Notes under the pieces: model-generated
What the model was told of the DNA's origin: nothing
What the model saw: only the letters and a program-made list of their open reading frames with translations
The model's database searches: none
Program-made: the position numbers and the translations under genes
Source: an uncultured delta proteobacterium
GTDB lineage: Bacteria; Desulfobacterota; RBG-13-43-22
Assembly (NCBI GenBank): GCA_963843145.1
Contig: CAWJJC010000002.1
Span: 106,432-170,431 of the forward strand
DNA: 64,000 nt
Direction of reading: 5' to 3'
Part shown: positions 1 through 64,000 of the stretch, in pieces
Layout of the letters: every line of letters begins with the position of its first letter
How positions within the stretch are numbered: position 1 is the first letter of the stretch

Positions 1-943
1 AGACCTGGGTTTATCTTATCAGTTGAATGAAGTAGTCATATCCTGCGGCGGGAAGCACTCGCTGTATAATATTGCCCAGGTCCTTTGGGGCCCTGGGGAC
101 GAGGTTATTGTCCCGGCCCCCTACTGGGTCTCTTATCCCCCCATGATTCTTTTAGCGGGGGCCACTCCGGTGATCCTGCCCACTAAGGAAGAAAACGGTT
201 TTAAGGCCACCCCGGAAGAATTGGCCTCGGTGGTCACCAGAAAGACCCGGGCCGTCATCATTAATAGCCCCTCCAACCCCACGGGTTCCGTCTATAATCG
301 GGGAGAATTGGAAGCCTTGGGCCGCATCATTCTGGAAAAAGACCTCACCGTGGTCAGCGACGACCTTTATGACAAGATTATATTTAACGGCCGTTCTTTC
401 GTAAATTTGGCCATGCTGGGGGAGGATTATAGAACCCGAACCCTCATCGTCAATGGGGTATCCAAGGCCTACGCCATGACCGGCTGGCGAATCGGATATG
501 TCGCCGGTCCAAGGGAAGTCATTGCCGCCATTAACAAAATCCAAAGCCACAGTACTTCCAATCCGACCTCTATCGCTCAGAAAGCGGCACTGGCGGCGCT
601 GGGGGGACCCCAGGATTTCGTTCAACATCTGCGGCAGGAATTCGACCGTCGCCGGACCTACATCGCGGAGCGATTAGCCGCTCTGCCGGAGGTCCGAACC
701 TCCCTGCCGGACGGCGCTTTTTATATTTTCCCTAATTTTTCCGCCTATTATCACAAAAAAATAAGTGGGAAAACTATTAAAGATTCCCTTGAGTTGGCCG
801 ATTATCTATTAGAGAAGGCCCAGATCGCCGTAGTCCCCGGGGTGGCATTTGGAGAGGACCAATGCCTCCGTTTTTCATACGCCACTTCCCTGGCTTTGAT
901 TGAAAAGGGAATGGATCGGCTGGAAAAGGTCCTAAAGGGATGA
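1..943 (+). CDS. Pyridoxal-phosphate-dependent aminotransferase class I/II (aspartate aminotransferase), 5'-truncated by window edge
   Basis: Motifs NSPSNPTG, DDLY, SKAYAMTGWRIGY (PLP lysine), PGxAFG..LRFSYA. Confidence 0.93.
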   Translation, partial: DLGLSYQLNEVVISCGGKHSLYNIAQVLWGPGDEVIVPAPYWVSYPPMILLAGATPVILPTKEENGFKATPEELASVVTRKTRAVIINSPSNPTGSVYNRGELEALGRIILEKDLTVVSDDLYDKIIFNGRSFVNLAMLGEDYRTRTLIVNGVSKAYAMTGWRIGYVAGPREVIAAINKIQSHSTSNPTSIAQKAALAALGGPQDFVQHLRQEFDRRRTYIAERLAALPEVRTSLPDGAFYIFPNFSAYYHKKISGKTIKDSLELADYLLEKAQIAVVPGVAFGEDQCLRFSYATSLALIEKGMDRLEKVLKG

Positions 944-1055
944 CCTCTAAGAAAAATATTATTAATTTTGGACAGAGGAAGATTCCAACTTCCGACGGCG
1001 GAGCCTTCTTGGGACCCAAGAAGGCTCCGGACCTCAGGGAAAAGGGTAAGGAATC

Positions 1056-1346
1056 CTAACGAGTGCTGCGTTTGGAGGCCTTCAAGGGATTAATTTTTTG
1101 AGCAGGTTTAGTCGGGGCCTTAGGCTTTATGTGGGTGGCCAGATTGCAGTTGCCGAATTTCCACTTCTGAGCCGGATCGGGGCAGGAGATGCAAAATTTG
1201 CCGCTGGGAAAGTCTTTCGCCCGATCACAGCCGTCGCATTGTTCACTAACCGTCAGGCAGCCGCCACCGGTAAAGGAGCAACCTTTGGTATTCATGAAAG
1301 TGCAGGCCGTCCCGGCCTTTAAGGTTGTACAGTCCATGGGTTTCAC
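1056..1346 (-). CDS. Small cysteine-rich protein (PxxKW-type family)
   Basis: Cys pattern C..CxFM...GC...CxGC...C..CPDPAQKW..GNCNLATH and C-terminal KINPLKASKR; RBS-like AAGAAGGGGG before GTG; alternative ATG at 1337. Confidence 0.75.
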   Translation of the reverse strand: MKPMDCTTLKAGTACTFMNTKGCSFTGGGCLTVSEQCDGCDRAKDFPSGKFCISCPDPAQKWKFGNCNLATHIKPKAPTKPAQKINPLKASKRSTR

Positions 1347-1423
1347 CCCCCTTCTTACTAAAATTTATCAATCTATAATATTTTTCTTATAAATGTCAAT
1401 ATTTTTTTTAATTATTAATAGCC

Positions 1424-3121
1424 ATGTTTAAAAGTCGCCGCATCGGGGAACTGTTACTCCGGGAAAACAAGATCACTCCGCAACAACTGCAGGAGGCCCT
1501 GGAAGATCAGAAAAGACAGGGGGGGCAACAAAAAATCGGAGCCATCTTGGTCAAGAAAGGATTTGTCACCGAAGAAACGCTGACTTTCTTTTTGTCCAAG
1601 CACTTTGGTCTGCCTCAGATTCAATTGGAGGGGTTGGTCTTGGATCCGGCGTTGACCGAGGTCATCCCGGCCCAGGTGGCGCGAAAATATGAAATCTTGC
1701 CGATTGGCCGGGATGGGGCCAATTTAAAAATAGCCATCTCCGATCCCTCCAACATTTTTGCCCTGGATGACCTGAAATTTCTAACCGGAAGCAACATCCA
1801 GCTTTTTTTGGTGTCCGATCATAGTCTCAAGGAGGCCCTCGACAAATATTACACCATCACCGATACCATCTCCGATGTCCTGGAAGACATTAAAAACCTG
1901 GAGGTGGATGTCATTAAGCCCGAAGAGGACCAGGACGATCTGAGCCTGGAAATGGCCGCCGCGGAAGCCCCGGTGGTCAAACTGGCCAATTTGATCCTCA
2001 TGGACGCCATCAAACGGGGGGCCAGCGATATCCATTTTGAGACCTACGATAAGGCCTTCCGGGTTCGTTACCGTATCGATGGCGTGCTTTATGAGGTGAT
2101 GAATCCTCCCCTAAAATTGAAAAACGCGATCATCTCCCGGTTGAAAATCATGTCCAATCTCAATATCGCCGAAAGAAGGCTCCCGCAGGACGGACGACTG
2201 AAGTTGGGGTTCGGCCAGGGCAGAGAGATGGACTTCCGGGTCTCAACGCTACCGACCCTTTTTGGCGAAAAAGTGGTCCTCCGGCTGATGGATAACCGTG
2301 ATTCTCGTTTCGACTTAAACCTTCTGGGATTTGAGCCGGAGGCCTTGAAAGAGTTCCAATCGGCCATTCATAAGCCTCATGGCATGGTACTGGTCACCGG
2401 ACCGACGGGCAGCGGCAAAAGCACCACCCTTTACTCGGCCCTGAGAGAATTAAACCAGACCACCCAAAATATATCTACCGCTGAAGATCCGGTGGAAATG
2501 AATATTATGGGCATCAACCAGGTTCAGATCCACGAAGAGATAGGACTGACTTTCTCCCATACCTTAAGATCCTTCCTCCGTCAAGACCCGGATATCATTA
2601 TGGTCGGTGAAATCCGGGATCGGGATACCGCCGAGATCGCTATCAAAGCGGCCCTCACCGGGCATTTGGTTCTGAGCACCCTGCATACCAACGATGCCCC
2701 TAATACCGTGACTCGCCTTTTGGATATGGGCGTCGAGCCTTTTTTGGTGTCCTCCTCCTTGAACCTGGTGGTGGCCCAACGTTTAATTCGAACCCTCTGT
2801 ACCAAATGCAAACAGCGGATCGATGCACCGGAAGAATTGTTTCGAGAATTTAATCTGGATCCCGCGAGCGTGAGCTTATTCGGAGGCGCCGGTTGTCCGG
2901 AATGCAATTTTTCAGGCTATCGGGGCCGGATTGCCATCTATGAAGTGCTGCCTTTCCGCGACGAATTGAAAGAACTGATCTTCGAACGTTCCTCGGCGGC
3001 TGAAATCCGGAAAAAGGCTCGAACCTTAGGGATGATGACCCTTCGGGAAACCGGGATCAATAAGGTGATTGCCGGAGTGACGACCTTGGAAGAAGTATTA
3101 CGAATAACCGAAAGGGAGTAG
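1424..3121 (+). CDS. pilB: Type IV-A pilus assembly ATPase PilB
   Basis: N-terminal MshEN-like RIGELL, ASDIH, ERRLPQDGR, Walker A GPTGSGKSTT, LRQDPDIIMVGEIRD, CxxC...CxxC zinc motif. Confidence 0.95.
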   Translation: MFKSRRIGELLLRENKITPQQLQEALEDQKRQGGQQKIGAILVKKGFVTEETLTFFLSKHFGLPQIQLEGLVLDPALTEVIPAQVARKYEILPIGRDGANLKIAISDPSNIFALDDLKFLTGSNIQLFLVSDHSLKEALDKYYTITDTISDVLEDIKNLEVDVIKPEEDQDDLSLEMAAAEAPVVKLANLILMDAIKRGASDIHFETYDKAFRVRYRIDGVLYEVMNPPLKLKNAIISRLKIMSNLNIAERRLPQDGRLKLGFGQGREMDFRVSTLPTLFGEKVVLRLMDNRDSRFDLNLLGFEPEALKEFQSAIHKPHGMVLVTGPTGSGKSTTLYSALRELNQTTQNISTAEDPVEMNIMGINQVQIHEEIGLTFSHTLRSFLRQDPDIIMVGEIRDRDTAEIAIKAALTGHLVLSTLHTNDAPNTVTRLLDMGVEPFLVSSSLNLVVAQRLIRTLCTKCKQRIDAPEELFREFNLDPASVSLFGGAGCPECNFSGYRGRIAIYEVLPFRDELKELIFERSSAAEIRKKARTLGMMTLRETGINKVIAGVTTLEEVLRITERE

Positions 3122-3123
3122 CC

Positions 3124-4332
3124 ATGCGGACCTATAGCTGGGAAGGAAAATTGAAAACAGGAGAAGTAAAAAAGGGCGAGCTGGTGGCCGAAACCATTTC
3201 CATTGCCCGCATTCAATTGCGCAAGCTGCGTATCACCCCCATTCGGATTCGGGAGAAAAAAGACCAAACAAAGGCCGGCTTTTCCATCCGCCGTCGAATT
3301 CCCGAAAAGAACATCGTCGTCTTCACCCGCCAGTTTGCCACGATGATTAATGCCGGCCTGCCTTTGGTCCAATGTTTAAGCATCCTGGCCTCCCAGGAGG
3401 AAAACCCGGCCTTTTTAAAGGTCATCTCTCAGGTGAAAGGCGATGTGGAAAGCGGGCAGTCGTTGGCCGACGCCCTCAAGAAATTCCCAAAGGTTTTCAA
3501 TGACTTGTATGTTAATCTGGTGGAGGCCGGGGAAGCAGGTGGAATCTTGGATGTTATTCTCAATCGACTCTCTGAGTATATTGAGAAGGTGCAAAAGTTG
3601 AAAAAAAAGGTCAAGGGGGCGATGGTTTATCCGGCCGTCGTGGTGAGCGTGGCCGTTCTGGTCGTGACCGTCATCTTAATTTTTGTCATTCCGGTTTTTG
3701 AAAAAATGTTCTCCGAGTCCGGCCAGGCCCTCCCGCTTCCAACTCAGATAGTCATTGAACTGAGCCGGTTCGTCAAAAAGAACATTCTCTTCCTGGGCGT
3801 CGGGTTCGGATTTATCCTCTTCCTGCTCAAAAAATTTCATCGAACCTCGGCCGGAAAATACCTGATGGACGATTTCTCTCTGCGCATGCCGATTTTCGGG
3901 CCTCTGCTGCGCAAGGTGGCCGTTGCCAAATTTGCCCGGACCTTCGGGACCATGGTCAGCAGCGGTGTGCCCATCCTGGAGGCGTTGGAAATCGTCGCCC
4001 GCTCGGCGGGAAACAAGGTCATTGAGAAGGCAATTATCAAAGCCCGCGGCAGCATCAGTCAGGGGAAAACCATTGCCGAGCCGTTGACCGAAAGCAAGGT
4101 TTTTCCGCCCATGGTTACCCAGATGATTCAGGTGGGGGAATCCTCGGGCGAACTGGATACCATGCTCGGAAAGATCGCTGACTTTTACGATGATGAAGTC
4201 GACGCGGCCGTGAGCACCTTGACCGCCATGCTGGAACCTCTAATGATGGTTCTTCTGGGAGGACTGGTTGGCGGTTTAGTGGTGGCTATGTATCTGCCCA
4301 TCTTTAAAATGGCGGCGGTCATTTCCGGATAA
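3124..4332 (+). CDS. pilC: Type IV pilus inner-membrane platform protein PilC (T2SS F family)
   Basis: FTRQFATMINAGLPL, GEAGGILD, AMVYP, GESSGELD, LEP motifs; directly after pilB. Confidence 0.95.
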   Translation: MRTYSWEGKLKTGEVKKGELVAETISIARIQLRKLRITPIRIREKKDQTKAGFSIRRRIPEKNIVVFTRQFATMINAGLPLVQCLSILASQEENPAFLKVISQVKGDVESGQSLADALKKFPKVFNDLYVNLVEAGEAGGILDVILNRLSEYIEKVQKLKKKVKGAMVYPAVVVSVAVLVVTVILIFVIPVFEKMFSESGQALPLPTQIVIELSRFVKKNILFLGVGFGFILFLLKKFHRTSAGKYLMDDFSLRMPIFGPLLRKVAVAKFARTFGTMVSSGVPILEALEIVARSAGNKVIEKAIIKARGSISQGKTIAEPLTESKVFPPMVTQMIQVGESSGELDTMLGKIADFYDDEVDAAVSTLTAMLEPLMMVLLGGLVGGLVVAMYLPIFKMAAVISG

Positions 4333-4335
4333 GAA

Positions 4336-6033
4336 ATGGAAGGGGATTCCTCTCTGCATCAATGGCTACAGGCTAAGTCGGACCTGCTCAGGAAAACCCA
4401 ATGGCTGATCCTTTGGCGGTTGGTCTTCAGCTCCTTCATGCTGCTGTTGACCATTTTTTTTCATGAAAAAAAAGACTTCCCCGGAGCTTTCCCCCCGGGA
4501 CCGCTTTACTTCTTAATCGCCCTGCAATTCTGTTTTTCCCTGGTCTATATCCTGGCCCTGCTCCGTCTCCAGGCCGTAAAACCCATTGCCGTAGCGCAGT
4601 TGTTAATCGACGGATTAATCGTCTCGGGCGTGGTGCTGGTCACCGGAGGCCTGGAAAGCCTTTGGTTCTACCTCTATTTTTTCGTGATTTTAACCTCCGG
4701 GATCCTCTTTTATCGCCGGGGAGGCGCTCTGATGGCCGCGTACCTCAGTTTATTGTACGGGCTCCTGCTTCTTTTCCAGTACCAGGGCATCCTGGCCGAA
4801 TATCTGCCCGGGTATGAAGGGTTATCCTCCTACCGCTGGGGAACTTTTGTTTATCGGTATGGAATGGCCACCGCCGGTTTCTTTTTGGTCGGCTATTTGG
4901 GCAGTTTTTTCCCGGAGCAATCCTATCGCCAACGAATCGAGTTGGTTGCTCAACGTAAAAATATCGATCGGTTGGCGGAGTTTAACCACCTGATCCTTCA
5001 CCATTTGGATATGGGCTTGATCACCTTGGATTCCGGGGAGCACATCCTGAGCATCAATCCGGCCGGGGAGGCGATTCTGGGGCAAGACACTTCCCGATTA
5101 AAAGCTCAACCGGTGCTGGAAATCCTCCCCGGACTTCAGCATATTCCCGGATGGCCTAATCTGCTCCAGGGGGAACGATTTGAAGTAGACTACCAGCACC
5201 CTGACGGCCAGACCCTCTATCTTGGTTTTTCGCTGACCTATCCCAGAGAAGGACAATCCACCGGCCTGGAAAAAATTATCACTTTTAAAGATTTGACCCA
5301 AATTCACGAGATGGAAGATCATCTCCGCCAAATGGACCGGTTGGCCATGATGGGGCAGATGGCCGCCGGGATCGTCCATGAGATTAAAAACCCGCTGGCC
5401 TCGATCAGCGGATCCATTCAAATGATCCGAGAGGAACTGAAAGAGGACGGGCCGGGTGACCGACTAATCAATCTGGTCTCCCGGGAAGTCGAGAAACTGG
5501 ATGCCTTGCTCAATGATTTTATCACCTTTGCCCGCCCCTCTCAAACTTCCGAAAAAGGAGTGGATTTAGATGAAGTGATCCCTGGAACGATTGAAATGAT
5601 CCAGAAAAACAAAGGGGTGGCCGGGACGATTCAGTGGGAGCTCAATCTGGAACCGAACCTGGTTTTGAAAATCCCGCCCAATGAACTTTCCCAAATACTC
5701 TGGAATCTGCTGACCAATGCCCTTCAGGCGGTTTCGGAAGGGGGGCATATTCGACTGGTCGGACGACGGCTCAAGGAAGGCCGTTTTCGGGACGGGGTGG
5801 AGATCCGGATAAGGGATGACGGCCCCGGTATCACGGAGGATCAAGGCAAACGAATTTTTGAACCTTTTTTCACCACCAAAGAAAAAGGCCTGGGCTTGGG
5901 ATTAAGTATTGTTCAAAAACTGGTTTCCCAGCATCAGGGAATCATCAAAGTGAGTAGTCCCGTGGAAGGAGGGACCGAATTTATCCTGATTTTTCCCCCT
6001 GGGCAGGAAAAAGCGTTGACATTGTCCGAATAA
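4336..6033 (+). CDS. pilS: PilS-like membrane sensor histidine kinase
   Basis: Several N-terminal TM helices, PAS-like region, H-box HEIKNPLASISG, N box NLLTNA, G boxes DDGPG and GLGLGL; pil context. Confidence 0.85.
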   Translation: MEGDSSLHQWLQAKSDLLRKTQWLILWRLVFSSFMLLLTIFFHEKKDFPGAFPPGPLYFLIALQFCFSLVYILALLRLQAVKPIAVAQLLIDGLIVSGVVLVTGGLESLWFYLYFFVILTSGILFYRRGGALMAAYLSLLYGLLLLFQYQGILAEYLPGYEGLSSYRWGTFVYRYGMATAGFFLVGYLGSFFPEQSYRQRIELVAQRKNIDRLAEFNHLILHHLDMGLITLDSGEHILSINPAGEAILGQDTSRLKAQPVLEILPGLQHIPGWPNLLQGERFEVDYQHPDGQTLYLGFSLTYPREGQSTGLEKIITFKDLTQIHEMEDHLRQMDRLAMMGQMAAGIVHEIKNPLASISGSIQMIREELKEDGPGDRLINLVSREVEKLDALLNDFITFARPSQTSEKGVDLDEVIPGTIEMIQKNKGVAGTIQWELNLEPNLVLKIPPNELSQILWNLLTNALQAVSEGGHIRLVGRRLKEGRFRDGVEIRIRDDGPGITEDQGKRIFEPFFTTKEKGLGLGLSIVQKLVSQHQGIIKVSSPVEGGTEFILIFPPGQEKALTLSE

Positions 6034-6062
6034 CTGCGTTATGGGAGAAGTTGAGAAAAGGG

Positions 6063-6095
6063 GATTGCTTCGTCGCTTCGCTCCTCGCAATGACA
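6063..6095. repeat. REP-like palindromic repeat half (GATTGCTTCGTCGCTTCGCTCCTCGCAATGACA)
   Basis: Intergenic imperfect palindrome of the widespread GTCATTGCGAG...GCAATC type. Confidence 0.6.
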
Positions 6096-6154
6096 GTCCG
6101 AGGGGGGATTGGCGTGGAACTATCGGTTTTGAACTTTTGGGAAGGATAACCCTG

Positions 6155-6949
6155 ATGACCGGGCCTGAAAATTTTTTCAATACCTCCGAATGGGCCTTTC
6201 AAGATCTGCTGGCCGGAGTGGACCACGTTTGGGAAGTCCTGCCGAAGATCAAAAATTATATCCGAGAAACAATCCATCCCAATCTGAAACCGCTTTTCCA
6301 AAAAGGCCCCTTCCTGGCCAAAACCGTAGTCCTCTATCAGGGGGATTTATTGGAAGATGGATTTACGCTGCTCCCCGGCGATGCCACCAAAGGCAATTTT
6401 CAGGTCAAATTTGGAGGGATGATACTAGCCGGGGCCACGGTCATTTACGGAGGCGTAACCCTGGCTGGGGAAGAAATCTCCATCGGAGAAGGGTCCGTGG
6501 TGGAATCCGGGGCCTTTATTCAGGGCCCGACCTTGATCGGCCGGCAAACGGAGGTACGGCAGGGGGCCTATATCCGCGGGGCCTGCTTAATCGGAGACCG
6601 CTGTGTCGTGGGCCACGTCACCGAAATGAAAAATTCGGTTATGCTGGACGGGGCCAAGGCCGGGCATTTTGCCTATATTGGGGACAGCATTCTGGGAAAG
6701 CAGTGCAATCTGGGCGCCGGGACCAAATGTGCCAATTTAAAAATGGTCAAAACCCCCATCACGATAAGGTGCGACCAAAAGATCTATGAGACGGGGCTGA
6801 GGAAATTCGGTGTGGTTATGGGCGACCGGACAGAGACCGGTTGCAACGCCGTGACCAGCCCGGGGACGCTGCTCGGACCCGGATGTCTGGTGGCCCCCAA
6901 CGTGACGGTCAAAGGCGGCTACTACCCTCCCAAATCCGTTATTCGCTGA
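6155..6949 (+). CDS. Left-handed beta-helix (hexapeptide repeat) acyltransferase, GlmU C-terminal-like
   Basis: Hexapeptide repeats, GHFAYIGDSILG..CNLGAGT, RKFGVVMGD; ATG 6155 follows GAAGGA, upstream ORF extension runs through the REP. Confidence 0.8.
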   Translation: MTGPENFFNTSEWAFQDLLAGVDHVWEVLPKIKNYIRETIHPNLKPLFQKGPFLAKTVVLYQGDLLEDGFTLLPGDATKGNFQVKFGGMILAGATVIYGGVTLAGEEISIGEGSVVESGAFIQGPTLIGRQTEVRQGAYIRGACLIGDRCVVGHVTEMKNSVMLDGAKAGHFAYIGDSILGKQCNLGAGTKCANLKMVKTPITIRCDQKIYETGLRKFGVVMGDRTETGCNAVTSPGTLLGPGCLVAPNVTVKGGYYPPKSVIR

Positions 6950-6960
6950 GGTTTTCCGGT

Positions 6961-7740
6961 ATGGGTGGAGCGTGCATTGCTTTCAGTCATCGTTTTAAAG
7001 CCTGTCCCGACGTAGTCTTTATTCCCCCCCGTCCCAATTTTTCGGACTTTTCCCCGCGAGAAAAAGACCTGATCCGAACCGCAGAGAAGATTTATTATCC
7101 GAACCCGCTCTATGTGGACGTCTTTCTGACCCTGGGGAAATTGATTTTTCCCAGCCGGGAGACGTACGTTTATTCGGGGGATAAAATCAAACAGACCGTC
7201 CTTTTTCAACTCTTACGGATTCCCCATCCTCAAACCCGATTTTATTTTGGACGTCAAAAAGACCGGATCCCCGGAGAATTCCCCTTTCCTTTTATCGCTA
7301 AGATCCCTCGGGGGTCTTCCATGGGGGAGGGGGTTTATTTGATCACTAATGAAACCGAATTAGGGCACTATAAGGACCGAAACCCGGTGGCCTATATCCA
7401 GGAATACCTTCCTCTGGAAAGAGACCTGCGGGTTGTTCTGATCAATCACCAGGTGATCCTGGCCTATTGGAAGAAAGGCCGGCCGGGTGAATTTCGCCAC
7501 AACCTGGCCCAGGGAGGCGAGCTGGATTTTGAGGAGATTCCTGGCGAGGCCTTGCGATTCGCCCAAGAGGTTACCCGGGCTTGCAATTTTAATGACGTGG
7601 GTTTGGATTTATGCCATACTGAAAAAGACGGCTGGATGGTCATGGAAGCCAATATGAACTACGGCCGGCAGGGCTTGGCCAGCCGGGGATTCATACTGTC
7701 GGAGGTCTACCGCTCTCTGGTGGAGAAAGGCGCTATCTAA
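6961..7740 (+). CDS. RimK-like ATP-grasp ligase
   Basis: DKIKQ, FPFIAK..GSSMGEGVYLI, YIQEYLP...DLRVV, FRHNLAQGG, GLDL...VMEAN. Confidence 0.8.
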   Translation: MGGACIAFSHRFKACPDVVFIPPRPNFSDFSPREKDLIRTAEKIYYPNPLYVDVFLTLGKLIFPSRETYVYSGDKIKQTVLFQLLRIPHPQTRFYFGRQKDRIPGEFPFPFIAKIPRGSSMGEGVYLITNETELGHYKDRNPVAYIQEYLPLERDLRVVLINHQVILAYWKKGRPGEFRHNLAQGGELDFEEIPGEALRFAQEVTRACNFNDVGLDLCHTEKDGWMVMEANMNYGRQGLASRGFILSEVYRSLVEKGAI

Positions 7741-7752
7741 TTGAAGATCTTT

Positions 7753-7821
7753 AAATCCGAAATTCGAAGCACGAAATCCGAAACAAGCACGTCGGATTTC
7801 GAAATTCGGATTTCGAATTTG
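7753..7821. repeat. Inverted array of heptamer repeats (AAATYCG / CGRATTT)
   Basis: aaatccg aaattcg aagcacg aaatccg followed by cggattt cgaaatt cggattt cgaattt; folds as a hairpin. Confidence 0.65.
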
Positions 7822-7845
7822 GACCAATAGTATTGGTTAGATTTT

Positions 7846-8268
7846 ATGATCGCCATCGACTTGAAATGTTCTCAAGACCACTGCTTTGAGGGCTGGTTTG
7901 CCGGTCTTGAGGTCTTTTATCAGCAGCAGAAGGACGGGGAAATTCAATGCCCCATTTGTGACGACCATCAAATTTCCCGGATCCTCTCCCCGGTAGCCAT
8001 TCGCCGGCATGGGGCTGCGCCGCCCCAAACCGTTCCGGAAGCTAAGCCGGGAGCCGCTCTGACCAAGCAATGGCAGGAGCTGAAAACGTACCTCCAAGAG
8101 CATTTCGAGGAGGTGGGAACGGATTTTGCCAAAGAAGCGTTGAAAATGCACTACGGGGCCACGGAAAAACGAAATATCAAGGGATCCTCCACGGCCCAGG
8201 AGGAAGAAGTCCTTCAAAAAGAAGGGGTAGAATTCTTCAAAATCCCGATGCTCAAAGAAGGGAACTGA
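7846..8268 (+). CDS. DUF1178 family protein
   Basis: C..DHCFEGWF, CPIC, VGTDFAKEALKMHYG...RNIKG....EEE.L.KEG. Confidence 0.85.
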   Translation: MIAIDLKCSQDHCFEGWFAGLEVFYQQQKDGEIQCPICDDHQISRILSPVAIRRHGAAPPQTVPEAKPGAALTKQWQELKTYLQEHFEEVGTDFAKEALKMHYGATEKRNIKGSSTAQEEEVLQKEGVEFFKIPMLKEGN

Positions 8269-8448
8269 CCTTTATCTTTGCATAAAAATTTGGCGAAAGG
8301 CATGGATAAATTTATTTTTACCCTTCGGGAAAGCCGGGGAGGCCTCATCTCCTTTGTTCTCCAGGGCTTGCAGTATAAGGTATACCACTTCGCCCTGGAC
8401 GCCTCGGATCTGCGGCCTCCGCGACTTTTGCAAAAATAAGGTCCGCGG

Positions 8449-9138
8449 ATGGCCCTTAGCCGGCCGAAGCAAATTCAAATTTCCCTGGCGGCCAATTTGG
8501 CCTACGGCCTCTGTAAACTCTGGTTTTCCACCTGCCGCGTTAAAATTCTCCAGCCGGAAATCCATCAACAATGGGCGTTAGGACCTCGGCCCTACATCGG
8601 CGCCACCTGGCACCGAGGGGCCATCTTCTATTGCTATTACTACGGCCCGCAGCATCACCAGGTCATGTTCAGCCAGAGCGAGGATGGAGAATATTTGGCC
8701 CGCTTCGCCCAAAAATGCGGCATGATACCGGTGCGGGGCTCTTCCACCCGGGGCGGGGAGCGGGCGCTGGTCCAAATGATCCGGCACCTGCGCCAGGGTC
8801 GGGGGCACTGCGCCACGGTCCTGGATGGGCCCCAGGGGCCGCGCTTCGTCGCCAAAAAAGGGTTGCTGGTCCTGGCCAAAAATACCGGGGCCCCGCTTCT
8901 GCCGGGTAACTGGTCCGCTTCCCGGGCCATCACCCTGGAAAGAACCTGGGACCGGACCATGGTCCCGGCCCCTTTCAGCCGGATCGCCATCGCCTACGGA
9001 GAGCCCCTGTTCATCCCCCGGGATTGCTCCGAGGATGATCTGGAGGGTTTCCGTCTGGAACTCGAAACCCGTATGAATAATGCGATGCGGGAAGCGGATG
9101 ATCATTGCGGGTACAGGACCCGCTGGCTGAATTCTTAG
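8449..9138 (+). CDS. Lysophospholipid acyltransferase family protein (DUF374)
   Basis: WH, SQSEDGE, VRGSSTRGG, DGPQGP, TWDRT.VP.PFS motifs. Confidence 0.85.
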   Translation: MALSRPKQIQISLAANLAYGLCKLWFSTCRVKILQPEIHQQWALGPRPYIGATWHRGAIFYCYYYGPQHHQVMFSQSEDGEYLARFAQKCGMIPVRGSSTRGGERALVQMIRHLRQGRGHCATVLDGPQGPRFVAKKGLLVLAKNTGAPLLPGNWSASRAITLERTWDRTMVPAPFSRIAIAYGEPLFIPRDCSEDDLEGFRLELETRMNNAMREADDHCGYRTRWLNS

Positions 9139-9245
9139 GGTTGCGTTTAGGGCTGTCTCCACCATTCCTGGGAACCGTGATTTATTATCGCCGCCATTTT
9201 CAACCGAGGGATATCATCACCCGTGTTGAAACTTGCTTCCTGTAA
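9138..9245 (+). ncRNA. 5' part of a candidate structured RNA/hairpin locus interrupted by the island (3' part at 25529-25599)
   Basis: TTTCAAC 9198-9204 pairs with GTTGAAA 9225-9231; outer arms pair with sequence at 25545-25599; identity unknown. Confidence 0.4.
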
Positions 9246-9463
9246 TCGTTTAAGTTGCCAATTCATAGAAATGAAAGAGTACAAACGCAAATCGTTGAAA
9301 GATGCCCCCCAGTAAGGGTTCCCGCCATAGCGAAAAATCTCCCTATTTATTATTCTCGAAACCTTGAATAATGGGGGCCATTCAAAGGCCAGATCAATAA
9401 GGTAACCTGTCTTCCAGCAACGCCAATTTGGCTTAAAGGGGAGCCAGCAAATAGAGGAAATTA

Positions 9464-9499
9464 GGAAACCCCGTTTCTCAAGCGAGAGAGGGGGTTTTT
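9464..9499 (+). terminator. Leader hairpin/terminator upstream of DUF1566 gene (homolog at 16128-16164)
   Basis: GGAAACCCCGTTTCTCAAGCGAGAGAGGGGGTTTTT stem-loop plus T run. Confidence 0.55.
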
Positions 9500-9586
9500 G
9501 ATTTTTCCCCTGATACAACAACGAAGGAAGCGAGTCCCTTTCTACGGAGATTCCTGGGCATTAAACAACAAAAAAGGAGGTTCGCA

Positions 9587-10411
9587 ATGCGTAGCAGAGA
9601 ACTATTGGCAGGATTCGTAATGGGCATTGTAATGGGGGTACTGTTTTCGGCGGCTGTGGTGCTGGCCGGGGGCCTGGAGCCGAGCGGAGGGCCGACTGCT
9701 GGCAGTTCGCAGATGTACACCCTGAATCAGATCTATAACCGGATCAACAACGGCACAGCCGCCACCAAGATGACCACGTTCACGGAGCCGAGCAGCGGGC
9801 CAGCGGCCGGGACCATGCACACGTTGGATGAGATCTACAACCTGGTGGGGTTACGCGCCCCAGTTCCCAAGACCGGGCAGACCAAAACGGTGCCCTTCGC
9901 CGCCCCCTCCGGGTCCGACGGCGACCTGCAGAAGGGGGTAGCCCGGCCGAACCCTCGATTTACGGATAACAACAACGGGACGGTGATGGACAATCTGACT
10001 GGGCTGATCTGGCTGACGAACGCCAACTGCGCCAACGCCACCAGAGACTGGCTGACCGCCTTGAGCGATGTGGTGATGCTTAATACCGCCGGCACAATGA
10101 ACGGAATAAACTGCGGCGATATCAGCAACGGCGGCAGTCATCAAATCGACTGGCGCCTGCCCAATGTCAAGGAGCTTCAGAGTCTGATCGATTATGCCTT
10201 TTACAACCCTGCTTTATCGAATACGGCCGGGACCGCGCAGTGGAAGGCGGGTGATCCGTTCACCGGCGTCCAGTCGGCTTACTACTGGTCGAGCTCTACG
10301 TACGCGGGCGATACGGGCGTCGCGTGGTACGTGGCCCTGGTCAATGGCCTTGTGGGTGGCGACGTTAAGTCGAACGCGCTCTACGTTTGGCCCGTCCGTG
10401 GTGGACAATGA
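9587..10411 (+). CDS. Secreted DUF1566 (Lcl C-terminal, C-type-lectin-like) domain protein; probable DGR target
   Basis: Signal/TM segment, PVPKTGQ, RFTDNNNGTV.DNLTGLIW, DWRLPNVKELQSL, YWSSST...AW.V....G.V.....K....YVWPVRGG; AGGAGG RBS. Confidence 0.9.
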   Translation: MRSRELLAGFVMGIVMGVLFSAAVVLAGGLEPSGGPTAGSSQMYTLNQIYNRINNGTAATKMTTFTEPSSGPAAGTMHTLDEIYNLVGLRAPVPKTGQTKTVPFAAPSGSDGDLQKGVARPNPRFTDNNNGTVMDNLTGLIWLTNANCANATRDWLTALSDVVMLNTAGTMNGINCGDISNGGSHQIDWRLPNVKELQSLIDYAFYNPALSNTAGTAQWKAGDPFTGVQSAYYWSSSTYAGDTGVAWYVALVNGLVGGDVKSNALYVWPVRGGQ

Positions 10412-10455
10412 AGATCATTGGGGTTTTTGATTCTTTGGGTTATTTGATCTTCTAT

Positions 10456-10481
10456 GGGGGTGCAGGGGGCTATGCCCCCGC
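10456..10481 (+). other. GC hairpin downstream of putative DGR variable region
   Basis: GGGGGTGCA-GGGGGC-TAT-GCCCCC-GC about 45 nt after the stop codon. Confidence 0.55.
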
Positions 10482-10561
10482 GGAGCGGAAATTTTTGAGG
10501 TTCCGGGATGGTGTTCTCAAAAAAGTTAGCTGATCAGTATCGCAGCAAGGGAGGGATTTAG

Positions 10562-11101
10562 ATGATCTACACAACGAAACCGATATTGGGTTTAGCATTG
10601 TTTGCGGCCGTTGTTCTGGCCCTGCTGGGTACGTACCAGACAGGTTCAGCAGCGGGAATGGACCCTGCGGCCAAATGGGCCTGGAGCACTAACGCCGGCT
10701 GGATCAATTTCAACCCGATCATCGGCGGAGATGTGGCCGTGTACGGGGATCACCTGGAAGGCTATATCTGGGCCGAGAATGTCGGCTGGATTCGATTGGG
10801 AACCCACACCGGCGGCAGCCCCTATACCTATGCCAACACCGATGCCACCAACTATGGGATCAACCGCGATCCCACTGGCATTTTGTCCGGCTATGCCTGG
10901 GGCGCCAACGTGGGCTGGATCAACTTTGCCCCCACCGGCGGCGGGGTGACCATTGACCCCCAGACCGGAGATTTTGCCGGTTACGCTTGGGGGGAGAATA
11001 TGGGCTGGATCAGTCTCAAAGGAGGTAGCGGGCCCAAAGCCTACGGGGTGGTCACCGATTTTAGCCAAATCTTTCTGCCCCTGATCCTGAAGTCATCGTG
11101 A
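10562..11101 (+). CDS. Secreted protein with GYAWxxNxGWIxF repeats and C-terminal IFLPLILK tail
   Basis: Signal peptide; four WAWS/YIWA/YAWG..NxGWI repeats; GGAGG RBS. Confidence 0.8.
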   Translation: MIYTTKPILGLALFAAVVLALLGTYQTGSAAGMDPAAKWAWSTNAGWINFNPIIGGDVAVYGDHLEGYIWAENVGWIRLGTHTGGSPYTYANTDATNYGINRDPTGILSGYAWGANVGWINFAPTGGGVTIDPQTGDFAGYAWGENMGWISLKGGSGPKAYGVVTDFSQIFLPLILKSS

Positions 11102-11423
11102 GGATTTAGCCGTTACCATCTTTCAAACCAAACAGAGAAGCAGGCAGGGGCACAAAAGGCCCTGCTTCGTCGCACAGTTCCATGCGTAATCGTTAGATCT
11201 CGGTAGCATACCGGCAAAACATTTGTAGGTGAATTCAATGAGGCCAGAAATATTATTTAAAATTGAAGAAATTATGTATTGGTCTCTGGAGGATACTTTT
11301 CTCATTTATTGGTTTATTTTCAGGTCCCTTTTCCCGACCATCCGGCAGACTTTTTATTTGCCTTTGAACTCTTCATAATGGGGGGACCCCCATTAACCTC
11401 CAATCCTACCAAGGAGGTACCGT

Positions 11424-12262
11424 ATGAAGACCAAAGAGGCCATTACCTTGTTCCAAACCTATCAACGGTCCAGTCATCGAAAAAGGACCCTACAGAGCTA
11501 TCTGCCGATGCTCAACCAGTTCAAGGCCCTGTACGGGGAAACGGTATTTGAAAATCTTGGGTCCGATGAGGTATACCGCTTCCTGGAGAAGCCTGACCCA
11601 GGGCTTGGCCCGATCAACCCGGAGACTACGGTATGCCCAGTTAAAATCCCTTTTCAATTTTGTGATCAACCGGTGCGATCTGGACATGAAAAACCCCTGC
11701 AATACCTCATTGCTCTCGAAAACCTTCCGGACCCCGAAACAAAGTCCCAGGAGAATTTTCGAAAAAGAGGCAATAGACGAGATCATCTACAACACCAAAA
11801 ACCTCCGGGACCGGTTGATCCTGGAACTCCAGGCCGTGTGGGCTTCGGGTCGGGGAATCCTTAAAGATCAAGGTATCGGATATCTCGGAGAGGAAAATAG
11901 TCCTCCGGGAGCCGAAGTCCGGGAAGGAGGCCGAAGTGGCCTATATGCCGGAGCCTATTGCCAAGCGATTGGAGGAATATATCCGGAACAAAAAGCTGGG
12001 GCCGGATGATCGTCTTTTTCCGGTTTCTTATTCAACGGTCAGGTCAATGATAAAAAGTCTTGGTTCCCAGCTTAAAATTTCGATCAGGCCCCATGACCTC
12101 CGGCGGCATTCAGCCACTTATGCCAGCCGGAATGGGGTCCCCCTGGAGATCGTCTCCAAGGTGATCCTGAGGCACCAGGACCTGAAGACTACCCAGGCCT
12201 ATTTGGGCAAGGTGAGCGAGACGGAAGCCATCCGGTGGATGGATATCATTCACGGAAAGTAG
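11424..12262 (+). pseudogene. Tyrosine recombinase/integrase, copy 1, frameshifted
   Basis: Near-identical to 20017-20856 but with +1 nt near 11590 and -2 nt near 11835; HDLRRH and LRHQDLKTTQAY retained; indels may be sequencing errors. Confidence 0.85.
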
Positions 12263-12845
12263 GCAGGTTAACCTTTGATTACCATTATAAATCTGGAGGT
12301 TTTGGGGGTATTTTTGGGGCGGTCTGGGAGAGGTTTTTAGGGAGACCGGGGGCTATCCGAAGAATAGCTTCCTGAAATCGTGACCTTTTTGCGATTTTAA
12401 AAATATCAGAAGAGTACAAGGCGTAATCGACGATAAATGGGTCTTGATCTTTATCGCCCTCGGAAATGGCAACAAGGCATGGGTTAAACCAAATTATTAA
12501 CGGTCTCATAATTGTATTTACACGGGGTGTTCTTTTTATCTCTCGCCCGCTTGGCTCGAGTTCGCCGAGGGCGCAGAGAAAGACGAATTTCCTTTTTGAA
12601 AAATCGCGGAGACGCCGATTTTCCAAAAGAACTCACGCCTCAGGCGGGGTCTTATTCGCGGAGCGGGAGATTTTGTCTTTGGTTGTGGCTGGGCGGCGTT
12701 AAGAAATCCTGTCAATATTATTTTGAGACCGTTAATAAGTATATTGGGCAAAGTAGGCTAAATAAAAATTAGATATCAGCAAGAAAGGTATAATGTTCAG
12801 CCTTCCAAGCACAATAAACTTAAGTGGTTACGTTTAGGTGTATTT

Positions 12846-14705
12846 CCTAAATCCACCACCTAATTTTTGACAGATCGATATTCCTATTTTTAAATGCTAT
12901 TTTTACTGGCGGTTAAAGCCTATGGCCCCGGAGGAGGCCCTGCTTGCTCAATTATTTATAAAAAAACAACCTCCATTAGCTCGGTGGGCACAAGAATGGG
13001 CGCATTTCATCCTTTTCCTGGAAAATTACCCTGACCATCACCAAACGAATCCTTTTAGGTTAATTGGGTGCCCAATTACCCTGAGGACACCGGATCAAGG
13101 GCCATGATCCGGCCTCTGGCCTCCAGAAGAAGATCAAACGCCGGATGTCCTTTCACCAACCGAATGATCAATTCTCGGGAACGTTCAACAATGCGCCCGG
13201 GTAGGTTAATAAACGAAAACCGAATCGCCTTCATTCGCTTGGATACCCAGGACTTCCCTAAAACCAACTGCTTCATGACGCTATTAAGGTTCAAGGCCAA
13301 AATCATGATCCAAAACCAGGCGGCATTCTCACCAAAATCACCAGAAGGTAATTGCCCTCCGGCCAAATCTCCTTTCATTACCGAATGGGCCTCCTCGGAC
13401 TTCCCACAACGCTTTCGATGCCAGTCAATCAAGGCCCCCCCCATCCCAATTCATGTTCGTCACCACCCCGAAAAGCTTGTACCCTTGCCTGCCCATTTGC
13501 ATCGTCGGAAAAGGTAACGACTGCTGTAATGCGGCCATCCCTGGCAGCGTCATCGACCCCATCCCCTCCCGGATGGCCAAGTACCGATACACCGGGGACT
13601 TCTTACTATAGCCCATCTTTCCGGGAACAAAACAAACCTCGGCCCATTCCTGATTCGTCTTGATCCGATACCCTTCCGACCTCCTTGTAAATCACCTTCC
13701 ATTCTGATTCCTCTACTTCCAAAACCGCCCTCTTAAACTCCGGGGTCACATCACAGCCAATCGCAAACTCGATCCGACCAAATCGCTCCTCCTTCCCTTC
13801 TTCACAGTATCGGAGTAGCTCATGCTGATATCCCGCCGTGTCGGAACGTAATCGGACTTTCTCAACCCCTTCCGGCAGTAAAGCCAACGCCTCCTTCAAT
13901 GACCCGCAATTGCTCATATCCCGCCGGAACATTCCCATCCCGAAACTCCGTATGCAAGACCATCTCCTGTTCCGCCCACCAGGTGTTCAATGGCTGGTAG
14001 GCTTTGTATCCTTTGTAGCCATATAAAGCCTCCCGCTTCGCCGTCTCCACCAAGGTCGCATCCTGATCCAGCGTCGCTACCTTTTGGGGATTCTGCTTCT
14101 GCATAAAATCAACCATTTCTCCGTTCACCTTCTCTAATCCCCTCAGAGCCTCATTCTTGACCGGTATGAACGCCTTCCCCTCCACTCGTTTCTTCTCTTG
14201 CTCCGCATCGTGAAATAATGACAAATATCGAAAAACTGCAGAGGCGGAAGGCACCGTTCGTCTCCGTTCCTTTCGCCAACGACGCTCCGCCTCCCGTCTC
14301 TCCTGTCGTTTCATCCCTTTGTGTTCTATTCGCCTTAATACCTGACAAAATCCATCATCCCCCTCCAACCGGCGTAAATCCTCCACACAATCCCCGCCCG
14401 CAAGATTCATCAATATCAACGAGAGTACCGTCTGGGCATCCGTCCAGCCTTGCTTCTTTAGGTGTAAATGCCTCTCTATGCTGCCCGCCTATCCCCATCA
14501 CCGAAGCTAAATCCAGATAAACCGGCAATCCCCCCAACGCCGTCATCCCCGTCTCTTTCTTCTCTTCTTCGTACTTGAATGAGAGAACTCCTTGTGTCAT
14601 ACTGCCTTCACCTCGTTGATGATAGTTTTTTCTTGTAAAAAAACTCTATCACCTCGTTCCATCGAGATCAACGAGGTTTTATATTTTTTTGATGGTGAAT
14701 TAAGG
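12846..14705 (-). mobile_element. IS1380-family insertion sequence with frameshifted transposase
   Basis: IRs CCTAAATCCACCACC (12846-12860) and revcomp CCTTAATTCACCATC (14691-14705), 12/15 match; 5-bp TSD TATTT at 12841-12845 and 14706-14710. Confidence 0.85.
13076..14600 (-). pseudogene. IS1380-family DDE transposase in about five fragments
   Basis: TLDQDAT, YQPL..WWAE...HTEFRDGNVPA, RLRSDTAGY, WH.KRCGKSEEAHSVMK.DL, LPSGDFGENAAW motifs spread over shifted frames. Confidence 0.85.
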
Positions 14706-14800
14706 TATTTTTGCTTTTATTGAATATGCTGAAACTTTCTGATATTATCCAGGAAACCGTTCAATGAATTGGGCGTCGTTAACTAGAAAGGGAGTGAATC

Positions 14801-15671
14801 GTGATTCGTCAGACCATCCTTATCATCGCGTGGGTTCTCGTCAGCGCTGTCCCAGGATTGCTCGCTGCAGATTTGAACCCTCCAATTCTTCGTACTTCAC
14901 AGTTCGATCAGCAATGGCTTGACACCGTCGTATCAATTGAACGACAGGTCGAAAAAAAAATGGTTCCGATCGGTACTGGCTTCATCGTAGCGACTGCTCG
15001 TAAGCACCTACTCCTTGTCACCGCGAAGCACGTCGTTAAAGACGAAAAGGGAGGATTTCGGGGTGATCTCTTTTATCGCCTAAATCGAGCTGGCGGCTCT
15101 AGCCAACAGCTAAAGGATGCTGATCTCGTCAAAGCTGGCATAGGCGCTTGGTTCGAGTCCCCCAAAATGATGTTGCAGTCCGCTTCTTGCCCATTGTCCA
15201 GGGCGCGTCGGTGAAAGCGATACCCCCTTGACCGCTTTATCGAACAAACACAGGTCGAGGCTGGGGCTCCGCTGGTGGCGCTTGGATTCCCAATGGGGCT
15301 ACGCTCTCTGGATCATGCCTTGCCGATCGCCCGTCGGGGGATGATCGGGCCGCGCGGGCTCCAATTCGCTCCTGGCAGACCTCTTTATCTTTCCCGGAAA
15401 CAGTGGCGGGCCTGTGCTGTATGTGCCAGCATTCAAGACCGGTGGGGTCTCCTTTGGCGAGGGGGTCGTTCATAACGAGATGCTCGTCGGCATTGTGTTG
15501 TCGTTCATCCCGTACCGAGATGTTGCGGTAAGCGAGCAAACTAAGCGTCCCAGGGTCGTGTTCGAAGAGAATTCGGGCTTGGCAAACCTGGTACCAGCGT
15601 GGGTCTTGAAACGGTTCATCACGACGGGATCTGTCGACTCTCTCGATCAGCAACTCGGCCTACCGAAGTAG
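14801..15671 (+). pseudogene. Secreted trypsin-like serine protease, frameshifted
   Basis: Signal peptide, GTGF, LVTAKHVV (His), GFPMG, and FPGNSGGP (Ser) near 15390-15412 in a shifted frame. Confidence 0.75.
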
Positions 15672-15678
15672 GTCCCCC

Positions 15679-15781
15679 GCCAACCAGCAAATGAACCCGA
15701 TAAGCAACCACGGGGCAAGTCTCCCGATTTTATCCCAAAGTTCTTAGCCGTGGTTGCTTGCGGGTTATCCGCCCGCTACTC
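15679..15781 (+). other. attC-like imperfect palindrome after the protease gene
   Basis: GCCAAC..AACCCG..AAGCAACCACGG / CCGTGGTTGCTT..CGGGTT..GCTAC; 12-bp perfect inverted repeat. Confidence 0.45.
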
Positions 15782-16127
15782 TAACTTTCAAACCGCAATC
15801 ATTAAATTTCAGTTCAGTTCCTGATCAACATTTGTAGGTGTGTAGGTGTACAGAGAAATTATGGGGTGAGGAGGCAGTTTTTTGAGGGATATCAAGATGT
15901 TCTTCCTGAAGTCATGTTTTTGATGAATGGGCCATTTTGGAAGACTTCAAACGAAAAGTGTTGCTCGAACTCCCACCTTGCTCTTCCCACCCAACGAAAT
16001 TAAAGTCCTACTTACGAGGCAAAAAATAGTGTATACTTCTGTTCATTCTAAGTTCATAACAATCGAATAACCCTCTTCCAGTTTTGCCACTACACTTTTA
16101 GGGAGGGCACACAGATGAGAGATTTCT

Positions 16128-16164
16128 GGAAACCCCGTTTCTCAAACGAGAGGCGGGGTTTTTT
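16128..16164 (+). terminator. Leader hairpin/terminator upstream of cyclase gene (homolog of 9464-9499)
   Basis: GGAAACCCCGTTTCTCAAACGAGAGGCGGGGTTTTTT. Confidence 0.6.
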
Positions 16165-16179
16165 GCTGGAGGGTTTATT

Positions 16180-19100
16180 TTGATTTGTCCCAAGTGTCGA
16201 ACCGACCTTCCTGAGGGGGCAAATTTCTGCCTGAAGTGTGGGCATGACCTTAAGGCAGACACTGCTGCTCCCGAACCTCACCACGCTCCTGAAGCTGAGC
16301 GCAAGCACGTTACCGTCCTGTTCTCGGATCTCACCGGTTACACGGCCCTGACGGAGAAGTTTGACCCCGAGCAGGTCAAGCAAATAACCGGACACATCTT
16401 CACCAGGGTCAAAGAGATCGTTGCCAATTACGAGGGCTTCATTGATCGATTGATGGGTGACGGGGTGCTGGCCTTTTTCGGAATCCCGAAGGCCCACGAA
16501 GACGACCCGGGCCGGGCCGTTCAGGCCGCCATCGAGATCCATGCCTTCGTCAAAGGGCTCAGTCCCCAATACGAAAGCCGCATCGGGGTTCCCCTGTCCA
16601 TGCACAGTGGGATCAATACTGGTCTGGTGGTGACGGCCGAGGTGGACCTTGAGAAAGGTTCCCAGGAGGTAACGGGGGAGGCGGTCAACCTGGCCGCGCG
16701 CCTCAGCGGTCTGGCCAAACCCGGTGAAATCCTGGCGGGTGAGGAGACGGTGCGGCGGACCAGAGGGCGGTTCGAGTTTCAGGACCTGGGGGCCAAACGG
16801 GTCAAAGGGAAGGCCGAACCGGTTATCGTATTTAGGCTGATTTCCGCCAGAGCTCAAACGCAAAGCCTGGATCGCCAAGTCTCTTCCGTCATGGTGGGTC
16901 GGGACCAGGAGTTGAACCGGCTTGAGTTGCAGGTGATGAAGTCCATCAACGGTGAAGGGTCGGTGGTGAATATCATAGGGGAAGCGGGCATCGGGAAATC
17001 CCGCCTCATGGCCGAGCTGCGCCAGCGCGAGGTTATACAAAAAGTCATCCTCCAGGAAGGCCGGGCCATCTCCATCGGCCGGAACCTGAGTTTTCACCCC
17101 TTCATCTATCTGTTGAAACAGTGGGCCAGGATCTCCGAAGAGGACTCGGAAGGCTGCCGCCTTCGACAAGCTGGACCGGACCATCCGGTCGATCCACCCG
17201 GAAGAGGCCGATGAAATACTGCCCTTCGTGGCCACCCTCATGAGCATGAAGCTGAAGGGGAAATACTGCTGAACGAGTCCGGGGAATCGAAGGCGAGGCC
17301 CTGGAGAAGCTGATCTTCAAAAACCTCCGCGAGTTGCTCATCCAGGGGAGCGAACAAACCCCGCTGGTCATCGTCATGGAGGACCTGCATTGGGCCGATA
17401 CAAGCTCCCTTTTACTCCTGCAATCCCTCCTCCGCCTGACCGAGAAACATCGGATTCTCTTCATCAACCTGTTCCGGCCCGGCTACTGGCAGGGAGAGGA
17501 CGGGTCCATGGAAAAGATCGGCGACCTGCTGCCCAAACACTACGTGGAGCTGAAAATCCAGCCCCTGGACCCGCAGGCCGGCGAGGCCCTCATTGCCAAC
17601 CTGCTGAACATCCCGGGGCTGCCCTATTCCCTCCGACAGCAGATCATCGAACGGAGCGGCGGCAACCCCTTTTTTATCGAAGAAGTGGCCCGCTCCCTGA
17701 TCGAAGACGGGGCCATCATCCGTTCCGGCGAGTCCTTTGAAGTGACTGATAAGATCACCTCGGTAGTGGTCCCCTCGACCATCAACGATGTGCTGATCGC
17801 TCGGATCGACCGCTTGGAAGAACAGACCCGGGAGTTGGTCAAAACGGCCGCGGTGATCGGACGGAGTTTCTTCGACCGGATCATCAGGGATGTGGCCGCT
17901 TCGATCGACGGGCTGGACCATCGACTGGGCTACCTCAAGGATACCCAACTGATCCGGGACCGGGTGCGGATGGAAGAGTTGGAGTATTTCTTCAAACACG
18001 CCCTTGCCCAGGAGGCGGCCTACGAATCCACCCTCATCCAGCAGCGCAAGGGCTTGCATCTCAAGGTGGCGAAGTCTATAGAAAAGGTCTTCCAAGAGAG
18101 ACTCCACGAGTTCTACGGCCTGTTGGCCTTTCACTACGGGAAAGGGGAAGACCTGGAAAAGACGGAAGAATACATGGCCAAGGCCGGGGAGGAAGCCCTG
18201 TGGGCGTCCGCCTCCAGTGAGGCCCTGCACTACTACCAGGAGGCTTTGAGACTCTATGTGAACAAACAGGGCCAGGCCGCCGACCCGGAAAAGCTGGCCC
18301 AGTACGAGAAAAACATTGCCATTGCCCTGGCCAGTAAAGGGCAGCTTGTCGAATCCGTCAAATACTTCGAAAAGGTGCTGGACCGCTGGGGGGCGCCACT
18401 GCCAAAAAAAGGCCTGGCCGCTATGGTTAGACTCATCGGTGATTTTTTGGTTATTATCAAGGCGCTCTATATTGGTCAGCACCGAACCAGGAAGGCGCTT
18501 AACGAAAGGGAAAACGAAATATTAGAGTGCTCCTGGAGAGTCGCCACAGCGCTCAGCTATTTCGATGTTTTCCAGTATATGAAGGTTTCCATGGGCACTA
18601 TGAAGAGACACATTAGAACCGGCATTTCAACCCTGCCTAATGGATGGAACGCTTGGGTGGCAATATCCGGGGCTTTTTTATGGCTTTCCTTTAAGCTCAG
18701 TAACCGGATGCTGGAGATCTCACAACGGCTTGGGAAGGCGGTAGATATCGGAGGCCGAATTCATTTTGCTTGCTGGAGCACTTTTAACCAGCACTGTCAG
18801 GGAACCTGGGACCAGATCAAGGAGATGGATAGAGATTTATTGGATTCTTCGCTTGGAATTGGAGAATTCTATAACTATGGAACCTATTTGTGGTCTTATG
18901 GCGTGGTTAAAGGGGAACAGGGGGAGTTTAAGGAGGTGCTGCAGATAATTGAAACTTTATTCAATAGCTGGTCAGTCCTATGACAAAAGCGAAATTACGT
19001 TAAATGCCATAGGCCTGAAAATAGATTTTTTGGTCCGGAAGAGGGTGGCCTATGATTTCCTGTATGGAAGCTGATCAGTTTTTTCTATATGCCCGCGAAA

Positions 19101-19733
19101 AAGGGACCGAACTCCATGAGCTTGGGGGGCATGGCATTCAAGGCTGAATCCCAGATACTACTCAGCGATTGGGACGGGGCCAACGAATCGCTGTCACAAG
19201 CCAAGGCGATTTATGATAGGCAGAAGCGGATCATCCCTGTTGCCGCTGCCCCTTATCTTGCGGCACATCTATTGTTTAATATCCATCGCTTGGAACAGGC
19301 TGTCCTTTCGGGGGATTCCTCGAACCTGGCTCCTATCCGCAAGCAGGCCTATCAGTCCGGCCAAGCAGCGGTCCGAAATTCACGCAAATACGCCCCTTAC
19401 CGGACCAAGATCTTCAGACTGATGGGGCGCTACTACTGGCTGGTCGGCAAGCAGCGCCAGGCGCTTAAGTGGTGGGCGCGGACCATCCGGGAAGGCGAAC
19501 GACTCGGGGCACGCCCCGATCTGGCCCGCACCTATTTTGAGGTGGGCAAATCCCTGATAGAACCTCAAAGCAACTACCGGGAACTCAACGGCCTCAGCGC
19601 CCAAGAATATCTGGACAAGGCCGAGAAGCTGTTCCGGGAGATGGACCTCCAATGGGACTTGGAGCAACTGGAACGGGTGGGCAGTGCGTGGTTAGACTTC
19701 GAGTCCGGCAGCAAACAGATTCTTGCACGCTGA
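16180..19733 (+). pseudogene. Zinc-ribbon + class III adenylate/guanylate cyclase + AAA ATPase + TPR-like protein, frameshifted
   Basis: CPKC..CLKCG, ERKHVTVLFSDLTGYT, GDGVLAFFG, GINTG, VNLAARL, GEAGIGKSRL, MEDLHWAD, GGNPFFIEE; breaks near 17155-17275 and 18960-19090. Confidence 0.85.
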
Positions 19734-20016
19734 AAAAGAATTGCGATTAATGAACCCTTAAGGATGATGAACATTTTTAACCGTAATCGTTGAATCTTGT
19801 GTTCGGTAAAAAACAACAGTTGTAGGTGCATTCAACGAAACCTTAAATATAAAGTAAAATTAGTTATTTAAGAAAATGACCTTTGAGGGATTCCCGTTTT
19901 TTAGGTTATATTTGCCGGGTCATTTTCAGACCATACCTCAGCCTTTTTATTTGCCTTTGAAATCCTCATAATGGGGGGACCCCCATTAACCTCCAACCCC
20001 ACCGAGGAGGTGCCGT

Positions 20017-20856
20017 ATGAAGACCAAAGAGGCTATTACCTTGTTCCAAACCTATCAGCGGTCCAGTCACCGGAAAAGGACCCTTCAGAGCTATCTGCCG
20101 ATGCTCAACCAGTTCAAGGCCCTGTACGGGGATACGGTATTCGAAAATCTCGGGTCTGATGAGGTATACCGCTTCCTGGAGAGCCTGACCCAGGGTTTGG
20201 CCCGATCAACCCGTAGACTCCGGTATGCCCAGCTCAAGTCCCTTTTCAATTTTGTCATCAACCGGTGCGACCTGGACATGAAAAACCCCTGCAACACCTC
20301 GCTGCTCTCCAAGACCTTCCGGACCCCGAAACAGAGCCCCAGGAGAATTTTCGAAAAAGAGGCGATCCATGAGATTATCTACAACACCAAAAACCTCCGA
20401 GACCGGTTGATCCTGGAACTCCAGGCTCGCTGTGGGCTTCGGGTCGGGGAGTCTTTAAAGATCAAGGTATCGGATATCTCGGAGAGGAAAATAGTCCTCC
20501 GGGAGCCGAAGTCCGGGAAAGATGCCGAGGTGGCCTATATGCCGGAGCCGATTGCCAAGCGTTTGGAGGAATATGTCCGAACCCAAAAACTGGGGCCGGA
20601 TGATCGTCTTTTCCCGGTTTCTTATTCAACGGTCAGGTCATTGATCAAAAGCCTTGGGTCCCAGCTTAAAATTTCGATCAGGCCCCATGACCTCCGGCGG
20701 CATTCGGCCACTTATGCCAGTCGAAATGGGGTCCCCTTGGAGATTGTCTCCAAGGTCATTTTGAGGCACCAGGACTTGAAGACCACCCAGGCCTATTTGG
20801 GCAGGGTGAGCGAGACGGAAGCCATCCGGTGGATGGACATCATTCACGGGAAGTAG
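20017..20856 (+). CDS. Tyrosine recombinase/site-specific integrase, copy 2, intact (279 aa)
   Basis: Catalytic residues in GLRVGE (R), KSG (K), HDLRR (H-x-x-R), LRHQDLKTTQAY (H, Y); GGAGG RBS. Confidence 0.92.
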   Translation: MKTKEAITLFQTYQRSSHRKRTLQSYLPMLNQFKALYGDTVFENLGSDEVYRFLESLTQGLARSTRRLRYAQLKSLFNFVINRCDLDMKNPCNTSLLSKTFRTPKQSPRRIFEKEAIHEIIYNTKNLRDRLILELQARCGLRVGESLKIKVSDISERKIVLREPKSGKDAEVAYMPEPIAKRLEEYVRTQKLGPDDRLFPVSYSTVRSLIKSLGSQLKISIRPHDLRRHSATYASRNGVPLEIVSKVILRHQDLKTTQAYLGRVSETEAIRWMDIIHGK

Positions 20857-21238
20857 GCAGGTTAACCTGTTGATTACCATTATAAATATGGAGGTTTTGG
20901 GGGTGTTTTTGAGGCGGCCTGGTGGAGGTTTTTAGGGAGACCGGGGGCTATCCGAAGAATAGCTTCCTGTAGTTTTGTTTTAGAATTATGGCCTGACCTG
21001 CCAGATTTCAAACGAAAATTATTAGTCATCACCCAAATAGACACGGTGAAGGTATCCCCAGCTTTTTTCCACGAGCCTATCCCTACCAGGATCAATAAAA
21101 TACTCTTTTTGCCTTATTGACATTGAGTCTTTCCCGATCAATAATTCATTAATATTATGAAGATACTAATATTTCCAGGTTAGGGGTCCTGCTGTAAGTT
21201 TGAATAAACCACTATTGAGCGATGGAGGCCTGTCAGCG

Positions 21239-22839
21239 ATGAAATTCATTCGAATCCTGATCCTCGGGATTGTTAGCCTATTTCCAGCTTTTATAATAGT
21301 TCCTTCATCTCAAGCGGTCGATGCCGTGGTCGGGGGGGCCTGTACGGATACAGAATTCAATACGGCTTTGAACACCGTTCAAAGCACGGGAGGCGGAACG
21401 ATTACCTTCAACTGCGGCACGTCGCCGGTCATCATTACCGTAACCGGGGCCAAGCCCATCAGCAGCCAAACGACCATTGACGGTGGATCCCTGATCACTC
21501 TCAGCGGCGCGAATGCCTCTCGGGTTTTCTTGGTGAATCCGGGCATATCGCTAACGTTAAATAACCTGACCGTCACCAAGGGTTTGAGCAGTAGCGATGA
21601 CGGCGGTGCGATTCGTAACGAGGGTACACTGAACATTAATAACTGTAAATTCATCAACAACCAAACCGGCTCGGCGTGGAGCGGCGGAGCCATCGTCAGT
21701 TATGGACCGCTGAATATTGCCGATAGCGAATTCGCGAACAACTCGGCCGGGAACGGTGGCGCGCTTTACCCTCGCTACGCGCCTGCCGTAACCACCATTA
21801 CCCGCAGTACTTTTCACGACAACGTGGCTATAAACACGACCGACGGCTGGGGCGGGGCGATCCTGGCCTGGGATGGCGCGCCGGTGACGATTGAGGGCAG
21901 CGACATCTTCAACAACAGTAGTGCTAATTTTGGGGGGGTATCTACATCTCCCCCAATTCGTCGGTCACTTTCAACGGAAGCACGCTTCACGACAACACGG
22001 CCGGATTCACCGGCGGTGGTGTCTACAACAACAACGGCACGGCGACCCTGACCAACGTCACTCTCAGCGGCAACTCGACCAGTCTGGGCAGCGGCGGCGG
22101 AATCGGCAACAATAATAACGGCACGGCGACCCTGACCAACGTCACCCTCAGCGGCAACTCGGTCTCTTTTGGCGGGGGCGGATTTTCCAACTTAAACAAC
22201 GGCACGGCGACCCTGACCAACGTCACCCTCAGCGGCAACTCGGCCGGATACGCCGGCGGTGGTGTCTACAACAACAACGGCACGGCGACCCTGACCAACG
22301 TCACTCTCAGCGGCAACTCGGTCTCTTATCACGGCGGCGGATTCTACAACATAGACGGCACGGCGACCCTGACCAACGTCACCCTCAGCGGCAACTCGGC
22401 CCCTTATGGCGGCGGTATCTACCAAATCGGTTCCCTCAGTGGCCAGATCGTGAAGCTGAAGAATTCCATCGTAGCCAACAGCCCTGAGGGTGGAAACTGT
22501 TTTCAAAGTCCAAGCAGTTCGACCAACATCACATCAAGCGGTTTCAATCTTTCCAGCGACAACTCCTGCACGTCATATTTCACTCAAGCCGGCGATCAAA
22601 ATAACAAACCCGCGCAGCTCGGTCCTTTGGCGAACAACGGCGGATTTACGCTGACGCATCTGCCGCTGCCCCCCATCGCAGGAGGCACGGGTCCGATTGA
22701 TAATGGCTCTTGCCTGGTCGGGTCATTTGACCAACGCGGCGTGATGCGCCCTCAAGGATTGGCATGCGATATCGGCGCGGTGGAGTACCGCCAGGGGGAG
22801 CTAACACCGTGGTTGTACCTGCCGCTGATCGAGAGATAG
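21239..22839 (+). pseudogene. Secreted beta-helix (GGAI/FxxN Pmp-like repeat) protein with choice-of-anchor-Q-like C-terminus; single frameshift
   Basis: Signal peptide, GGAI/FxxN repeats, LGPLANNGG..THLP, DQRG..RPQG.ACDIGAVE, ends LYLPLIER; frame break at G7 run 21932-21938. Confidence 0.8.
22030..22400 (+). repeat. Five intragenic ~78-84 bp tandem repeats (NNGTATLTNVTLSGNS..GGG)
   Basis: ACGGCACGGCGACCCTGACCAACGTCACYCTCAGCGGCAACTCG recurs five times. Confidence 0.9.
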
Positions 22840-23485
22840 AAATCCGTTTTTTCTTAGAACATGAAGAAAATATTCCGAGTCCCCCCAAGGGGTACCAATT
22901 TGAATCCTGTCCCGTGTTTTACCGCTGATTAGCCGGTTTGGCTGAACACCTTCAATCGGTAATCCTTTATTCCTCAAGCTTATGGTGTTCAACAGTAGTA
23001 GGTGACATCCTCAAGCCCAGGGGAAGAAGCCGATTTTCAAGTAATATTGGGGGCTTCTTCCTGTAGTCTTGTTTTTGAATTTTGGCAATCCCTGCAAAAT
23101 TGTGGCGGTAATCCTTAATGAGACGGTGGGAGATTTAACTTCCCGCAGGACTTCGCCTCAATCGGAATTCACCCTTAAGGTCTCGGATCTGCAACCTCCT
23201 CGGTTCAGGCAATGTTTTTGGAGATCCGCTACTTGGAAAAAATAAAAAAATACAGCCTTTCTCATCGTATAATACCTTGTTTACCCTATTCTTTTTTTAA
23301 TTTCAAAATCATATTTCTTTAATAGAATGACAGAAAGGTGAAATCTGCCAATTTTTAGGGGATAGCCTCGGCCCTAGCCTCCTTCCTGGAGACAAAATTA
23401 AGAGGTCGTTTCCAATTATTTGCACTTTGCATTCCAGTTGATTTTTATCTGGCAGGGTATGAATTGAACGGAGGAAGGGGAAAAG

Positions 23486-25113
23486 ATGAACATAAAAAAA
23501 GCAGATTCTTGCTGTTATTTTTAACTATTGGATTGATCATGGTCACGCTTTGGTCCGCCCATTCCCTCCAGGCCGCTACCAACATCAAATTGAGCGGCGT
23601 CATGCCGTCTTTCGGGGATGTTGATTCTTTCGGGATCAGTCCGGACGGCCGATATGCCGTATATTTGGCGGACCAAGACACCGACGGAGTTTTCGAGCTT
23701 TACAGCGTCCGCTTGGGGGGAGGGCCTCCAACTCGACTCAATCCCCTTCTCCCGTCTGGTAGAGGGGTATATTCGTACCGGATAAGTCCGGATAGCGGTC
23801 GGGTGGTCTATTTGGCCAACCAAGAGACAGCTTCTGCCTTCGAGTTGTTCAGCGTCCCGATTGGAGGCCCGGCAGCCGCCGGGGTCAAGCTCAACGGGGC
23901 ACTGGTGTCTGGCGGAAATGTTTCTAATAATTTCCAGCTTAGTCCGGATAGCAACCGAGTGGTGTATGTAGCCGACCAGGAGTAGGTAACGTTAACCAAC
24001 TTTACAGCGTCCCGATTGGAGGCCCGGCGGCGGACGGTGTCAAGCTCAACGGGACTTTAGTCCTTAATGGGAATGTAACTGGGTTTAGGATCAGCCCCGA
24101 CAGCCGCCGGGTGGTTTATCTATCCGATCGGGACACCGCCGGGGTTGTCGAGATGTACAGCGTCCCGATCGGGGGACCAGCGATGGCCGGGGTAAAACTT
24201 AGCGTTCCCCTGGTTTCTCCCGGGAATATTAATGGATTTTTCTTTATCAGCTCGGACAGTAGTCGAGTGGTTTATGATGCCCAACCGACGGCTACTGTCT
24301 CTGAGCTGTACAGCGTCCCAATCTGGAGGTCCGGCGGCGGCCGGTGTCAGGCTCAACGACCCTCTGGGTTCCGGTAAGAATATTTTTGATTTTCGGATCA
24401 GCCCGGACAGTAGCCGAGTGGTTTATATCTCCGATCAACAGACGGCTACTGTTCTTGAGCTATACAGCGTCCCAATCGGAGGTCCGGCGGCGGCCAGGAT
24501 TAAGCTAAATGGGGCCTTGGCCCTCAACGGGAATGTCACCGCTATTCAGATCAGCCCGGACAGCCGTCGGGTGGTTTATAACGCCGACCAGCAAACCGAT
24601 CAAGTCTTTGAGTTGTACAGCGTTCCCATCACGGGTCCAGCGGCAGCCGGGGTCAAGCTCAACGGTCCCCTATCACCCGGCGGGGTCGTGGTGGCCGGAT
24701 CAGCCCGGATAGCGGTCAGGTGGTTTATTACGCCACCCAACTTACGGATAATGTCCCTGGGCTTTACAGTGTCCCCATCACGGGTCCGGCGGCGAATGCG
24801 GTCAAAATCACACCCCCCCTGGTCCAGGTCAATGGGGGATGGTGGGAAATCAGTCCGGAGGGAAGCCGGGTGGTTTATATCGGGAACCAACAGATGACGA
24901 CTGTCTCTGAGTTGTACAGCACCCCCGTAGGGACCGGCGGCGGCCGGGGTCAAGCTTAACGGTCCTTTAACCCTCAATGGGAATGTTACCATCTTCGAGA
25001 TTAGTCCGGACAACGGACGGGTTCTCTATGTCGCTGATCAGGATACCGACGAGGTATTTGAGCTCTATATGACTTCCAATTATTTGATCTATTTGCCCCT
25101 GATTTTGAAGTAG
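23486..25113 (+). pseudogene. Secreted TolB/PD40-like beta-propeller repeat protein, multiply frameshifted
   Basis: About nine repeats of ISPDSxRVVYxxDQxTxxVxELYSVPIGGPAAAGVKLNG; signal peptide after A-run at 23494-23500; ends YLIYLPLILK-stop at 25113. Confidence 0.8.
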
Positions 25114-25602
25114 GGCTAATGGGGATTCAAGTCTTTCTCTGCCCTCTCCAAGGGGAAAAATTGCAATCGGGAAAACCACTCTTCGGGAATAGGTTCTGAA
25201 GGAGGAATGCTTCCAGCAGCTTTTCTCTGTTTCCATAAAGACAAAGGCCTAGCCAAAAAATACCCAACCCCTTTTTTACTGATTTTGGTAATCCTTGAAT
25301 ACTAAAATCTAACGAGTCCTACATATTTGGAGGGTCTGCCGTGTAAAACATGTGACTAGTCGGTTAAAGTCCGACCATTGGAATTCGGTAGCTCGTCCAC
25401 GTAGCTGGGGGGAGGGAGTCAAGGAGATCCGCTCATTAAAACAGTATAGGAGGATTAATCTCCTTCAAAATCGGTTGAAGAGTTCAAAGGATAATTACTG
25501 ATTTCTGGAATGGTCTTGGTGAAAGACTTGTAGGTGTACATCGCCACGAAACCCCTCTGGAGATGGGGTAAGGCTTACATTTTCGGAGCGAAGATATCCT
25601 CT

Positions 25603-26256
25603 TTAATCCTGCCAGCCGTGATCGCCGATCAGGCTGACGAAACGCACCCCGCCCAAATCTTCTTGAATGACTCCCTGCTCCGTTTTGCTGAGGCGTAACA
25701 GGTTTTGGGAAAAACGGTCTCCCACCGGGATCACCAGGCGGCCTTGAGGAGCCAACTGCTGGAGATAGGCTTCCGGGACCCTGGGGGCCGCGGCGGTGAC
25801 GATGATCCCGTCGAAGGGGCTTTCCTCCGGCCAGCCATAGGTGCCGTCAAAAACCTTGATCAGCACATTGTGATAGTGAAGCTGGTCCAGGATCTTTCGG
25901 GCCCTGATCACCAGGGGACGGACCCGTTCGATGGAATAGACCTTTTTGCAGGTTTCGGCCAGGACGGCGGTCTGGTAGCCTGAACCTGTCCCGATTTCCA
26001 GGATGTTTTCCTGACCGGTGAGCCCTAAGGATTGGGTCATGAGGGCCACGATATAGGGCTGAGAGATGGTCTGATGTTCACCGATCGGCAGGGGATAATC
26101 GTTGTAGGCTTCTCCCCAGAGGGCTTCTTCGATGAAGAGGTGACGGGGCACCCGGCCCATAGCCTTCAAGACCCCCGGGTCGGTAATGCCCCGGGGAAGG
26201 AGCTGTTCTTTGACCATCCGTTCCCGGGCTTTTTGAAAGTCCTGTGTCGGCTTCAT
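25603..26256 (-). CDS. pcm: Protein-L-isoaspartate O-methyltransferase
   Basis: VPRHLF, PLPIGEHQTISQPY, LEIGTGSGYQTAVLA, PFDGIIVTAA, GRLVIPVG. Confidence 0.95.
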   Translation of the reverse strand: MKPTQDFQKARERMVKEQLLPRGITDPGVLKAMGRVPRHLFIEEALWGEAYNDYPLPIGEHQTISQPYIVALMTQSLGLTGQENILEIGTGSGYQTAVLAETCKKVYSIERVRPLVIRARKILDQLHYHNVLIKVFDGTYGWPEESPFDGIIVTAAAPRVPEAYLQQLAPQGRLVIPVGDRFSQNLLRLSKTEQGVIQEDLGGVRFVSLIGDHGWQD

Positions 26257-26366
26257 TCCTCGTCTGCGGCGTTCAAACTATTTTATTTTTAAGAAGGTTT
26301 ATGCTATATAAGGCTGAATAGCTAAAACTGTCAATGGGATTTTTGTTCTTCAAGGGGATATCAAAA

Positions 26367-26594
26367 ATGAATCCAAGGTTCAAACGGATCGGGAAGAAAA
26401 TGGGTATTCTCCTGGCAGGGATGGCTATTTTTTTGGCGGTTACTATGTGGCTCAAGGGGATGGAGTTCAAATTCCGGGTTTTCATGGCCATCTTTGCCGG
26501 TTTGTCGGCCTGGATGGGATTAATCACCATGGTGATCTGGCTGTGGCGGGACAGCGCGGCAGAGGAAGAAAAGGAGATCCCGGAAGGAAAATAA
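26367..26594 (+). CDS. Small two-TM membrane protein
   Basis: Two hydrophobic segments, acidic tail, AGGGG RBS before ATG 26367. Confidence 0.55.
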   Translation: MNPRFKRIGKKMGILLAGMAIFLAVTMWLKGMEFKFRVFMAIFAGLSAWMGLITMVIWLWRDSAAEEEKEIPEGK

Positions 26595-26612
26595 CTTTCT
26601 CGAGAATGCCGG

Positions 26613-26753
26613 CTACCTTATTCTTGATTTTTCTTGGACCATCTCTTTTATTTTGTTAACAAAATCAGCCAACTCCTCCTCGGACAATTGACTGCTCAAG
26701 GGCGATTCCAACAGGGATTCCATCACTTCCAGATTCGTGATTTTTTCATCCAT
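26613..26753 (-). CDS. Possible 46-aa acidic helical protein (MDEKITNLEVMESLLES...)
   Basis: Open frame read by hand, below ORF-track cutoff; protein-like composition; AAGGAG is rather far upstream. Confidence 0.35.
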   Translation of the reverse strand: MDEKITNLEVMESLLESPLSSQLSEEELADFVNKIKEMVQEKSRIR

Positions 26754-27126
26754 GGCTTAATTAATTTATCCGCTCCTTTATAGAATAGCAGCGCTCCCCC
26801 AAAATAGCTATTCTATAGTCCAGAAATTACAAAAAATCAAGCCTTCCATCCGTCAGGCCAAACATTTTTGACGCTTCGCCTATGGGAGTAGGGGCCACAG
26901 TAGGGGATAGATTGACCTGAAATTGGGTCTCCGTGGCCGACGGGTCTCGGCGAAAGGGTTTTCCAAAGGCACTCCGAACTCCGAATCCGCGCCTAAATTA
27001 ATAATTCTTATTCGCCAGGTCCCGTCGGCCAGACCAGATTTTATGACGGGGTTTCATCCGGTTGATCGGGACCCAGAGCTTTTTTTAGTCGATAGACAAA
27101 ATCGGAGATCCAGCTAATTCTATCTC

Positions 27127-28209
27127 TTATATGGCCTTTCGTAGAAAAGGCCGGCATTCCTGGGAAAAGGAGATCAATTGATCGAGTTTGTTTTTGGCCT
27201 GGCCGGAATCGATGGACTGCTCTCCCCGCCGAAGGCCTTCATTAAAATTGTTATCCAGCCCGGCGGCCATAAAAGCGGCCGCGGCATTCATTAAGACCAT
27301 CTCCCGCTTCGCTCCCGGTTTTCCTTCCAGGATGGAGCGGATGATCCGGGCGTTGGCGGCGGCGTCCCCGCCGCGGATGCCCTCCGGGTCGGCCCGTTGG
27401 AATCCCAATTCCTCGGGGGTCAGTTCAAAGGTCCTGACCTGATTATTTTTAAGATGGGAAACCCGGGTCGGTCCGCAAATGCTGATTTCATCCAGGAACC
27501 CTTCCCCGCAGACCACGAAGGCTTCCCTGGAACCCAGCCTTTGGAGGACCTGGGCCATTTTTTCGGTCAACTCCGGAGCATAAACCCCCATCACCTGGGC
27601 CGAGGCCCCGGCCGGGTTGGTCAAGGGGCCGAGGAGGTTAAAGATGGTCCGCAGGCCGATCTCCTGACGAGGCCCAGCCGCATGCTTCATCGCCCCGTGG
27701 AAAAGCGGGGCGTATAGAAATCCGATCCCCAATTCCCGCAGGCATCGTTCCACATCGGAGCGGGTCAGCTCGAGATTGACTCCCAACTGTTCCAGGACGT
27801 CGGCACTGCCGCACTGGCTGGAGATGGCCCGGTTGCCGTGTTTGGCCACTTTGACCCCCGCGCCGGCCGTTACCAGGGCGGTGGCCGTGGAGACATTGAA
27901 GGTCCGCGTTCCGTCTCCGCCGGTCCCACAAGTGTCCAGGATGGTTTCCTCTTCGATGTTGATCTCGTCCCGGTCCAGGTTGATCGAATGGTTGTTCAGG
28001 TTCAAAGCGCCGGCCCGGGCCCGTAAGGCCCGGGCCGCGCCGGTGATCTCTTCGACCGTTTCCCCCTTGATGCGCAGAGCCGTGATGAAGGCCCCAATTT
28101 GGGCCGGGGTGGCCTGCCCGCCGATGATTTCGTCCATGGCCCTTTCCATTTCCTTCTCGCCCAGGTCTTCCCCTCGGACTACTTTGGCGATCATGTTTCT
28201 AATTTCCAT
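27127..28209 (-). CDS. trpD: Anthranilate phosphoribosyltransferase
   Basis: DTCGTGGDG..TFNVST, KHGNRAISSQCGSADVLE, RTIFNLLGPLTNPA. Confidence 0.95.
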   Translation of the reverse strand: MEIRNMIAKVVRGEDLGEKEMERAMDEIIGGQATPAQIGAFITALRIKGETVEEITGAARALRARAGALNLNNHSINLDRDEINIEEETILDTCGTGGDGTRTFNVSTATALVTAGAGVKVAKHGNRAISSQCGSADVLEQLGVNLELTRSDVERCLRELGIGFLYAPLFHGAMKHAAGPRQEIGLRTIFNLLGPLTNPAGASAQVMGVYAPELTEKMAQVLQRLGSREAFVVCGEGFLDEISICGPTRVSHLKNNQVRTFELTPEELGFQRADPEGIRGGDAAANARIIRSILEGKPGAKREMVLMNAAAAFMAAGLDNNFNEGLRRGEQSIDSGQAKNKLDQLISFSQECRPFLRKAI

Positions 28210-28255
28210 TTGTTTTTCCTCCTTCAGTGGGTAGGGATTTAAAGAAATTCTTAAT

Positions 28256-28290
28256 AAAAAAAGGCCGTGAGAGTTTCACGGCCTTTTTTT
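28256..28290 (-). terminator. Second terminator hairpin in trpD leader
   Basis: A-run GGCCGTGA-GAGTT-TCACGGCC T-run. Confidence 0.75.
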
Positions 28291-28304
28291 ATAGATACCA
28301 AATA

Positions 28305-28344
28305 AAAAAGCCGTGGAGAACCGGAGCGGCTCTCCACGGCTTTT
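28305..28344 (-). terminator. Attenuator terminator of trpD leader
   Basis: AAAAGCCGTGGAGA..TCTCCACGGCTTTT, T run on minus strand, just after the leader stop. Confidence 0.8.
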
Positions 28345-28360
28345 CAGTTAATGGCTTTGA

Positions 28361-28432
28361 TTAGCGGTGGACGAACCCCTCCCTCAAATTCCGCCACCAC
28401 CAATTGTTTTTTGAAGTAAAATAGGATTGCAT
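28361..28432 (-). CDS. trpL: Trp attenuator leader peptide MQSYFTSKNNWWWRNLREGFVHR
   Basis: Three tandem TGG codons upstream of terminator and trpD; AAGGA RBS. Confidence 0.85.
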   Translation of the reverse strand: MQSYFTSKNNWWWRNLREGFVHR

Positions 28433-28459
28433 AAAATTCCTTTAAAAAAATTGACACTA

Positions 28460-28488
28460 ATTTTACCAAACCGACCTATCCGTGTCAA
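28460..28488 (-). promoter_or_regulatory. Sigma70 promoter for trpL-trpD
   Basis: Minus strand TTGACA-17nt-TAAAAT. Confidence 0.75.
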
Positions 28489-28513
28489 TATTTTTTTTGA
28501 CGAAAAATAATGC

Positions 28514-28542
28514 TTGACACGGATAGGAGTACCGTTTATAAA
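28514..28542 (+). promoter_or_regulatory. Sigma70 promoter for aro operon leader
   Basis: TTGACA-17nt-TATAAA. Confidence 0.75.
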
Positions 28543-28583
28543 AAAAGAAAATCTATTTGAGGATTCAAAAAGACGTAACCACC

Positions 28584-28658
28584 ATGATCAGTCAAAAATC
28601 CCAGCAAGACTTTTATTACTTTTATTACTGGCCGGGGACCCGTCTGCTTATGGTTTGA
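28584..28658 (+). CDS. Aromatic-amino-acid attenuator leader peptide MISQKSQQDFYYFYYWPGTRLLMV
   Basis: FYYFYYW codon run followed by terminator, upstream of aroK. Confidence 0.8.
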   Translation: MISQKSQQDFYYFYYWPGTRLLMV

Positions 28659-28677
28659 TTTCATTTTTTCGAAATTC

Positions 28678-28716
28678 AAAAGCCGTGGGCGGATTGAAGC
28701 TCACGGCTTTTTTTTT
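28678..28716 (+). terminator. Attenuator terminator upstream of aroK
   Basis: AAAAGCCGTGGGC..GCTCACGGCTTTTTTTTT. Confidence 0.85.
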
Positions 28717-28796
28717 GGTCCAAAATGGCCGGATGCTGAAGAAGGCTGACGGATTTGCAAAAAGTCGCTTTTTGACTTTTTGCGAGGTTTTCAAAA

Positions 28797-29339
28797 TTGA
28801 ATATTGTCTTAATCGGATATCGATGCTCGGGGAAAACCACGGTGGGAAGGCTTTTAGCCGAAAGAACCGGGAAAGACTTCCGGGATACGGACATCGTGGT
28901 GGAGGAAACAATGGGAATTTCCATTGAAGACCTGGTTTCATCCAAAGGCTGGAATACCTTCAGGGCCCTGGAGAGACAGGCGGTTCAGGCGGTTTCCGCT
29001 CAGGATAACCAGGTGATTGCCGTCGGCGGCGGGGCGGTCCTGGACGAAGAAAACGTTCGGAATCTGGGCCGGGGGGGCTTTGTCGTCTGGCTCGACGGCG
29101 CACCTGAAGTATTGCGAGGGCGAATGGCAGAAGAGCAACGGGTAGGTAAAATTCGGCCCTCCCTTACCGGAGAAGCTCCGTTGACGGAGATTCGGCAGGT
29201 TTTGAATTCCCGTCGGCCCGTTTATGAAAAGGCCTCCGCTTTGCGGGTGGATACCTCCGCCTTTGGACCGGAAGAAACGGCAACCCTTATTATCGAGGCC
29301 CTGTCTGAGAAAAGGGAGAAGCGACTTCATGGCCGGTAA
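28797..29339 (+). CDS. aroK: Shikimate kinase
   Basis: GYRCSGKTTVG P-loop, DTD, GW..FRALE, GGGAVL, RPSL; TTG start. Confidence 0.92.
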   Translation: MNIVLIGYRCSGKTTVGRLLAERTGKDFRDTDIVVEETMGISIEDLVSSKGWNTFRALERQAVQAVSAQDNQVIAVGGGAVLDEENVRNLGRGGFVVWLDGAPEVLRGRMAEEQRVGKIRPSLTGEAPLTEIRQVLNSRRPVYEKASALRVDTSAFGPEETATLIIEALSEKREKRLHGR

Positions 29340-30435
29340 TTCCATCGGAGAACTGTTCAGGGTGACCACCTTTGGGGAATCCCATGGGGAGGGGATCGGG
29401 GCGGTGATCGACGGTTGTCCTTCCCGGATCGCTTTGTCTGCGGAGGATTTCGTTCCGGCCATGGCCCGTCGCCGCCCTGGGCGGACGCCTCTTGATACGC
29501 CGCGCCGGGAAGAGGACCGGGTGGAAATCCTTTCCGGGGTTTTCGAAGGCGAGACCACCGGCACACCTATCGCCCTTTTCATTCGCAACCGGGATGCCGA
29601 CAGCCGGCCCTATGAAATCCTGCGCAACGCCTTTCGGCCCGGCCACGCCGACTACAGCTATTATCGGAAGTACGGCCACTTCGATTTCCGGGGCGGCGGC
29701 AGGTCGTCAGCCCGGGAAACGGCGGCTCGGGTGGCGTCCGGCGTGGTGGCCCAAAAGATCCTGGAGCCGGCAGGGATTCAGGTGTCCGCCTGGACCCTGG
29801 AATTAGGCGGTATTCGGGCCCGAAAAATTATTCCCGAAGCCGTTGGGAATAATCCTTTCTGCTGCCCTGATCCCGATGTGGTGCCGGAGGTGGAAGCGCT
29901 TCTAAAAAAAGCCCGGCTAGAAGACGACTCCCTGGGGGGTATCGTGGAGGTCCGGGTCCTGGGCTGTCCCCCCGGATTGGGAGAGCCGGTATTCGACAAA
30001 CTGGATGCTGACCTGGCCCGGGCCGTCATGTCGGTGGGCGCGGTCAAGGGGGTTGAAATCGGGGCCGGTTTTGCGGCTGCCCGGCTTAGGGGGTCGGAAA
30101 ACAACGATCCCCTGATTCCCGAGGGCTTCCGGACGAACCACGCCGGCGGTATTCTGGGAGGGATTTCCAACGGCGACGAAATTCTCCTGAGGGCGGCGAT
30201 CAAGCCCATCCCTTCCATCAAAAGGGAACAGGATACCATCACCAGGGAAGGGGCGGCCGTTAAACTCCATCTGGAAGGCCGGTACGATATATCGGCTGTC
30301 CCCCGAGTGGTCCCGGTCCTGGAGGCGATGATCCGGATCGTCCTGGCGGATCACCTGTTGCGCTTCCGGGCTGTGAAAGCGGAAGATTCTTTCCTGGACC
30401 GCAGACCAATACGGACAACTAGCGATGGAGAATGA
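29329..30435 (+). CDS. aroC: Chorismate synthase
   Basis: TTFGESHG, RPGHAD, RGGGRSSARETA, GLGEPVFDKLD, NHAGGILGGISNG. Confidence 0.95.
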   Translation: MAGNSIGELFRVTTFGESHGEGIGAVIDGCPSRIALSAEDFVPAMARRRPGRTPLDTPRREEDRVEILSGVFEGETTGTPIALFIRNRDADSRPYEILRNAFRPGHADYSYYRKYGHFDFRGGGRSSARETAARVASGVVAQKILEPAGIQVSAWTLELGGIRARKIIPEAVGNNPFCCPDPDVVPEVEALLKKARLEDDSLGGIVEVRVLGCPPGLGEPVFDKLDADLARAVMSVGAVKGVEIGAGFAAARLRGSENNDPLIPEGFRTNHAGGILGGISNGDEILLRAAIKPIPSIKREQDTITREGAAVKLHLEGRYDISAVPRVVPVLEAMIRIVLADHLLRFRAVKAEDSFLDRRPIRTTSDGE

Positions 30436-30439
30436 AGCG

Positions 30440-30580
30440 ATGAAAATCTATTTCAATAGCCGCCGTTATTATTGGTACTACTTTTTTAACTGGACAGGTC
30501 CGCCCCGGCAAACTGCTTTGATTTTCAATGGCCGTGGGGGGATCGAAACCCACGGCCTTTCTTATTTCAAACGGAGATAA
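30440..30580 (+). CDS. Internal aromatic-amino-acid leader peptide (MKIYFNSRRYYWYYFFNW...)
   Basis: YYWYYFFNW run, GGAG RBS, hairpin GGCCGTGGG..CCCACGGCC-TTTCTT at 30530-30563, stop 4 nt before the aroF ATG. Confidence 0.7.
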   Translation: MKIYFNSRRYYWYYFFNWTGPPRQTALIFNGRGGIETHGLSYFKRR

Positions 30581-30584
30581 AATC

Positions 30585-31457
30585 ATGGATAACCTGAAAC
30601 TCAGCATTAAAAACGGCAACCCGGATAAAAGGACGGTGGTCACTGTCGGCCCGGTTAGAGTCGGCGAGGACTTTGTCGTCATCGCGGGACCCTGCAGCGT
30701 GGAAAGCGAAGAACAGGCCCTTCAAACCGCCCGGGCGGTAAAAAAGGCGGGGGCCAACATGCTTAGGGGCGGGGCCTTCAAGCCCAGGACCTCTCCGTAT
30801 GATTTCCAGGGGTTGGGGCTCAAGGGCCTGAAGATTTTGGAAAAGGCCAAGAAGGAGACCGGCCTGCCGGTGGTTACCGAAGTGACCGACCCCCGGGATG
30901 TTTCCTGGGTCAGCGAATACGCGGACGTCCTCCAGATCGGAACCCGAAACATGCAGAATTTTTCACTGCTTAAGGAAGTAGGCAAGATGAATAAACCGGT
31001 GCTCTTGAAAAGAGGCATGTACTCCACCCTGAAGGAATGGCTGAGCTGTGCCGAGTATATCCTGGCGGGTGGGAACTCCCAGGTCATCCTCTGTGAACGC
31101 GGGATCCGAACCTTCGAAACCTATACCCGCAACACGCTGGATCTGAGCATCGTACCGGCGGTCAAAGAGATCTCCCACCTGCCCATTATCGTCGATCCCT
31201 CCCACGGGACCGGCCGATTAAGCCTGATTGAACCCATGAGCCTGGCGGCCCTGGCCGCCGGAGCCGACGGGATCATCGTGGAAGTGCATTACAATCCGGC
31301 CGAGGCGCTGTGCGACAAGGACCAGGCCATGTCGCCCGTCCTGTTTACCGTAATGATGAACAAGCTCCGGGGCCTGAAAGTGGCGCTGGGCTACAGAATC
31401 TCCGCAGGTGCGGGAGGGGAGGTCGAGCCCCTTCCGCTGATCGCGGCGGGACGCTAA
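30585..31457 (+). CDS. aroF: DAHP synthase (class I-beta)
   Basis: IAGPCSVES, RGGAFKPRTSPY.FQG, QIGTRNMQN, LCERGIRTFE, DPSHGTG. Confidence 0.95.
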   Translation: MDNLKLSIKNGNPDKRTVVTVGPVRVGEDFVVIAGPCSVESEEQALQTARAVKKAGANMLRGGAFKPRTSPYDFQGLGLKGLKILEKAKKETGLPVVTEVTDPRDVSWVSEYADVLQIGTRNMQNFSLLKEVGKMNKPVLLKRGMYSTLKEWLSCAEYILAGGNSQVILCERGIRTFETYTRNTLDLSIVPAVKEISHLPIIVDPSHGTGRLSLIEPMSLAALAAGADGIIVEVHYNPAEALCDKDQAMSPVLFTVMMNKLRGLKVALGYRISAGAGGEVEPLPLIAAGR

Positions 31458-31466
31458 AGGAAACCG

Positions 31467-32492
31467 ATGCCGGTATTGACTATCCAGGGCCGGACGGGAA
31501 ATTCGACCGTCCGGATCGGGGAAAGCCTCCAGAGCCTGCCCCGTTATCTTTCCCTCGGGAAAACCATTATCATCACCGATGCCAATGTCCGGGAAGCGTA
31601 CGGGCGGTTCTTCCCTTCGGCGGAAGTCATCGAGATTGGCACCGGGGAGGAAATAAAGAACCTCGAGACGGTGGGCAGGATATATGCAGCCCTGATCCGC
31701 TACGAAGCCGATCGGGCTTCTTTCATCGTGGGTATCGGGGGCGGGATCGTCTGTGACGTAACCGGCTATGCCGCTTCGACCTATCTGCGTGGCCTGAAAT
31801 TCGGCTTCGTGGCCACCACGCTGTTGGCCCAGGTCGATGCCGCCGTGGGCGGGAAAAACGGCGTCAATTGGGAGGGCTATAAAAATATGATCGGGGTGTT
31901 CAGCCAACCCGATTTTGTGATTTGTGATCCGGTCTTGCTCCGGACCCTCCCCCGAAGAGAAGTCCTTTCCGGGATGGCAGAGGTCATTAAACACGCGCTG
32001 ATCGCCGATGCCGATCTATTTTTCTATCTGGAAGAAAACGGCCCGGCGGTGTTGGATCTCAGGCCGGAGGTGGTGGAAAGGCTGGTGGAAGATTCCGTAG
32101 GGATTAAATCCTCCATTGTCAACCGGGATGAGCGGGAGCAGGGGGAAAGGCGGGTGCTGAATTTCGGGCACACCTTCGGTCATGCCCTGGAAAGGGCCGT
32201 CGGGGTTTCCCATGGGGAGGCGGTCAGTGCCGGTATGGTCTTGGCGGCGGCGATTTCCGAACAAAAAGGCTATCTGCCGGGCCATGACCGGGAAAGGATT
32301 GAGAAGCTGCTTTCCTCCCTGGGGCTGCCGCGCCGACTTCCCTGCCCGAGAGAGCGGCTGCTGGAGGCCTTGCGAAAAGACAAAAAGCGGGAAGGGGAGA
32401 GGCTCCATTTTGTCTTGTTGAAGGCCCTGGGCCGGGCCGTGGTGGAAGAGATGTCTTTCGAAGAATTGGAAAAGTTTCTTTCTCGAGCTTAA
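31467..32492 (+). CDS. aroB: 3-dehydroquinate synthase
   Basis: GEEIKN, GIGGGIVCD, TTLLAQVDAAVGGKNGVN, LNFGHTFGHALE, HGEAV. Confidence 0.95.
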   Translation: MPVLTIQGRTGNSTVRIGESLQSLPRYLSLGKTIIITDANVREAYGRFFPSAEVIEIGTGEEIKNLETVGRIYAALIRYEADRASFIVGIGGGIVCDVTGYAASTYLRGLKFGFVATTLLAQVDAAVGGKNGVNWEGYKNMIGVFSQPDFVICDPVLLRTLPRREVLSGMAEVIKHALIADADLFFYLEENGPAVLDLRPEVVERLVEDSVGIKSSIVNRDEREQGERRVLNFGHTFGHALERAVGVSHGEAVSAGMVLAAAISEQKGYLPGHDRERIEKLLSSLGLPRRLPCPRERLLEALRKDKKREGERLHFVLLKALGRAVVEEMSFEELEKFLSRA

Positions 32493-32538
32493 GGGGTGCA
32501 GCGATTCATACGAAGATAAACTCGGGCTCACTGAAAAG

Positions 32539-32580
32539 TTGAACATCGAACATCGAACGTCCAACATCGAAAGTTGAATA
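32539..32580. repeat. Heptamer repeat array (AACATCG-type)
   Basis: tgaacatc gaacatc gaacgtc caacatc gaaagtt gaat between aroB and pheA. Confidence 0.6.
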
Positions 32581-32599
32581 CGAAACAAGGAAACCCATA

Positions 32600-33655
32600 A
32601 TGACCCTAGAAGAGATTAGAAAGAATATCGACCGACTGGATACCAGGATATTGAAACTCCTGAACGACCGGATGGAGCAGGCCCTGATGGTCCGAAAGTT
32701 AAAGCAGCGGATCGAGGATCCCGAAAGGGAACAGCAGGTCCTGGAGCAGATACGGCGCAGTGCCACGGAATTGATCCATCCGGAATTCATCGAGCGGATC
32801 TATTTGGACATCATTCAGGAAAGCAAGACGCTGCAGCAAAAAAACCGGGAGCTGATTGCCTTCCAGGGCGAACACGGGGCCTACAGCGAGGTCGCCGCCC
32901 GGGCCTGGGATCCGAACCTGGTTCCGATTCCCTGTCCGGAGTTTACCGATCTCTTTGAGGGGCTGGAGAGCGGTCTCTTTGACTATGGGCTGGTTCCAGT
33001 GGAGAATACGCTGGGGGGGATGGTCGGCCCGGTGAATGACCTGCTTATCGCAACGGAACTTAAGGTGGTGGGAGCGGTGGAATGGCCTGTCCATCACTGC
33101 CTGCTGGCCCCGCCGGAAATGGACCACCGGGAAATCCGATCGGTTTTTTCCCACCCCCAGGCCCTGGCCCAATGCCGCCGTTTCCTGGCGCGGAATAAAC
33201 TGGAGCCGGTTCGCTACCACGATACCGCTGGCGCGGCCCGGATGGTAGCCGATACAAGGCCGACCGGAGCGGCCGCCATCGCCAGCGCGATATGCGCCAA
33301 GCTGTATGGCCTGAAAATCATCAAGGAGGGGATTGAAGATCATGAGAGAAACCTGACCCGGTTCCTGGTCCTTTCCCAAAGGGAGGCCCGGGAGGAGGGA
33401 GATAAATGCTCGGCCCTCTTCTCCACCGCCCACAAAGCCGGGACCCTCTTCCGGGTCTTGGAGGTCTTCGCCCGGGAGGGTCTCAATCTAACCCGGATCG
33501 AATCGGTTCCCGAAGAGCCGGGTGCTTATGCCTTTTTCCTGGATTTTATGGGGTCGATCCGGGATCCGCAGGTCCAGAAAGCCATTGAAGAAATCAAAGG
33601 GATAACGACCCGTTTCAAACTGCTGGGCTGTTACCTGGAAAAGAGGGGTTCATGA
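32600..33655 (+). CDS. pheA: Bifunctional chorismate mutase/prephenate dehydratase
   Basis: N-terminal CM_2 (R..ID.LD..IL.LLN.R), FQGEHGAYSE, PVEN, SHPQALAQC, NLTRF, ACT domain NLTRIES. Confidence 0.93.
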   Translation: MTLEEIRKNIDRLDTRILKLLNDRMEQALMVRKLKQRIEDPEREQQVLEQIRRSATELIHPEFIERIYLDIIQESKTLQQKNRELIAFQGEHGAYSEVAARAWDPNLVPIPCPEFTDLFEGLESGLFDYGLVPVENTLGGMVGPVNDLLIATELKVVGAVEWPVHHCLLAPPEMDHREIRSVFSHPQALAQCRRFLARNKLEPVRYHDTAGAARMVADTRPTGAAAIASAICAKLYGLKIIKEGIEDHERNLTRFLVLSQREAREEGDKCSALFSTAHKAGTLFRVLEVFAREGLNLTRIESVPEEPGAYAFFLDFMGSIRDPQVQKAIEEIKGITTRFKLLGCYLEKRGS

Positions 33656-34425
33656 GGATAGTTGTCGTCGGGGCCGGACGGATGGGAACCTGGCTGGTGG
33701 AGGCGCTCAGCCCGAATCACGAGGTGTCGGTTTATGATCAGGATCCCCGGAAATTGCAGTATTTTTTTCAGGCGAAGAAATTATCCTCCCTGGCGGAGAT
33801 TCAGGATCTGGCGCCCGAATTGATGATCAATGCCGTCGATCTGGTTCATACCCGGCAGGCCTTCGAAGAGGTCCTCTCCTATCTGCCGGAGGACTGTCTG
33901 CTGGCCGATATTGCTTCGGTCAAGACCGGCTTGGCGGACCTCTACCGGACCCTGGGGAAACGGTTTGTCTCCACCCATCCCATGTTCGGACCGACCTTTG
34001 CCGATGTGCGCGACCTCAAGGGTGAGCATGCCATCCTGATCGGAGAATCCGATCCCGTCGGGAAGGAATTTTTTCGGGATTTTTACCAGGGGCTCCACCT
34101 TATGGTCCATGAATATTCCTTTGAAGAGCATGATCGAACCATCGCTTATTCCTTGTCGGTCCCCTTTGTTTCGACCCTGGTCTTTGCGGCCTGTATGAAA
34201 AGACAGGAGGCCCCCGGGACCACCTTTCGCAAGCATATGGACATCGCCCGGGGATTGTTCTCCGAGGACGATCAATTGTTGACCGAAGTCCTGTTCAATC
34301 CGGCCACCATCCGCCAGATCGAGCGGATCAATTCGCGGCTATCTTTCTTAACCCATATCATCCGGGAACGGGACACCGAGGAAATGCAGAAATTCCTGGG
34401 CAAATTAAGAAGGAATATCGCTTGA
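33652..34425 (+). CDS. tyrA: Prephenate/arogenate dehydrogenase
   Basis: GAGRMG Rossmann motif, DIASVK, HPMFGP, EEHD. Confidence 0.9.
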   Translation: MRIVVVGAGRMGTWLVEALSPNHEVSVYDQDPRKLQYFFQAKKLSSLAEIQDLAPELMINAVDLVHTRQAFEEVLSYLPEDCLLADIASVKTGLADLYRTLGKRFVSTHPMFGPTFADVRDLKGEHAILIGESDPVGKEFFRDFYQGLHLMVHEYSFEEHDRTIAYSLSVPFVSTLVFAACMKRQEAPGTTFRKHMDIARGLFSEDDQLLTEVLFNPATIRQIERINSRLSFLTHIIRERDTEEMQKFLGKLRRNIA

Positions 34426-35126
34426 AGATCTGCATACCCATCGGCGCTACCACTACCGAAGGGGCGACCGAAAAGATCATTCGGGCCAATGAACTCGCGG
34501 ACCTGCTGGAATTTCGTCTGGATCTCTTGGGTCCCGTCCGTCTGGAAGAATTGCGGCGGGCTGCCGTCAGACCGGTGATCGCCACCTGCCGGTCCAAAAG
34601 GCAGGGGGGGCAGGGGCCGGACGACGGCGAGAGGCAGGCCCGGGCTTTACGCCGGGCCAGGGAAGCCGGGGCCGATCTGGTGGACCTGGAGTACGATCTG
34701 GCCCCTCGAATTCGGGAGGACTTGCTGAGGGTCTTTGGATCGGAGCGGGTTATTCTTTCCACCCATCTGCTCACCGGGACCCCGTCCTGGAGGTCCCTGC
34801 AGGGCCTGCTGAAACGAATGGCGGCTGTCGGTTCCTCCCTGGTCAAGATTGTCACTCGGGCAGAGACGATTGAAGACAATCTCCGGGTGCTCCGATTAAT
34901 CCCTGAGGCCGGAAGAATGGGCTTGGAAATTATCGCCTTCTGCCTCGGTCCGCTGGGACGAATCAGCCGGATCGCTTCTCCTTTGCTGGGAGGATATCTA
35001 ACCTTCGCCGCACTGGAACCCGGGGAGGGATCCGCCCCGGGGCAGATTCCGGCCGAGGAGATGAGGAGGGTGTTAACGCTAATGAGCTCAGAAGGATATT
35101 CAAGTTCTCATAATGAGACTGGCTGA
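34422..35126 (+). CDS. aroD: Type I 3-dehydroquinate dehydratase
   Basis: EFRLD, IATCR...QGG, VDLE, ILSTH, KIV, GRISR, APGQ. Confidence 0.9.
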   Translation: MKICIPIGATTTEGATEKIIRANELADLLEFRLDLLGPVRLEELRRAAVRPVIATCRSKRQGGQGPDDGERQARALRRAREAGADLVDLEYDLAPRIREDLLRVFGSERVILSTHLLTGTPSWRSLQGLLKRMAAVGSSLVKIVTRAETIEDNLRVLRLIPEAGRMGLEIIAFCLGPLGRISRIASPLLGGYLTFAALEPGEGSAPGQIPAEEMRRVLTLMSSEGYSSSHNETG

Positions 35127-35151
35127 TAATTTCTTTATGAGGTTAACCCCC

Positions 35152-35970
35152 ATGATCGACCGAAAAACACAAATCTATGGCGTCATTGGATATCCCTTGG
35201 GACACACCTTGAGCCCGGTGATGCACAATGCCGCCTTCAAAGCCAATGACCTCAACGCCGTTTACCTTTCCTTTGAGACCCGGGATCTCCCCGGGGCCCT
35301 GGCCGGGATGCGGGCCCTGGGAATCCGGGGAATGAGCGTCACCCTTCCCCATAAAACAGCCGTAATTTCTTTGCTGGACGGGGTGGATGACCTGGCCAAA
35401 AAGATCGGGGCCGTCAATACCATCATCAATAAAGAAGGACGGCTGACCGGAACCAACACGGATGCCCTGGGCGCTTTAAGGGCCTTGGAAGAGAAAACGA
35501 AACTTACCGGGAAGACCGCTCTTATAGTCGGCGCCGGAGGCGCGGCCCGGGCCATAGGTTATCTGTTAAAGGAACAGGGGGTGCGCCTGACCCTGACCAA
35601 CCGTTCCCGGGAGAAGGGAGAAGCGTTGGCCGATTGCTTGAATTGCCCTTTCCTGCCTCTGGAGAAAATTTCGAGGGTGGATTCCGACCTGCTGGTTCAG
35701 ACCACACCGGTAGGAATGGTTCCCCATGAGGATCAATGCCTTTTGGAACCCGAAAATCTTAAAAAAGGGATGATCGTCATGGATGTGATTTACAACCCCC
35801 TGGAGACCCGCCTGATTCGAATGGCCCGGGACCGGGGCTGTACGGCCATCAATGGACTGACCATGTTTATCCATCAGGGTGCGGAGCAGTTCCGGCATTG
35901 GACCGGTCTTCATCCCCCGCTTACGGAAATGATCGCAGCGGTCAAATCGGCCCTGGGAGCATTCCAATGA
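35152..35970 (+). CDS. aroE: Shikimate dehydrogenase
   Basis: HTLSPVMHN, SVTLPHK, GAVNT, NTD, GAGGAARA, YNPLET. Confidence 0.93.
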   Translation: MIDRKTQIYGVIGYPLGHTLSPVMHNAAFKANDLNAVYLSFETRDLPGALAGMRALGIRGMSVTLPHKTAVISLLDGVDDLAKKIGAVNTIINKEGRLTGTNTDALGALRALEEKTKLTGKTALIVGAGGAARAIGYLLKEQGVRLTLTNRSREKGEALADCLNCPFLPLEKISRVDSDLLVQTTPVGMVPHEDQCLLEPENLKKGMIVMDVIYNPLETRLIRMARDRGCTAINGLTMFIHQGAEQFRHWTGLHPPLTEMIAAVKSALGAFQ

Positions 35971-37232
35971 AAGAAATCAAACCACGAGAGACCATCGCGG
36001 CCACCGTACCCATCCCTGGGTCCAAGAGCCTGAGCCACCGGGCCTTGATCGCCGCCAGTCTGGCGAACGGTGAGAGCCGGATCACCAATCTGCTGGAATG
36101 CGAGGATACAGACTATACCCTCAAGGCCCTGCAGGGCTTGGGGATAGCTATAAAAACCGATAAAGGAACAACGACTATTGCTGGAAAGGGGGGGCGGTTC
36201 CCTGTTGCGCCCGGAACCAGATCTCTGTTTCTGGGAAATTCAGGAACTTCCCTGCGCTTTCTGCTTTCTACGGCGGCCCTGGTCCGAGGGGAAACGATCC
36301 TGACCGGTTCTTCGCGCCTGCAGGAAAGGCCGGTCGGTGAACTGGTCAGGGCCTTGCGCGAACTGGGAGTGGAAGACATCTCGGCCGGTGGAGACGAATA
36401 CCCGCCGGTGCGTGTCCGTTCCGGAGGAATAAAGGGGGGAAAGACCCAGTTGACCGGCCGGGAAAGCAGTCAGTATCTTTCCTCGCTTCTGCTGGCGGCC
36501 CCCTATGCCGGTACGGAGGTGGAGATCGAGGTGGACGGATCGATCGTTTCCCGTCCCTACGTGGACCTGACCCTGAAGGTGATGGACCGTTTTGGGGTGA
36601 GGGTCCAGCGGGAAGGGTATAGCCGATTCAAGATCCCTGCGGGACCGGGCTACTGCCCCGCAGACTACCAAGTGGAAGGGGATGCCTCCAGCGCTTCGTA
36701 TTTTTGGGCCGCCGCCGCTGTCACCGGTGGCACCGTGGCTACGGAGAACCTGTTCCCGGAAAGTTCGTTGCAAGGGGATATGTCCTTTCTGGATCTCTTG
36801 GGAACAATGGGGGCAGTGGTAAGAAAAGAAGCCCGCCGGGCGGTCGTTAAGGGAGGGACGCTGGCCGGCATCGAAGCGGATATGAGCAGGATGCCGGACA
36901 TGGTGCCGACACTGGCCGCCCTGGCCCTGTTCGCCAAAGGAAGAACGGTGATTCGTAACGTCGCTCACCTCCGGCACAAGGAGAGCGATCGCCTCCAAGC
37001 CCTTCGGGAGGAATGGACCCGGCTGGGGGCGCGGATCGAAGAGCTTCCCGACGGACTGATTATCGAAGGTTCAGTACCTTTAACCGGCGTGCTGTGCGAC
37101 CCCCACAACGACCATCGCTTGGCCATGAGCCTGGCCGTCATCGGCTTAAAGGTCCCGGGGATCCAGATCCGTCAGCCCGAATGCGTCAGTAAATCCTTTC
37201 CCTTGTTTTGGGATTTTTGGAACCGCCTCTAG
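35967..37232 (+). CDS. aroA: EPSP synthase
   Basis: PGSKSLSHR, GNSGTSLRF, SSQYLSSLL, EGDASSA, LRHKESDR, DHRLAMS, KSFP. Confidence 0.95.
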   Translation: MKEIKPRETIAATVPIPGSKSLSHRALIAASLANGESRITNLLECEDTDYTLKALQGLGIAIKTDKGTTTIAGKGGRFPVAPGTRSLFLGNSGTSLRFLLSTAALVRGETILTGSSRLQERPVGELVRALRELGVEDISAGGDEYPPVRVRSGGIKGGKTQLTGRESSQYLSSLLLAAPYAGTEVEIEVDGSIVSRPYVDLTLKVMDRFGVRVQREGYSRFKIPAGPGYCPADYQVEGDASSASYFWAAAAVTGGTVATENLFPESSLQGDMSFLDLLGTMGAVVRKEARRAVVKGGTLAGIEADMSRMPDMVPTLAALALFAKGRTVIRNVAHLRHKESDRLQALREEWTRLGARIEELPDGLIIEGSVPLTGVLCDPHNDHRLAMSLAVIGLKVPGIQIRQPECVSKSFPLFWDFWNRL

Positions 37233-37328
37233 TCCCGCTAGAAAAATCGGAAGAGAATTGGGAGTTGATGAAGGGGCGGTTAGTAGGAGAATCAAAAAAT
37301 GATTACTATTTGAAAGTGGCTTTTATTC

Positions 37329-38141
37329 TTATTTCGAAATCGCTGTGGTTTCAAATCCATAGTCTCTCAGTATCTTTTGGCCCTGGGGCGACAAAATATA
37401 CATGGCGAGTCTCCAGGCCTCATTCGGCGCTCCATCCCTGACTAAAAGGCCGTAGTCGGCTTCTACAGAAAGGTCTTCAGGTATCCTGATGATCTTAAGG
37501 GCTGGTACTTCTTTTCGAGCCAATACAGCGTTGGTGCAGTAGGTAAGGAAGACGTCAGCCTTCTTCTCGCTCATCACCCATCCGTATTGGTTGCGTCCTT
37601 CGGGAGCCTTATCACTGTCTGGCCCGCCAGTGAGTTGAAGTGCCTTCCCGGAAAGCGTCGTAAAGCTCCCTTTCTTGATCGCATCTGCTTTTCTAAAAAG
37701 TTCCCAGGCATAGTCTCCGCTTGGATCTGCTTTTGGTGTCGAAATCCCCACTCGGACGTTCTTATTCATAAGGGTGTTAAAGAGATTTTCTGTTGTACCC
37801 TCTACATCAGACTGAGCTAATGCACAAAGCTGATTACGGGCAAACAAGACTACGGGACTTCCCCATCCGCTGGACGCGAGTTTTTCGGGGTGAGCCATAT
37901 CCGCGGAAGCGAAAACATCGCAATTTTCACCTCCTTCAATGGCCTTTCTCAAAAGGCCGCTGGGGCCGAATTGTTTAGTAACTTTCGTCCCATAGGTTTT
38001 TTCATAGGAAGCCGCCACATCGTCGAGGGCTGTCTTCAAGCTTCCTGCTGCATAAAGTTTTAAGGATTCGGCCGATACGGACAAAGGCGTCGAAAGGACA
38101 AGAAGCGCAACAAAAACCAAGTATTTTCGATAGATCTTCAC
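37329..38141 (-). CDS. modA: Molybdate ABC transporter substrate-binding protein (orphan)
   Basis: Signal peptide, YAAGSL, FGPSGLL, DVFASA, FARN.L, STPKADPSGDYAW. Confidence 0.85.
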   Translation of the reverse strand: MKIYRKYLVFVALLVLSTPLSVSAESLKLYAAGSLKTALDDVAASYEKTYGTKVTKQFGPSGLLRKAIEGGENCDVFASADMAHPEKLASSGWGSPVVLFARNQLCALAQSDVEGTTENLFNTLMNKNVRVGISTPKADPSGDYAWELFRKADAIKKGSFTTLSGKALQLTGGPDSDKAPEGRNQYGWVMSEKKADVFLTYCTNAVLARKEVPALKIIRIPEDLSVEADYGLLVRDGAPNEAWRLAMYILSPQGQKILRDYGFETTAISK

Positions 38142-38443
38142 AATGGCCTCCTTTCTTTTGTGACAACAATATAGTTAAGTGGATTTCCCGGAATGTCCCC
38201 GAAAATGAATTTATTTATAAAAAAATACTGAAAACTGGATACAATCTCTTTAATCTTCTAACTGCCACAAGAAAAGCTGTTTAAATTACTTGAGATTTCC
38301 TACCCCCTAATAGCAATAAAGTCAATAAACAGTAATCCCCTCTTGTTGACTTCCCTTTGAAGAAATAGATAATCTATCAGAAGGTCTCTGGACGCCCAAG
38401 CCTTCATAATCAGACGGTCCAAACGGCCCGGATAGAAAGTTCC

Positions 38444-39418
38444 CTACTCGACAACAACGGTTACCACGTAATTTGAGCCTCCCTGGAGACGCGCCTCGAT
38501 TTCGGCAACGCCCGGCGTCGGTCCACCTGTAACGTGAATGCGCACGACTCCTAAACGGGCGAAACCCGGCCCAAAGGGCTCCGGTTTAAGCGTGACCGGG
38601 ACGCCGCGCCGGGTGATCGTTCCGATCGGTTTCCCGTCGCTCAAGATATCCATGTCGCCTCCCGCTGTCGAGCGAAGCATCATAGATGAACGACAATCAT
38701 TCGGCAACGTTATTAAGAGATCAATGGGCAGCGTGGCGGTTTGGCCTGTCTTCACATGCTGCCAATTCTCGTTGAGGCCTTCATGAAGTTGATTGTAGGC
38801 GGCGATATTCGGTAACGGTTTGGCGGTGATGTGTGCGATGGCCTGGGTCGTCCCGGAAAATTCCCCAGCATCCGAGAGCTGGATCGTGATTGGGTAATCC
38901 CCTGCCTCCTTGGGGTTAAGTGGTCCCCACCGTAGGTGTATCGACTTCAGACCAGGCCTTTCCGGCGGGAAGGCAGGAAAGGACGCCGATATTTTGAGAA
39001 CAATTGTTCGCATGTCCTGCGGATCCAACGCGATGGTGAATGGCACGGGCGCGGCCTTTTGCGGCCAATTGTAAAGAAGAACAGCCTGCGGGGCATGTCC
39101 GGTCTGCGGCGTAAAGGCCGCCGGGAAAGTGAAACGGAATGTCGCCCCGGCCGGTAGAGACATGCCCGGTACGGTCGGGTTCGGCGACATATTAAAAACG
39201 ACCCATGACTCAAACGGATAACCGGCCGCAAGACCGCTGCTCGTCATGGGTTGATATTCGATGGTCGAGCCGAGTGGAGCCGCCACAACAGGCGCGGCCA
39301 AAAGTGCTAAAATCAGCGCAACTGGGGTGATTAGCCGTAGCGTTCGAAACCCTATAAATGCGCTCGGATCTGGCCTACTTATCTGCCTACGAGAAAATCC
39401 ACCAAATACTTTCCACAT
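38444..39418 (-). CDS. Secreted hypothetical protein (beta-rich)
   Basis: 324-aa ORF with GGAGG RBS and hydrophobic signal-like segment; no family recognised. Confidence 0.65.
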   Translation of the reverse strand: MWKVFGGFSRRQISRPDPSAFIGFRTLRLITPVALILALLAAPVVAAPLGSTIEYQPMTSSGLAAGYPFESWVVFNMSPNPTVPGMSLPAGATFRFTFPAAFTPQTGHAPQAVLLYNWPQKAAPVPFTIALDPQDMRTIVLKISASFPAFPPERPGLKSIHLRWGPLNPKEAGDYPITIQLSDAGEFSGTTQAIAHITAKPLPNIAAYNQLHEGLNENWQHVKTGQTATLPIDLLITLPNDCRSSMMLRSTAGGDMDILSDGKPIGTITRRGVPVTLKPEPFGPGFARLGVVRIHVTGGPTPGVAEIEARLQGGSNYVVTVVVE

Positions 39419-39719
39419 TTTAAACCTCCAGGATATGTTTATTGCTATCTTTGGTGCCAGTTGAGGCGCATAGGCGCCAGCCCCTGGCGCCTGGAAGATC
39501 TGGAATGCATGGTTAGCGGTAAGGAAGGGAAAATCTCGACAAGGTGTTTCCGCCCATCCATTTTTACGAGACTCTCATTTTTCCATTGATCGGTATTACT
39601 TTAATCGCCTAAGACGCCGGGAAGTTTTTAGCGATAGCCTTACCTTCTATAAGGTCTTTTCATATCCCTCCCCTGAGTCTTGAAAATAGCGAACCGGCGG
39701 CCTTCTCGAAACTCGGGGG

Positions 39720-41291
39720 TTAGAGGGGAATATTCCCATGTCGCCGAAAGGGGACCGGTCTTTTCTTGTTTCGCAGCATACGCAGGGCCTTGATTAACTG
39801 AGGACGGGTTTCGCTCGGTTTGATGACCTGGTCTACCAGCATGTTGGAAGCCGCATGAAAGGGATTTGAAAACTTGTAGTCGTATTGATCGATCTTTTCC
39901 TGCCGGAAAGCCGGGGCATCGTCGGCCTTGGCGATCTCCTGGCGGAAGATCAGGTCCACCGCCGTGGCCGTATCCAGCACCACCAGTTGGGCAATGGGCC
40001 AGGCCAGCATGAGATCCACTCCCATGCCGACGCAGCACATGGCCATGACGGCGCCGCCGTACTCTTTTCTCAGGGCCAGGGTGATTTTGGGGACCGTGGC
40101 TTCGGCATAGGCATAGAGCATCTTGGCCCCGTGGCGGATGATGCCCGAGTGTTCCTGCTTAACCCCGGGGAGGTAGCCGGGAACATCCACAAAATTGAGG
40201 AGAGGAATATTGAAGGAATCGCAGAAGCGAATAAAACGGGCCGCCTTGTCGGCCGAGTCCGAGTCCAGGCTTCCGGCCCAGATCTTGGGCTGGTTGGCCA
40301 CGATGCCTACCGTCCGACCTTCCATTCGTCCGAAGCCGACGATAATATTCTTGGCGAATTTGGGAAGGATCTCAAAGAAATCGTTGTGGTCCACTATCCG
40401 GAGAACCACCTCCCGCATGTCGTAGGCCTTTCGAAAGTCGGCCGGGACGATTTGTTCCAGGGTCTCATCGGTTCTTTCCGGGTCATCCGTGCATTCCCGC
40501 ACCGGAGCTTCCGCTTCATGGCTGGATGGAAGGTAGCCCAGTAACTTTTTTATCAGTTGGAGGCAATCTTCATCGTTCTTGGCCACAAAATGGGCGGTAC
40601 CGGTGACCTGGCTGTGCACCTTGGACCCCCCTAATTCCTCCATGGAGACTTCCTCACCGGTCACCGATTTGATCACCGCCGGCCCGGTGATGATCATGTG
40701 GCCGGTCTTCTCGACCATGATGATAAAGTCGGTGATGGCCGGGGAGTAGACGGCCACCCCGGCGCAGCTCCCCATGATGGCGGAGATCTGGGGAATAACT
40801 CCCGAGGCGGCGGTGTTGCGAAAGAACATGCCGGCCACGCTTTTGGAGGCAAAAAAACCTTCGTTCAATCGACCCCCGCCGGAATCGTTCAAACCCACCA
40901 GGGGGGCTTTGACTTTCAGGGCCTCCTCCATGATGCGGCAGATCTTTTCGCCGTGGATGGCGCCCACCGACCCGCCCAGGACCGTGGCGTCCTGGGCATA
41001 GGCAAAGGTCAGACGTCCGTCGACGTTTCCGTAACCGATGACCACGCCGTCGCCCGGGACTTTCTTTTCCTGCATGCCGAAATCGCGCGACTGGGTTTCC
41101 GCCAGACCGTTCATTTCCACGAAGGTTCCCGGGTCGAACAGGAGTTCCAATCGTTCGCGGGCCGTCAATTTGCCCTGGGCGTGACGTTTTTCAATGGCCT
41201 TGGTCCCGCCGCCCAGGCGGGCTTTTTCCTGCAGCCGCTCCAGACGTTCCAATTCGCTCCGGTGTGATTTTTCCACGTGGTATCTCCTCAT
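39720..41291 (-). CDS. Acyl-CoA carboxylase carboxyltransferase (PccB/MmdA-like)
   Basis: GKLTARER, GDGVV.G, QDATVLGGS, DSGGGR, VANQP, KAARFIRFCD, DVPGYLPG, HGNIPL. Confidence 0.92.
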   Translation of the reverse strand: MRRYHVEKSHRSELERLERLQEKARLGGGTKAIEKRHAQGKLTARERLELLFDPGTFVEMNGLAETQSRDFGMQEKKVPGDGVVIGYGNVDGRLTFAYAQDATVLGGSVGAIHGEKICRIMEEALKVKAPLVGLNDSGGGRLNEGFFASKSVAGMFFRNTAASGVIPQISAIMGSCAGVAVYSPAITDFIIMVEKTGHMIITGPAVIKSVTGEEVSMEELGGSKVHSQVTGTAHFVAKNDEDCLQLIKKLLGYLPSSHEAEAPVRECTDDPERTDETLEQIVPADFRKAYDMREVVLRIVDHNDFFEILPKFAKNIIVGFGRMEGRTVGIVANQPKIWAGSLDSDSADKAARFIRFCDSFNIPLLNFVDVPGYLPGVKQEHSGIIRHGAKMLYAYAEATVPKITLALRKEYGGAVMAMCCVGMGVDLMLAWPIAQLVVLDTATAVDLIFRQEIAKADDAPAFRQEKIDQYDYKFSNPFHAASNMLVDQVIKPSETRPQLIKALRMLRNKKRPVPFRRHGNIPL

Positions 41292-41491
41292 TTTTACTTG
41301 AAATATGCTTCCGCAAGACCAAAGTATAGAGAAAGGGGAGAAGGGGAGTCAAGGGCAAAATGGGAGAGGGAGGCTGGAGGTAGTCCGTTTTTAGTCTAGA
41401 CAGCCCTAGTTTATGCGATTGACATTCTCCCTCTATTTTTACTATGTTAGATCAGTAAACTATCCTCTGGAACAAATGAAAGGGCACGCTT

Positions 41492-42637
41492 ATGGATTTT
41501 GAATTTACGGAAGAGCAAAACGAATTTCGACGACAGATTGCCCGGTTTGTCGATGAACGGGTGATTCCGCGAGCGGAAGCCTATGACCAAAGCGGGGAAT
41601 TCCCTCGGGACATCATGCTGGAATTAGGGGAATTGGGGTATCTGGGGATCAAATATCCGGAAGCCTATGGCGGCTCCGGCCTGGAGGAACCTCATGTGTA
41701 TCATACCATATTCTGTGAAGAGCTGGCCCGGGGGTCACTGGGCATCGCGGCCGGCATCGCCATGCAAACCTCCACCGCCACCTACGGGGTCAATAAATGG
41801 GGGACCGAAGAACTGAAACAGAAATACCTGGTCCCCGCCCTGCAGGGGAAAATGATCGCGGCCTTCGGTCTGACCGAACCCAACGCCGGTTCGGATGCGG
41901 CCGCGATCCGAACCAAAGCCGAACGCGACGGCGATCACTACATCCTCAATGGGACCAAGATATTCACTACCAATGGAACGGTGGCCTCCTTCATAACCAT
42001 TGCGGCCCGGACCACTCCGGGGAAAGGCTTTAAAGGAATCTCCCTTTTTTTGTTGGATACGAGCACTCCAGGGTTTTCCGTGGGCCGGAAATTGGAAAAA
42101 TTCACTATTCATTGCTCCGATACCGCGGAACTGGTACTGGACAACGTTCGCATTCCGGCGGAGTGCCTGTTGGGCGAAGAGGATATGGGCTTGCTCAATA
42201 TCAACCAATCCTTGGTGGACGATCGGGTCATGACCGCCGGCCTGTCTTTGGGTGTGGCCCGGGCCGCCTACCAGGCGGCGCTCAAGTATGCTCAGGAACG
42301 GGAACAATTCGGGAAAACCATTGGTAGTTTTCAAGCCGTACGCTTTCGCCTGGTGGATATGCTGGCCCGTTTGAAGACGGCTGAATTGATTACCTACTAT
42401 GCGGCCTGGAAGGCGGATCGAGGCGATAAAATTATCCAAGAGGCCGCCCTGGCCAAACTGGTAGCCTCGGAAGCGGCCAACTATATCTGCCGAAAGGCCC
42501 TCTCCGTCTTCGGGGGGTATGGGCTGATGATGGAATACCCGGCCCAGCGTTTTCTGCGGGATTCTTTTTTTCCGCTGGTAGGCGGAGGCACCTCCGATAT
42601 CATGAAGGTGGTGATTTCGAAGGAAATGGGGCTATAA
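41492..42637 (+). CDS. Acyl-CoA dehydrogenase
   Basis: LTEPNAGSD, LNGTKIFTTNG, REQFGKTIGSFQ, GGYG, GGTSDIMK. Confidence 0.93.
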   Translation: MDFEFTEEQNEFRRQIARFVDERVIPRAEAYDQSGEFPRDIMLELGELGYLGIKYPEAYGGSGLEEPHVYHTIFCEELARGSLGIAAGIAMQTSTATYGVNKWGTEELKQKYLVPALQGKMIAAFGLTEPNAGSDAAAIRTKAERDGDHYILNGTKIFTTNGTVASFITIAARTTPGKGFKGISLFLLDTSTPGFSVGRKLEKFTIHCSDTAELVLDNVRIPAECLLGEEDMGLLNINQSLVDDRVMTAGLSLGVARAAYQAALKYAQEREQFGKTIGSFQAVRFRLVDMLARLKTAELITYYAAWKADRGDKIIQEAALAKLVASEAANYICRKALSVFGGYGLMMEYPAQRFLRDSFFPLVGGGTSDIMKVVISKEMGL

Positions 42638-42669
42638 TCCTCAAAGGAGGACGATCCATTAAAACGATT

Positions 42670-43374
42670 TTGACGGTTGCCCTGCTGGTCGGCCTTTTTC
42701 TATTGACTCCGGGGAGCGGTTTGTCCTCGCTCTGGGCTATGGGCGGTAAACCGCAGGCCCCTCCGGTTCCGGTTTCCAGGAAAAAGGAGGTCAGCGCGCC
42801 CGCACCCTCCGTTCCGGAAACCATGCTAGTCAGCCTTCCGGTGGGGAGCCCGATTCGCGTCCAGCTTAATCAGACCCTCCGGGTCTCCCTCCTCCGGGTC
42901 GGATCCGCGTTCTCCGGCACGCTGAAGGAACCCCTGGCGGTGGGGGGGCAGGTGATCGTCCCCCGAGGATCGTTTCTGGAGGGCTTCGTTTCCAGGGCGG
43001 TCCCGAAGAACCGCTTCTGGGGAGGAGGTTTATTGGAACTGAAACTAACTCGACTGGTACTGCCGGACCGAAAGGGTTATTTCATTAGTACGGAACCGTT
43101 CATCAAGGCCGGGAAATCCAGCCTCTTTCGAAACATCAGCCTGATCGCTGGAGGCGGGATTGTGGGGGTTGGACTGGGTTCCCTCCTGGGACAAACGGCC
43201 GGGACTCTGATCGGAATGGGGATCGGGGGCGGAACCGGAGGGATTTTAGCCTGGGTCACCGGCCAATCCGATATTACCTTGCCCGCCGAGTCGGAGGCGG
43301 TGTTTATCTTATCAATCCCCGTAGCCATGACGATCAAAACGCCAGTCCCCAGCCGGATCTTGGGACCGAAATAG
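42670..43374 (+). CDS. Exported hypothetical protein with glycine-zipper segment
   Basis: Signal-like N-terminus, TrbI-like beta region, GxxxG repeats; start uncertain. Confidence 0.6.
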   Translation: MTVALLVGLFLLTPGSGLSSLWAMGGKPQAPPVPVSRKKEVSAPAPSVPETMLVSLPVGSPIRVQLNQTLRVSLLRVGSAFSGTLKEPLAVGGQVIVPRGSFLEGFVSRAVPKNRFWGGGLLELKLTRLVLPDRKGYFISTEPFIKAGKSSLFRNISLIAGGGIVGVGLGSLLGQTAGTLIGMGIGGGTGGILAWVTGQSDITLPAESEAVFILSIPVAMTIKTPVPSRILGPK

Positions 43375-43412
43375 CCGCAGAGCGGATCAGATGATACGGG
43401 TTTACCCAATAA

Positions 43413-43501
43413 ATCGTCATTCCCGCAGCGTTTTTGAGCGGGAATCCAGACTTTTCTCGGGGGGTACCGGATCCCCGATAAAAGTAGTCGGGGATGACGA
43501 T
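43413..43501. repeat. REP-like double-hairpin palindrome (CGTCATTCCCGC..GCGGGAATCC..GGGATGACG)
   Basis: Terminal ATCGTCAT/ATGACGAT inverted repeat with two internal hairpins, between convergent genes. Confidence 0.7.
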
Positions 43502-43538
43502 AAATTGCCTTTCGGTAAGGGTGCAATCGGGAGTTTTT

Positions 43539-44076
43539 TTAGGCTACCACGTTATACTTCTTCTTTTTTTTCCAGAGGGTGACCCGGCTCAGGCCCAGTC
43601 GCCGGGCGGCCTCGGCTTTTTTCTCCTGGGACTGTTCCAGGGCCAGCAGGATTTTTTCCAGCTCTCCCGGGCCCCGTGGTCTTTCCCCCCTCGGCTTTTC
43701 TCCTTGGTATTTTCGGGGTCGTTCATGGATCATGTAGCCGGGCAGGTGTTTGCTGCGAATCCATTTTTCCTTGCAGACACCAAAGGCATACTCCAGCACG
43801 TTGATCAGTTCTCGGATATTCCCAGGCCAGTGATAATTCATCAAGTGGTCCATGGCCTCCGGGCTTAACCCCTGTATATCTTTCAATCCCCGGAGGCGGA
43901 TTTTAACCATGACCGATTCGGTCAAGCGGGGGATATCCTCTTTTCGCTCCCGAAGGGGCGGGATGCGGATGGGGATGACGTTCAAGCGGTAAAACAAGTC
44001 TTCCCGAAAAGCCTCACGGTCGACCAGATCCTTTAAATCCCGGTTAGTGGCCGAGATAAGCCGAACGTCGGTTGCT
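43539..44076 (-). pseudogene. C-terminal fragment of sigma54-dependent Fis-family regulator
   Basis: DVRLISATNRDL..FREDLFYRLNV, WPGNIREL.N, HTH; Walker A and GAFTGA region absent. Confidence 0.8.
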
Positions 44077-44151
44077 ATAAATAATTACTTCCCTCGCAGT
44101 AACCCCCCTAAACCCCCGGACCGCTTTCTCAGGGTCCGGGGTCCCCCCGAA

Positions 44152-46167
44152 TTATCCCTGCTTATAGAGAACGCCGATGACCTCTTCGAGTCCCAGTCGG
44201 GTCAACCGCTCCCGGTCGGGTCTACCGGTCTCCCGATCCCAGCCCAGGGCCTGGTAAAAACCGTCGGTCAAGGCTTCCACCTCCAGGGTAATCCCCTTGG
44301 CCGGCCCCTGGGAAGCGGGCGGTTCGCCGAATAGTCGGGGGTGGGGTCGAAAATCCTTTTTGGGATTCAAACCTTCCCGGAGGTTAAAGGCCTGGCGGAG
44401 CTGTTCGATCCGCTCGCCGATGATCAGATACTCCTCCGGAGGATTTTCCCAGCCGGTGGCCGCGTTAAGCCACTCGCAAAGCGGAAAACTTCCTCCTATC
44501 TGGGTGCCGAACAGACAGGCCCCAGCCCCGTCGATGAGCATTTTGTAAAAACTATCCACGGCCTGAGCCTCCCCCTTGTTGTCGGTCCGATATTTTTGCC
44601 TGCGGGTGGTGAAAAAGGGGATTTTTTTCGCCCGGGGGAATTTTTTTTCCAAAAATTGCAGGTCCAGATAGGTGTAGGAGGAAACGGTGTGGCGGCCCGG
44701 CGCCGGTTCGCAGGCATAGGCCATTCCAAACCCGGGGTCGAATTTGGGGTCATGCATGGGAGGTTCTACCCCGCCGCAATGGACGGCAAATTGTTCCGAA
44801 CCGCGCCCCAGCTTTTCCGCGGCCCTTTTTACTCCGTCGGCCAGGAGATCCCCCAGCCCCTCGCGCCGGATGATTTTTTCGGTCAAGGCCAGAATAGCCG
44901 AGGCGTTGCCCCAGCGTAATTCCAGCCCTTCCGTGTCTTCCGGTTTCAGTATTCCCTTTTCATAACACTCGATGGCGAAAGCGACGGTTCCGCCGCAGGA
45001 GATGGAGTCCATTCCGGCCCGGTTCAGCAGGTCGTTGATTTTGAAAATGGTAAACAAGTCATCGTTGAGCAGCAGGCTCCCGAAGGCGCAGAGCGTTTCA
45101 TATTCAATTTTATGCATTTCCGGGATAGGGAAAGGGCCTTCTTCGATTTTCATCAATCCGCCGCAATGAAGCGGACAGGAAAAACAGCCGTATTTTTTGG
45201 TTTCGTAACGGCGCACGGCTTCGGCCCCGATTTTCTGGGACCGGGAAAGAGGAAAATCGCGGGTTCCCACTCCGCTCCAGTTTTTGATTGGGCTATCCCC
45301 GTTCTCGGCGCTCATGGCGGTCAGGGCCGTGGTGCCGAATTTTTTCAGCAGGAGACGCCAGAGGTCGGCCGGTTGGCGGGGATAGATCCGGCTGCGGCGG
45401 GTGATTTTCCCCATCGTTCCCAGAAGCCCGTCGGTCAAAAACCGTTCCAGCCACTTCTTGGCGGAAAGCTGTTTCTGGAAGTCCCGGCTGAGGCGGTTGA
45501 TCCGGGGGCGGTCAAAGACCTCCACCCGCCGGGTCCCGGCGGCGACGACGGCCTTCAGCTTTTTGGAGCCCATGACCGCCCCCAGTCCGCTCCGGGCGGC
45601 TATCCTTCCCCGATCGGTTACGATTCCGGAAATGAGACTCACTCTTTCCCCGGCCGGCCCGATGCAGGCCACCTGAGCCCGGCTTCCGTGCCGCTCCTGC
45701 AAGCGAGTTTCCGTTTCGATAGCGTCCAGACCCCAGAGATTCGCGGCGTCTTTCAGCTCGGCGGTTTGGTCATCCAGATAAAGGTACTGGGGCTGTTCGC
45801 CGACACCGGTAAAAAAGAGGGCATCCAGGCCGCAGCGTTTCAACCAGGGTGAAAAATAGCCGCCGCAATTGGCATCTCCCCAACCCCCGGAAAGAGGGGA
45901 TTTCCCCACGACGGTGAACCGTCCGGTAAAAAGGCTCCCCGTGTCGGTCAACAGCCCGGTGGTGAATCCCAGGATATTTTCGGGACCCAGCGGATCACTC
46001 CCGGCCGGCATCCGGTCCCAGAGGACCTTGGCCCCCAGCCCTACCCCGCAAAGGAATTTTTGATAATGGGCATCCGCCAATTCCTCAACGGTTATTTTCC
46101 CGGCGGAGAGGTCCACCCAAAGTATCCGTCCCCAGTACCCTTTTTCCTTCGGCAAAATTTCGGGCAT
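44152..46167 (-). CDS. Aldehyde:ferredoxin oxidoreductase family (W/Mo pterin)
   Basis: KSPLSGGWG, CIGPAGE, RSGLGAVMGSKKLKA, CxxCxxxC, EYET, GMDSIS, HDP. Confidence 0.92.
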   Translation of the reverse strand: MPEILPKEKGYWGRILWVDLSAGKITVEELADAHYQKFLCGVGLGAKVLWDRMPAGSDPLGPENILGFTTGLLTDTGSLFTGRFTVVGKSPLSGGWGDANCGGYFSPWLKRCGLDALFFTGVGEQPQYLYLDDQTAELKDAANLWGLDAIETETRLQERHGSRAQVACIGPAGERVSLISGIVTDRGRIAARSGLGAVMGSKKLKAVVAAGTRRVEVFDRPRINRLSRDFQKQLSAKKWLERFLTDGLLGTMGKITRRSRIYPRQPADLWRLLLKKFGTTALTAMSAENGDSPIKNWSGVGTRDFPLSRSQKIGAEAVRRYETKKYGCFSCPLHCGGLMKIEEGPFPIPEMHKIEYETLCAFGSLLLNDDLFTIFKINDLLNRAGMDSISCGGTVAFAIECYEKGILKPEDTEGLELRWGNASAILALTEKIIRREGLGDLLADGVKRAAEKLGRGSEQFAVHCGGVEPPMHDPKFDPGFGMAYACEPAPGRHTVSSYTYLDLQFLEKKFPRAKKIPFFTTRRQKYRTDNKGEAQAVDSFYKMLIDGAGACLFGTQIGGSFPLCEWLNAATGWENPPEEYLIIGERIEQLRQAFNLREGLNPKKDFRPHPRLFGEPPASQGPAKGITLEVEALTDGFYQALGWDRETGRPDRERLTRLGLEEVIGVLYKQG

Positions 46168-46201
46168 AATATGCCTCCCCTATAGACCTTGAGTTAAACT
46201 G

Positions 46202-46233
46202 TTTCGAATTTCGATATTCGAATTTCGGATTTG
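46202..46233. repeat. Heptamer repeat array (TTTCGRA-type)
   Basis: tttcgaa tttcgat attcgaa tttcgga tttg. Confidence 0.55.
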
Positions 46234-46236
46234 AAG

Positions 46237-46737
46237 TTATACTACTCTTTTAAACTTACCCGGAATGGCCCCGCAAACCGGGCAGTTTTCAGGAGCGCGA
46301 CTTTCACTGATATACCCGCAGACCTGGCAGACATAGTAATCTTCATCCGGGGCGGTGAGGTTTTCCAGTAAGGCTCTTTCCAGGAGGGCGGCCTGAAGCG
46401 GCTCCACTTCCCGGCTTTGGGAAAAGGCCATCCGGGCGCTTTTTAGCCCTTCCTCTTCCGCTTCCCGAATCATGGGGGGATATTCCTGTTCATAGGCCCG
46501 CTGGTTACGGGTGAGAGCGGATTCCAGGTTTTCTCGACTGCCGCCGATTTTTCCCCGCAGCAAGAGCAGAAAGCGGTGGGCCTGAACGGACTCGGATTCG
46601 GCCAGTGCCCGGAAAAGGCGGGCCAGCGAGGGGTTGGCCTCGTGGTCGGCTTTCTGGGCAAAGGCCGTATCGCGGGCCGAAGCTTGCGATTCGGCGGCCA
46701 AAGCCCAGGACAAATTCCTCTCTGTTTTTTCTGACAT
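46237..46737 (-). CDS. Rubrerythrin family protein
   Basis: T..NL..ALAAESQA, YPPMI, C-terminal CQVCGY...CPVCGA rubredoxin knuckle. Confidence 0.85.
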   Translation of the reverse strand: MSEKTERNLSWALAAESQASARDTAFAQKADHEANPSLARLFRALAESESVQAHRFLLLLRGKIGGSRENLESALTRNQRAYEQEYPPMIREAEEEGLKSARMAFSQSREVEPLQAALLERALLENLTAPDEDYYVCQVCGYISESRAPENCPVCGAIPGKFKRVV

Positions 46738-46873
46738 AAAAGCGCTCCCTATTTCCGCTGAGTATGGTATACTGCAACGTATTATGCCCATGGGGTCGGG
46801 GCGCTGTCAAGCAAAGCCAAAGCGGCCCAAAGCCTTTCCGACTCCTTCGGCTTGGAGGATGAAGAGGATAAAA

Positions 46874-47635
46874 ATGAGTAGCGGCAGGACGGTTTTTTGT
46901 TTTTTAATCGGATTCGTGATCCTGGCCTGCGGGTGGCTGGTCCCGGGAGACGGGCAGGCTTCACTGTGGAGAAACCTGTCTGCCGACGGCCGGACGAATA
47001 CAATGCCGGTGCTCTGGGATCAGGTTTCCCGGAAAATCATCCCCCGCCTCGACCTGAAAAGGCTGGAACGGGGGGAGGTGATCTCCGAAATTAAAATACT
47101 AGATTCCCAGACCGTGGCGGCCGAGAGTGTGGGACTGATCAAGGCCACTCCCGAGGCCTGTTTTAAGGTGGTTCGTTCCTATAATCGGTATACGCAGATC
47201 ATGCCCTGCACAGTGGAAAACCGGGTGATTCGGGCTTTTAAGTTGGAGGGAGCCTATGCCGGGGCTGAAGCGGTTGACTTTTGGACCCGGGTGAGCGTTC
47301 TGGGGTTTGACACCCGGTATCTGCTCCGTATCGCCCATCTCTCCGACCTGCAAAACCGGCGGTTTCGCAGCTTCTGGACCCTGGTAGGTAACCCTTCCCA
47401 GGTGGCCGGGGTTTGCGATTCGGGAAAAACGCCCTGCGAGAATGATTTGGCCCTCAATCTGGGGTCACACCAATTTGAGCCCTATCCTGGAAATCCGAAC
47501 TATACCCTGCATACCTACACCTTAACCCTCGAAGGCAAAAACTGGCTCCAGCAGACGGCCATTCGGCTGGGTGGCCTAAAAACTATGGAAGAGGTCACTG
47601 AGGGTATCCGCAAGGCCCTGAAGGTCAAGGAGTAA
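46874..47635 (+). CDS. Exported SRPBCC/START-like hypothetical protein
   Basis: Signal peptide, LERGEV..I.ATPE..F.VV..Y..Y...MP pattern; GAGGA RBS. Confidence 0.55.
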   Translation: MSSGRTVFCFLIGFVILACGWLVPGDGQASLWRNLSADGRTNTMPVLWDQVSRKIIPRLDLKRLERGEVISEIKILDSQTVAAESVGLIKATPEACFKVVRSYNRYTQIMPCTVENRVIRAFKLEGAYAGAEAVDFWTRVSVLGFDTRYLLRIAHLSDLQNRRFRSFWTLVGNPSQVAGVCDSGKTPCENDLALNLGSHQFEPYPGNPNYTLHTYTLTLEGKNWLQQTAIRLGGLKTMEEVTEGIRKALKVKE

Positions 47636-47678
47636 AAAGAGGGGAAGAAGTCTCCCGCTCATCCTTTGGAGCAGGTCT

Positions 47679-48446
47679 TCACCGCAGAAAATCGTTCGCT
47701 GCGAGGGAGGGGCTTCCCTGCCAGCGTAAGAAGCACCGGGTTTCGTTCGGGGGTATAAAGGCCCGCACTTCCACCATCCGCGTAGCCGTATCAATGGAAA
47801 CATAGCGCAGGGAATCCGGCGCACAGGCCCCCGAGTTCACGTAGACACCCTGGCCTATGGGGATACAGGCCATCTGATGGGAGTGCCCCATGACAATCAC
47901 ATCGTTTTTCCCGAGATGGAGGGCCTTGTTGGCGGCCATTTCCAGGGCTTTGAAAAACCGCTGGCCCCAGTCATAGAAGGGGCCCTCGAGAAAATCCGCC
48001 AGACGGCTGAAGCCCAAACGGCGCAGTCCGCCGATCATCCAGGTGACAAAAAAGGGCAGTCGTCCGTGATCGCCGATAAAGGGGTCAAATTGATGCCCAT
48101 GGGTCAACCAGATACGCCAATTATCCTGTTTTAAGCGAATCTGGTTTAACGTTCCCAAAAATTTTTGAGTGATCAGGTCGTGATTTCCAAAAATGGAAGA
48201 ATAGTAACTTTCCCGCCAGCGACTGACAATCCGGGAATAGCGTTTCAGAATGGCTTCCAACACCTCGGATCGGGAACCGGGATAGCTCCCGTAGTCCGTC
48301 TGATAGATATCCCCCATCAAAATAATCCGCTCATGGGTCCGGTGGAGATGATCATCCAAGCGTAGTAAACGGCCTTCTTCCCCTAAAAATTTGTCCAAAA
48401 GCGGGGTATGACCCAGGTGAAGGTCCCCAAAAGTGGCAATGCGCAT
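47679..48446 (-). CDS. Calcineurin-like metallophosphoesterase (LpxH-like)
   Basis: DLHLG, GD, GNHD, HGH, GHSH, NSG motifs. Confidence 0.85.
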   Translation of the reverse strand: MRIATFGDLHLGHTPLLDKFLGEEGRLLRLDDHLHRTHERIILMGDIYQTDYGSYPGSRSEVLEAILKRYSRIVSRWRESYYSSIFGNHDLITQKFLGTLNQIRLKQDNWRIWLTHGHQFDPFIGDHGRLPFFVTWMIGGLRRLGFSRLADFLEGPFYDWGQRFFKALEMAANKALHLGKNDVIVMGHSHQMACIPIGQGVYVNSGACAPDSLRYVSIDTATRMVEVRAFIPPNETRCFLRWQGSPSLAANDFLR

Positions 48447-48586
48447 CAGTGGCCTTTCTGACCTTATTATCGTTTCGAGGGCAAAAAGATTTTCAACATA
48501 CCTTTTTTTTGCCGAAATGGGGACATTTTTTTGCCGGAAAACAAAATATTTTTCAGCTATCAGGTTTTGAATAAAAGTCTGTTTGT

Positions 48587-48739
48587 TAAGGAAATGGTGG
48601 AAATAGCCAAAACCAAGGGAGGGGGTTGGGTAAACTATAGTTGGACCAATCCGGCGACCAAGAAGGTGTAACCCAAAAAGACCTGGGTACAGCGGGTCGA
48701 AGGCATGGACATTTATGTCGGTTGCGGGATCTTCCAATA
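48587..48739 (+). pseudogene. Remnant of a Cache-domain protein
   Basis: KEMVEIAKTKGGGWVNYSWTNPATKKV-stop-PKKTWVQRVEGMDIYVGCGIFQ-stop. Confidence 0.65.
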
Positions 48740-48968
48740 AAAGTATTCGGAAGAGCCGCCGGAGTTATTCGGGGACGGCTTGATCCGTCTTAGTGGCAAC
48801 TACCAGAGGGGCGACCGGTGTCGGTCGCCCCTCTTTTGTTATGATGGGATGGTCATTGGCTTACCGTTCAGTCTGATAAATCCATGGGCAGTCATCCAAT
48901 CAATCATCGGTGGACCGAGTGGACTTGGTGGACGGAGTAAACGACTGCTTTTGTCCGCTCCACTCATT

Positions 48969-49066
48969 TATAACTCCATCAGGTCCCGGCCGGCGATGAT
49001 CCGGCCGCTGAAATGCTTCCGCGCCCCTTCGATCCAGATTTCATCCGTCAAGGTGGGATCGTCTAC
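48969..49066 (-). pseudogene. C-terminal remnant of an MBL-fold (RNase Z-like) hydrolase
   Basis: DDPTLTDEIWIEGARKHFSGRIIAGRDLMEL-stop without upstream gene body. Confidence 0.5.
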
Positions 49067-49262
49067 TGCCTGCTCCTTTCATTCGTTTAAGTATCAATCG
49101 CCGAGCCTTATCTGAGGCGGCCAATTGGTATCAATTCCGTCTTCGCTGAGGATAGCAAAAACAATTTTATTTTGCTATGTTAACCCCATCGGTCCGACCC
49201 TCATTCACCATGGGGCAGAATCATATAATAATATCGGCTTAAAAAGTATACGGAAATCAATT

Positions 49263-49769
49263 ATGACCGGATTAATACACCTGGCGATCTGGGTTCTCTG
49301 TTTGACCGGAATTTTACTTTCCCTGTTTTCCCTTTCCGGGACCTGGCTGGTAGTCGGAGCCGCCATTCTGGCCTTTTTTCTACCCGGAGCGAATGCCCCG
49401 GGGATTTGGACGGTACTGTCCTTCCTGGTACTGGCCTTATTGATGGAGGTGTTGGAATGGGTGGCCGGCGCCTGGGGTGTCATTAAAAGGGGCGGCTCCA
49501 GGTTGGGTTCCCTGATGGCCCTGATCGGGGGGGTGCTGGGGTTCTTTTTGGGTTTTGCGATCCCGATTCCGCTGATCGGCAATTTTGTTGGCATGCTCCT
49601 GCTCAGTTTCCTGCTGGTTTTTTGGGTGGAACGGCAGCGCCTGGGTGATGACCGCCAGGCGGGTCATATTGCCCTGGGGGCGGTGCTGGCTCAAGTCTAT
49701 ATGGTGCTGGTGAAAACCGGGGCCGCGCTGGGGATGAGTATTTGGCTTCTTTGGAACCTGTATTCTTAG
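49263..49769 (+). CDS. DUF456 family membrane protein
   Basis: Multi-TM; SGTWL, GGS..G...ALIGG..G.F...PIP.IG pattern. Confidence 0.75.
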   Translation: MTGLIHLAIWVLCLTGILLSLFSLSGTWLVVGAAILAFFLPGANAPGIWTVLSFLVLALLMEVLEWVAGAWGVIKRGGSRLGSLMALIGGVLGFFLGFAIPIPLIGNFVGMLLLSFLLVFWVERQRLGDDRQAGHIALGAVLAQVYMVLVKTGAALGMSIWLLWNLYS

Positions 49770-49780
49770 ACAGGCAATTC

Positions 49781-50950
49781 CTAATTCTCTGAAAATTGGG
49801 TGTAGAGTTCTCGGGCTAAGGCCCGCAGCCCTTCATCCGCCTTCCCGCCGCTGATGTTGGTGGCGGTGACGATGGCCAAATCGCGGTTGCGGTCGATCCA
49901 GATGTGGGCCAGGTTCATGCCGTTCGAGCCGCCGTGATACAGCAGCGGACCGGGCGCCCAGGGGACGGTGAGTTCTCCCCAGCCCAGGGCATACCGGCCC
50001 TGGGCTGGCGTGCCGGGCGCGGCCTCCTTTTTCTCCGCCATGGTGATGACCGGCGTATGGAGCCGGCGCAGGGTTTCCGGCCTGACCAGCTTCGGTTCCC
50101 GCTTTCCCTCGCCGGCGTTCCAGCCGGCCCAGCGGGCGAAGTCCAGGATCGACATATGGGCGATCCCGGCCGGACCGATAATGGCCGGGTTATCGCCGTT
50201 CGGGCCGGCGAGGAAGGCTTTCACCTTCCCATTGATCAGGGCATGACCCAGGGGAGCATCTATCCGACCGAGGGAGGCCTGGGAACCGAGGCCGGCTGTT
50301 TTTAAATTCAGCGGCCTGAAGATCTGCTCGGTAATCAACTCATCCCAGGTCTTCTTGCTGACCCGTTCGATCATGGCCCCCACAATCGTGTAGCCCATGT
50401 TCGAATAGGTAAAAGTAGTACCCGGTTTGGAGGCCAGCGGCAACCGACTCCAGCGGCCAACCAGCCAATAACGTAGTTCATCCAGGTTTCCCTCCTGGGA
50501 GATCGATTCTTTGAGCAAATTTCCAAAGGTTTCGTTGTCAACCGGCAGGCCGCCGGTGTGGGAAAGAAGCTGGGCGAGGGTCACCTTCCGGAACCCCGGG
50601 TCCATCGTTTCCGCCAATTCGGGAAAGACACCGGCCGTGGTGGAATCCCAATGAAGCTTTCCCTCTTCCACCAGCCGGGCCGCCAGCAGGGCGGTCATGG
50701 CCTTGGTATCCGAACCCAGATGGAAGCGGTCGTTTATGGTCACCGGAATATTCATCCCGGCCCGGCGTGTCCCCACCGCCCCGGCGGCCAGGATTTCTCC
50801 GTTCTTAACCACGGCCGCGGCCAGGGCCGGCAGGTCGTACCGGGAGAGGTATGGGGTGAGCGTCGTGTCGAGGGATGTTTGCGCCGGCAGAGGCCAGGGA
50901 ACCGGTAAGATGAGAAGCAGGGTGAACAAAATCAATCGAAGGCATTTCAT
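49781..50950 (-). CDS. Serine hydrolase, beta-lactamase class C-like family
   Basis: Signal peptide, FHLGSDTK (SxxK), LLSHTGG, YSN, HGGS. Confidence 0.9.
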   Translation of the reverse strand: MKCLRLILFTLLLILPVPWPLPAQTSLDTTLTPYLSRYDLPALAAAVVKNGEILAAGAVGTRRAGMNIPVTINDRFHLGSDTKAMTALLAARLVEEGKLHWDSTTAGVFPELAETMDPGFRKVTLAQLLSHTGGLPVDNETFGNLLKESISQEGNLDELRYWLVGRWSRLPLASKPGTTFTYSNMGYTIVGAMIERVSKKTWDELITEQIFRPLNLKTAGLGSQASLGRIDAPLGHALINGKVKAFLAGPNGDNPAIIGPAGIAHMSILDFARWAGWNAGEGKREPKLVRPETLRRLHTPVITMAEKKEAAPGTPAQGRYALGWGELTVPWAPGPLLYHGGSNGMNLAHIWIDRNRDLAIVTATNISGGKADEGLRALARELYTQFSEN

Positions 50951-50970
50951 TTTAGTTCTAACTCCATTCA

Positions 50971-51447
50971 TTATTGACTCAGCGCTTTGATCAGGTGGGG
51001 AAGCAGAAAACCGATCAAAAACAAGGCCATGACCGGACGCAGTAAGTTGACCGTTTTCAGGTTCCTTTCCCTGATGGCGGTGGCGGCATGATTGGCCGCC
51101 GAAAAAGTGAAGAACAGCAACATGGCGGTGACGATGGTAGCCTCCGCATAGCGTCCCCAATCCAGCAGATAAACGAGCAAAGCCGTGATGGCTGTGGCCG
51201 CATTGGCCAGACCCGATTGAATTTGATAGGCCCGATTGGGTTTATAGCCAATCTTTTCGGAGGCGGCTTCCCCTAAGAACAGGGATTCAAAGGCCACTGT
51301 GCCGGACATGAACATGACGATGAAGGGCCCGATAATGTGAAATCGGGCTATCGCGTCCCGCCCCCAATAGTAGGCGAAAAAAATGGCCAGCCCGATGCCG
51401 GCCGGCCGGAGCCACTCCATCAGCATTGCCAGGTTTTTCTTAGTCAT
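50971..51447 (-). CDS. Four-TM membrane protein (DUF6790-like), copy 1
   Basis: Hydrophobic helices, A..IGY...YQ.Q.GLAN, AANH..AIRE.N. Confidence 0.7.
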   Translation of the reverse strand: MTKKNLAMLMEWLRPAGIGLAIFFAYYWGRDAIARFHIIGPFIVMFMSGTVAFESLFLGEAASEKIGYKPNRAYQIQSGLANAATAITALLVYLLDWGRYAEATIVTAMLLFFTFSAANHAATAIRERNLKTVNLLRPVMALFLIGFLLPHLIKALSQ

Positions 51448-51797
51448 TCCGCTTCGCTTTCTCGATCATCGCTACCCTTTAGTAATTTATGTTGTTAGAC
51501 CCGGTCTCGTCTTCCAAATTTATCTTATCCTACTTAAACCATTTTTTATGTCAACAACGGAAGAGGGTTTGCCCGTTCCGCAAAGATTTTCTTGCCTTGC
51601 CTTTGAGCAAGCAAGAAGGTAAGATTTTTCCCGAGATTAATCCGAGGATTCAGCGCCACCATTTAAACAAAGGGAACTTTAAATTCGAAATCCGGACTTC
51701 GAATTCAATCCAATAGTTCAAACAAGCCGGAATCTTAAAAAGGCTCTAATTGAAACCCAGGCGGACCTATAGCCACCAGTCGAAATAACCCTCAAAA

Positions 51798-54700
51798 ATG
51801 ATTTCATCGGATCTGGAAGTCCTCTCCGAAGAGGCGAAAAAAAAATCTTCCCGTTCTCTGCCCACTGCAACGATAGCAGGCCTTCTGTTGGCGACAGTCC
51901 TGCTGATCCTGCTGTCGGTCGGGGTGGAAAAGAAGACCGTTCTCCTCTGGCAAATCGGGAAGCCGGATCAAGACAACCGGGAATTCGCGCTGGCCGCCAA
52001 GGATTACGGCCGTTATCAGGAAGACGGGCTATTTGTCGTCGGCCAGTCCGACAGCCGGACCGACTGGCCTTATGTCCAGCCCGGTCCCGGAGACGATTTC
52101 GGGGGAAGGCACCCCCACACGTTTTCCATCTGGTTTGGCGTCAAGAATCCGGAGGCGGCGGGTTCGTGTAAACTCAAGTTCAGGTTGCTGGACCGGGCGA
52201 GGGTCAACCCGCCGAGGCTCCGGGTGGAAATTAATGGCTGGGGTTATGAAATCCTCCTGCCTCCCGGCGCCGGAGACCTGTCCATCAACGGCCGGCCCGA
52301 GCAGGGTTATCTTTACCTGTTTGAAATCCCCTTTGCTGCCGGCCGGCTTCAAGTCGGCGACAATGTCATTCGGATCACCACGGTCTCCGGGAGTTGGTTG
52401 CTCTATGACTGGATCGGGTTGGAGGCGTCCCCGCAACTCCAATCCATCCCGGTGGCCAACCGCACCTGGATTAAGGCGGTCCAGCCCCTGCCCGTCCTGC
52501 AGGAACGGAACGGCCGGTCCTGGCAACGGATCCGTCTTCAGGTCCGGCATTTCGGTAATCCCCTGGAGACCCTCATCCGGGTGGAGGGAAACGAACCCCA
52601 AGCGGCATTGTTCCGGAAGGTGTCCGAAACGGTAGAAGTGCCGGTCGCGGCCGTCAAACGGGAAACGAGTCTGCGGGTGGGTATCGAAGCCGCCGGACGG
52701 CTGTTAGCTACGGCCGGGGTGATCCTGAAACCGGTTCGCCCGCTGACGATTTACCTTCTGCCCCATTCCCATACCGATATCGGCTATACCGCCCTTCAGA
52801 CCGAGATCGAAGCTCGACAGGTGAACAACCTCCGTCAGGGGATGGAAACCGCGCGAAAAACAGCCTCCTATCCTCCCGGTGCCCGGTTCATCTGGAATGT
52901 GGAGGTCCTCTGGGCCGCGGATTTGTATCTCCGCCGGATGAATTTCTCCCAAAAGGCTGCTTTTGAGGAAGCGGTCAGGAAAGGGCAGGTGGCCCTCAAC
53001 GGGATGTACCTGAACGAATTGACCGGGCTCTGCCGACCGGAGGAACTGCTGCGGCTGTTTCGCTTTTCCACCCAATTGGCCGCCCGCTGCGGCGTTCGGA
53101 TTGATTCGGCCATGACCAGCGATGTCCCCGGTCAAACCTGGGGAACGGTAACCGCCATGGCTCAGGCCGGCATCAAGTATTTTTCCACGGCCCCCAACTA
53201 TTTCGACCGCATCGGGAATATTTTGGAGCAGTGGGAAGACCGCCCCTTCTATTGGGTTTCCCCCTCGGGGAAGGAGAAGGTCCTGGTCTGGATCCCCTAT
53301 GAGGGCTATGCCCTATCCCACCTGGAAGAAAAAATGAGCCCGAAATTTGTCGAGAGGTATCTGGCTCATCTGGAAAAAACGGGCTATCCTTATGAACTGG
53401 CCCACTTGCGCTGGAGCGGGCTGGGCGATAACGCTCCCCCCGACGCCTCCATCTGCGATTTTGTGAAAGACTGGAATGCCAGGAACACCTGGCCCCGATT
53501 CGTTATCGCCTCAACCCGGGAGGCCTTTAAGAACTTTGAGCGGCGCTACGGCAACCAAATCCCTCGACTAGCTGGGGACTGGACCCCTTATTGGGAAGAC
53601 GGCGCCGGCTCTTCCGCCCTGGAAACGGCGCTTAACCGCAATAGTTCCGACCGCCTCACTCAGGCCGAGGCCTTGTGGGCTCTTTCCCATCCTCGAGGAT
53701 ATCCGGTCGTTGACTTCGAAGAGGCCTGGCGCCAGGTCTTACTTTACTCCGAACACTCCTGGGGCGCCATGGACAGCGTGACCGCTCCGGAGGCCCCCAT
53801 GACCCGGGAGCAGTGGAGGATCAAACAATCCTACGCGCGTCAGGCCGACCGACAATCCAGGGACTTGTTGGCGCGAGCCCTGGAAAAGAGGGGAGGCGAA
53901 ATTCGGCCCAACGACTCGAAGAGGCCGCAGTTCGCGGAGAATTCCAAAATGGTCGGGCCGGAAGTCGATGTCTTCAACACCACCTCCTGGCCGCGTACGG
54001 AACTGGTTTTCCTGCCCCGGGAAATTTCCGCCGGCGGGGACCGGGTTTCCGATCTCCAAGGACGGCCGGTTCCTTCCCAACGGCTGACCAACGGTGATCT
54101 GGCCTTTCTCGCCCGCGAGGTGCCAGCTTTCGGGGGAAAACGGTTTCGGCTTTCGGCGGGGGCCCCCTTTCGGGAGGGAAAGGTCACAGCGGAGGGGACG
54201 GTCCTGGACAATGGCATTTTACGCCTTCGAGTCGATGAACGAACCGGGGGGATCGTGGATTTGAGGACCCCTTCGATCTTAGGCAACCTGGTTGATACCG
54301 CTTCCGGTCAGGCCCTGAACGACTACCTCTACCTTAGAGGAAACAATCTTGCCGACTTGAAGCGTAACGGGTCGGTCAAAATAACCGTCAAGGAACCCGG
54401 ACCGCTCCTGGCTTCCCTGCTGATCGAGTCCGAGGCCCCGGGATGTAACAGGTTGCTCCGGGAAATACGCTTGAGCGCCGGCTCGGATAATCTGGAGTTG
54501 ATCAACACGGTAGACAAAAAGCGTCTGGAGGCCAAGAATTATCTGGAACCCCGGGGGAAGGAGAGCGTCAATTTCGCCTTCCCCTTTAACGTTCCCCAGG
54601 GGCAGATGCGGATCGATTTGCCTCTGGCGGTCATGAGACCGGAAATCGATCAGTTGGCCGGATCCTGCAAGAACTGGCTCACCGTGGGCCGATGGGTGGA

Positions 54701-55292
54701 TATTTCCAACAGTCAATACGGGATCACCTGGGTTACCCGAGACGCCCCGCTGATCCAGGTGGGCGGTCTGACCGCGACCTTACTCAACTCCCAGACCAAT
54801 CCCCGAGTCTGGCGGAAGAAGATCGAGCCTACCCAGAAATTTTACGCCTGGGTGATGAATAATCACTGGGGTACGAATTACCGCGCCTATCAGGAAGGAC
54901 CGGTGACCTTTCGTTTCCTCCTCCGCCCCCACGGGCCTTCCAATCCGGCCGAGTCCTCCCGCCTGGCCATCGGCTTCAGTCAGCCCCTCCTGGTCACTCT
55001 GTCCCGGAGCGATACCCCTCCGGAGCGCGCGCCCTTACTCCAGGCGTCCTCCAAGGAAGTGCTGATCACGTCCTTGAAACCGAGCGACGACGGCCGGGCA
55101 TTGATGGTCCGGCTTTTCGGGGCCGCCGGTCGGACAGTCAGGACGACCCTGGTCTGGGCCCGGGGGAGACCGGAAAAACTCTGGCTGAGCGATAGCAGCG
55201 AAAAACCCGGGAGGCGCATGGAAGGCCCGATTGAGGTACCCGGCTATGGCTTAGTAACCCTAAGGGCGGAGTGGCGGTCTTATCTAAAATAA
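51798..55292 (+). CDS. Glycoside hydrolase family 38-like protein with N-terminal rhamnogalacturonan-lyase domain III/CBM-like module, copy 1
   Basis: TM anchor, LWQIGKPD...EFAL..YDWIGL module, HSHTDIGY, DVPG, GDN, EHSWG, NNHWGTNY. Confidence 0.8.
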   Translation: MISSDLEVLSEEAKKKSSRSLPTATIAGLLLATVLLILLSVGVEKKTVLLWQIGKPDQDNREFALAAKDYGRYQEDGLFVVGQSDSRTDWPYVQPGPGDDFGGRHPHTFSIWFGVKNPEAAGSCKLKFRLLDRARVNPPRLRVEINGWGYEILLPPGAGDLSINGRPEQGYLYLFEIPFAAGRLQVGDNVIRITTVSGSWLLYDWIGLEASPQLQSIPVANRTWIKAVQPLPVLQERNGRSWQRIRLQVRHFGNPLETLIRVEGNEPQAALFRKVSETVEVPVAAVKRETSLRVGIEAAGRLLATAGVILKPVRPLTIYLLPHSHTDIGYTALQTEIEARQVNNLRQGMETARKTASYPPGARFIWNVEVLWAADLYLRRMNFSQKAAFEEAVRKGQVALNGMYLNELTGLCRPEELLRLFRFSTQLAARCGVRIDSAMTSDVPGQTWGTVTAMAQAGIKYFSTAPNYFDRIGNILEQWEDRPFYWVSPSGKEKVLVWIPYEGYALSHLEEKMSPKFVERYLAHLEKTGYPYELAHLRWSGLGDNAPPDASICDFVKDWNARNTWPRFVIASTREAFKNFERRYGNQIPRLAGDWTPYWEDGAGSSALETALNRNSSDRLTQAEALWALSHPRGYPVVDFEEAWRQVLLYSEHSWGAMDSVTAPEAPMTREQWRIKQSYARQADRQSRDLLARALEKRGGEIRPNDSKRPQFAENSKMVGPEVDVFNTTSWPRTELVFLPREISAGGDRVSDLQGRPVPSQRLTNGDLAFLAREVPAFGGKRFRLSAGAPFREGKVTAEGTVLDNGILRLRVDERTGGIVDLRTPSILGNLVDTASGQALNDYLYLRGNNLADLKRNGSVKITVKEPGPLLASLLIESEAPGCNRLLREIRLSAGSDNLELINTVDKKRLEAKNYLEPRGKESVNFAFPFNVPQGQMRIDLPLAVMRPEIDQLAGSCKNWLTVGRWVDISNSQYGITWVTRDAPLIQVGGLTATLLNSQTNPRVWRKKIEPTQKFYAWVMNNHWGTNYRAYQEGPVTFRFLLRPHGPSNPAESSRLAIGFSQPLLVTLSRSDTPPERAPLLQASSKEVLITSLKPSDDGRALMVRLFGAAGRTVRTTLVWARGRPEKLWLSDSSEKPGRRMEGPIEVPGYGLVTLRAEWRSYLK

Positions 55293-55322
55293 ACGAAGGT
55301 CGAACGGCTATTCTGAAATGCG

Positions 55323-55355
55323 AAAAAGGGGTTAGCGTTTTAGGCTAACCCCTTG
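55323..55355. terminator. Hairpin next to tRNA fragment
   Basis: AAGGGGTTAGC-GTTTTAG-GCTAACCCCTT. Confidence 0.7.
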
Positions 55356-55361
55356 ATTACT

Positions 55362-55406
55362 TGGTTGGCGATGAGAGATTTGAACTCTTGACTTCCGCTG
55401 TGTGAG
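55362..55406 (-). mobile_element. Degenerate 3' half of tRNA-Val (att-like site)
   Basis: TGGTTGGCGATGAGAGATTTGAACTCTTGACTTCCGCTGTGTGAG aligns with 60313-60357, from CCA to the anticodon loop. Confidence 0.8.
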
Positions 55407-55542
55407 CTTGAAAAGGGCACTTAACTAGGGGGAACTGGAGGCACCAAAAGGCAAAGAATGCAGAGGCCAAGGAAACGACAAGACGAGGAGTACGGTGAAG
55501 AAGATCAATCGCCGGCCATTCATTGGATGCTTACCTCCATCA

Positions 55543-56019
55543 TTATTGGTTCAGCGCTTTGATCAGGTGGGGAAGCAGAAAACCGATCAAAAACAACGCC
55601 ATGACCGGACGCAGTAAGTTGACCGGTTTCAGGTTCTTTTCCCTGATGGCTGTGGCGGCATGATTGGCCGCCGAAAAAGTGAAGAACAGCAACATGGCGG
55701 TGACGATGGTAGCTTCCGCATAGCGTCCCCAATCCAGCAGATAAACGAGCAAAGCCGTGATGGCTGTGGCCGCATTGGCCAGACCCGATTGAATTTGATA
55801 GGCCCGATTGGGTTTGTAGCCAATCTTTTCGGAGGCGGCTTCCCCTAAGAACAGCGATTCAAAGGCCACCGTGCCGGACATGAACATGACGATGAAGGGC
55901 CCGATAATGTGAAATCGGGCTATCGCGTCCCGCCCCCAATAGTAAGCGAAAAAAATGGCCAGCCCGATGCCGGCCGGCCGGAGCCACTCCATCAGCATTG
56001 CCAGGTTTTTCTTAGTCAT
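55543..56019 (-). CDS. Four-TM membrane protein (DUF6790-like), copy 2
   Basis: Nearly identical to 50971-51447. Confidence 0.7.
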   Translation of the reverse strand: MTKKNLAMLMEWLRPAGIGLAIFFAYYWGRDAIARFHIIGPFIVMFMSGTVAFESLFLGEAASEKIGYKPNRAYQIQSGLANAATAITALLVYLLDWGRYAEATIVTAMLLFFTFSAANHAATAIREKNLKPVNLLRPVMALFLIGFLLPHLIKALNQ

Positions 56020-56369
56020 TCCGCTTCGCTTTCTCGATCATCGCTACTCTTTGGTAATTTATGTTGTTAGACCCGGTCTCGTCTTCCAAATTTATCATAT
56101 CCTACTTAAACCATTTTTTATGTCAACAACGGAAGAGGGTTTGCCCGTTCCGCAAAGATTTTCTTGCCTTGCCTTTGAGCAAGCAAGAAGGTAAGATTTT
56201 TCCCAAGATTAATCCGAGGATTCAGCGCCCCCATTTAAACAAAGGGAACTTTAAATTCGAAATCCGGACTTCGAATTCAATCCAATAGTTCAAACAAGCC
56301 AGAATCTTAAAAAGGCTCTAATTGAAACCCAGGCGGACCTATAGCCACCAGCCGAGATAACCCTCAATA

Positions 56370-59300
56370 ATGATTTCATCGGATCTGGAAGTCCTCTCCG
56401 GAGAGGCGAAAGAAAAATCTTCCCGTTCTCTGCCCACTGCAACGATAGTAGGCCTTCTGTTGGCGGCAGTCCTGCTGATTCTGCTGTCGGTAGGGGTGGA
56501 AGAGAAGACCGTCCTGCTCTGGCAAATCGGAAAGCCGGATCAGGACGACCGGGAATTCGCGCTGGCCGCCAATGATTACAGGCGTTATCAGGAAGACGGG
56601 TTATTTGTCGTCGGCCAGTCCGACAGCAGGATTGACTGGCCCTATGTCCAGCCCGGTCCCGGAGATGATTTCGGGGGGAGGCGGTCCCATACCTTTTCCA
56701 TCTGGTTTGGCGTCAAGAATCCGGTGTCCGCGGGTTCGTGCAAACTCAAATTCAGGTTGCTGGACCGGGCGAGGGTCAACCCCCCGAGGCTCCGGGTAGA
56801 AATTAATGGCCGGGGCTATGAAGAGATCCTGCCTCCCGGCGCCGGAGACCTGTCCATCAACGGCCGGCCCGAGCAGGGCTATCCCTACCTATTTGAAATC
56901 CCCTTTAAGGCCGACCGGCTTCAAGCCGGCGACAATGTTATCCGGATCACTACCGTCTCCGGAAGCTGGCTGCTCTATGACTGGATCGGCCTGGAAGCTC
57001 CCCGGCAAATTCAATCCATCCCGGTGGCCAACCGCACCTGGATTGAGGCGGTCCAGCCCCTGCCCGTCCTACAGGAACGGAACGGCCGGTCCTGGCAACG
57101 GATCCGTTTTCATGTCCGGCACTTCGGGAATCCCCTGGAGACTCTCATCCGGGCGGAGGGAAACGAACCCCACCCAGCGCTTCTCCGGAAGGTGTCTGAA
57201 ACGGTGGAAGTGCCGGTCGCGGCCGTCAAACGGGAAACGAAGCTGCGGGTGGGTATCGAAGCTGCCGGACGGCCGTTAGACTCGGCCGGGGTAATCCTGA
57301 AACCGGTTCGCCCGCTGACGATTTACCTTCTGCCCCACTCGCATACCGATATCGGTTACACCGCCCTTCAGACCGAAATCGAAGCCCGTCAGGTGAACAA
57401 CCTCCGCCTGGGGATTGAAACCGCTCGAAAAACGGCTCATTATCCTCCCGGTGCCCGGTTTATCTGGAATGTGGAGGTCCTCTGGGCCGCGGATTTGTAT
57501 CTCCGCAGGATGAATTCCTCCCAAAAGGCTGTTTTTGAGGAAGGGGTCAGGAAAGGGCAGGTGGCCCTCAACGGGATGTACCTGAACGAATTGACCGGGC
57601 TCTGCCGACCGGAGGAACTACTGCGGCTGTTTCGTTTTTCCACCCAATTGGCCGCCCGCTGCGGCGTTCGGATTGATTCGGCCATGACCAGCGATGTCCC
57701 CGGTCAGACCTGGGGAACGGTAACCGCCATGGCTCAGGCCGGCATCAAGTATTTTTCCACGGCCCCCAATTATTTCGACCGTATCGGGAATATGTTGGAG
57801 CAGTGGGAAGACCGGCCCTTCTATTGGGTTTCCCCCTCGGGGAAGGAGAAGGTCCTGGTCTGGATCCCCTATGAGGGCTATGCCCTATCCCACCTGGAAG
57901 AAAAAATGAGCCCGAAATTTGTCGAGAGGTATCTGGCTCACCTGGAAAAAACGGACTATCCTTATGAACTGGCTTACCTGCGCTGGAGCGGGCTGGGCGA
58001 TAACGCTCCCCCCGACGCCTCCATCTGCGATTTTGTGAAAGACTGGAATGCCAGAAACACCTGGCCCCGATTCGTTATCGCCTCAACCCGGGAGGCCTTT
58101 AAGAACTTTGAGCGGCGCTACGGCAACCAAATCCCTCGACTAGCTGGGGACTGGACCCCTTATTGGGAAGACGGCGCCGGCTCTTCCGCCCTGGAAACGG
58201 CTCTTAACCGCAATAGTTCCGACCGCCTCACTCAGGCCGAGGCCTTGTGGGCCCTTTTCCATCCTCGAGGATATCCGGTCGTTGACTTCGAAGAGGCCTG
58301 GCGCCAGGTCTTGCTTTACTCCGAACACTCCTGGGGCGCCATGGACAGCGTGACCGCTCCGGAGGCCCCCATGACCCGGGAGCAGTGGAGGATCAAACAA
58401 TCCTACGCGCGTCAGGCCGACCGACAATCCAGGGACTTGTTGGCGCGAGCCCTGGAAAAGAGGGGAGGCGAAATTCGGCCCAACGACTCGAAGAGGCCGC
58501 AGTTCGCGGAGAATTCCAAAATGGTCGGGCCGGAAGTCGATGTCTTCAACACCACCTCCTGGCCGCGCACGGAACTGGTTTTCCTGCCCCGGGAAATTTC
58601 CGCCGGCGGGGACCGGGTCTCCGATCTCCAAGGACGGCCGGTTCCTTCCCAACGGCTGACCAACGGTGATCTGGCCTTTCTCGCCCGCGAGGTGCCGGCC
58701 TTCGGGGGAAAACGGTTTCGGCTTTCGGCGGGGGCCCCCTTTCGGGAGGGAAAGGTCACGGCGGAGGGGACGGTCCTGGACAATGGCATTTTACGCCTTC
58801 GAGTCGATGAACGAACCGGGGGGATCGTGGATTTGAGGACCCCTTCGATCGAAGGCAACCTGGTCGATACCGCTTCCGGTCAGGCCCTGAACGACTACCT
58901 CTACCTTAGAGGAAACAATCTTGCCGACTTGAAGCGTAACGGGTCGGTCAAGATAACCGTCAAGGAACCCGGACCGCTCCTGGCTTCCCTGCTGATCGAG
59001 TCCGAGGCCCCGGGATGTAACAGGTTGCTCCGGGAGATACGCTTGAGCGCCGGATCGGATGATCTGGAGTTGATCAATACGGTGGACAAAAAGCGTCTGG
59101 AGGCCAAGAATTATCTGGAACCCCAGGGGAAGGAGAGCGTCAATTTCGCCTTCCCCTTTAACGTTCCCCGGGGCAGATGCGGATCGATTTGCCTCTGGCG
59201 GTCATGAGGCCGGAAATCGATCAGTTGCCCGGCTCCTGCAAGAACTGGCTCACCGTGGGCCGGTGGGTGGACATTTCCAACAGTCAATACGGGATCACCT

Positions 59301-59863
59301 GGGTTACCCGGGACGCCCCGCTGATCCAGGTGGGCGGTCTGACCGCGACCTTGCTCAACTCCCAGACCAATCCCCAGGTCTGGCGAAAGAAAATCGAGCC
59401 TACCCAAAAATTTTACGCCTGGGTGATGAATAATCACTGGGGCACGAATTACCGCGCCTATCAGGAAGGACCGGTGACCTTTCGTTTCCTCCTCCGCCCC
59501 CATGGACCTTCCAATCCGGCCGAGGCCTCCCGCCTGGCCATCGGCTTCAGTCAGCCCCTCCTGGTCACTCTGTCCCGGAGCGATACCCCTCCGGAGTCGC
59601 GGGCCCTTAGTCCAGGCTTCCTCCAAGGAAGTTCTGATCACGTCCTTGAAACCCAGCGACGACGGCCGGGCTTTGATGGTCCGGCTTTTCGGGTCCGCCG
59701 GCCGGACAGTCAGGACGACCCTGGTCTGGGCCCGGGGAGACCGGAAAAACTCTGGCTGAGCGATACCAGCGAAAAACCCGGGAGGCGCATGGAAGGCCCG
59801 ATTGAGGTACCCGGCTATGGCTTAGTAACCCTGCGGGCGGAGTGGCGGCCTTATCGAAAATAA
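56370..59863 (+). pseudogene. GH38-like protein, copy 2, frameshifted in its 3' part
   Basis: Paralog of 51798-55292; missing base near 59168 and further indels at about 59598-59735. Confidence 0.8.
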
Positions 59864-60265
59864 AACGAATCTCGAATAAGGTATCTCCAAATTAAAACTT
59901 GGTGGCGGTAAGAGGCATGTGTTTTGTCGGAGAATGCCAATACTCAATAAAATCGATATCCAAATCGCCCGTTGCTATTACCACATTATAATAAGGTCGG
60001 GCAAGGATAAAATAGGCCTGGGAGGAAATAGTATTCACCGCCGGCTGAGGGTTTTCCTTACCGTTCGTTAAGCTTGCCGGTTCCTAAGCTGAAACTCCTG
60101 AACGCGCTGATTTTCGCCTTCAGCTCCTGAAGATCCGATGGTTGCTGGTGGGTGTTGGTCGGGTCACTTTCTGGGAGATGGATCTCTGCTCCGGGTTTTT
60201 CGACTGTCTGGTTGAATGGGCCTGACTTGGTTAAGGATAAAGCCGGACCGCGTCTTTCAAAAAAT

Positions 60266-60312
60266 AAAAGGGGCCCCTCCCCATATAGCGAGAGGGGCCC
60301 TTTTTATTTTTT
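60266..60312 (-). terminator. Terminator downstream of tRNA-Val
   Basis: AAAAGGGGCCCCTC..GAGGGGCCCTTTTT, bidirectional A/T runs. Confidence 0.75.
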
Positions 60313-60388
60313 TGGTGGGCGGTGAGAGATTTGAACTCTCGACTTCCACCGTGTGAGGATGGCACTCTAACCGCTGAGTTAACCGCCC
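60313..60388 (-). tRNA. tRNA-Val(CAC)
   Basis: GGGCGGT acceptor stem, anticodon arm CCATC-CTCACAC-GGTGG, GTTCAAAT T-loop, encoded CCA; 76 nt. Confidence 0.95.
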
Positions 60389-60548
60389 GGAAATAACGCT
60401 GAGCGCTTAGCGCTTAGCGGAAAAACTGAAAGAAAAGTCAATTTAACTAAAACCGTAGAAAAATTCAAGTAAAAAGAGGATCCCCGGTTGGTCTTGAATC
60501 ACCTCGCAAAAAGGCCAAAAGTGGTTTTTCGCTCGGCGGGTGATCCCA

Positions 60549-61346
60549 TCAGGGAGGACTGGATTTGCCCCCGGCTCGGGAACGGACTTTTGGCGAGTCC
60601 GCCATCTGCCGCAATTCCTGAATTTCTTCCTGGGTCAAGGCCCGGATTTTCCCCACCGGAAGCCGGCCCAGCTTCAGGGGCCCCAGAGACACCCGCTTCA
60701 AGGTCAGTACCAGGTGCCCGACGGCCTCAAACATCTTCTTGACCTGATGCTTTTCTCCTTCCCGGATAGTCACCAACAGCCAGGCTCGGTCCTCGCCGGT
60801 CTTGATCAGTTCAACGTCAGCGCGGTGTCTTCCCCCTTCCGGGAGTTGAACCCCTTCCCCCAAGCGTTCCAAGGCTTCCTTGGTGGGGAGTCCACTAACC
60901 TTAACCCGGTAGGTCTTGGGGACCTGAAAACGGGGGTGTTGAAGAATCTGGGCCAGCCGTCCGTCATTGGTCAGCAATATCAGGCCGTCGGCGTCCCAAT
61001 CGAGCCGACCGACCGGGAAGACCCGCTCCTTGATCCGGGCCCCTTTAAGAAAGTCTTTCAAGGTAGGGCGTCCCTGGGGGTCGTACAGCGTGGACAATAC
61101 CAGCCGGGGTTTATGCAGCAGATAATAGACCCTGGATTCCCGAAAAGCCAGGGGTTGGCCGTCCACCTCGATCATCTGGAGGTCGGGATCGACCTTGACT
61201 CCGAGCTGGGTGACGACCTTTCCGTCAACGGAGACCCGCCCGGCCTGGATCAGGTCCTCGGCTTTGCGACGCGAGGCCAGTCCGGCCTGAGCCAGGACCC
61301 GCTGCAGTCGCTGCTCATTCGACTTCGGTTTCGGCTTCGGTTTCAT
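60549..61346 (-). CDS. rluB: rRNA pseudouridine synthase (RluB/RsuA family)
   Basis: S4 domain RLQRVLA.AG.ASRRKAE, PVGRLD, GLILLTNDG; follows scpAB. Confidence 0.88.
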   Translation of the reverse strand: MKPKPKPKSNEQRLQRVLAQAGLASRRKAEDLIQAGRVSVDGKVVTQLGVKVDPDLQMIEVDGQPLAFRESRVYYLLHKPRLVLSTLYDPQGRPTLKDFLKGARIKERVFPVGRLDWDADGLILLTNDGRLAQILQHPRFQVPKTYRVKVSGLPTKEALERLGEGVQLPEGGRHRADVELIKTGEDRAWLLVTIREGEKHQVKKMFEAVGHLVLTLKRVSLGPLKLGRLPVGKIRALTQEEIQELRQMADSPKVRSRAGGKSSPP

Positions 61347-61875
61347 CGGGGTCTTCGCTTAAGCTTTTGATTTCTTCCAAAGAGGGCAGGGCCGACAAGT
61401 CTTTAAGCTCGAACAGCTCCAGGAAGCGCTTGGTGGTGCCGTAAAGGATGGGTCGTCCGGGAATTTCCTTGCGCCCCAGGATCCGTATGAGGTTTTTCTC
61501 CAGCAGGGTGCGCAGGATGCCGTCCACTTCCACCCCTCTCAGCAGGGCGATGTCGCCCTTCACTACCGGCTGCTTGTAGGCAATGATGGCCAGGGTCTCC
61601 AGGGACGCCTTGCTCAGGCGGGTGGGGGCGGCTTTTTTCATCAGCTTGATCCACTCGCTGTAGCGGGGTTTGGTCCGGAACTGAAGCCCCTCCGCCACTT
61701 CCTGTAAATAGAGGCCCCGGTCCGGGGAGTCGTAATCGGCTTTCAAGGCCTGCAGGGCCTCTTCCACGGCCTTGGCGGTGAAGCCTTCCCCTAAAACCTC
61801 CTGAACCCTTTTGGGCGTCAGCGGGGTAGGGGAGACAAATATCAGGCATTCCAATAAGGGTTTTAATTCATCCAT
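61315..61875 (-). CDS. scpB: SMC-Scp complex subunit ScpB
   Basis: LSKASLETLAIIAYKQP, RGV, PGRPILYGTT..FL..F.L. Confidence 0.95.
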   Translation of the reverse strand: MDELKPLLECLIFVSPTPLTPKRVQEVLGEGFTAKAVEEALQALKADYDSPDRGLYLQEVAEGLQFRTKPRYSEWIKLMKKAAPTRLSKASLETLAIIAYKQPVVKGDIALLRGVEVDGILRTLLEKNLIRILGRKEIPGRPILYGTTKRFLELFELKDLSALPSLEEIKSLSEDPDETEAETEVE

Positions 61876-61881
61876 AGTTTA

Positions 61882-62601
61882 TTAGGAGAGTTGCGCCGGA
61901 GGCTCGGCCTTGAAAATGTGGACTTTCTCCCCGTGCACCTGCTGGTAAATGAGAATTTTATGCTGGCGGACCAACTCCAGTAAGGCCAGGAAGACGACGA
62001 TGATTTCGGCCCGGGTGAAGGGGGAAGGCAGAAGCCCTTCCAACAAGATCTGCCCCGAGGCATCCAACCGGGTTAAAATCTCCTCCATCTTCATTTCCAG
62101 GGGGACCAGCGGGCTGGGGGCCTGGAAGAACGATTCCTGCTCGACCGTCTGCAGGATCTTCCGGATGGCGTCGATCAATTCAAACAGGCCGACCCGGATC
62201 AGGCCCTCTTCCTTGCCTTCCATTTCCGGCGCCAAAAAATCACGGACAAAGACATCCCGATAAAGCAGGGGGCGCTGGCCCAGTTGCAAGGCGGCCTCTT
62301 TGAGCTGCAGGTATTCAATCAACGGTCGGGTGATCTCTTCTAAGGGGTCATCCTCCTCGCTTTCTTCCGCAGGGCGGGGAAGCAGCATCTTGGACTTGAT
62401 ATGCACCAACGTGGCGGCCATGACCAGGAAGTTTCCGGCCAGGTTGATATCCAGGTCTTTCATCAAATCCAGATATTCCAGGTATTGTTCGGTAATCACG
62501 GCGATGCGGATATCGTAGATATCCATCTCGTTTTTTTTAATCAGGTGCAGGAGCAGGTCCATAGGACCCTCGAAAATATCCAGTTTAACGGTGTAGTCCA
62601 T
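61882..62601 (-). CDS. scpA: Segregation/condensation protein ScpA
   Basis: FEGPMDLLLHLI, FLVMAATL..IKSKMLLP, FLALLEL. Confidence 0.95.
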   Translation of the reverse strand: MDYTVKLDIFEGPMDLLLHLIKKNEMDIYDIRIAVITEQYLEYLDLMKDLDINLAGNFLVMAATLVHIKSKMLLPRPAEESEEDDPLEEITRPLIEYLQLKEAALQLGQRPLLYRDVFVRDFLAPEMEGKEEGLIRVGLFELIDAIRKILQTVEQESFFQAPSPLVPLEMKMEEILTRLDASGQILLEGLLPSPFTRAEIIVVFLALLELVRQHKILIYQQVHGEKVHIFKAEPPAQLS

Positions 62602-62730
62602 GACAGTCGCGGGGCGCAGAGCGCAGAGTGCAGAGCGCGAAGCGTAAAAAACAATTCATTTCACGATCCCAAAAAAAAAGGGGGTTATTAGAATAAGCTC
62701 ACGCTCAGCGCTTCGCGCTCCGCGGCATTT

Positions 62731-63723
62731 CTAAAAGCCAATCAATTCCCGCACGCCGGCCAGGGTCCGCTCGGCAAAGGCCCTGGACTTGCGATTACCG
62801 TCCTCCAAAATCTGGCGCACCTCGTCGAGGTTTCGGCTCAGGTACTCCCGCTTGGTCCGGACCGGTTCCAAGGCCTCGATCACCCTTTTGATCAGCCGTT
62901 TTTTACAGTCCACACAACCGATGCCCGCTTTTCGGCATTCCCGGTTGATTTCGGCAATGGTTTCCGGAGGGGAATAAATCTTATGGAAAGGAAACAGGAC
63001 GCAGACCTCGGGATCACCCGGATCATTTCGCCGAGCCCGCTGGGGGTCGGTGACCATCTGGGAGAGTTTGCGGCGGACCTCCTCCAAAGAGTCGGACAGG
63101 AAAACGGAATTATTGTAGCTTTTGCTCATTTTCCGGCCATCGATACCCAGCAGTTTGGGTACCTCGGTGAGCAACAACTCCGGTACCGGGAAGAACTCGC
63201 CGTAGAGGAAATTAAAGCGTCGGGCGATTTCCCGGGTCAATTCCACGTGCGGCGCCTGGTCGATGCCCACCGGCACGGCATGGGCCTGGTACATGAGGAT
63301 ATCCGCGGCTTGCAGCACCGGGTAGCCCAGAAAGCCGTAGGTGGCGATGTCCTTACTTTCCAGTTCCTGCTGCTGTTCCTTGTAGGTGGGATTCCGTTCC
63401 AGCCAGGCCAGGGGGGTGATCATGGACAGGATCAGGTGGAGCTCCGCGTGTTCCTTAACGGCCGATTGGAGAAAAAAAGTGCAGATTTCGGGATCGAGCC
63501 CGACGCTGATCCAATCGATGACCATCTCCAGGATATGGGCCTGGATCCCCTTGGGGTCCTTATATTCGGTGGTCAGGGCGTGCCAGTCGGCAATGAAAAA
63601 GAAACACTGATATTCATACTGGAGTTCTTTCCAGTTGGCCAGGGCGCCGTGCAGATTGCCCAAATGCAGGTTCCCGGTCGGGCGCATGCCGCTTAATATT
63701 CTCTTTTTAGTGGGTTTTTCCAT
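62731..63723 (-). CDS. trpS: Tryptophanyl-tRNA synthetase
   Basis: SGMRPTG.LHLGN (HIGH), YPVLQAADIL, VPVGIDQ, KMSKS. Confidence 0.96.
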   Translation of the reverse strand: MEKPTKKRILSGMRPTGNLHLGNLHGALANWKELQYEYQCFFFIADWHALTTEYKDPKGIQAHILEMVIDWISVGLDPEICTFFLQSAVKEHAELHLILSMITPLAWLERNPTYKEQQQELESKDIATYGFLGYPVLQAADILMYQAHAVPVGIDQAPHVELTREIARRFNFLYGEFFPVPELLLTEVPKLLGIDGRKMSKSYNNSVFLSDSLEEVRRKLSQMVTDPQRARRNDPGDPEVCVLFPFHKIYSPPETIAEINRECRKAGIGCVDCKKRLIKRVIEALEPVRTKREYLSRNLDEVRQILEDGNRKSRAFAERTLAGVRELIGF

Positions 63724-63791
63724 GAATTTCCTAATACTCCCTTAATACGAAAATAGAATTGATCACCGCTTTTTAGGCGTTTTGTTTTTGC

Positions 63792-63870
63792 CGTCATCCC
63801 GGACTCGATCCGGGATCCAGGTAACCCAGGACCTTCACTGCCCTGGATTCCGGCGTTCGCCGGAATGACG
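63792..63870. repeat. REP-like double-hairpin palindrome (CGTCATCCCGG..CCGGAATGACG)
   Basis: Same architecture as 43413-43501. Confidence 0.7.
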
Positions 63871-64000
63871 ACCTAACAAATTGAATAAACATAAATTTTC
63901 ATGCTTCGGGGTGCCCGCCCCCGGGCATGGGGGTTTGATACAGAAAATTGGACTTGGCGCCACCCGGGCATTCATCAATAATTAATAATTAACAATTGAT

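Follow-up and report, generated by a model that had tools for sequence, protein, structure and literature searches.

The DNA analysed here, a 64,000-nt window of the forward strand from an uncultured delta proteobacterium (GCA_963843145.1, CAWJJC010000002.1:106,432-170,431; GTDB lineage Bacteria; Desulfobacterota; RBG-13-43-22), contains between positions 9236 and 25536 an array in which five upstream (L) sites with the centre CTTCCTG alternate strictly, and well beyond chance, with five downstream (R) sites reading GTAGGTG. Positions without a genome label are window coordinates, and the source genome is G000 in comparisons. The motif CTTCCTGWARTY occurs five times in the window (9236, 12368, 15902, 20963 and 23057), always on the + strand, against 0.12 copies expected and at most one per shuffle in 100 shuffles. 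Six copies of TGTAGGTG are present against 0.46 expected: those ending at 11231, 15840, 19828 and 25536 are R sites of the array, a fifth is a tandem duplicate (15841-15848), and the sixth, at 63381, is unrelated. The remaining R site, ending at 23004, reads AGTAGGTG. Positions and enrichment bear out the alternation described in a first-pass annotation of this DNA.

Each L-to-R interval is a cargo module, and the R-to-L intervals between them are linker (S) modules; sites, linkers and cargo lie on the + strand, except that cargo 2 is assigned no strand. Module 1 begins with an L end (9236..9310; centre CTTCCTG plus subterminal motif) that matches model R1 (G000:C2:115664-115738) and finishes with an R end (11164..11231; subterminal motif plus centre GTAGGTG). 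Its cargo (9587..11101) comprises an Lcl_C (DUF1566) protein (9587-10411; Pfam 2.9e-26) and a 179-aa ORF without a family match (10562-11101), and a paralogous module lies at G000:C27. The following linker (11232..12367, 1136 bp) holds a frameshifted recombinase copy in ORF pieces 11424-11864 and 11936-12262. Module 2 (L end 12368..12442, R end 15773..15840, with its centre duplicated at 15841-15848) carries in 12443..15772 a dispersed repeat (12494-12740) with many copies across the genome and a degraded minus-strand transposase (~13076-14488; DDE_Tnp_1_4, 5.3e-11 and 2.9e-09); the protease earlier ascribed to 12368-15840 was not found there. A gene-less 61-bp linker (15841..15901) leads to module 3 (L end 15902..15976, R end 19761..19828), whose cargo (16180..19733) is a zinc-ribbon/cyclase/AAA_16/TPR gene split into 16180-17214 and 17334-18983, followed by a 214-aa ORF; an intact paralogue of 1133 aa lies in a module at G000:C28. 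The next linker (19829..20962, 1134 bp), bounded by comparison of three copies and by a 1153-bp contig from another species, carries an intact recombinase gene (20017..20856). Module 4 (L end 20963..21037, R end 22937..23004) encodes a Chlam_PMP/beta-helix repeat protein in two ORFs (21200..22839) and is separated by a 52-bp linker (23005..23056) from module 5 (L end 23057..23131), where PD40 beta-propeller repeats occupy 23464-23985 and 24232-24897 (cargo 23464..24897). Of the cargo genes named in the first pass, the cyclase-AAA gene is broken into two ORFs, and the beta-helix and PD40 repeat genes are also spread over separate ones. The last R end of the array (25469..25536) is followed by a candidate linker-like stretch (25537..25602), which runs into TTAATCCTGCC, where homology with same-genus genomes picks up again.

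Cargo modules measure 2-8 kb, have leaders of 220-400 nt and often contain several ORFs, and they resemble complete transcription units; only one module showed a promoter-like site. Most cargo falls into sensory/signalling or secreted repeat proteins. As had been noted, these units have no recombinase of their own: the sole PF00589 matches within 9236-25536 are the two linker copies.

The linkers are either gene-less (52-61 bp) or ~1.13 kb long with a 279-aa Xer-like tyrosine recombinase. The first pass had noted both kinds, but one of the two recombinase genes is a frameshifted pseudogene: the copy at 11424-12262 differs from the intact one by a +1 and a -2 indel, its tblastn pieces are 72-99% identical, and only one of three copies in this genome is intact. 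Xer-type simple tyrosine recombinases have an R-H-R-H/W-Y set and lack an arm-binding domain. The intact protein (PF02899/PF13495 plus PF00589, the latter at 1.7e-19) has the SAM-like core-binding domain and catalytic domain of this class, and R142, H224, R227, H251 and Y260, which we take to be its catalytic residues, are invariant in 26 homologues. The best NCBIfam model is XerA_Arch (117 bits, cut-off 220); because the protein falls under every curated Xer cut-off, we call it Xer-like and assign no named Xer. Its nearest solved structures are XerA (4a8e and 5hxy), then XerD (1a0p). Short linkers have ends in common with the recombinase-bearing linker, and the 3' part of the 61-bp linker resembles the 3' end of the longer form. 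In another species, the 1153-bp contig runs exactly from AGTAGTAGGTG to GCTTCCTG and is equal to the element between its R and L centres, and many recombinase homologues sit on contigs of ~1.0-1.4 kb. One linker contains an aminotransferase in place of the recombinase, and a second element, with two recombinases, is inserted in the L centre CTTCCTG.

Aligned with reverse-complemented R sites, the L sites have a flank similarity of 3.51 against a null of 0.46 +/- 0.44 (z 6.9; 0 of 2000 permutations as high), whereas direct alignment gives z -1.3. The ten sites of the window align without gaps, and the linker-side arm is weak, contributing 0.52 of the 3.51. Since the inverted alignment succeeds and the direct one does not, the two ends of a module are, judging by the sequences, copies of a single recombinase-type site in inverted orientation, with the 7-bp centre CTTCCTG at L and CACCTAC (GTAGGTG on the top strand) at R. 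The copies have common arms, with AAnTCTT facing the cargo, and the consensus suggests partial dyad symmetry between the two arms of a site. An accessory motif, TTTCAAACGGTAATC, lies subterminally at each end, ~30-40 bp inward, as direct repeats.

The first-pass annotation had taken L and R for halves of a split site that rejoin to CTTCCTGTAGGTG. On such a reading both would be hybrid products of cargo-circle integration into CTTCC-TGTAG-GTG, and excision would occur by L-by-R recombination, as for attL/attR or an integron cassette. Three of the five window L sites do read TGTAG as R sites do, arm-like motifs sit on the cargo side of cargo ends in an attP-like manner, and the R-left and L-right flanks when joined give the dyad AACAnT..TnnTGTT. 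TGTAG is, however, not a general core, the L consensus across the family being CTTCCTGaA.TC, with TGaA. in its place, and L and R of the same window module agree at just 3-5 of the 6 positions that follow CTTCC. They align as inverted copies of one complete site (z 6.9) and not as direct halves (z -1.3). Neither this genome nor 21 genomes of the order contain the joined motif, its only three matches in a metagenome scan are all unrelated, and no linker-less junction between two cargo modules occurs among the profile matches. We regard this reading as unlikely.

The order of the sites extends beyond the window. In this genome, which has ~25-33 ends per kind, exact-centre searches found 24 L and 22 R sites. 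Within 12 kb on the same strand, 17 of the L sites are followed first by an R, 2 by another L and 5 by no site; of the R sites, 7 are followed first by an L and 15 by no site, and no R-R succession occurs in this census. L-to-R distances span 1995-8135 bp, and the seven R-to-L gaps measure 53, 53, 54, 1135, 1136, 1137 and 2076 bp. These figures bear on the idea that the 1.13-kb element moves independently as an IS-like integrative element, has MITE-like derivatives of 50-60 bp and targets a conserved intergenic junction, the L-to-R intervals being immobile. The element is indeed multicopy with exact ends, many of its homologues lie on contigs of about its own length, the linkers resemble internally deleted copies of it, and the two-recombinase element likewise targets the L centre. 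Most L and R sites are nevertheless non-adjacent, with L...R pairs 2-8 kb apart for 17 of 24 L sites, and an L-to-R unit recurs in unrelated contexts in three genomes. An IS-like explanation seems to us quite improbable.

That recurring unit, a module 94-98% identical in G000, G001 and G003 (two copies), three species whose flanking genes are ~87% identical, is alike from TTCTTCCTG at the L centre to TAGGTG at the R centre, and its contexts are unrelated between genomes. Within G000, a linker together with module 4 is duplicated at G000:C20:538917-542152 with 96.8% identity, which breaks directly after the R centre (GTG); a duplicated block in G012 ends ~65 bp past the L centre, not at the centre. 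These comparisons support the view, in line with the first pass, that L-to-R intervals are discrete units, whose boundaries coincide with the sites in other genomes. Four genomes of the genus differ in how much they have at the window's locus (~0.2, 2, 11.6 and 16.5 kb). No clean empty site was found in relatives, either at this locus or at a second one. Cassette circles were not found, and two public runs, which consisted of short contigs, yielded no recombination joints.

With recombination products unobserved, with the recombinase absent from many genomes and with modules that look like whole transcription units, L and R might be static regulatory or structural repeats (promoter, terminator or REP-like) that undergo no present recombination. 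This is very improbable given homology breakpoints exactly at site centres, the excess of module identity between species over that of flanking genes, and two different recombinase elements tied to the sites. Module ends also contain no conserved coding frame or hairpin: folds of three R-linker-L junctions, as DNA and on both strands, gave none consistently (z +1.6, +1.6, -1.2, -2.6, -0.2 and -0.5).

Among 41 relatives, the counts of L and R matches co-vary, and 19-20 of 20 family genomes contain them, with up to ~100 ends of each kind. As had been expected, the association of recombinase and sites recurs around homologues in other species, including co-oriented R-REC-L-R-L-R-REC-L arrays. Of 71 full-length homologue loci, 26 have a CTTCC 100-146 nt past the stop codon; in a census of 71 homologue loci in other species, with profiles trained mainly on the source genome's family, 13 had an L downstream, 12 an R upstream and 7 both. 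Nitrospirota homologue loci showed no L/R association.

In layout the sites do resemble something known, contrary to the first impression. The dif (pdif) module system of Acinetobacter plasmids, as described in PMC13141974 (see also PMC12907356, PMC10132070), has inverted sites and two alternating module types, and exchange there is described for sites whose central spacers are identical or nearly so. It appears to be the closest analogue: recombinase sites in inverse orientation bound each module, the two types have different arms facing inward and alternate obligatorily, some modules lack an ORF, and the sites are a target for a separate element (from the IS1202 family there, the two-recombinase element in CTTCCTG here). 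Inversely oriented copies of one site per module (z 6.9 versus -1.3) and two alternating types, in the window and in other arrays, are what we find as well. The pdif sites are 28-mers of XerC arm, 6-bp spacer and XerD arm on which host XerC/XerD act; the array sites differ in sequence from that description and do not appear to be of this type. A search with a dif motif did not single out the host dif site (18 matches against 10 in the control). Each array module has two fixed, unlike 7-bp centres and an extra subterminal motif at each end, a dedicated single Xer-like recombinase gene is carried in an array module, the arrays are chromosomal and delta-proteobacterial, a single genome having up to ~100 ends of each kind, and signalling and surface genes take the place of resistance or toxin-antitoxin genes as cargo.

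This likeness raises the alternative that these are true dif-type modules moved by host XerC/XerD, the 279-aa gene being a passenger or linker parasite. The layout is that of dif modules, and modules abound in genomes without the 279-aa recombinase: no homologue at E<=1e-20 turned up in module-rich G010 (99 L, 92 R) or G014 (71 L, 78 R), and G014 has only four PF00589 matches, with two Xer-sized recombinases (302 and 315 aa) and little else. The linker with an aminotransferase would also suit a passenger role. Against this, several orders of bacteria have the recombinase gene within the linker and identically oriented, and the apparent partial dyad symmetry of the arms would suit one protein, not a XerC/XerD pair. 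We give this alternative little credence.

The region looks like the product of an undescribed chromosomal system that swaps whole gene modules between bacteria, and we lean modestly towards reading it as an array from such a module-exchange system. Cargo modules alternate with small linker modules of ~50-60 bp, of which the recombinase-bearing ones would form the autonomous version. In the mechanism that we infer, the recombinase would bind each site as a dimer and catalyze strand exchange only between like centres, L with L and R with R, with the accessory motif presumably playing a part. In this way a cargo module and a linker would leave or enter together as a circle; alternatively, a double exchange would swap the cargo module. 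The unlike centres would block inversion or loss by L-by-R recombination. Laboratory recombinase-mediated cassette exchange (RMCE) uses two heterospecific sites with common arms and incompatible spacers around a cassette, an arrangement that permits a swap of the cassette but neither its loss nor its inversion; RMCE is engineered, and the array may represent a natural counterpart.

Other systems resemble the array in part. Integrons have an IntI with an extra domain and attC sites that are imperfect palindromes folding as one-strand hairpins, with integrase and attI at one end and mostly promoterless single-ORF cassettes. They too are recombinase-linked arrays of co-oriented, unrelated, recombinase-less units with content that is hypervariable between relatives. 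The array recombinase, however, scores 55.4 bits against the integron-integrase model TIGR02249 (cut-off 265), over residues 15-191 only, and 29.7 bits against NF011946 (cut-off 435), and no IntI chain is among its PDB matches at 1e-5; it is not of the IntI type, as the first pass had supposed. Its gene lies inside the array, between modules 1/2 and 3/4, and not at the head; the three junctions folded lack a consistent hairpin, and the units, of 2-8 kb, resemble whole transcription units. With no IntI-model match, attC hairpin or head integrase, we rejected an integron. CIMEs of the ICESt1/ICESt3 type are recombinase-less units piled up in arrays that repeat one direct att core. Here, too, units flanked by the sites of a nearby-encoded recombinase accrete in arrays, but the ends are inverted with unlike centres. 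A lambda-type element arises from attP x attB and has an identical direct overlap at both ends, with an empty attB in relatives. We rejected this class as well: the L and R of a module do not have a conserved overlap, and no empty or joined site was found.

Few gene-capture systems rely on site-specific recombination (integrons, dif modules and island accretion), and they shape how bacteria gain traits. Our literature search found no description of a module system such as this one. It is possible, and we suggest it tentatively, that it constitutes a third independent bacterial gene-module platform beside integrons and dif modules, a natural form of cassette exchange in which a module-borne, single Xer-like recombinase swaps transcription units between inverted sites with incompatible centres. 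If so, dif-module logic would extend to the chromosomes of uncultured anaerobes, with features of its own: the recombinase, two incompatible centres plus an accessory motif, and a cargo of sensors, cyclases and adhesin-like proteins. Up to ~7% of some genomes (assuming ~100 modules of ~3 kb in a 4.1-Mb genome) would be exchangeable signalling and surface genes, which would account for part of the strain-level variation in gene content in these lineages. The compact 279-aa recombinase with its two naturally heterospecific sites would be a candidate cassette-exchange tool. The insertion of the two-recombinase element at the L centre would add a second layer to the ecology of these arrays.

The array at 9236-25536 is built on two site types, L (CTTCCTG) and R (GTAGGTG). 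The L pattern CTTCCTGWARTY matches the window five times (9236, 12368, 15902, 20963 and 23057, all on the plus strand) against 0.12 expected from shuffles, and the R pattern TGTAGGTG matches six times against 0.46 expected. Of these six, four are right sites claimed in the first-pass annotation; the others are a tandem duplicate (15841-15848) and an unrelated match at 63381. The remaining right site of that annotation ends at 23004 and has the sequence AGTAGGTG. Sites of the two types, five of each, strictly alternate along the array. The R-to-L intervals, or linkers, measure 1136, 61, 1134 and 52 bp, and the array is flanked by two convergent conserved genes. With five modules it is the largest in the source genome (G000; 32 contigs, 6.9% estimated contamination), where most units are single. 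In module 2 the R centre stands twice in tandem, at 15833-15848 (TGTAGGTGTGTAGGTG). Scanning the window for Rfam families and tRNAs returned a single tRNA-Val, distant from the array, and a promoter and terminator scan of 9000-26000 showed no enrichment relative to shuffles.

The cores recognized earlier are real, but the ends are longer than was thought, with a subterminal motif beyond the core: all L ends carry AGATTTCAAACGnnAATCGTT about 38 nt inward of the core and all R ends carry TTTCAAACGnTAATCGTT about 30 nt ahead of it, in identical orientation at both. End profiles detect 27 L and 24 R ends in G000 at E<0.01, and covariance-type models 33 and 25. Following each of the 24 exact-centre L sites along its own strand for up to 12 kb, one meets R first in 17 cases, L first in two and no site in five; for the 22 exact-centre R sites, L comes next in seven cases and no site in 15. 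L-to-R spacing is 1995-8135 bp, and the seven R-to-L gaps are 53, 53, 54, 1135, 1136, 1137 and 2076. Given this order and these L-to-R distances, the unit is L-cargo-R.

How L and R relate to each other was addressed by alignment. The consensus around L is ..ag.atT.CTTCCTGaA.TCtTgtTTTT and that around reverse-complemented R is ...gatT.CACCTACaA.TcTTcaA. With the 7-bp centres excluded, the flanks of L and reverse-complemented R have a similarity of 3.51 against a null of 0.46 +/- 0.44 (z 6.9), a score reached by none of 2000 column permutations; the cargo-side arm contributes 2.98 and the linker-side arm 0.52. The window's ten sites align gaplessly in this inverted arrangement, and both the centre and the cargo-side arm contain invariant columns. 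Judged from sequence, the L and R sites represent a single putative site in two opposite orientations, framing the module and unlike in their centres, and the inverted alignment makes each junction look like a complete core site. We also infer a partial dyad symmetry between the two arms of a site (T/A at +/-2, A/T at +/-4). The consensus hinted at a minus-strand coding frame through the junction, but open frames, in 15-24 of 70 L ends and 0-24 of 63 R ends, show no preference for any one frame, and attC-like folding of the junctions gave no consistent hairpin.

The first-pass annotation had instead read L and R as direct halves of one site, sharing TGTAG and rejoining to a single joined site. 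That reading is weakened on two counts. Direct alignment of L with R scores z -1.3, as opposed to 6.9 for the inverted one, and the common TGTAG is not general, since the family consensus reads TGaA. after CTTCC. Joined sites, moreover, are missing: none occurs in G000 or in 21 genomes of the order, and none of those in 134 extracted loci is real, the four strict matches being ordinary L ends. The joined-site pattern has three matches in metagenomes, all unrelated and coding, and two public soil runs (short contigs, small shares of 0.13 and 0.07) yielded no joints, a result uninformative either way.

Comparison of loci gives evidence that modules move. One linker together with module 4 is duplicated on contig C20 of G000 at 96.8% identity over 3.2 kb; identity stops directly past the R centre, and the upstream neighbour is different. 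A module on G000 contig C28 has a 97-98% identical copy on contig C12 of the same-genus genome G001 and 94-96% identical copies at two places in another, G003, in unrelated contexts and beside chromosomal genes that are about 87% identical. Identity in this module, shared by three species, begins at TTCTTCCTG, and the three copies in G001 and G003 have one R end in common, with identity ending at TAGGTG. These breakpoints contradict the view that L and R are a purely static repeat family, and the sharing of a module between genomes, together with the L-to-R pairing, contradicts the view that only the 1.13-kb recombinase element is mobile. A 78%-identical cargo homologue in G003 and G001 lacks L and R ends at E<0.05.

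At the array locus, content differs among related genomes, a comparison proposed in the first-pass annotation: between the two conserved genes lie about 0.2 kb in G002 and 2 kb in G001, and G003 has 11.6 kb of different content that includes L and R ends. No clean empty site was found, either at the array locus or at a second locus on G000 contig C6: at the former, G002 has about 200 unrelated bp with a short ORF and G001 and G003 have other content; at the latter, the 3.6 kb of G000 correspond in G003 to 94 bp of unrelated sequence, with an indistinct boundary. A short ORF ending in ...RVVGNHDEVL lies at the array position in G002 (contig C35, locus L031, about 530-730) and in G001 (contig C10, locus L032), and by eye looks like the C-terminal end of some small toxin-type protein.

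Cargo in the window is varied. Module 1 holds an Lcl_C (DUF1566) protein and a 179-aa ORF, module 4 a Chlam_PMP/beta-helix repeat protein and module 5 PD40 repeats. Module 3 has the expected cyclase and AAA domains in a zinc-ribbon/cyclase/AAA_16/TPR gene, but this is split into two ORFs, followed by a 214-aa ORF. The protease assigned to module 2 was not found there; what this module contains is a dispersed repeat together with a degraded minus-strand DDE transposase. Across 29 ORFs from the window and 17 other G000 modules, signalling proteins (PAS histidine kinases, cyclase-AAA_16-TPR, a PAS-HD_5 protein, a cNMP-binding protein, BTAD-TPR) and secreted or surface proteins (Lcl_C, Chlam_PMP, Big_12/13, BNR/sortilin, PD40, DUF4394) are joined by one carboxylesterase and seven ORFs without a family. 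ORFs run mostly along the L-to-R direction, the first usually starting 220-400 nt past L. Two short dispersed repeat families, at 12494-12740 and 26893-27000, have dozens of copies over the G000 contigs, 80-93% identical and unrelated to the L and R ends, and many matches in the three same-genus genomes.

The 279-aa tyrosine recombinase is intact in the 1134-bp linker (20017-20856, plus strand), whereas the copy in the 1136-bp linker is disrupted by +1 and -2 indels; a third copy, on G000 contig C20, has a +1 insertion and combines the other two as a mosaic. Assembly errors may account for some frameshifts but are an unlikely cause of the -2 indel. The protein combines a SAM-like core-binding domain with a PF00589 catalytic domain, and R142, H224, R227, H251 and Y260 are invariant across 26 homologues. 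Its best curated model is archaeal XerA (117 bits, under the 220 cut-off), its nearest solved structures are XerA 4a8e and 5hxy, then XerD, and the integron-integrase model gives 55 bits against a cut-off of 265 over residues 15-191 only, in line with the lack of an IntI-type insertion noted earlier. A T-rich run follows a 9-bp stem, GGGGGCTAT...ATAGCTTCC at 20943-20967, whose end lies in the L centre of the recombinase-bearing linker; the stem could be a terminator of the recombinase gene or a site component.

The family is large, with 2543 of 3145 candidate proteins at E<=1e-10; nearly every one of the best 120 of these 2543 is 279 aa long, and contigs of about 1.0-1.4 kb account for many of them. 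Among candidate stretches (contigs, one genome per species), 383 of 471 encode a relative, and the best 80 of these 383 come from Syntrophales, Syntrophorhabdales, Thermodesulfobacteriota and Nitrospirota records, with single records labelled Ignavibacteria, Acidobacteria and Geobacter. No match was found on 72,556 plasmid records (tblastn, 1e-20). Both site types recur in the flanks of homologues, as had been foreseen. CTTCC followed by an L-type end lies 100-146 nt past the stop codon at 26 of 71 full-length homologue loci, many of which also have an R-type end upstream, about 190-310 nt from the start. Family-trained profiles find L downstream at 13 of the 71 loci, R upstream at 12 and both at seven; because they were trained mainly on the source family, counts for distant lineages are lower bounds, and Nitrospirota loci show neither L nor R. 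Co-oriented arrays such as R-REC-L-R-L-R-REC-L occur in four loci (L062, L063, L066, L073), and an 1153-bp contig from another species has the exact ends AGTAGTAGGTG and GCTTCCTG.

L and R match counts co-vary over 41 relatives: 33 and 25 in G000, 22 and 19 in G001, 99 and 92 in G010, 62 and 39 in G012, 71 and 78 in G014, and 38 and 41 in G020. Other genomes of the family have L in 19 of 20 and R in 20 of 20, and few of 20 genomes from other families have matches. The recombinase, at E<=1e-20, is found in eight of the 41 genomes, full-length only in G000 and G012, and so most modules are non-autonomous; such modules are relics or else are mobilized, whether in trans or by another enzyme. Host XerCD may act on the sites. 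The absence of the dedicated 279-aa gene from module-rich genomes, among them G010 and G014 (none at E<=1e-20), allows for this; G014 has four PF00589 matches only, two of them Xer-sized. A dif motif gave 18 matches against 10 in the control and no clear host site. Linkers in G010 and G014 share a uniform length and a conserved sequence, which argues for a linker function. In one linker a class IV aminotransferase gene replaces the recombinase.

We propose that the two 7-mers would be the crossover regions, because the invariant parts are exactly these 7-mers, each between similar arms. Unlike centres would block recombination of L with R, which fits the fixed cargo orientation and the lack of joined sites. 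Exchange between like sites, L with L or R with R, would carry a cargo-plus-linker pair along as a circle, and a double exchange would swap the cargo module, as fits the breakpoints at both centres. The catalyst, the reaction and any role of the subterminal motif are putative. Two 99%-identical copies of a 3.2-kb block in G012 (L013 and L014; cargo module, recombinase linker and one L end) diverge about 65 bp beyond the L centre, where the subterminal motif ends, a breakpoint that exchange at the centres does not explain.

This like-with-like exchange is the logic of Acinetobacter dif modules, in which, according to passages of one account (PMC13141974), inverted pdif sites delimit obligately alternating C and D modules and exchange takes place between sites with identical or near-identical spacers. 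We rate that logic as known; the present system differs in its sites, its own recombinase, its chromosomal setting, its phylum and its cargo. A literature search returned only integron and Acinetobacter dif-module work.

Other elements also occupy the sites. A two-recombinase element lies on the minus strand of G000 contigs C10 (about 93050-95150) and C28 (about 349775-351870), 2.1 kb in each, as well as on C13 (about 72770 to the contig end) and in locus L104. Its genes encode tyrosine recombinases of 379 and 297 aa, both PF00589, the latter with matches in 14 of 41 relatives at E<=1e-30; its termini are perfect 10-bp inverted repeats, CTATACGTAC...GTACGTATAG, and it is inserted exactly within the L centre, with a CTTCCTG direct repeat on both sides. 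It resembles a parasite of the L site, comparable to the IS1202-family elements that target pdif sites. On contig C85 of G010 (L138, 9019-9524, minus strand), an L centre is interrupted by about 400 bp of inserted DNA, which lies between CTTCCTG and CTTCC and encodes a 95-aa ORF resembling, by eye, a small DNA-binding protein. On contig C83 of the same genome (L163, 2615-4995, minus strand), an HTH_17 (excisionase-type) ORF and the gene of a divergent 396-aa tyrosine recombinase come after an R end with no L end found nearby; this may be one more integrative element that uses the R site, or else the enzyme at work where the 279-aa gene is absent.
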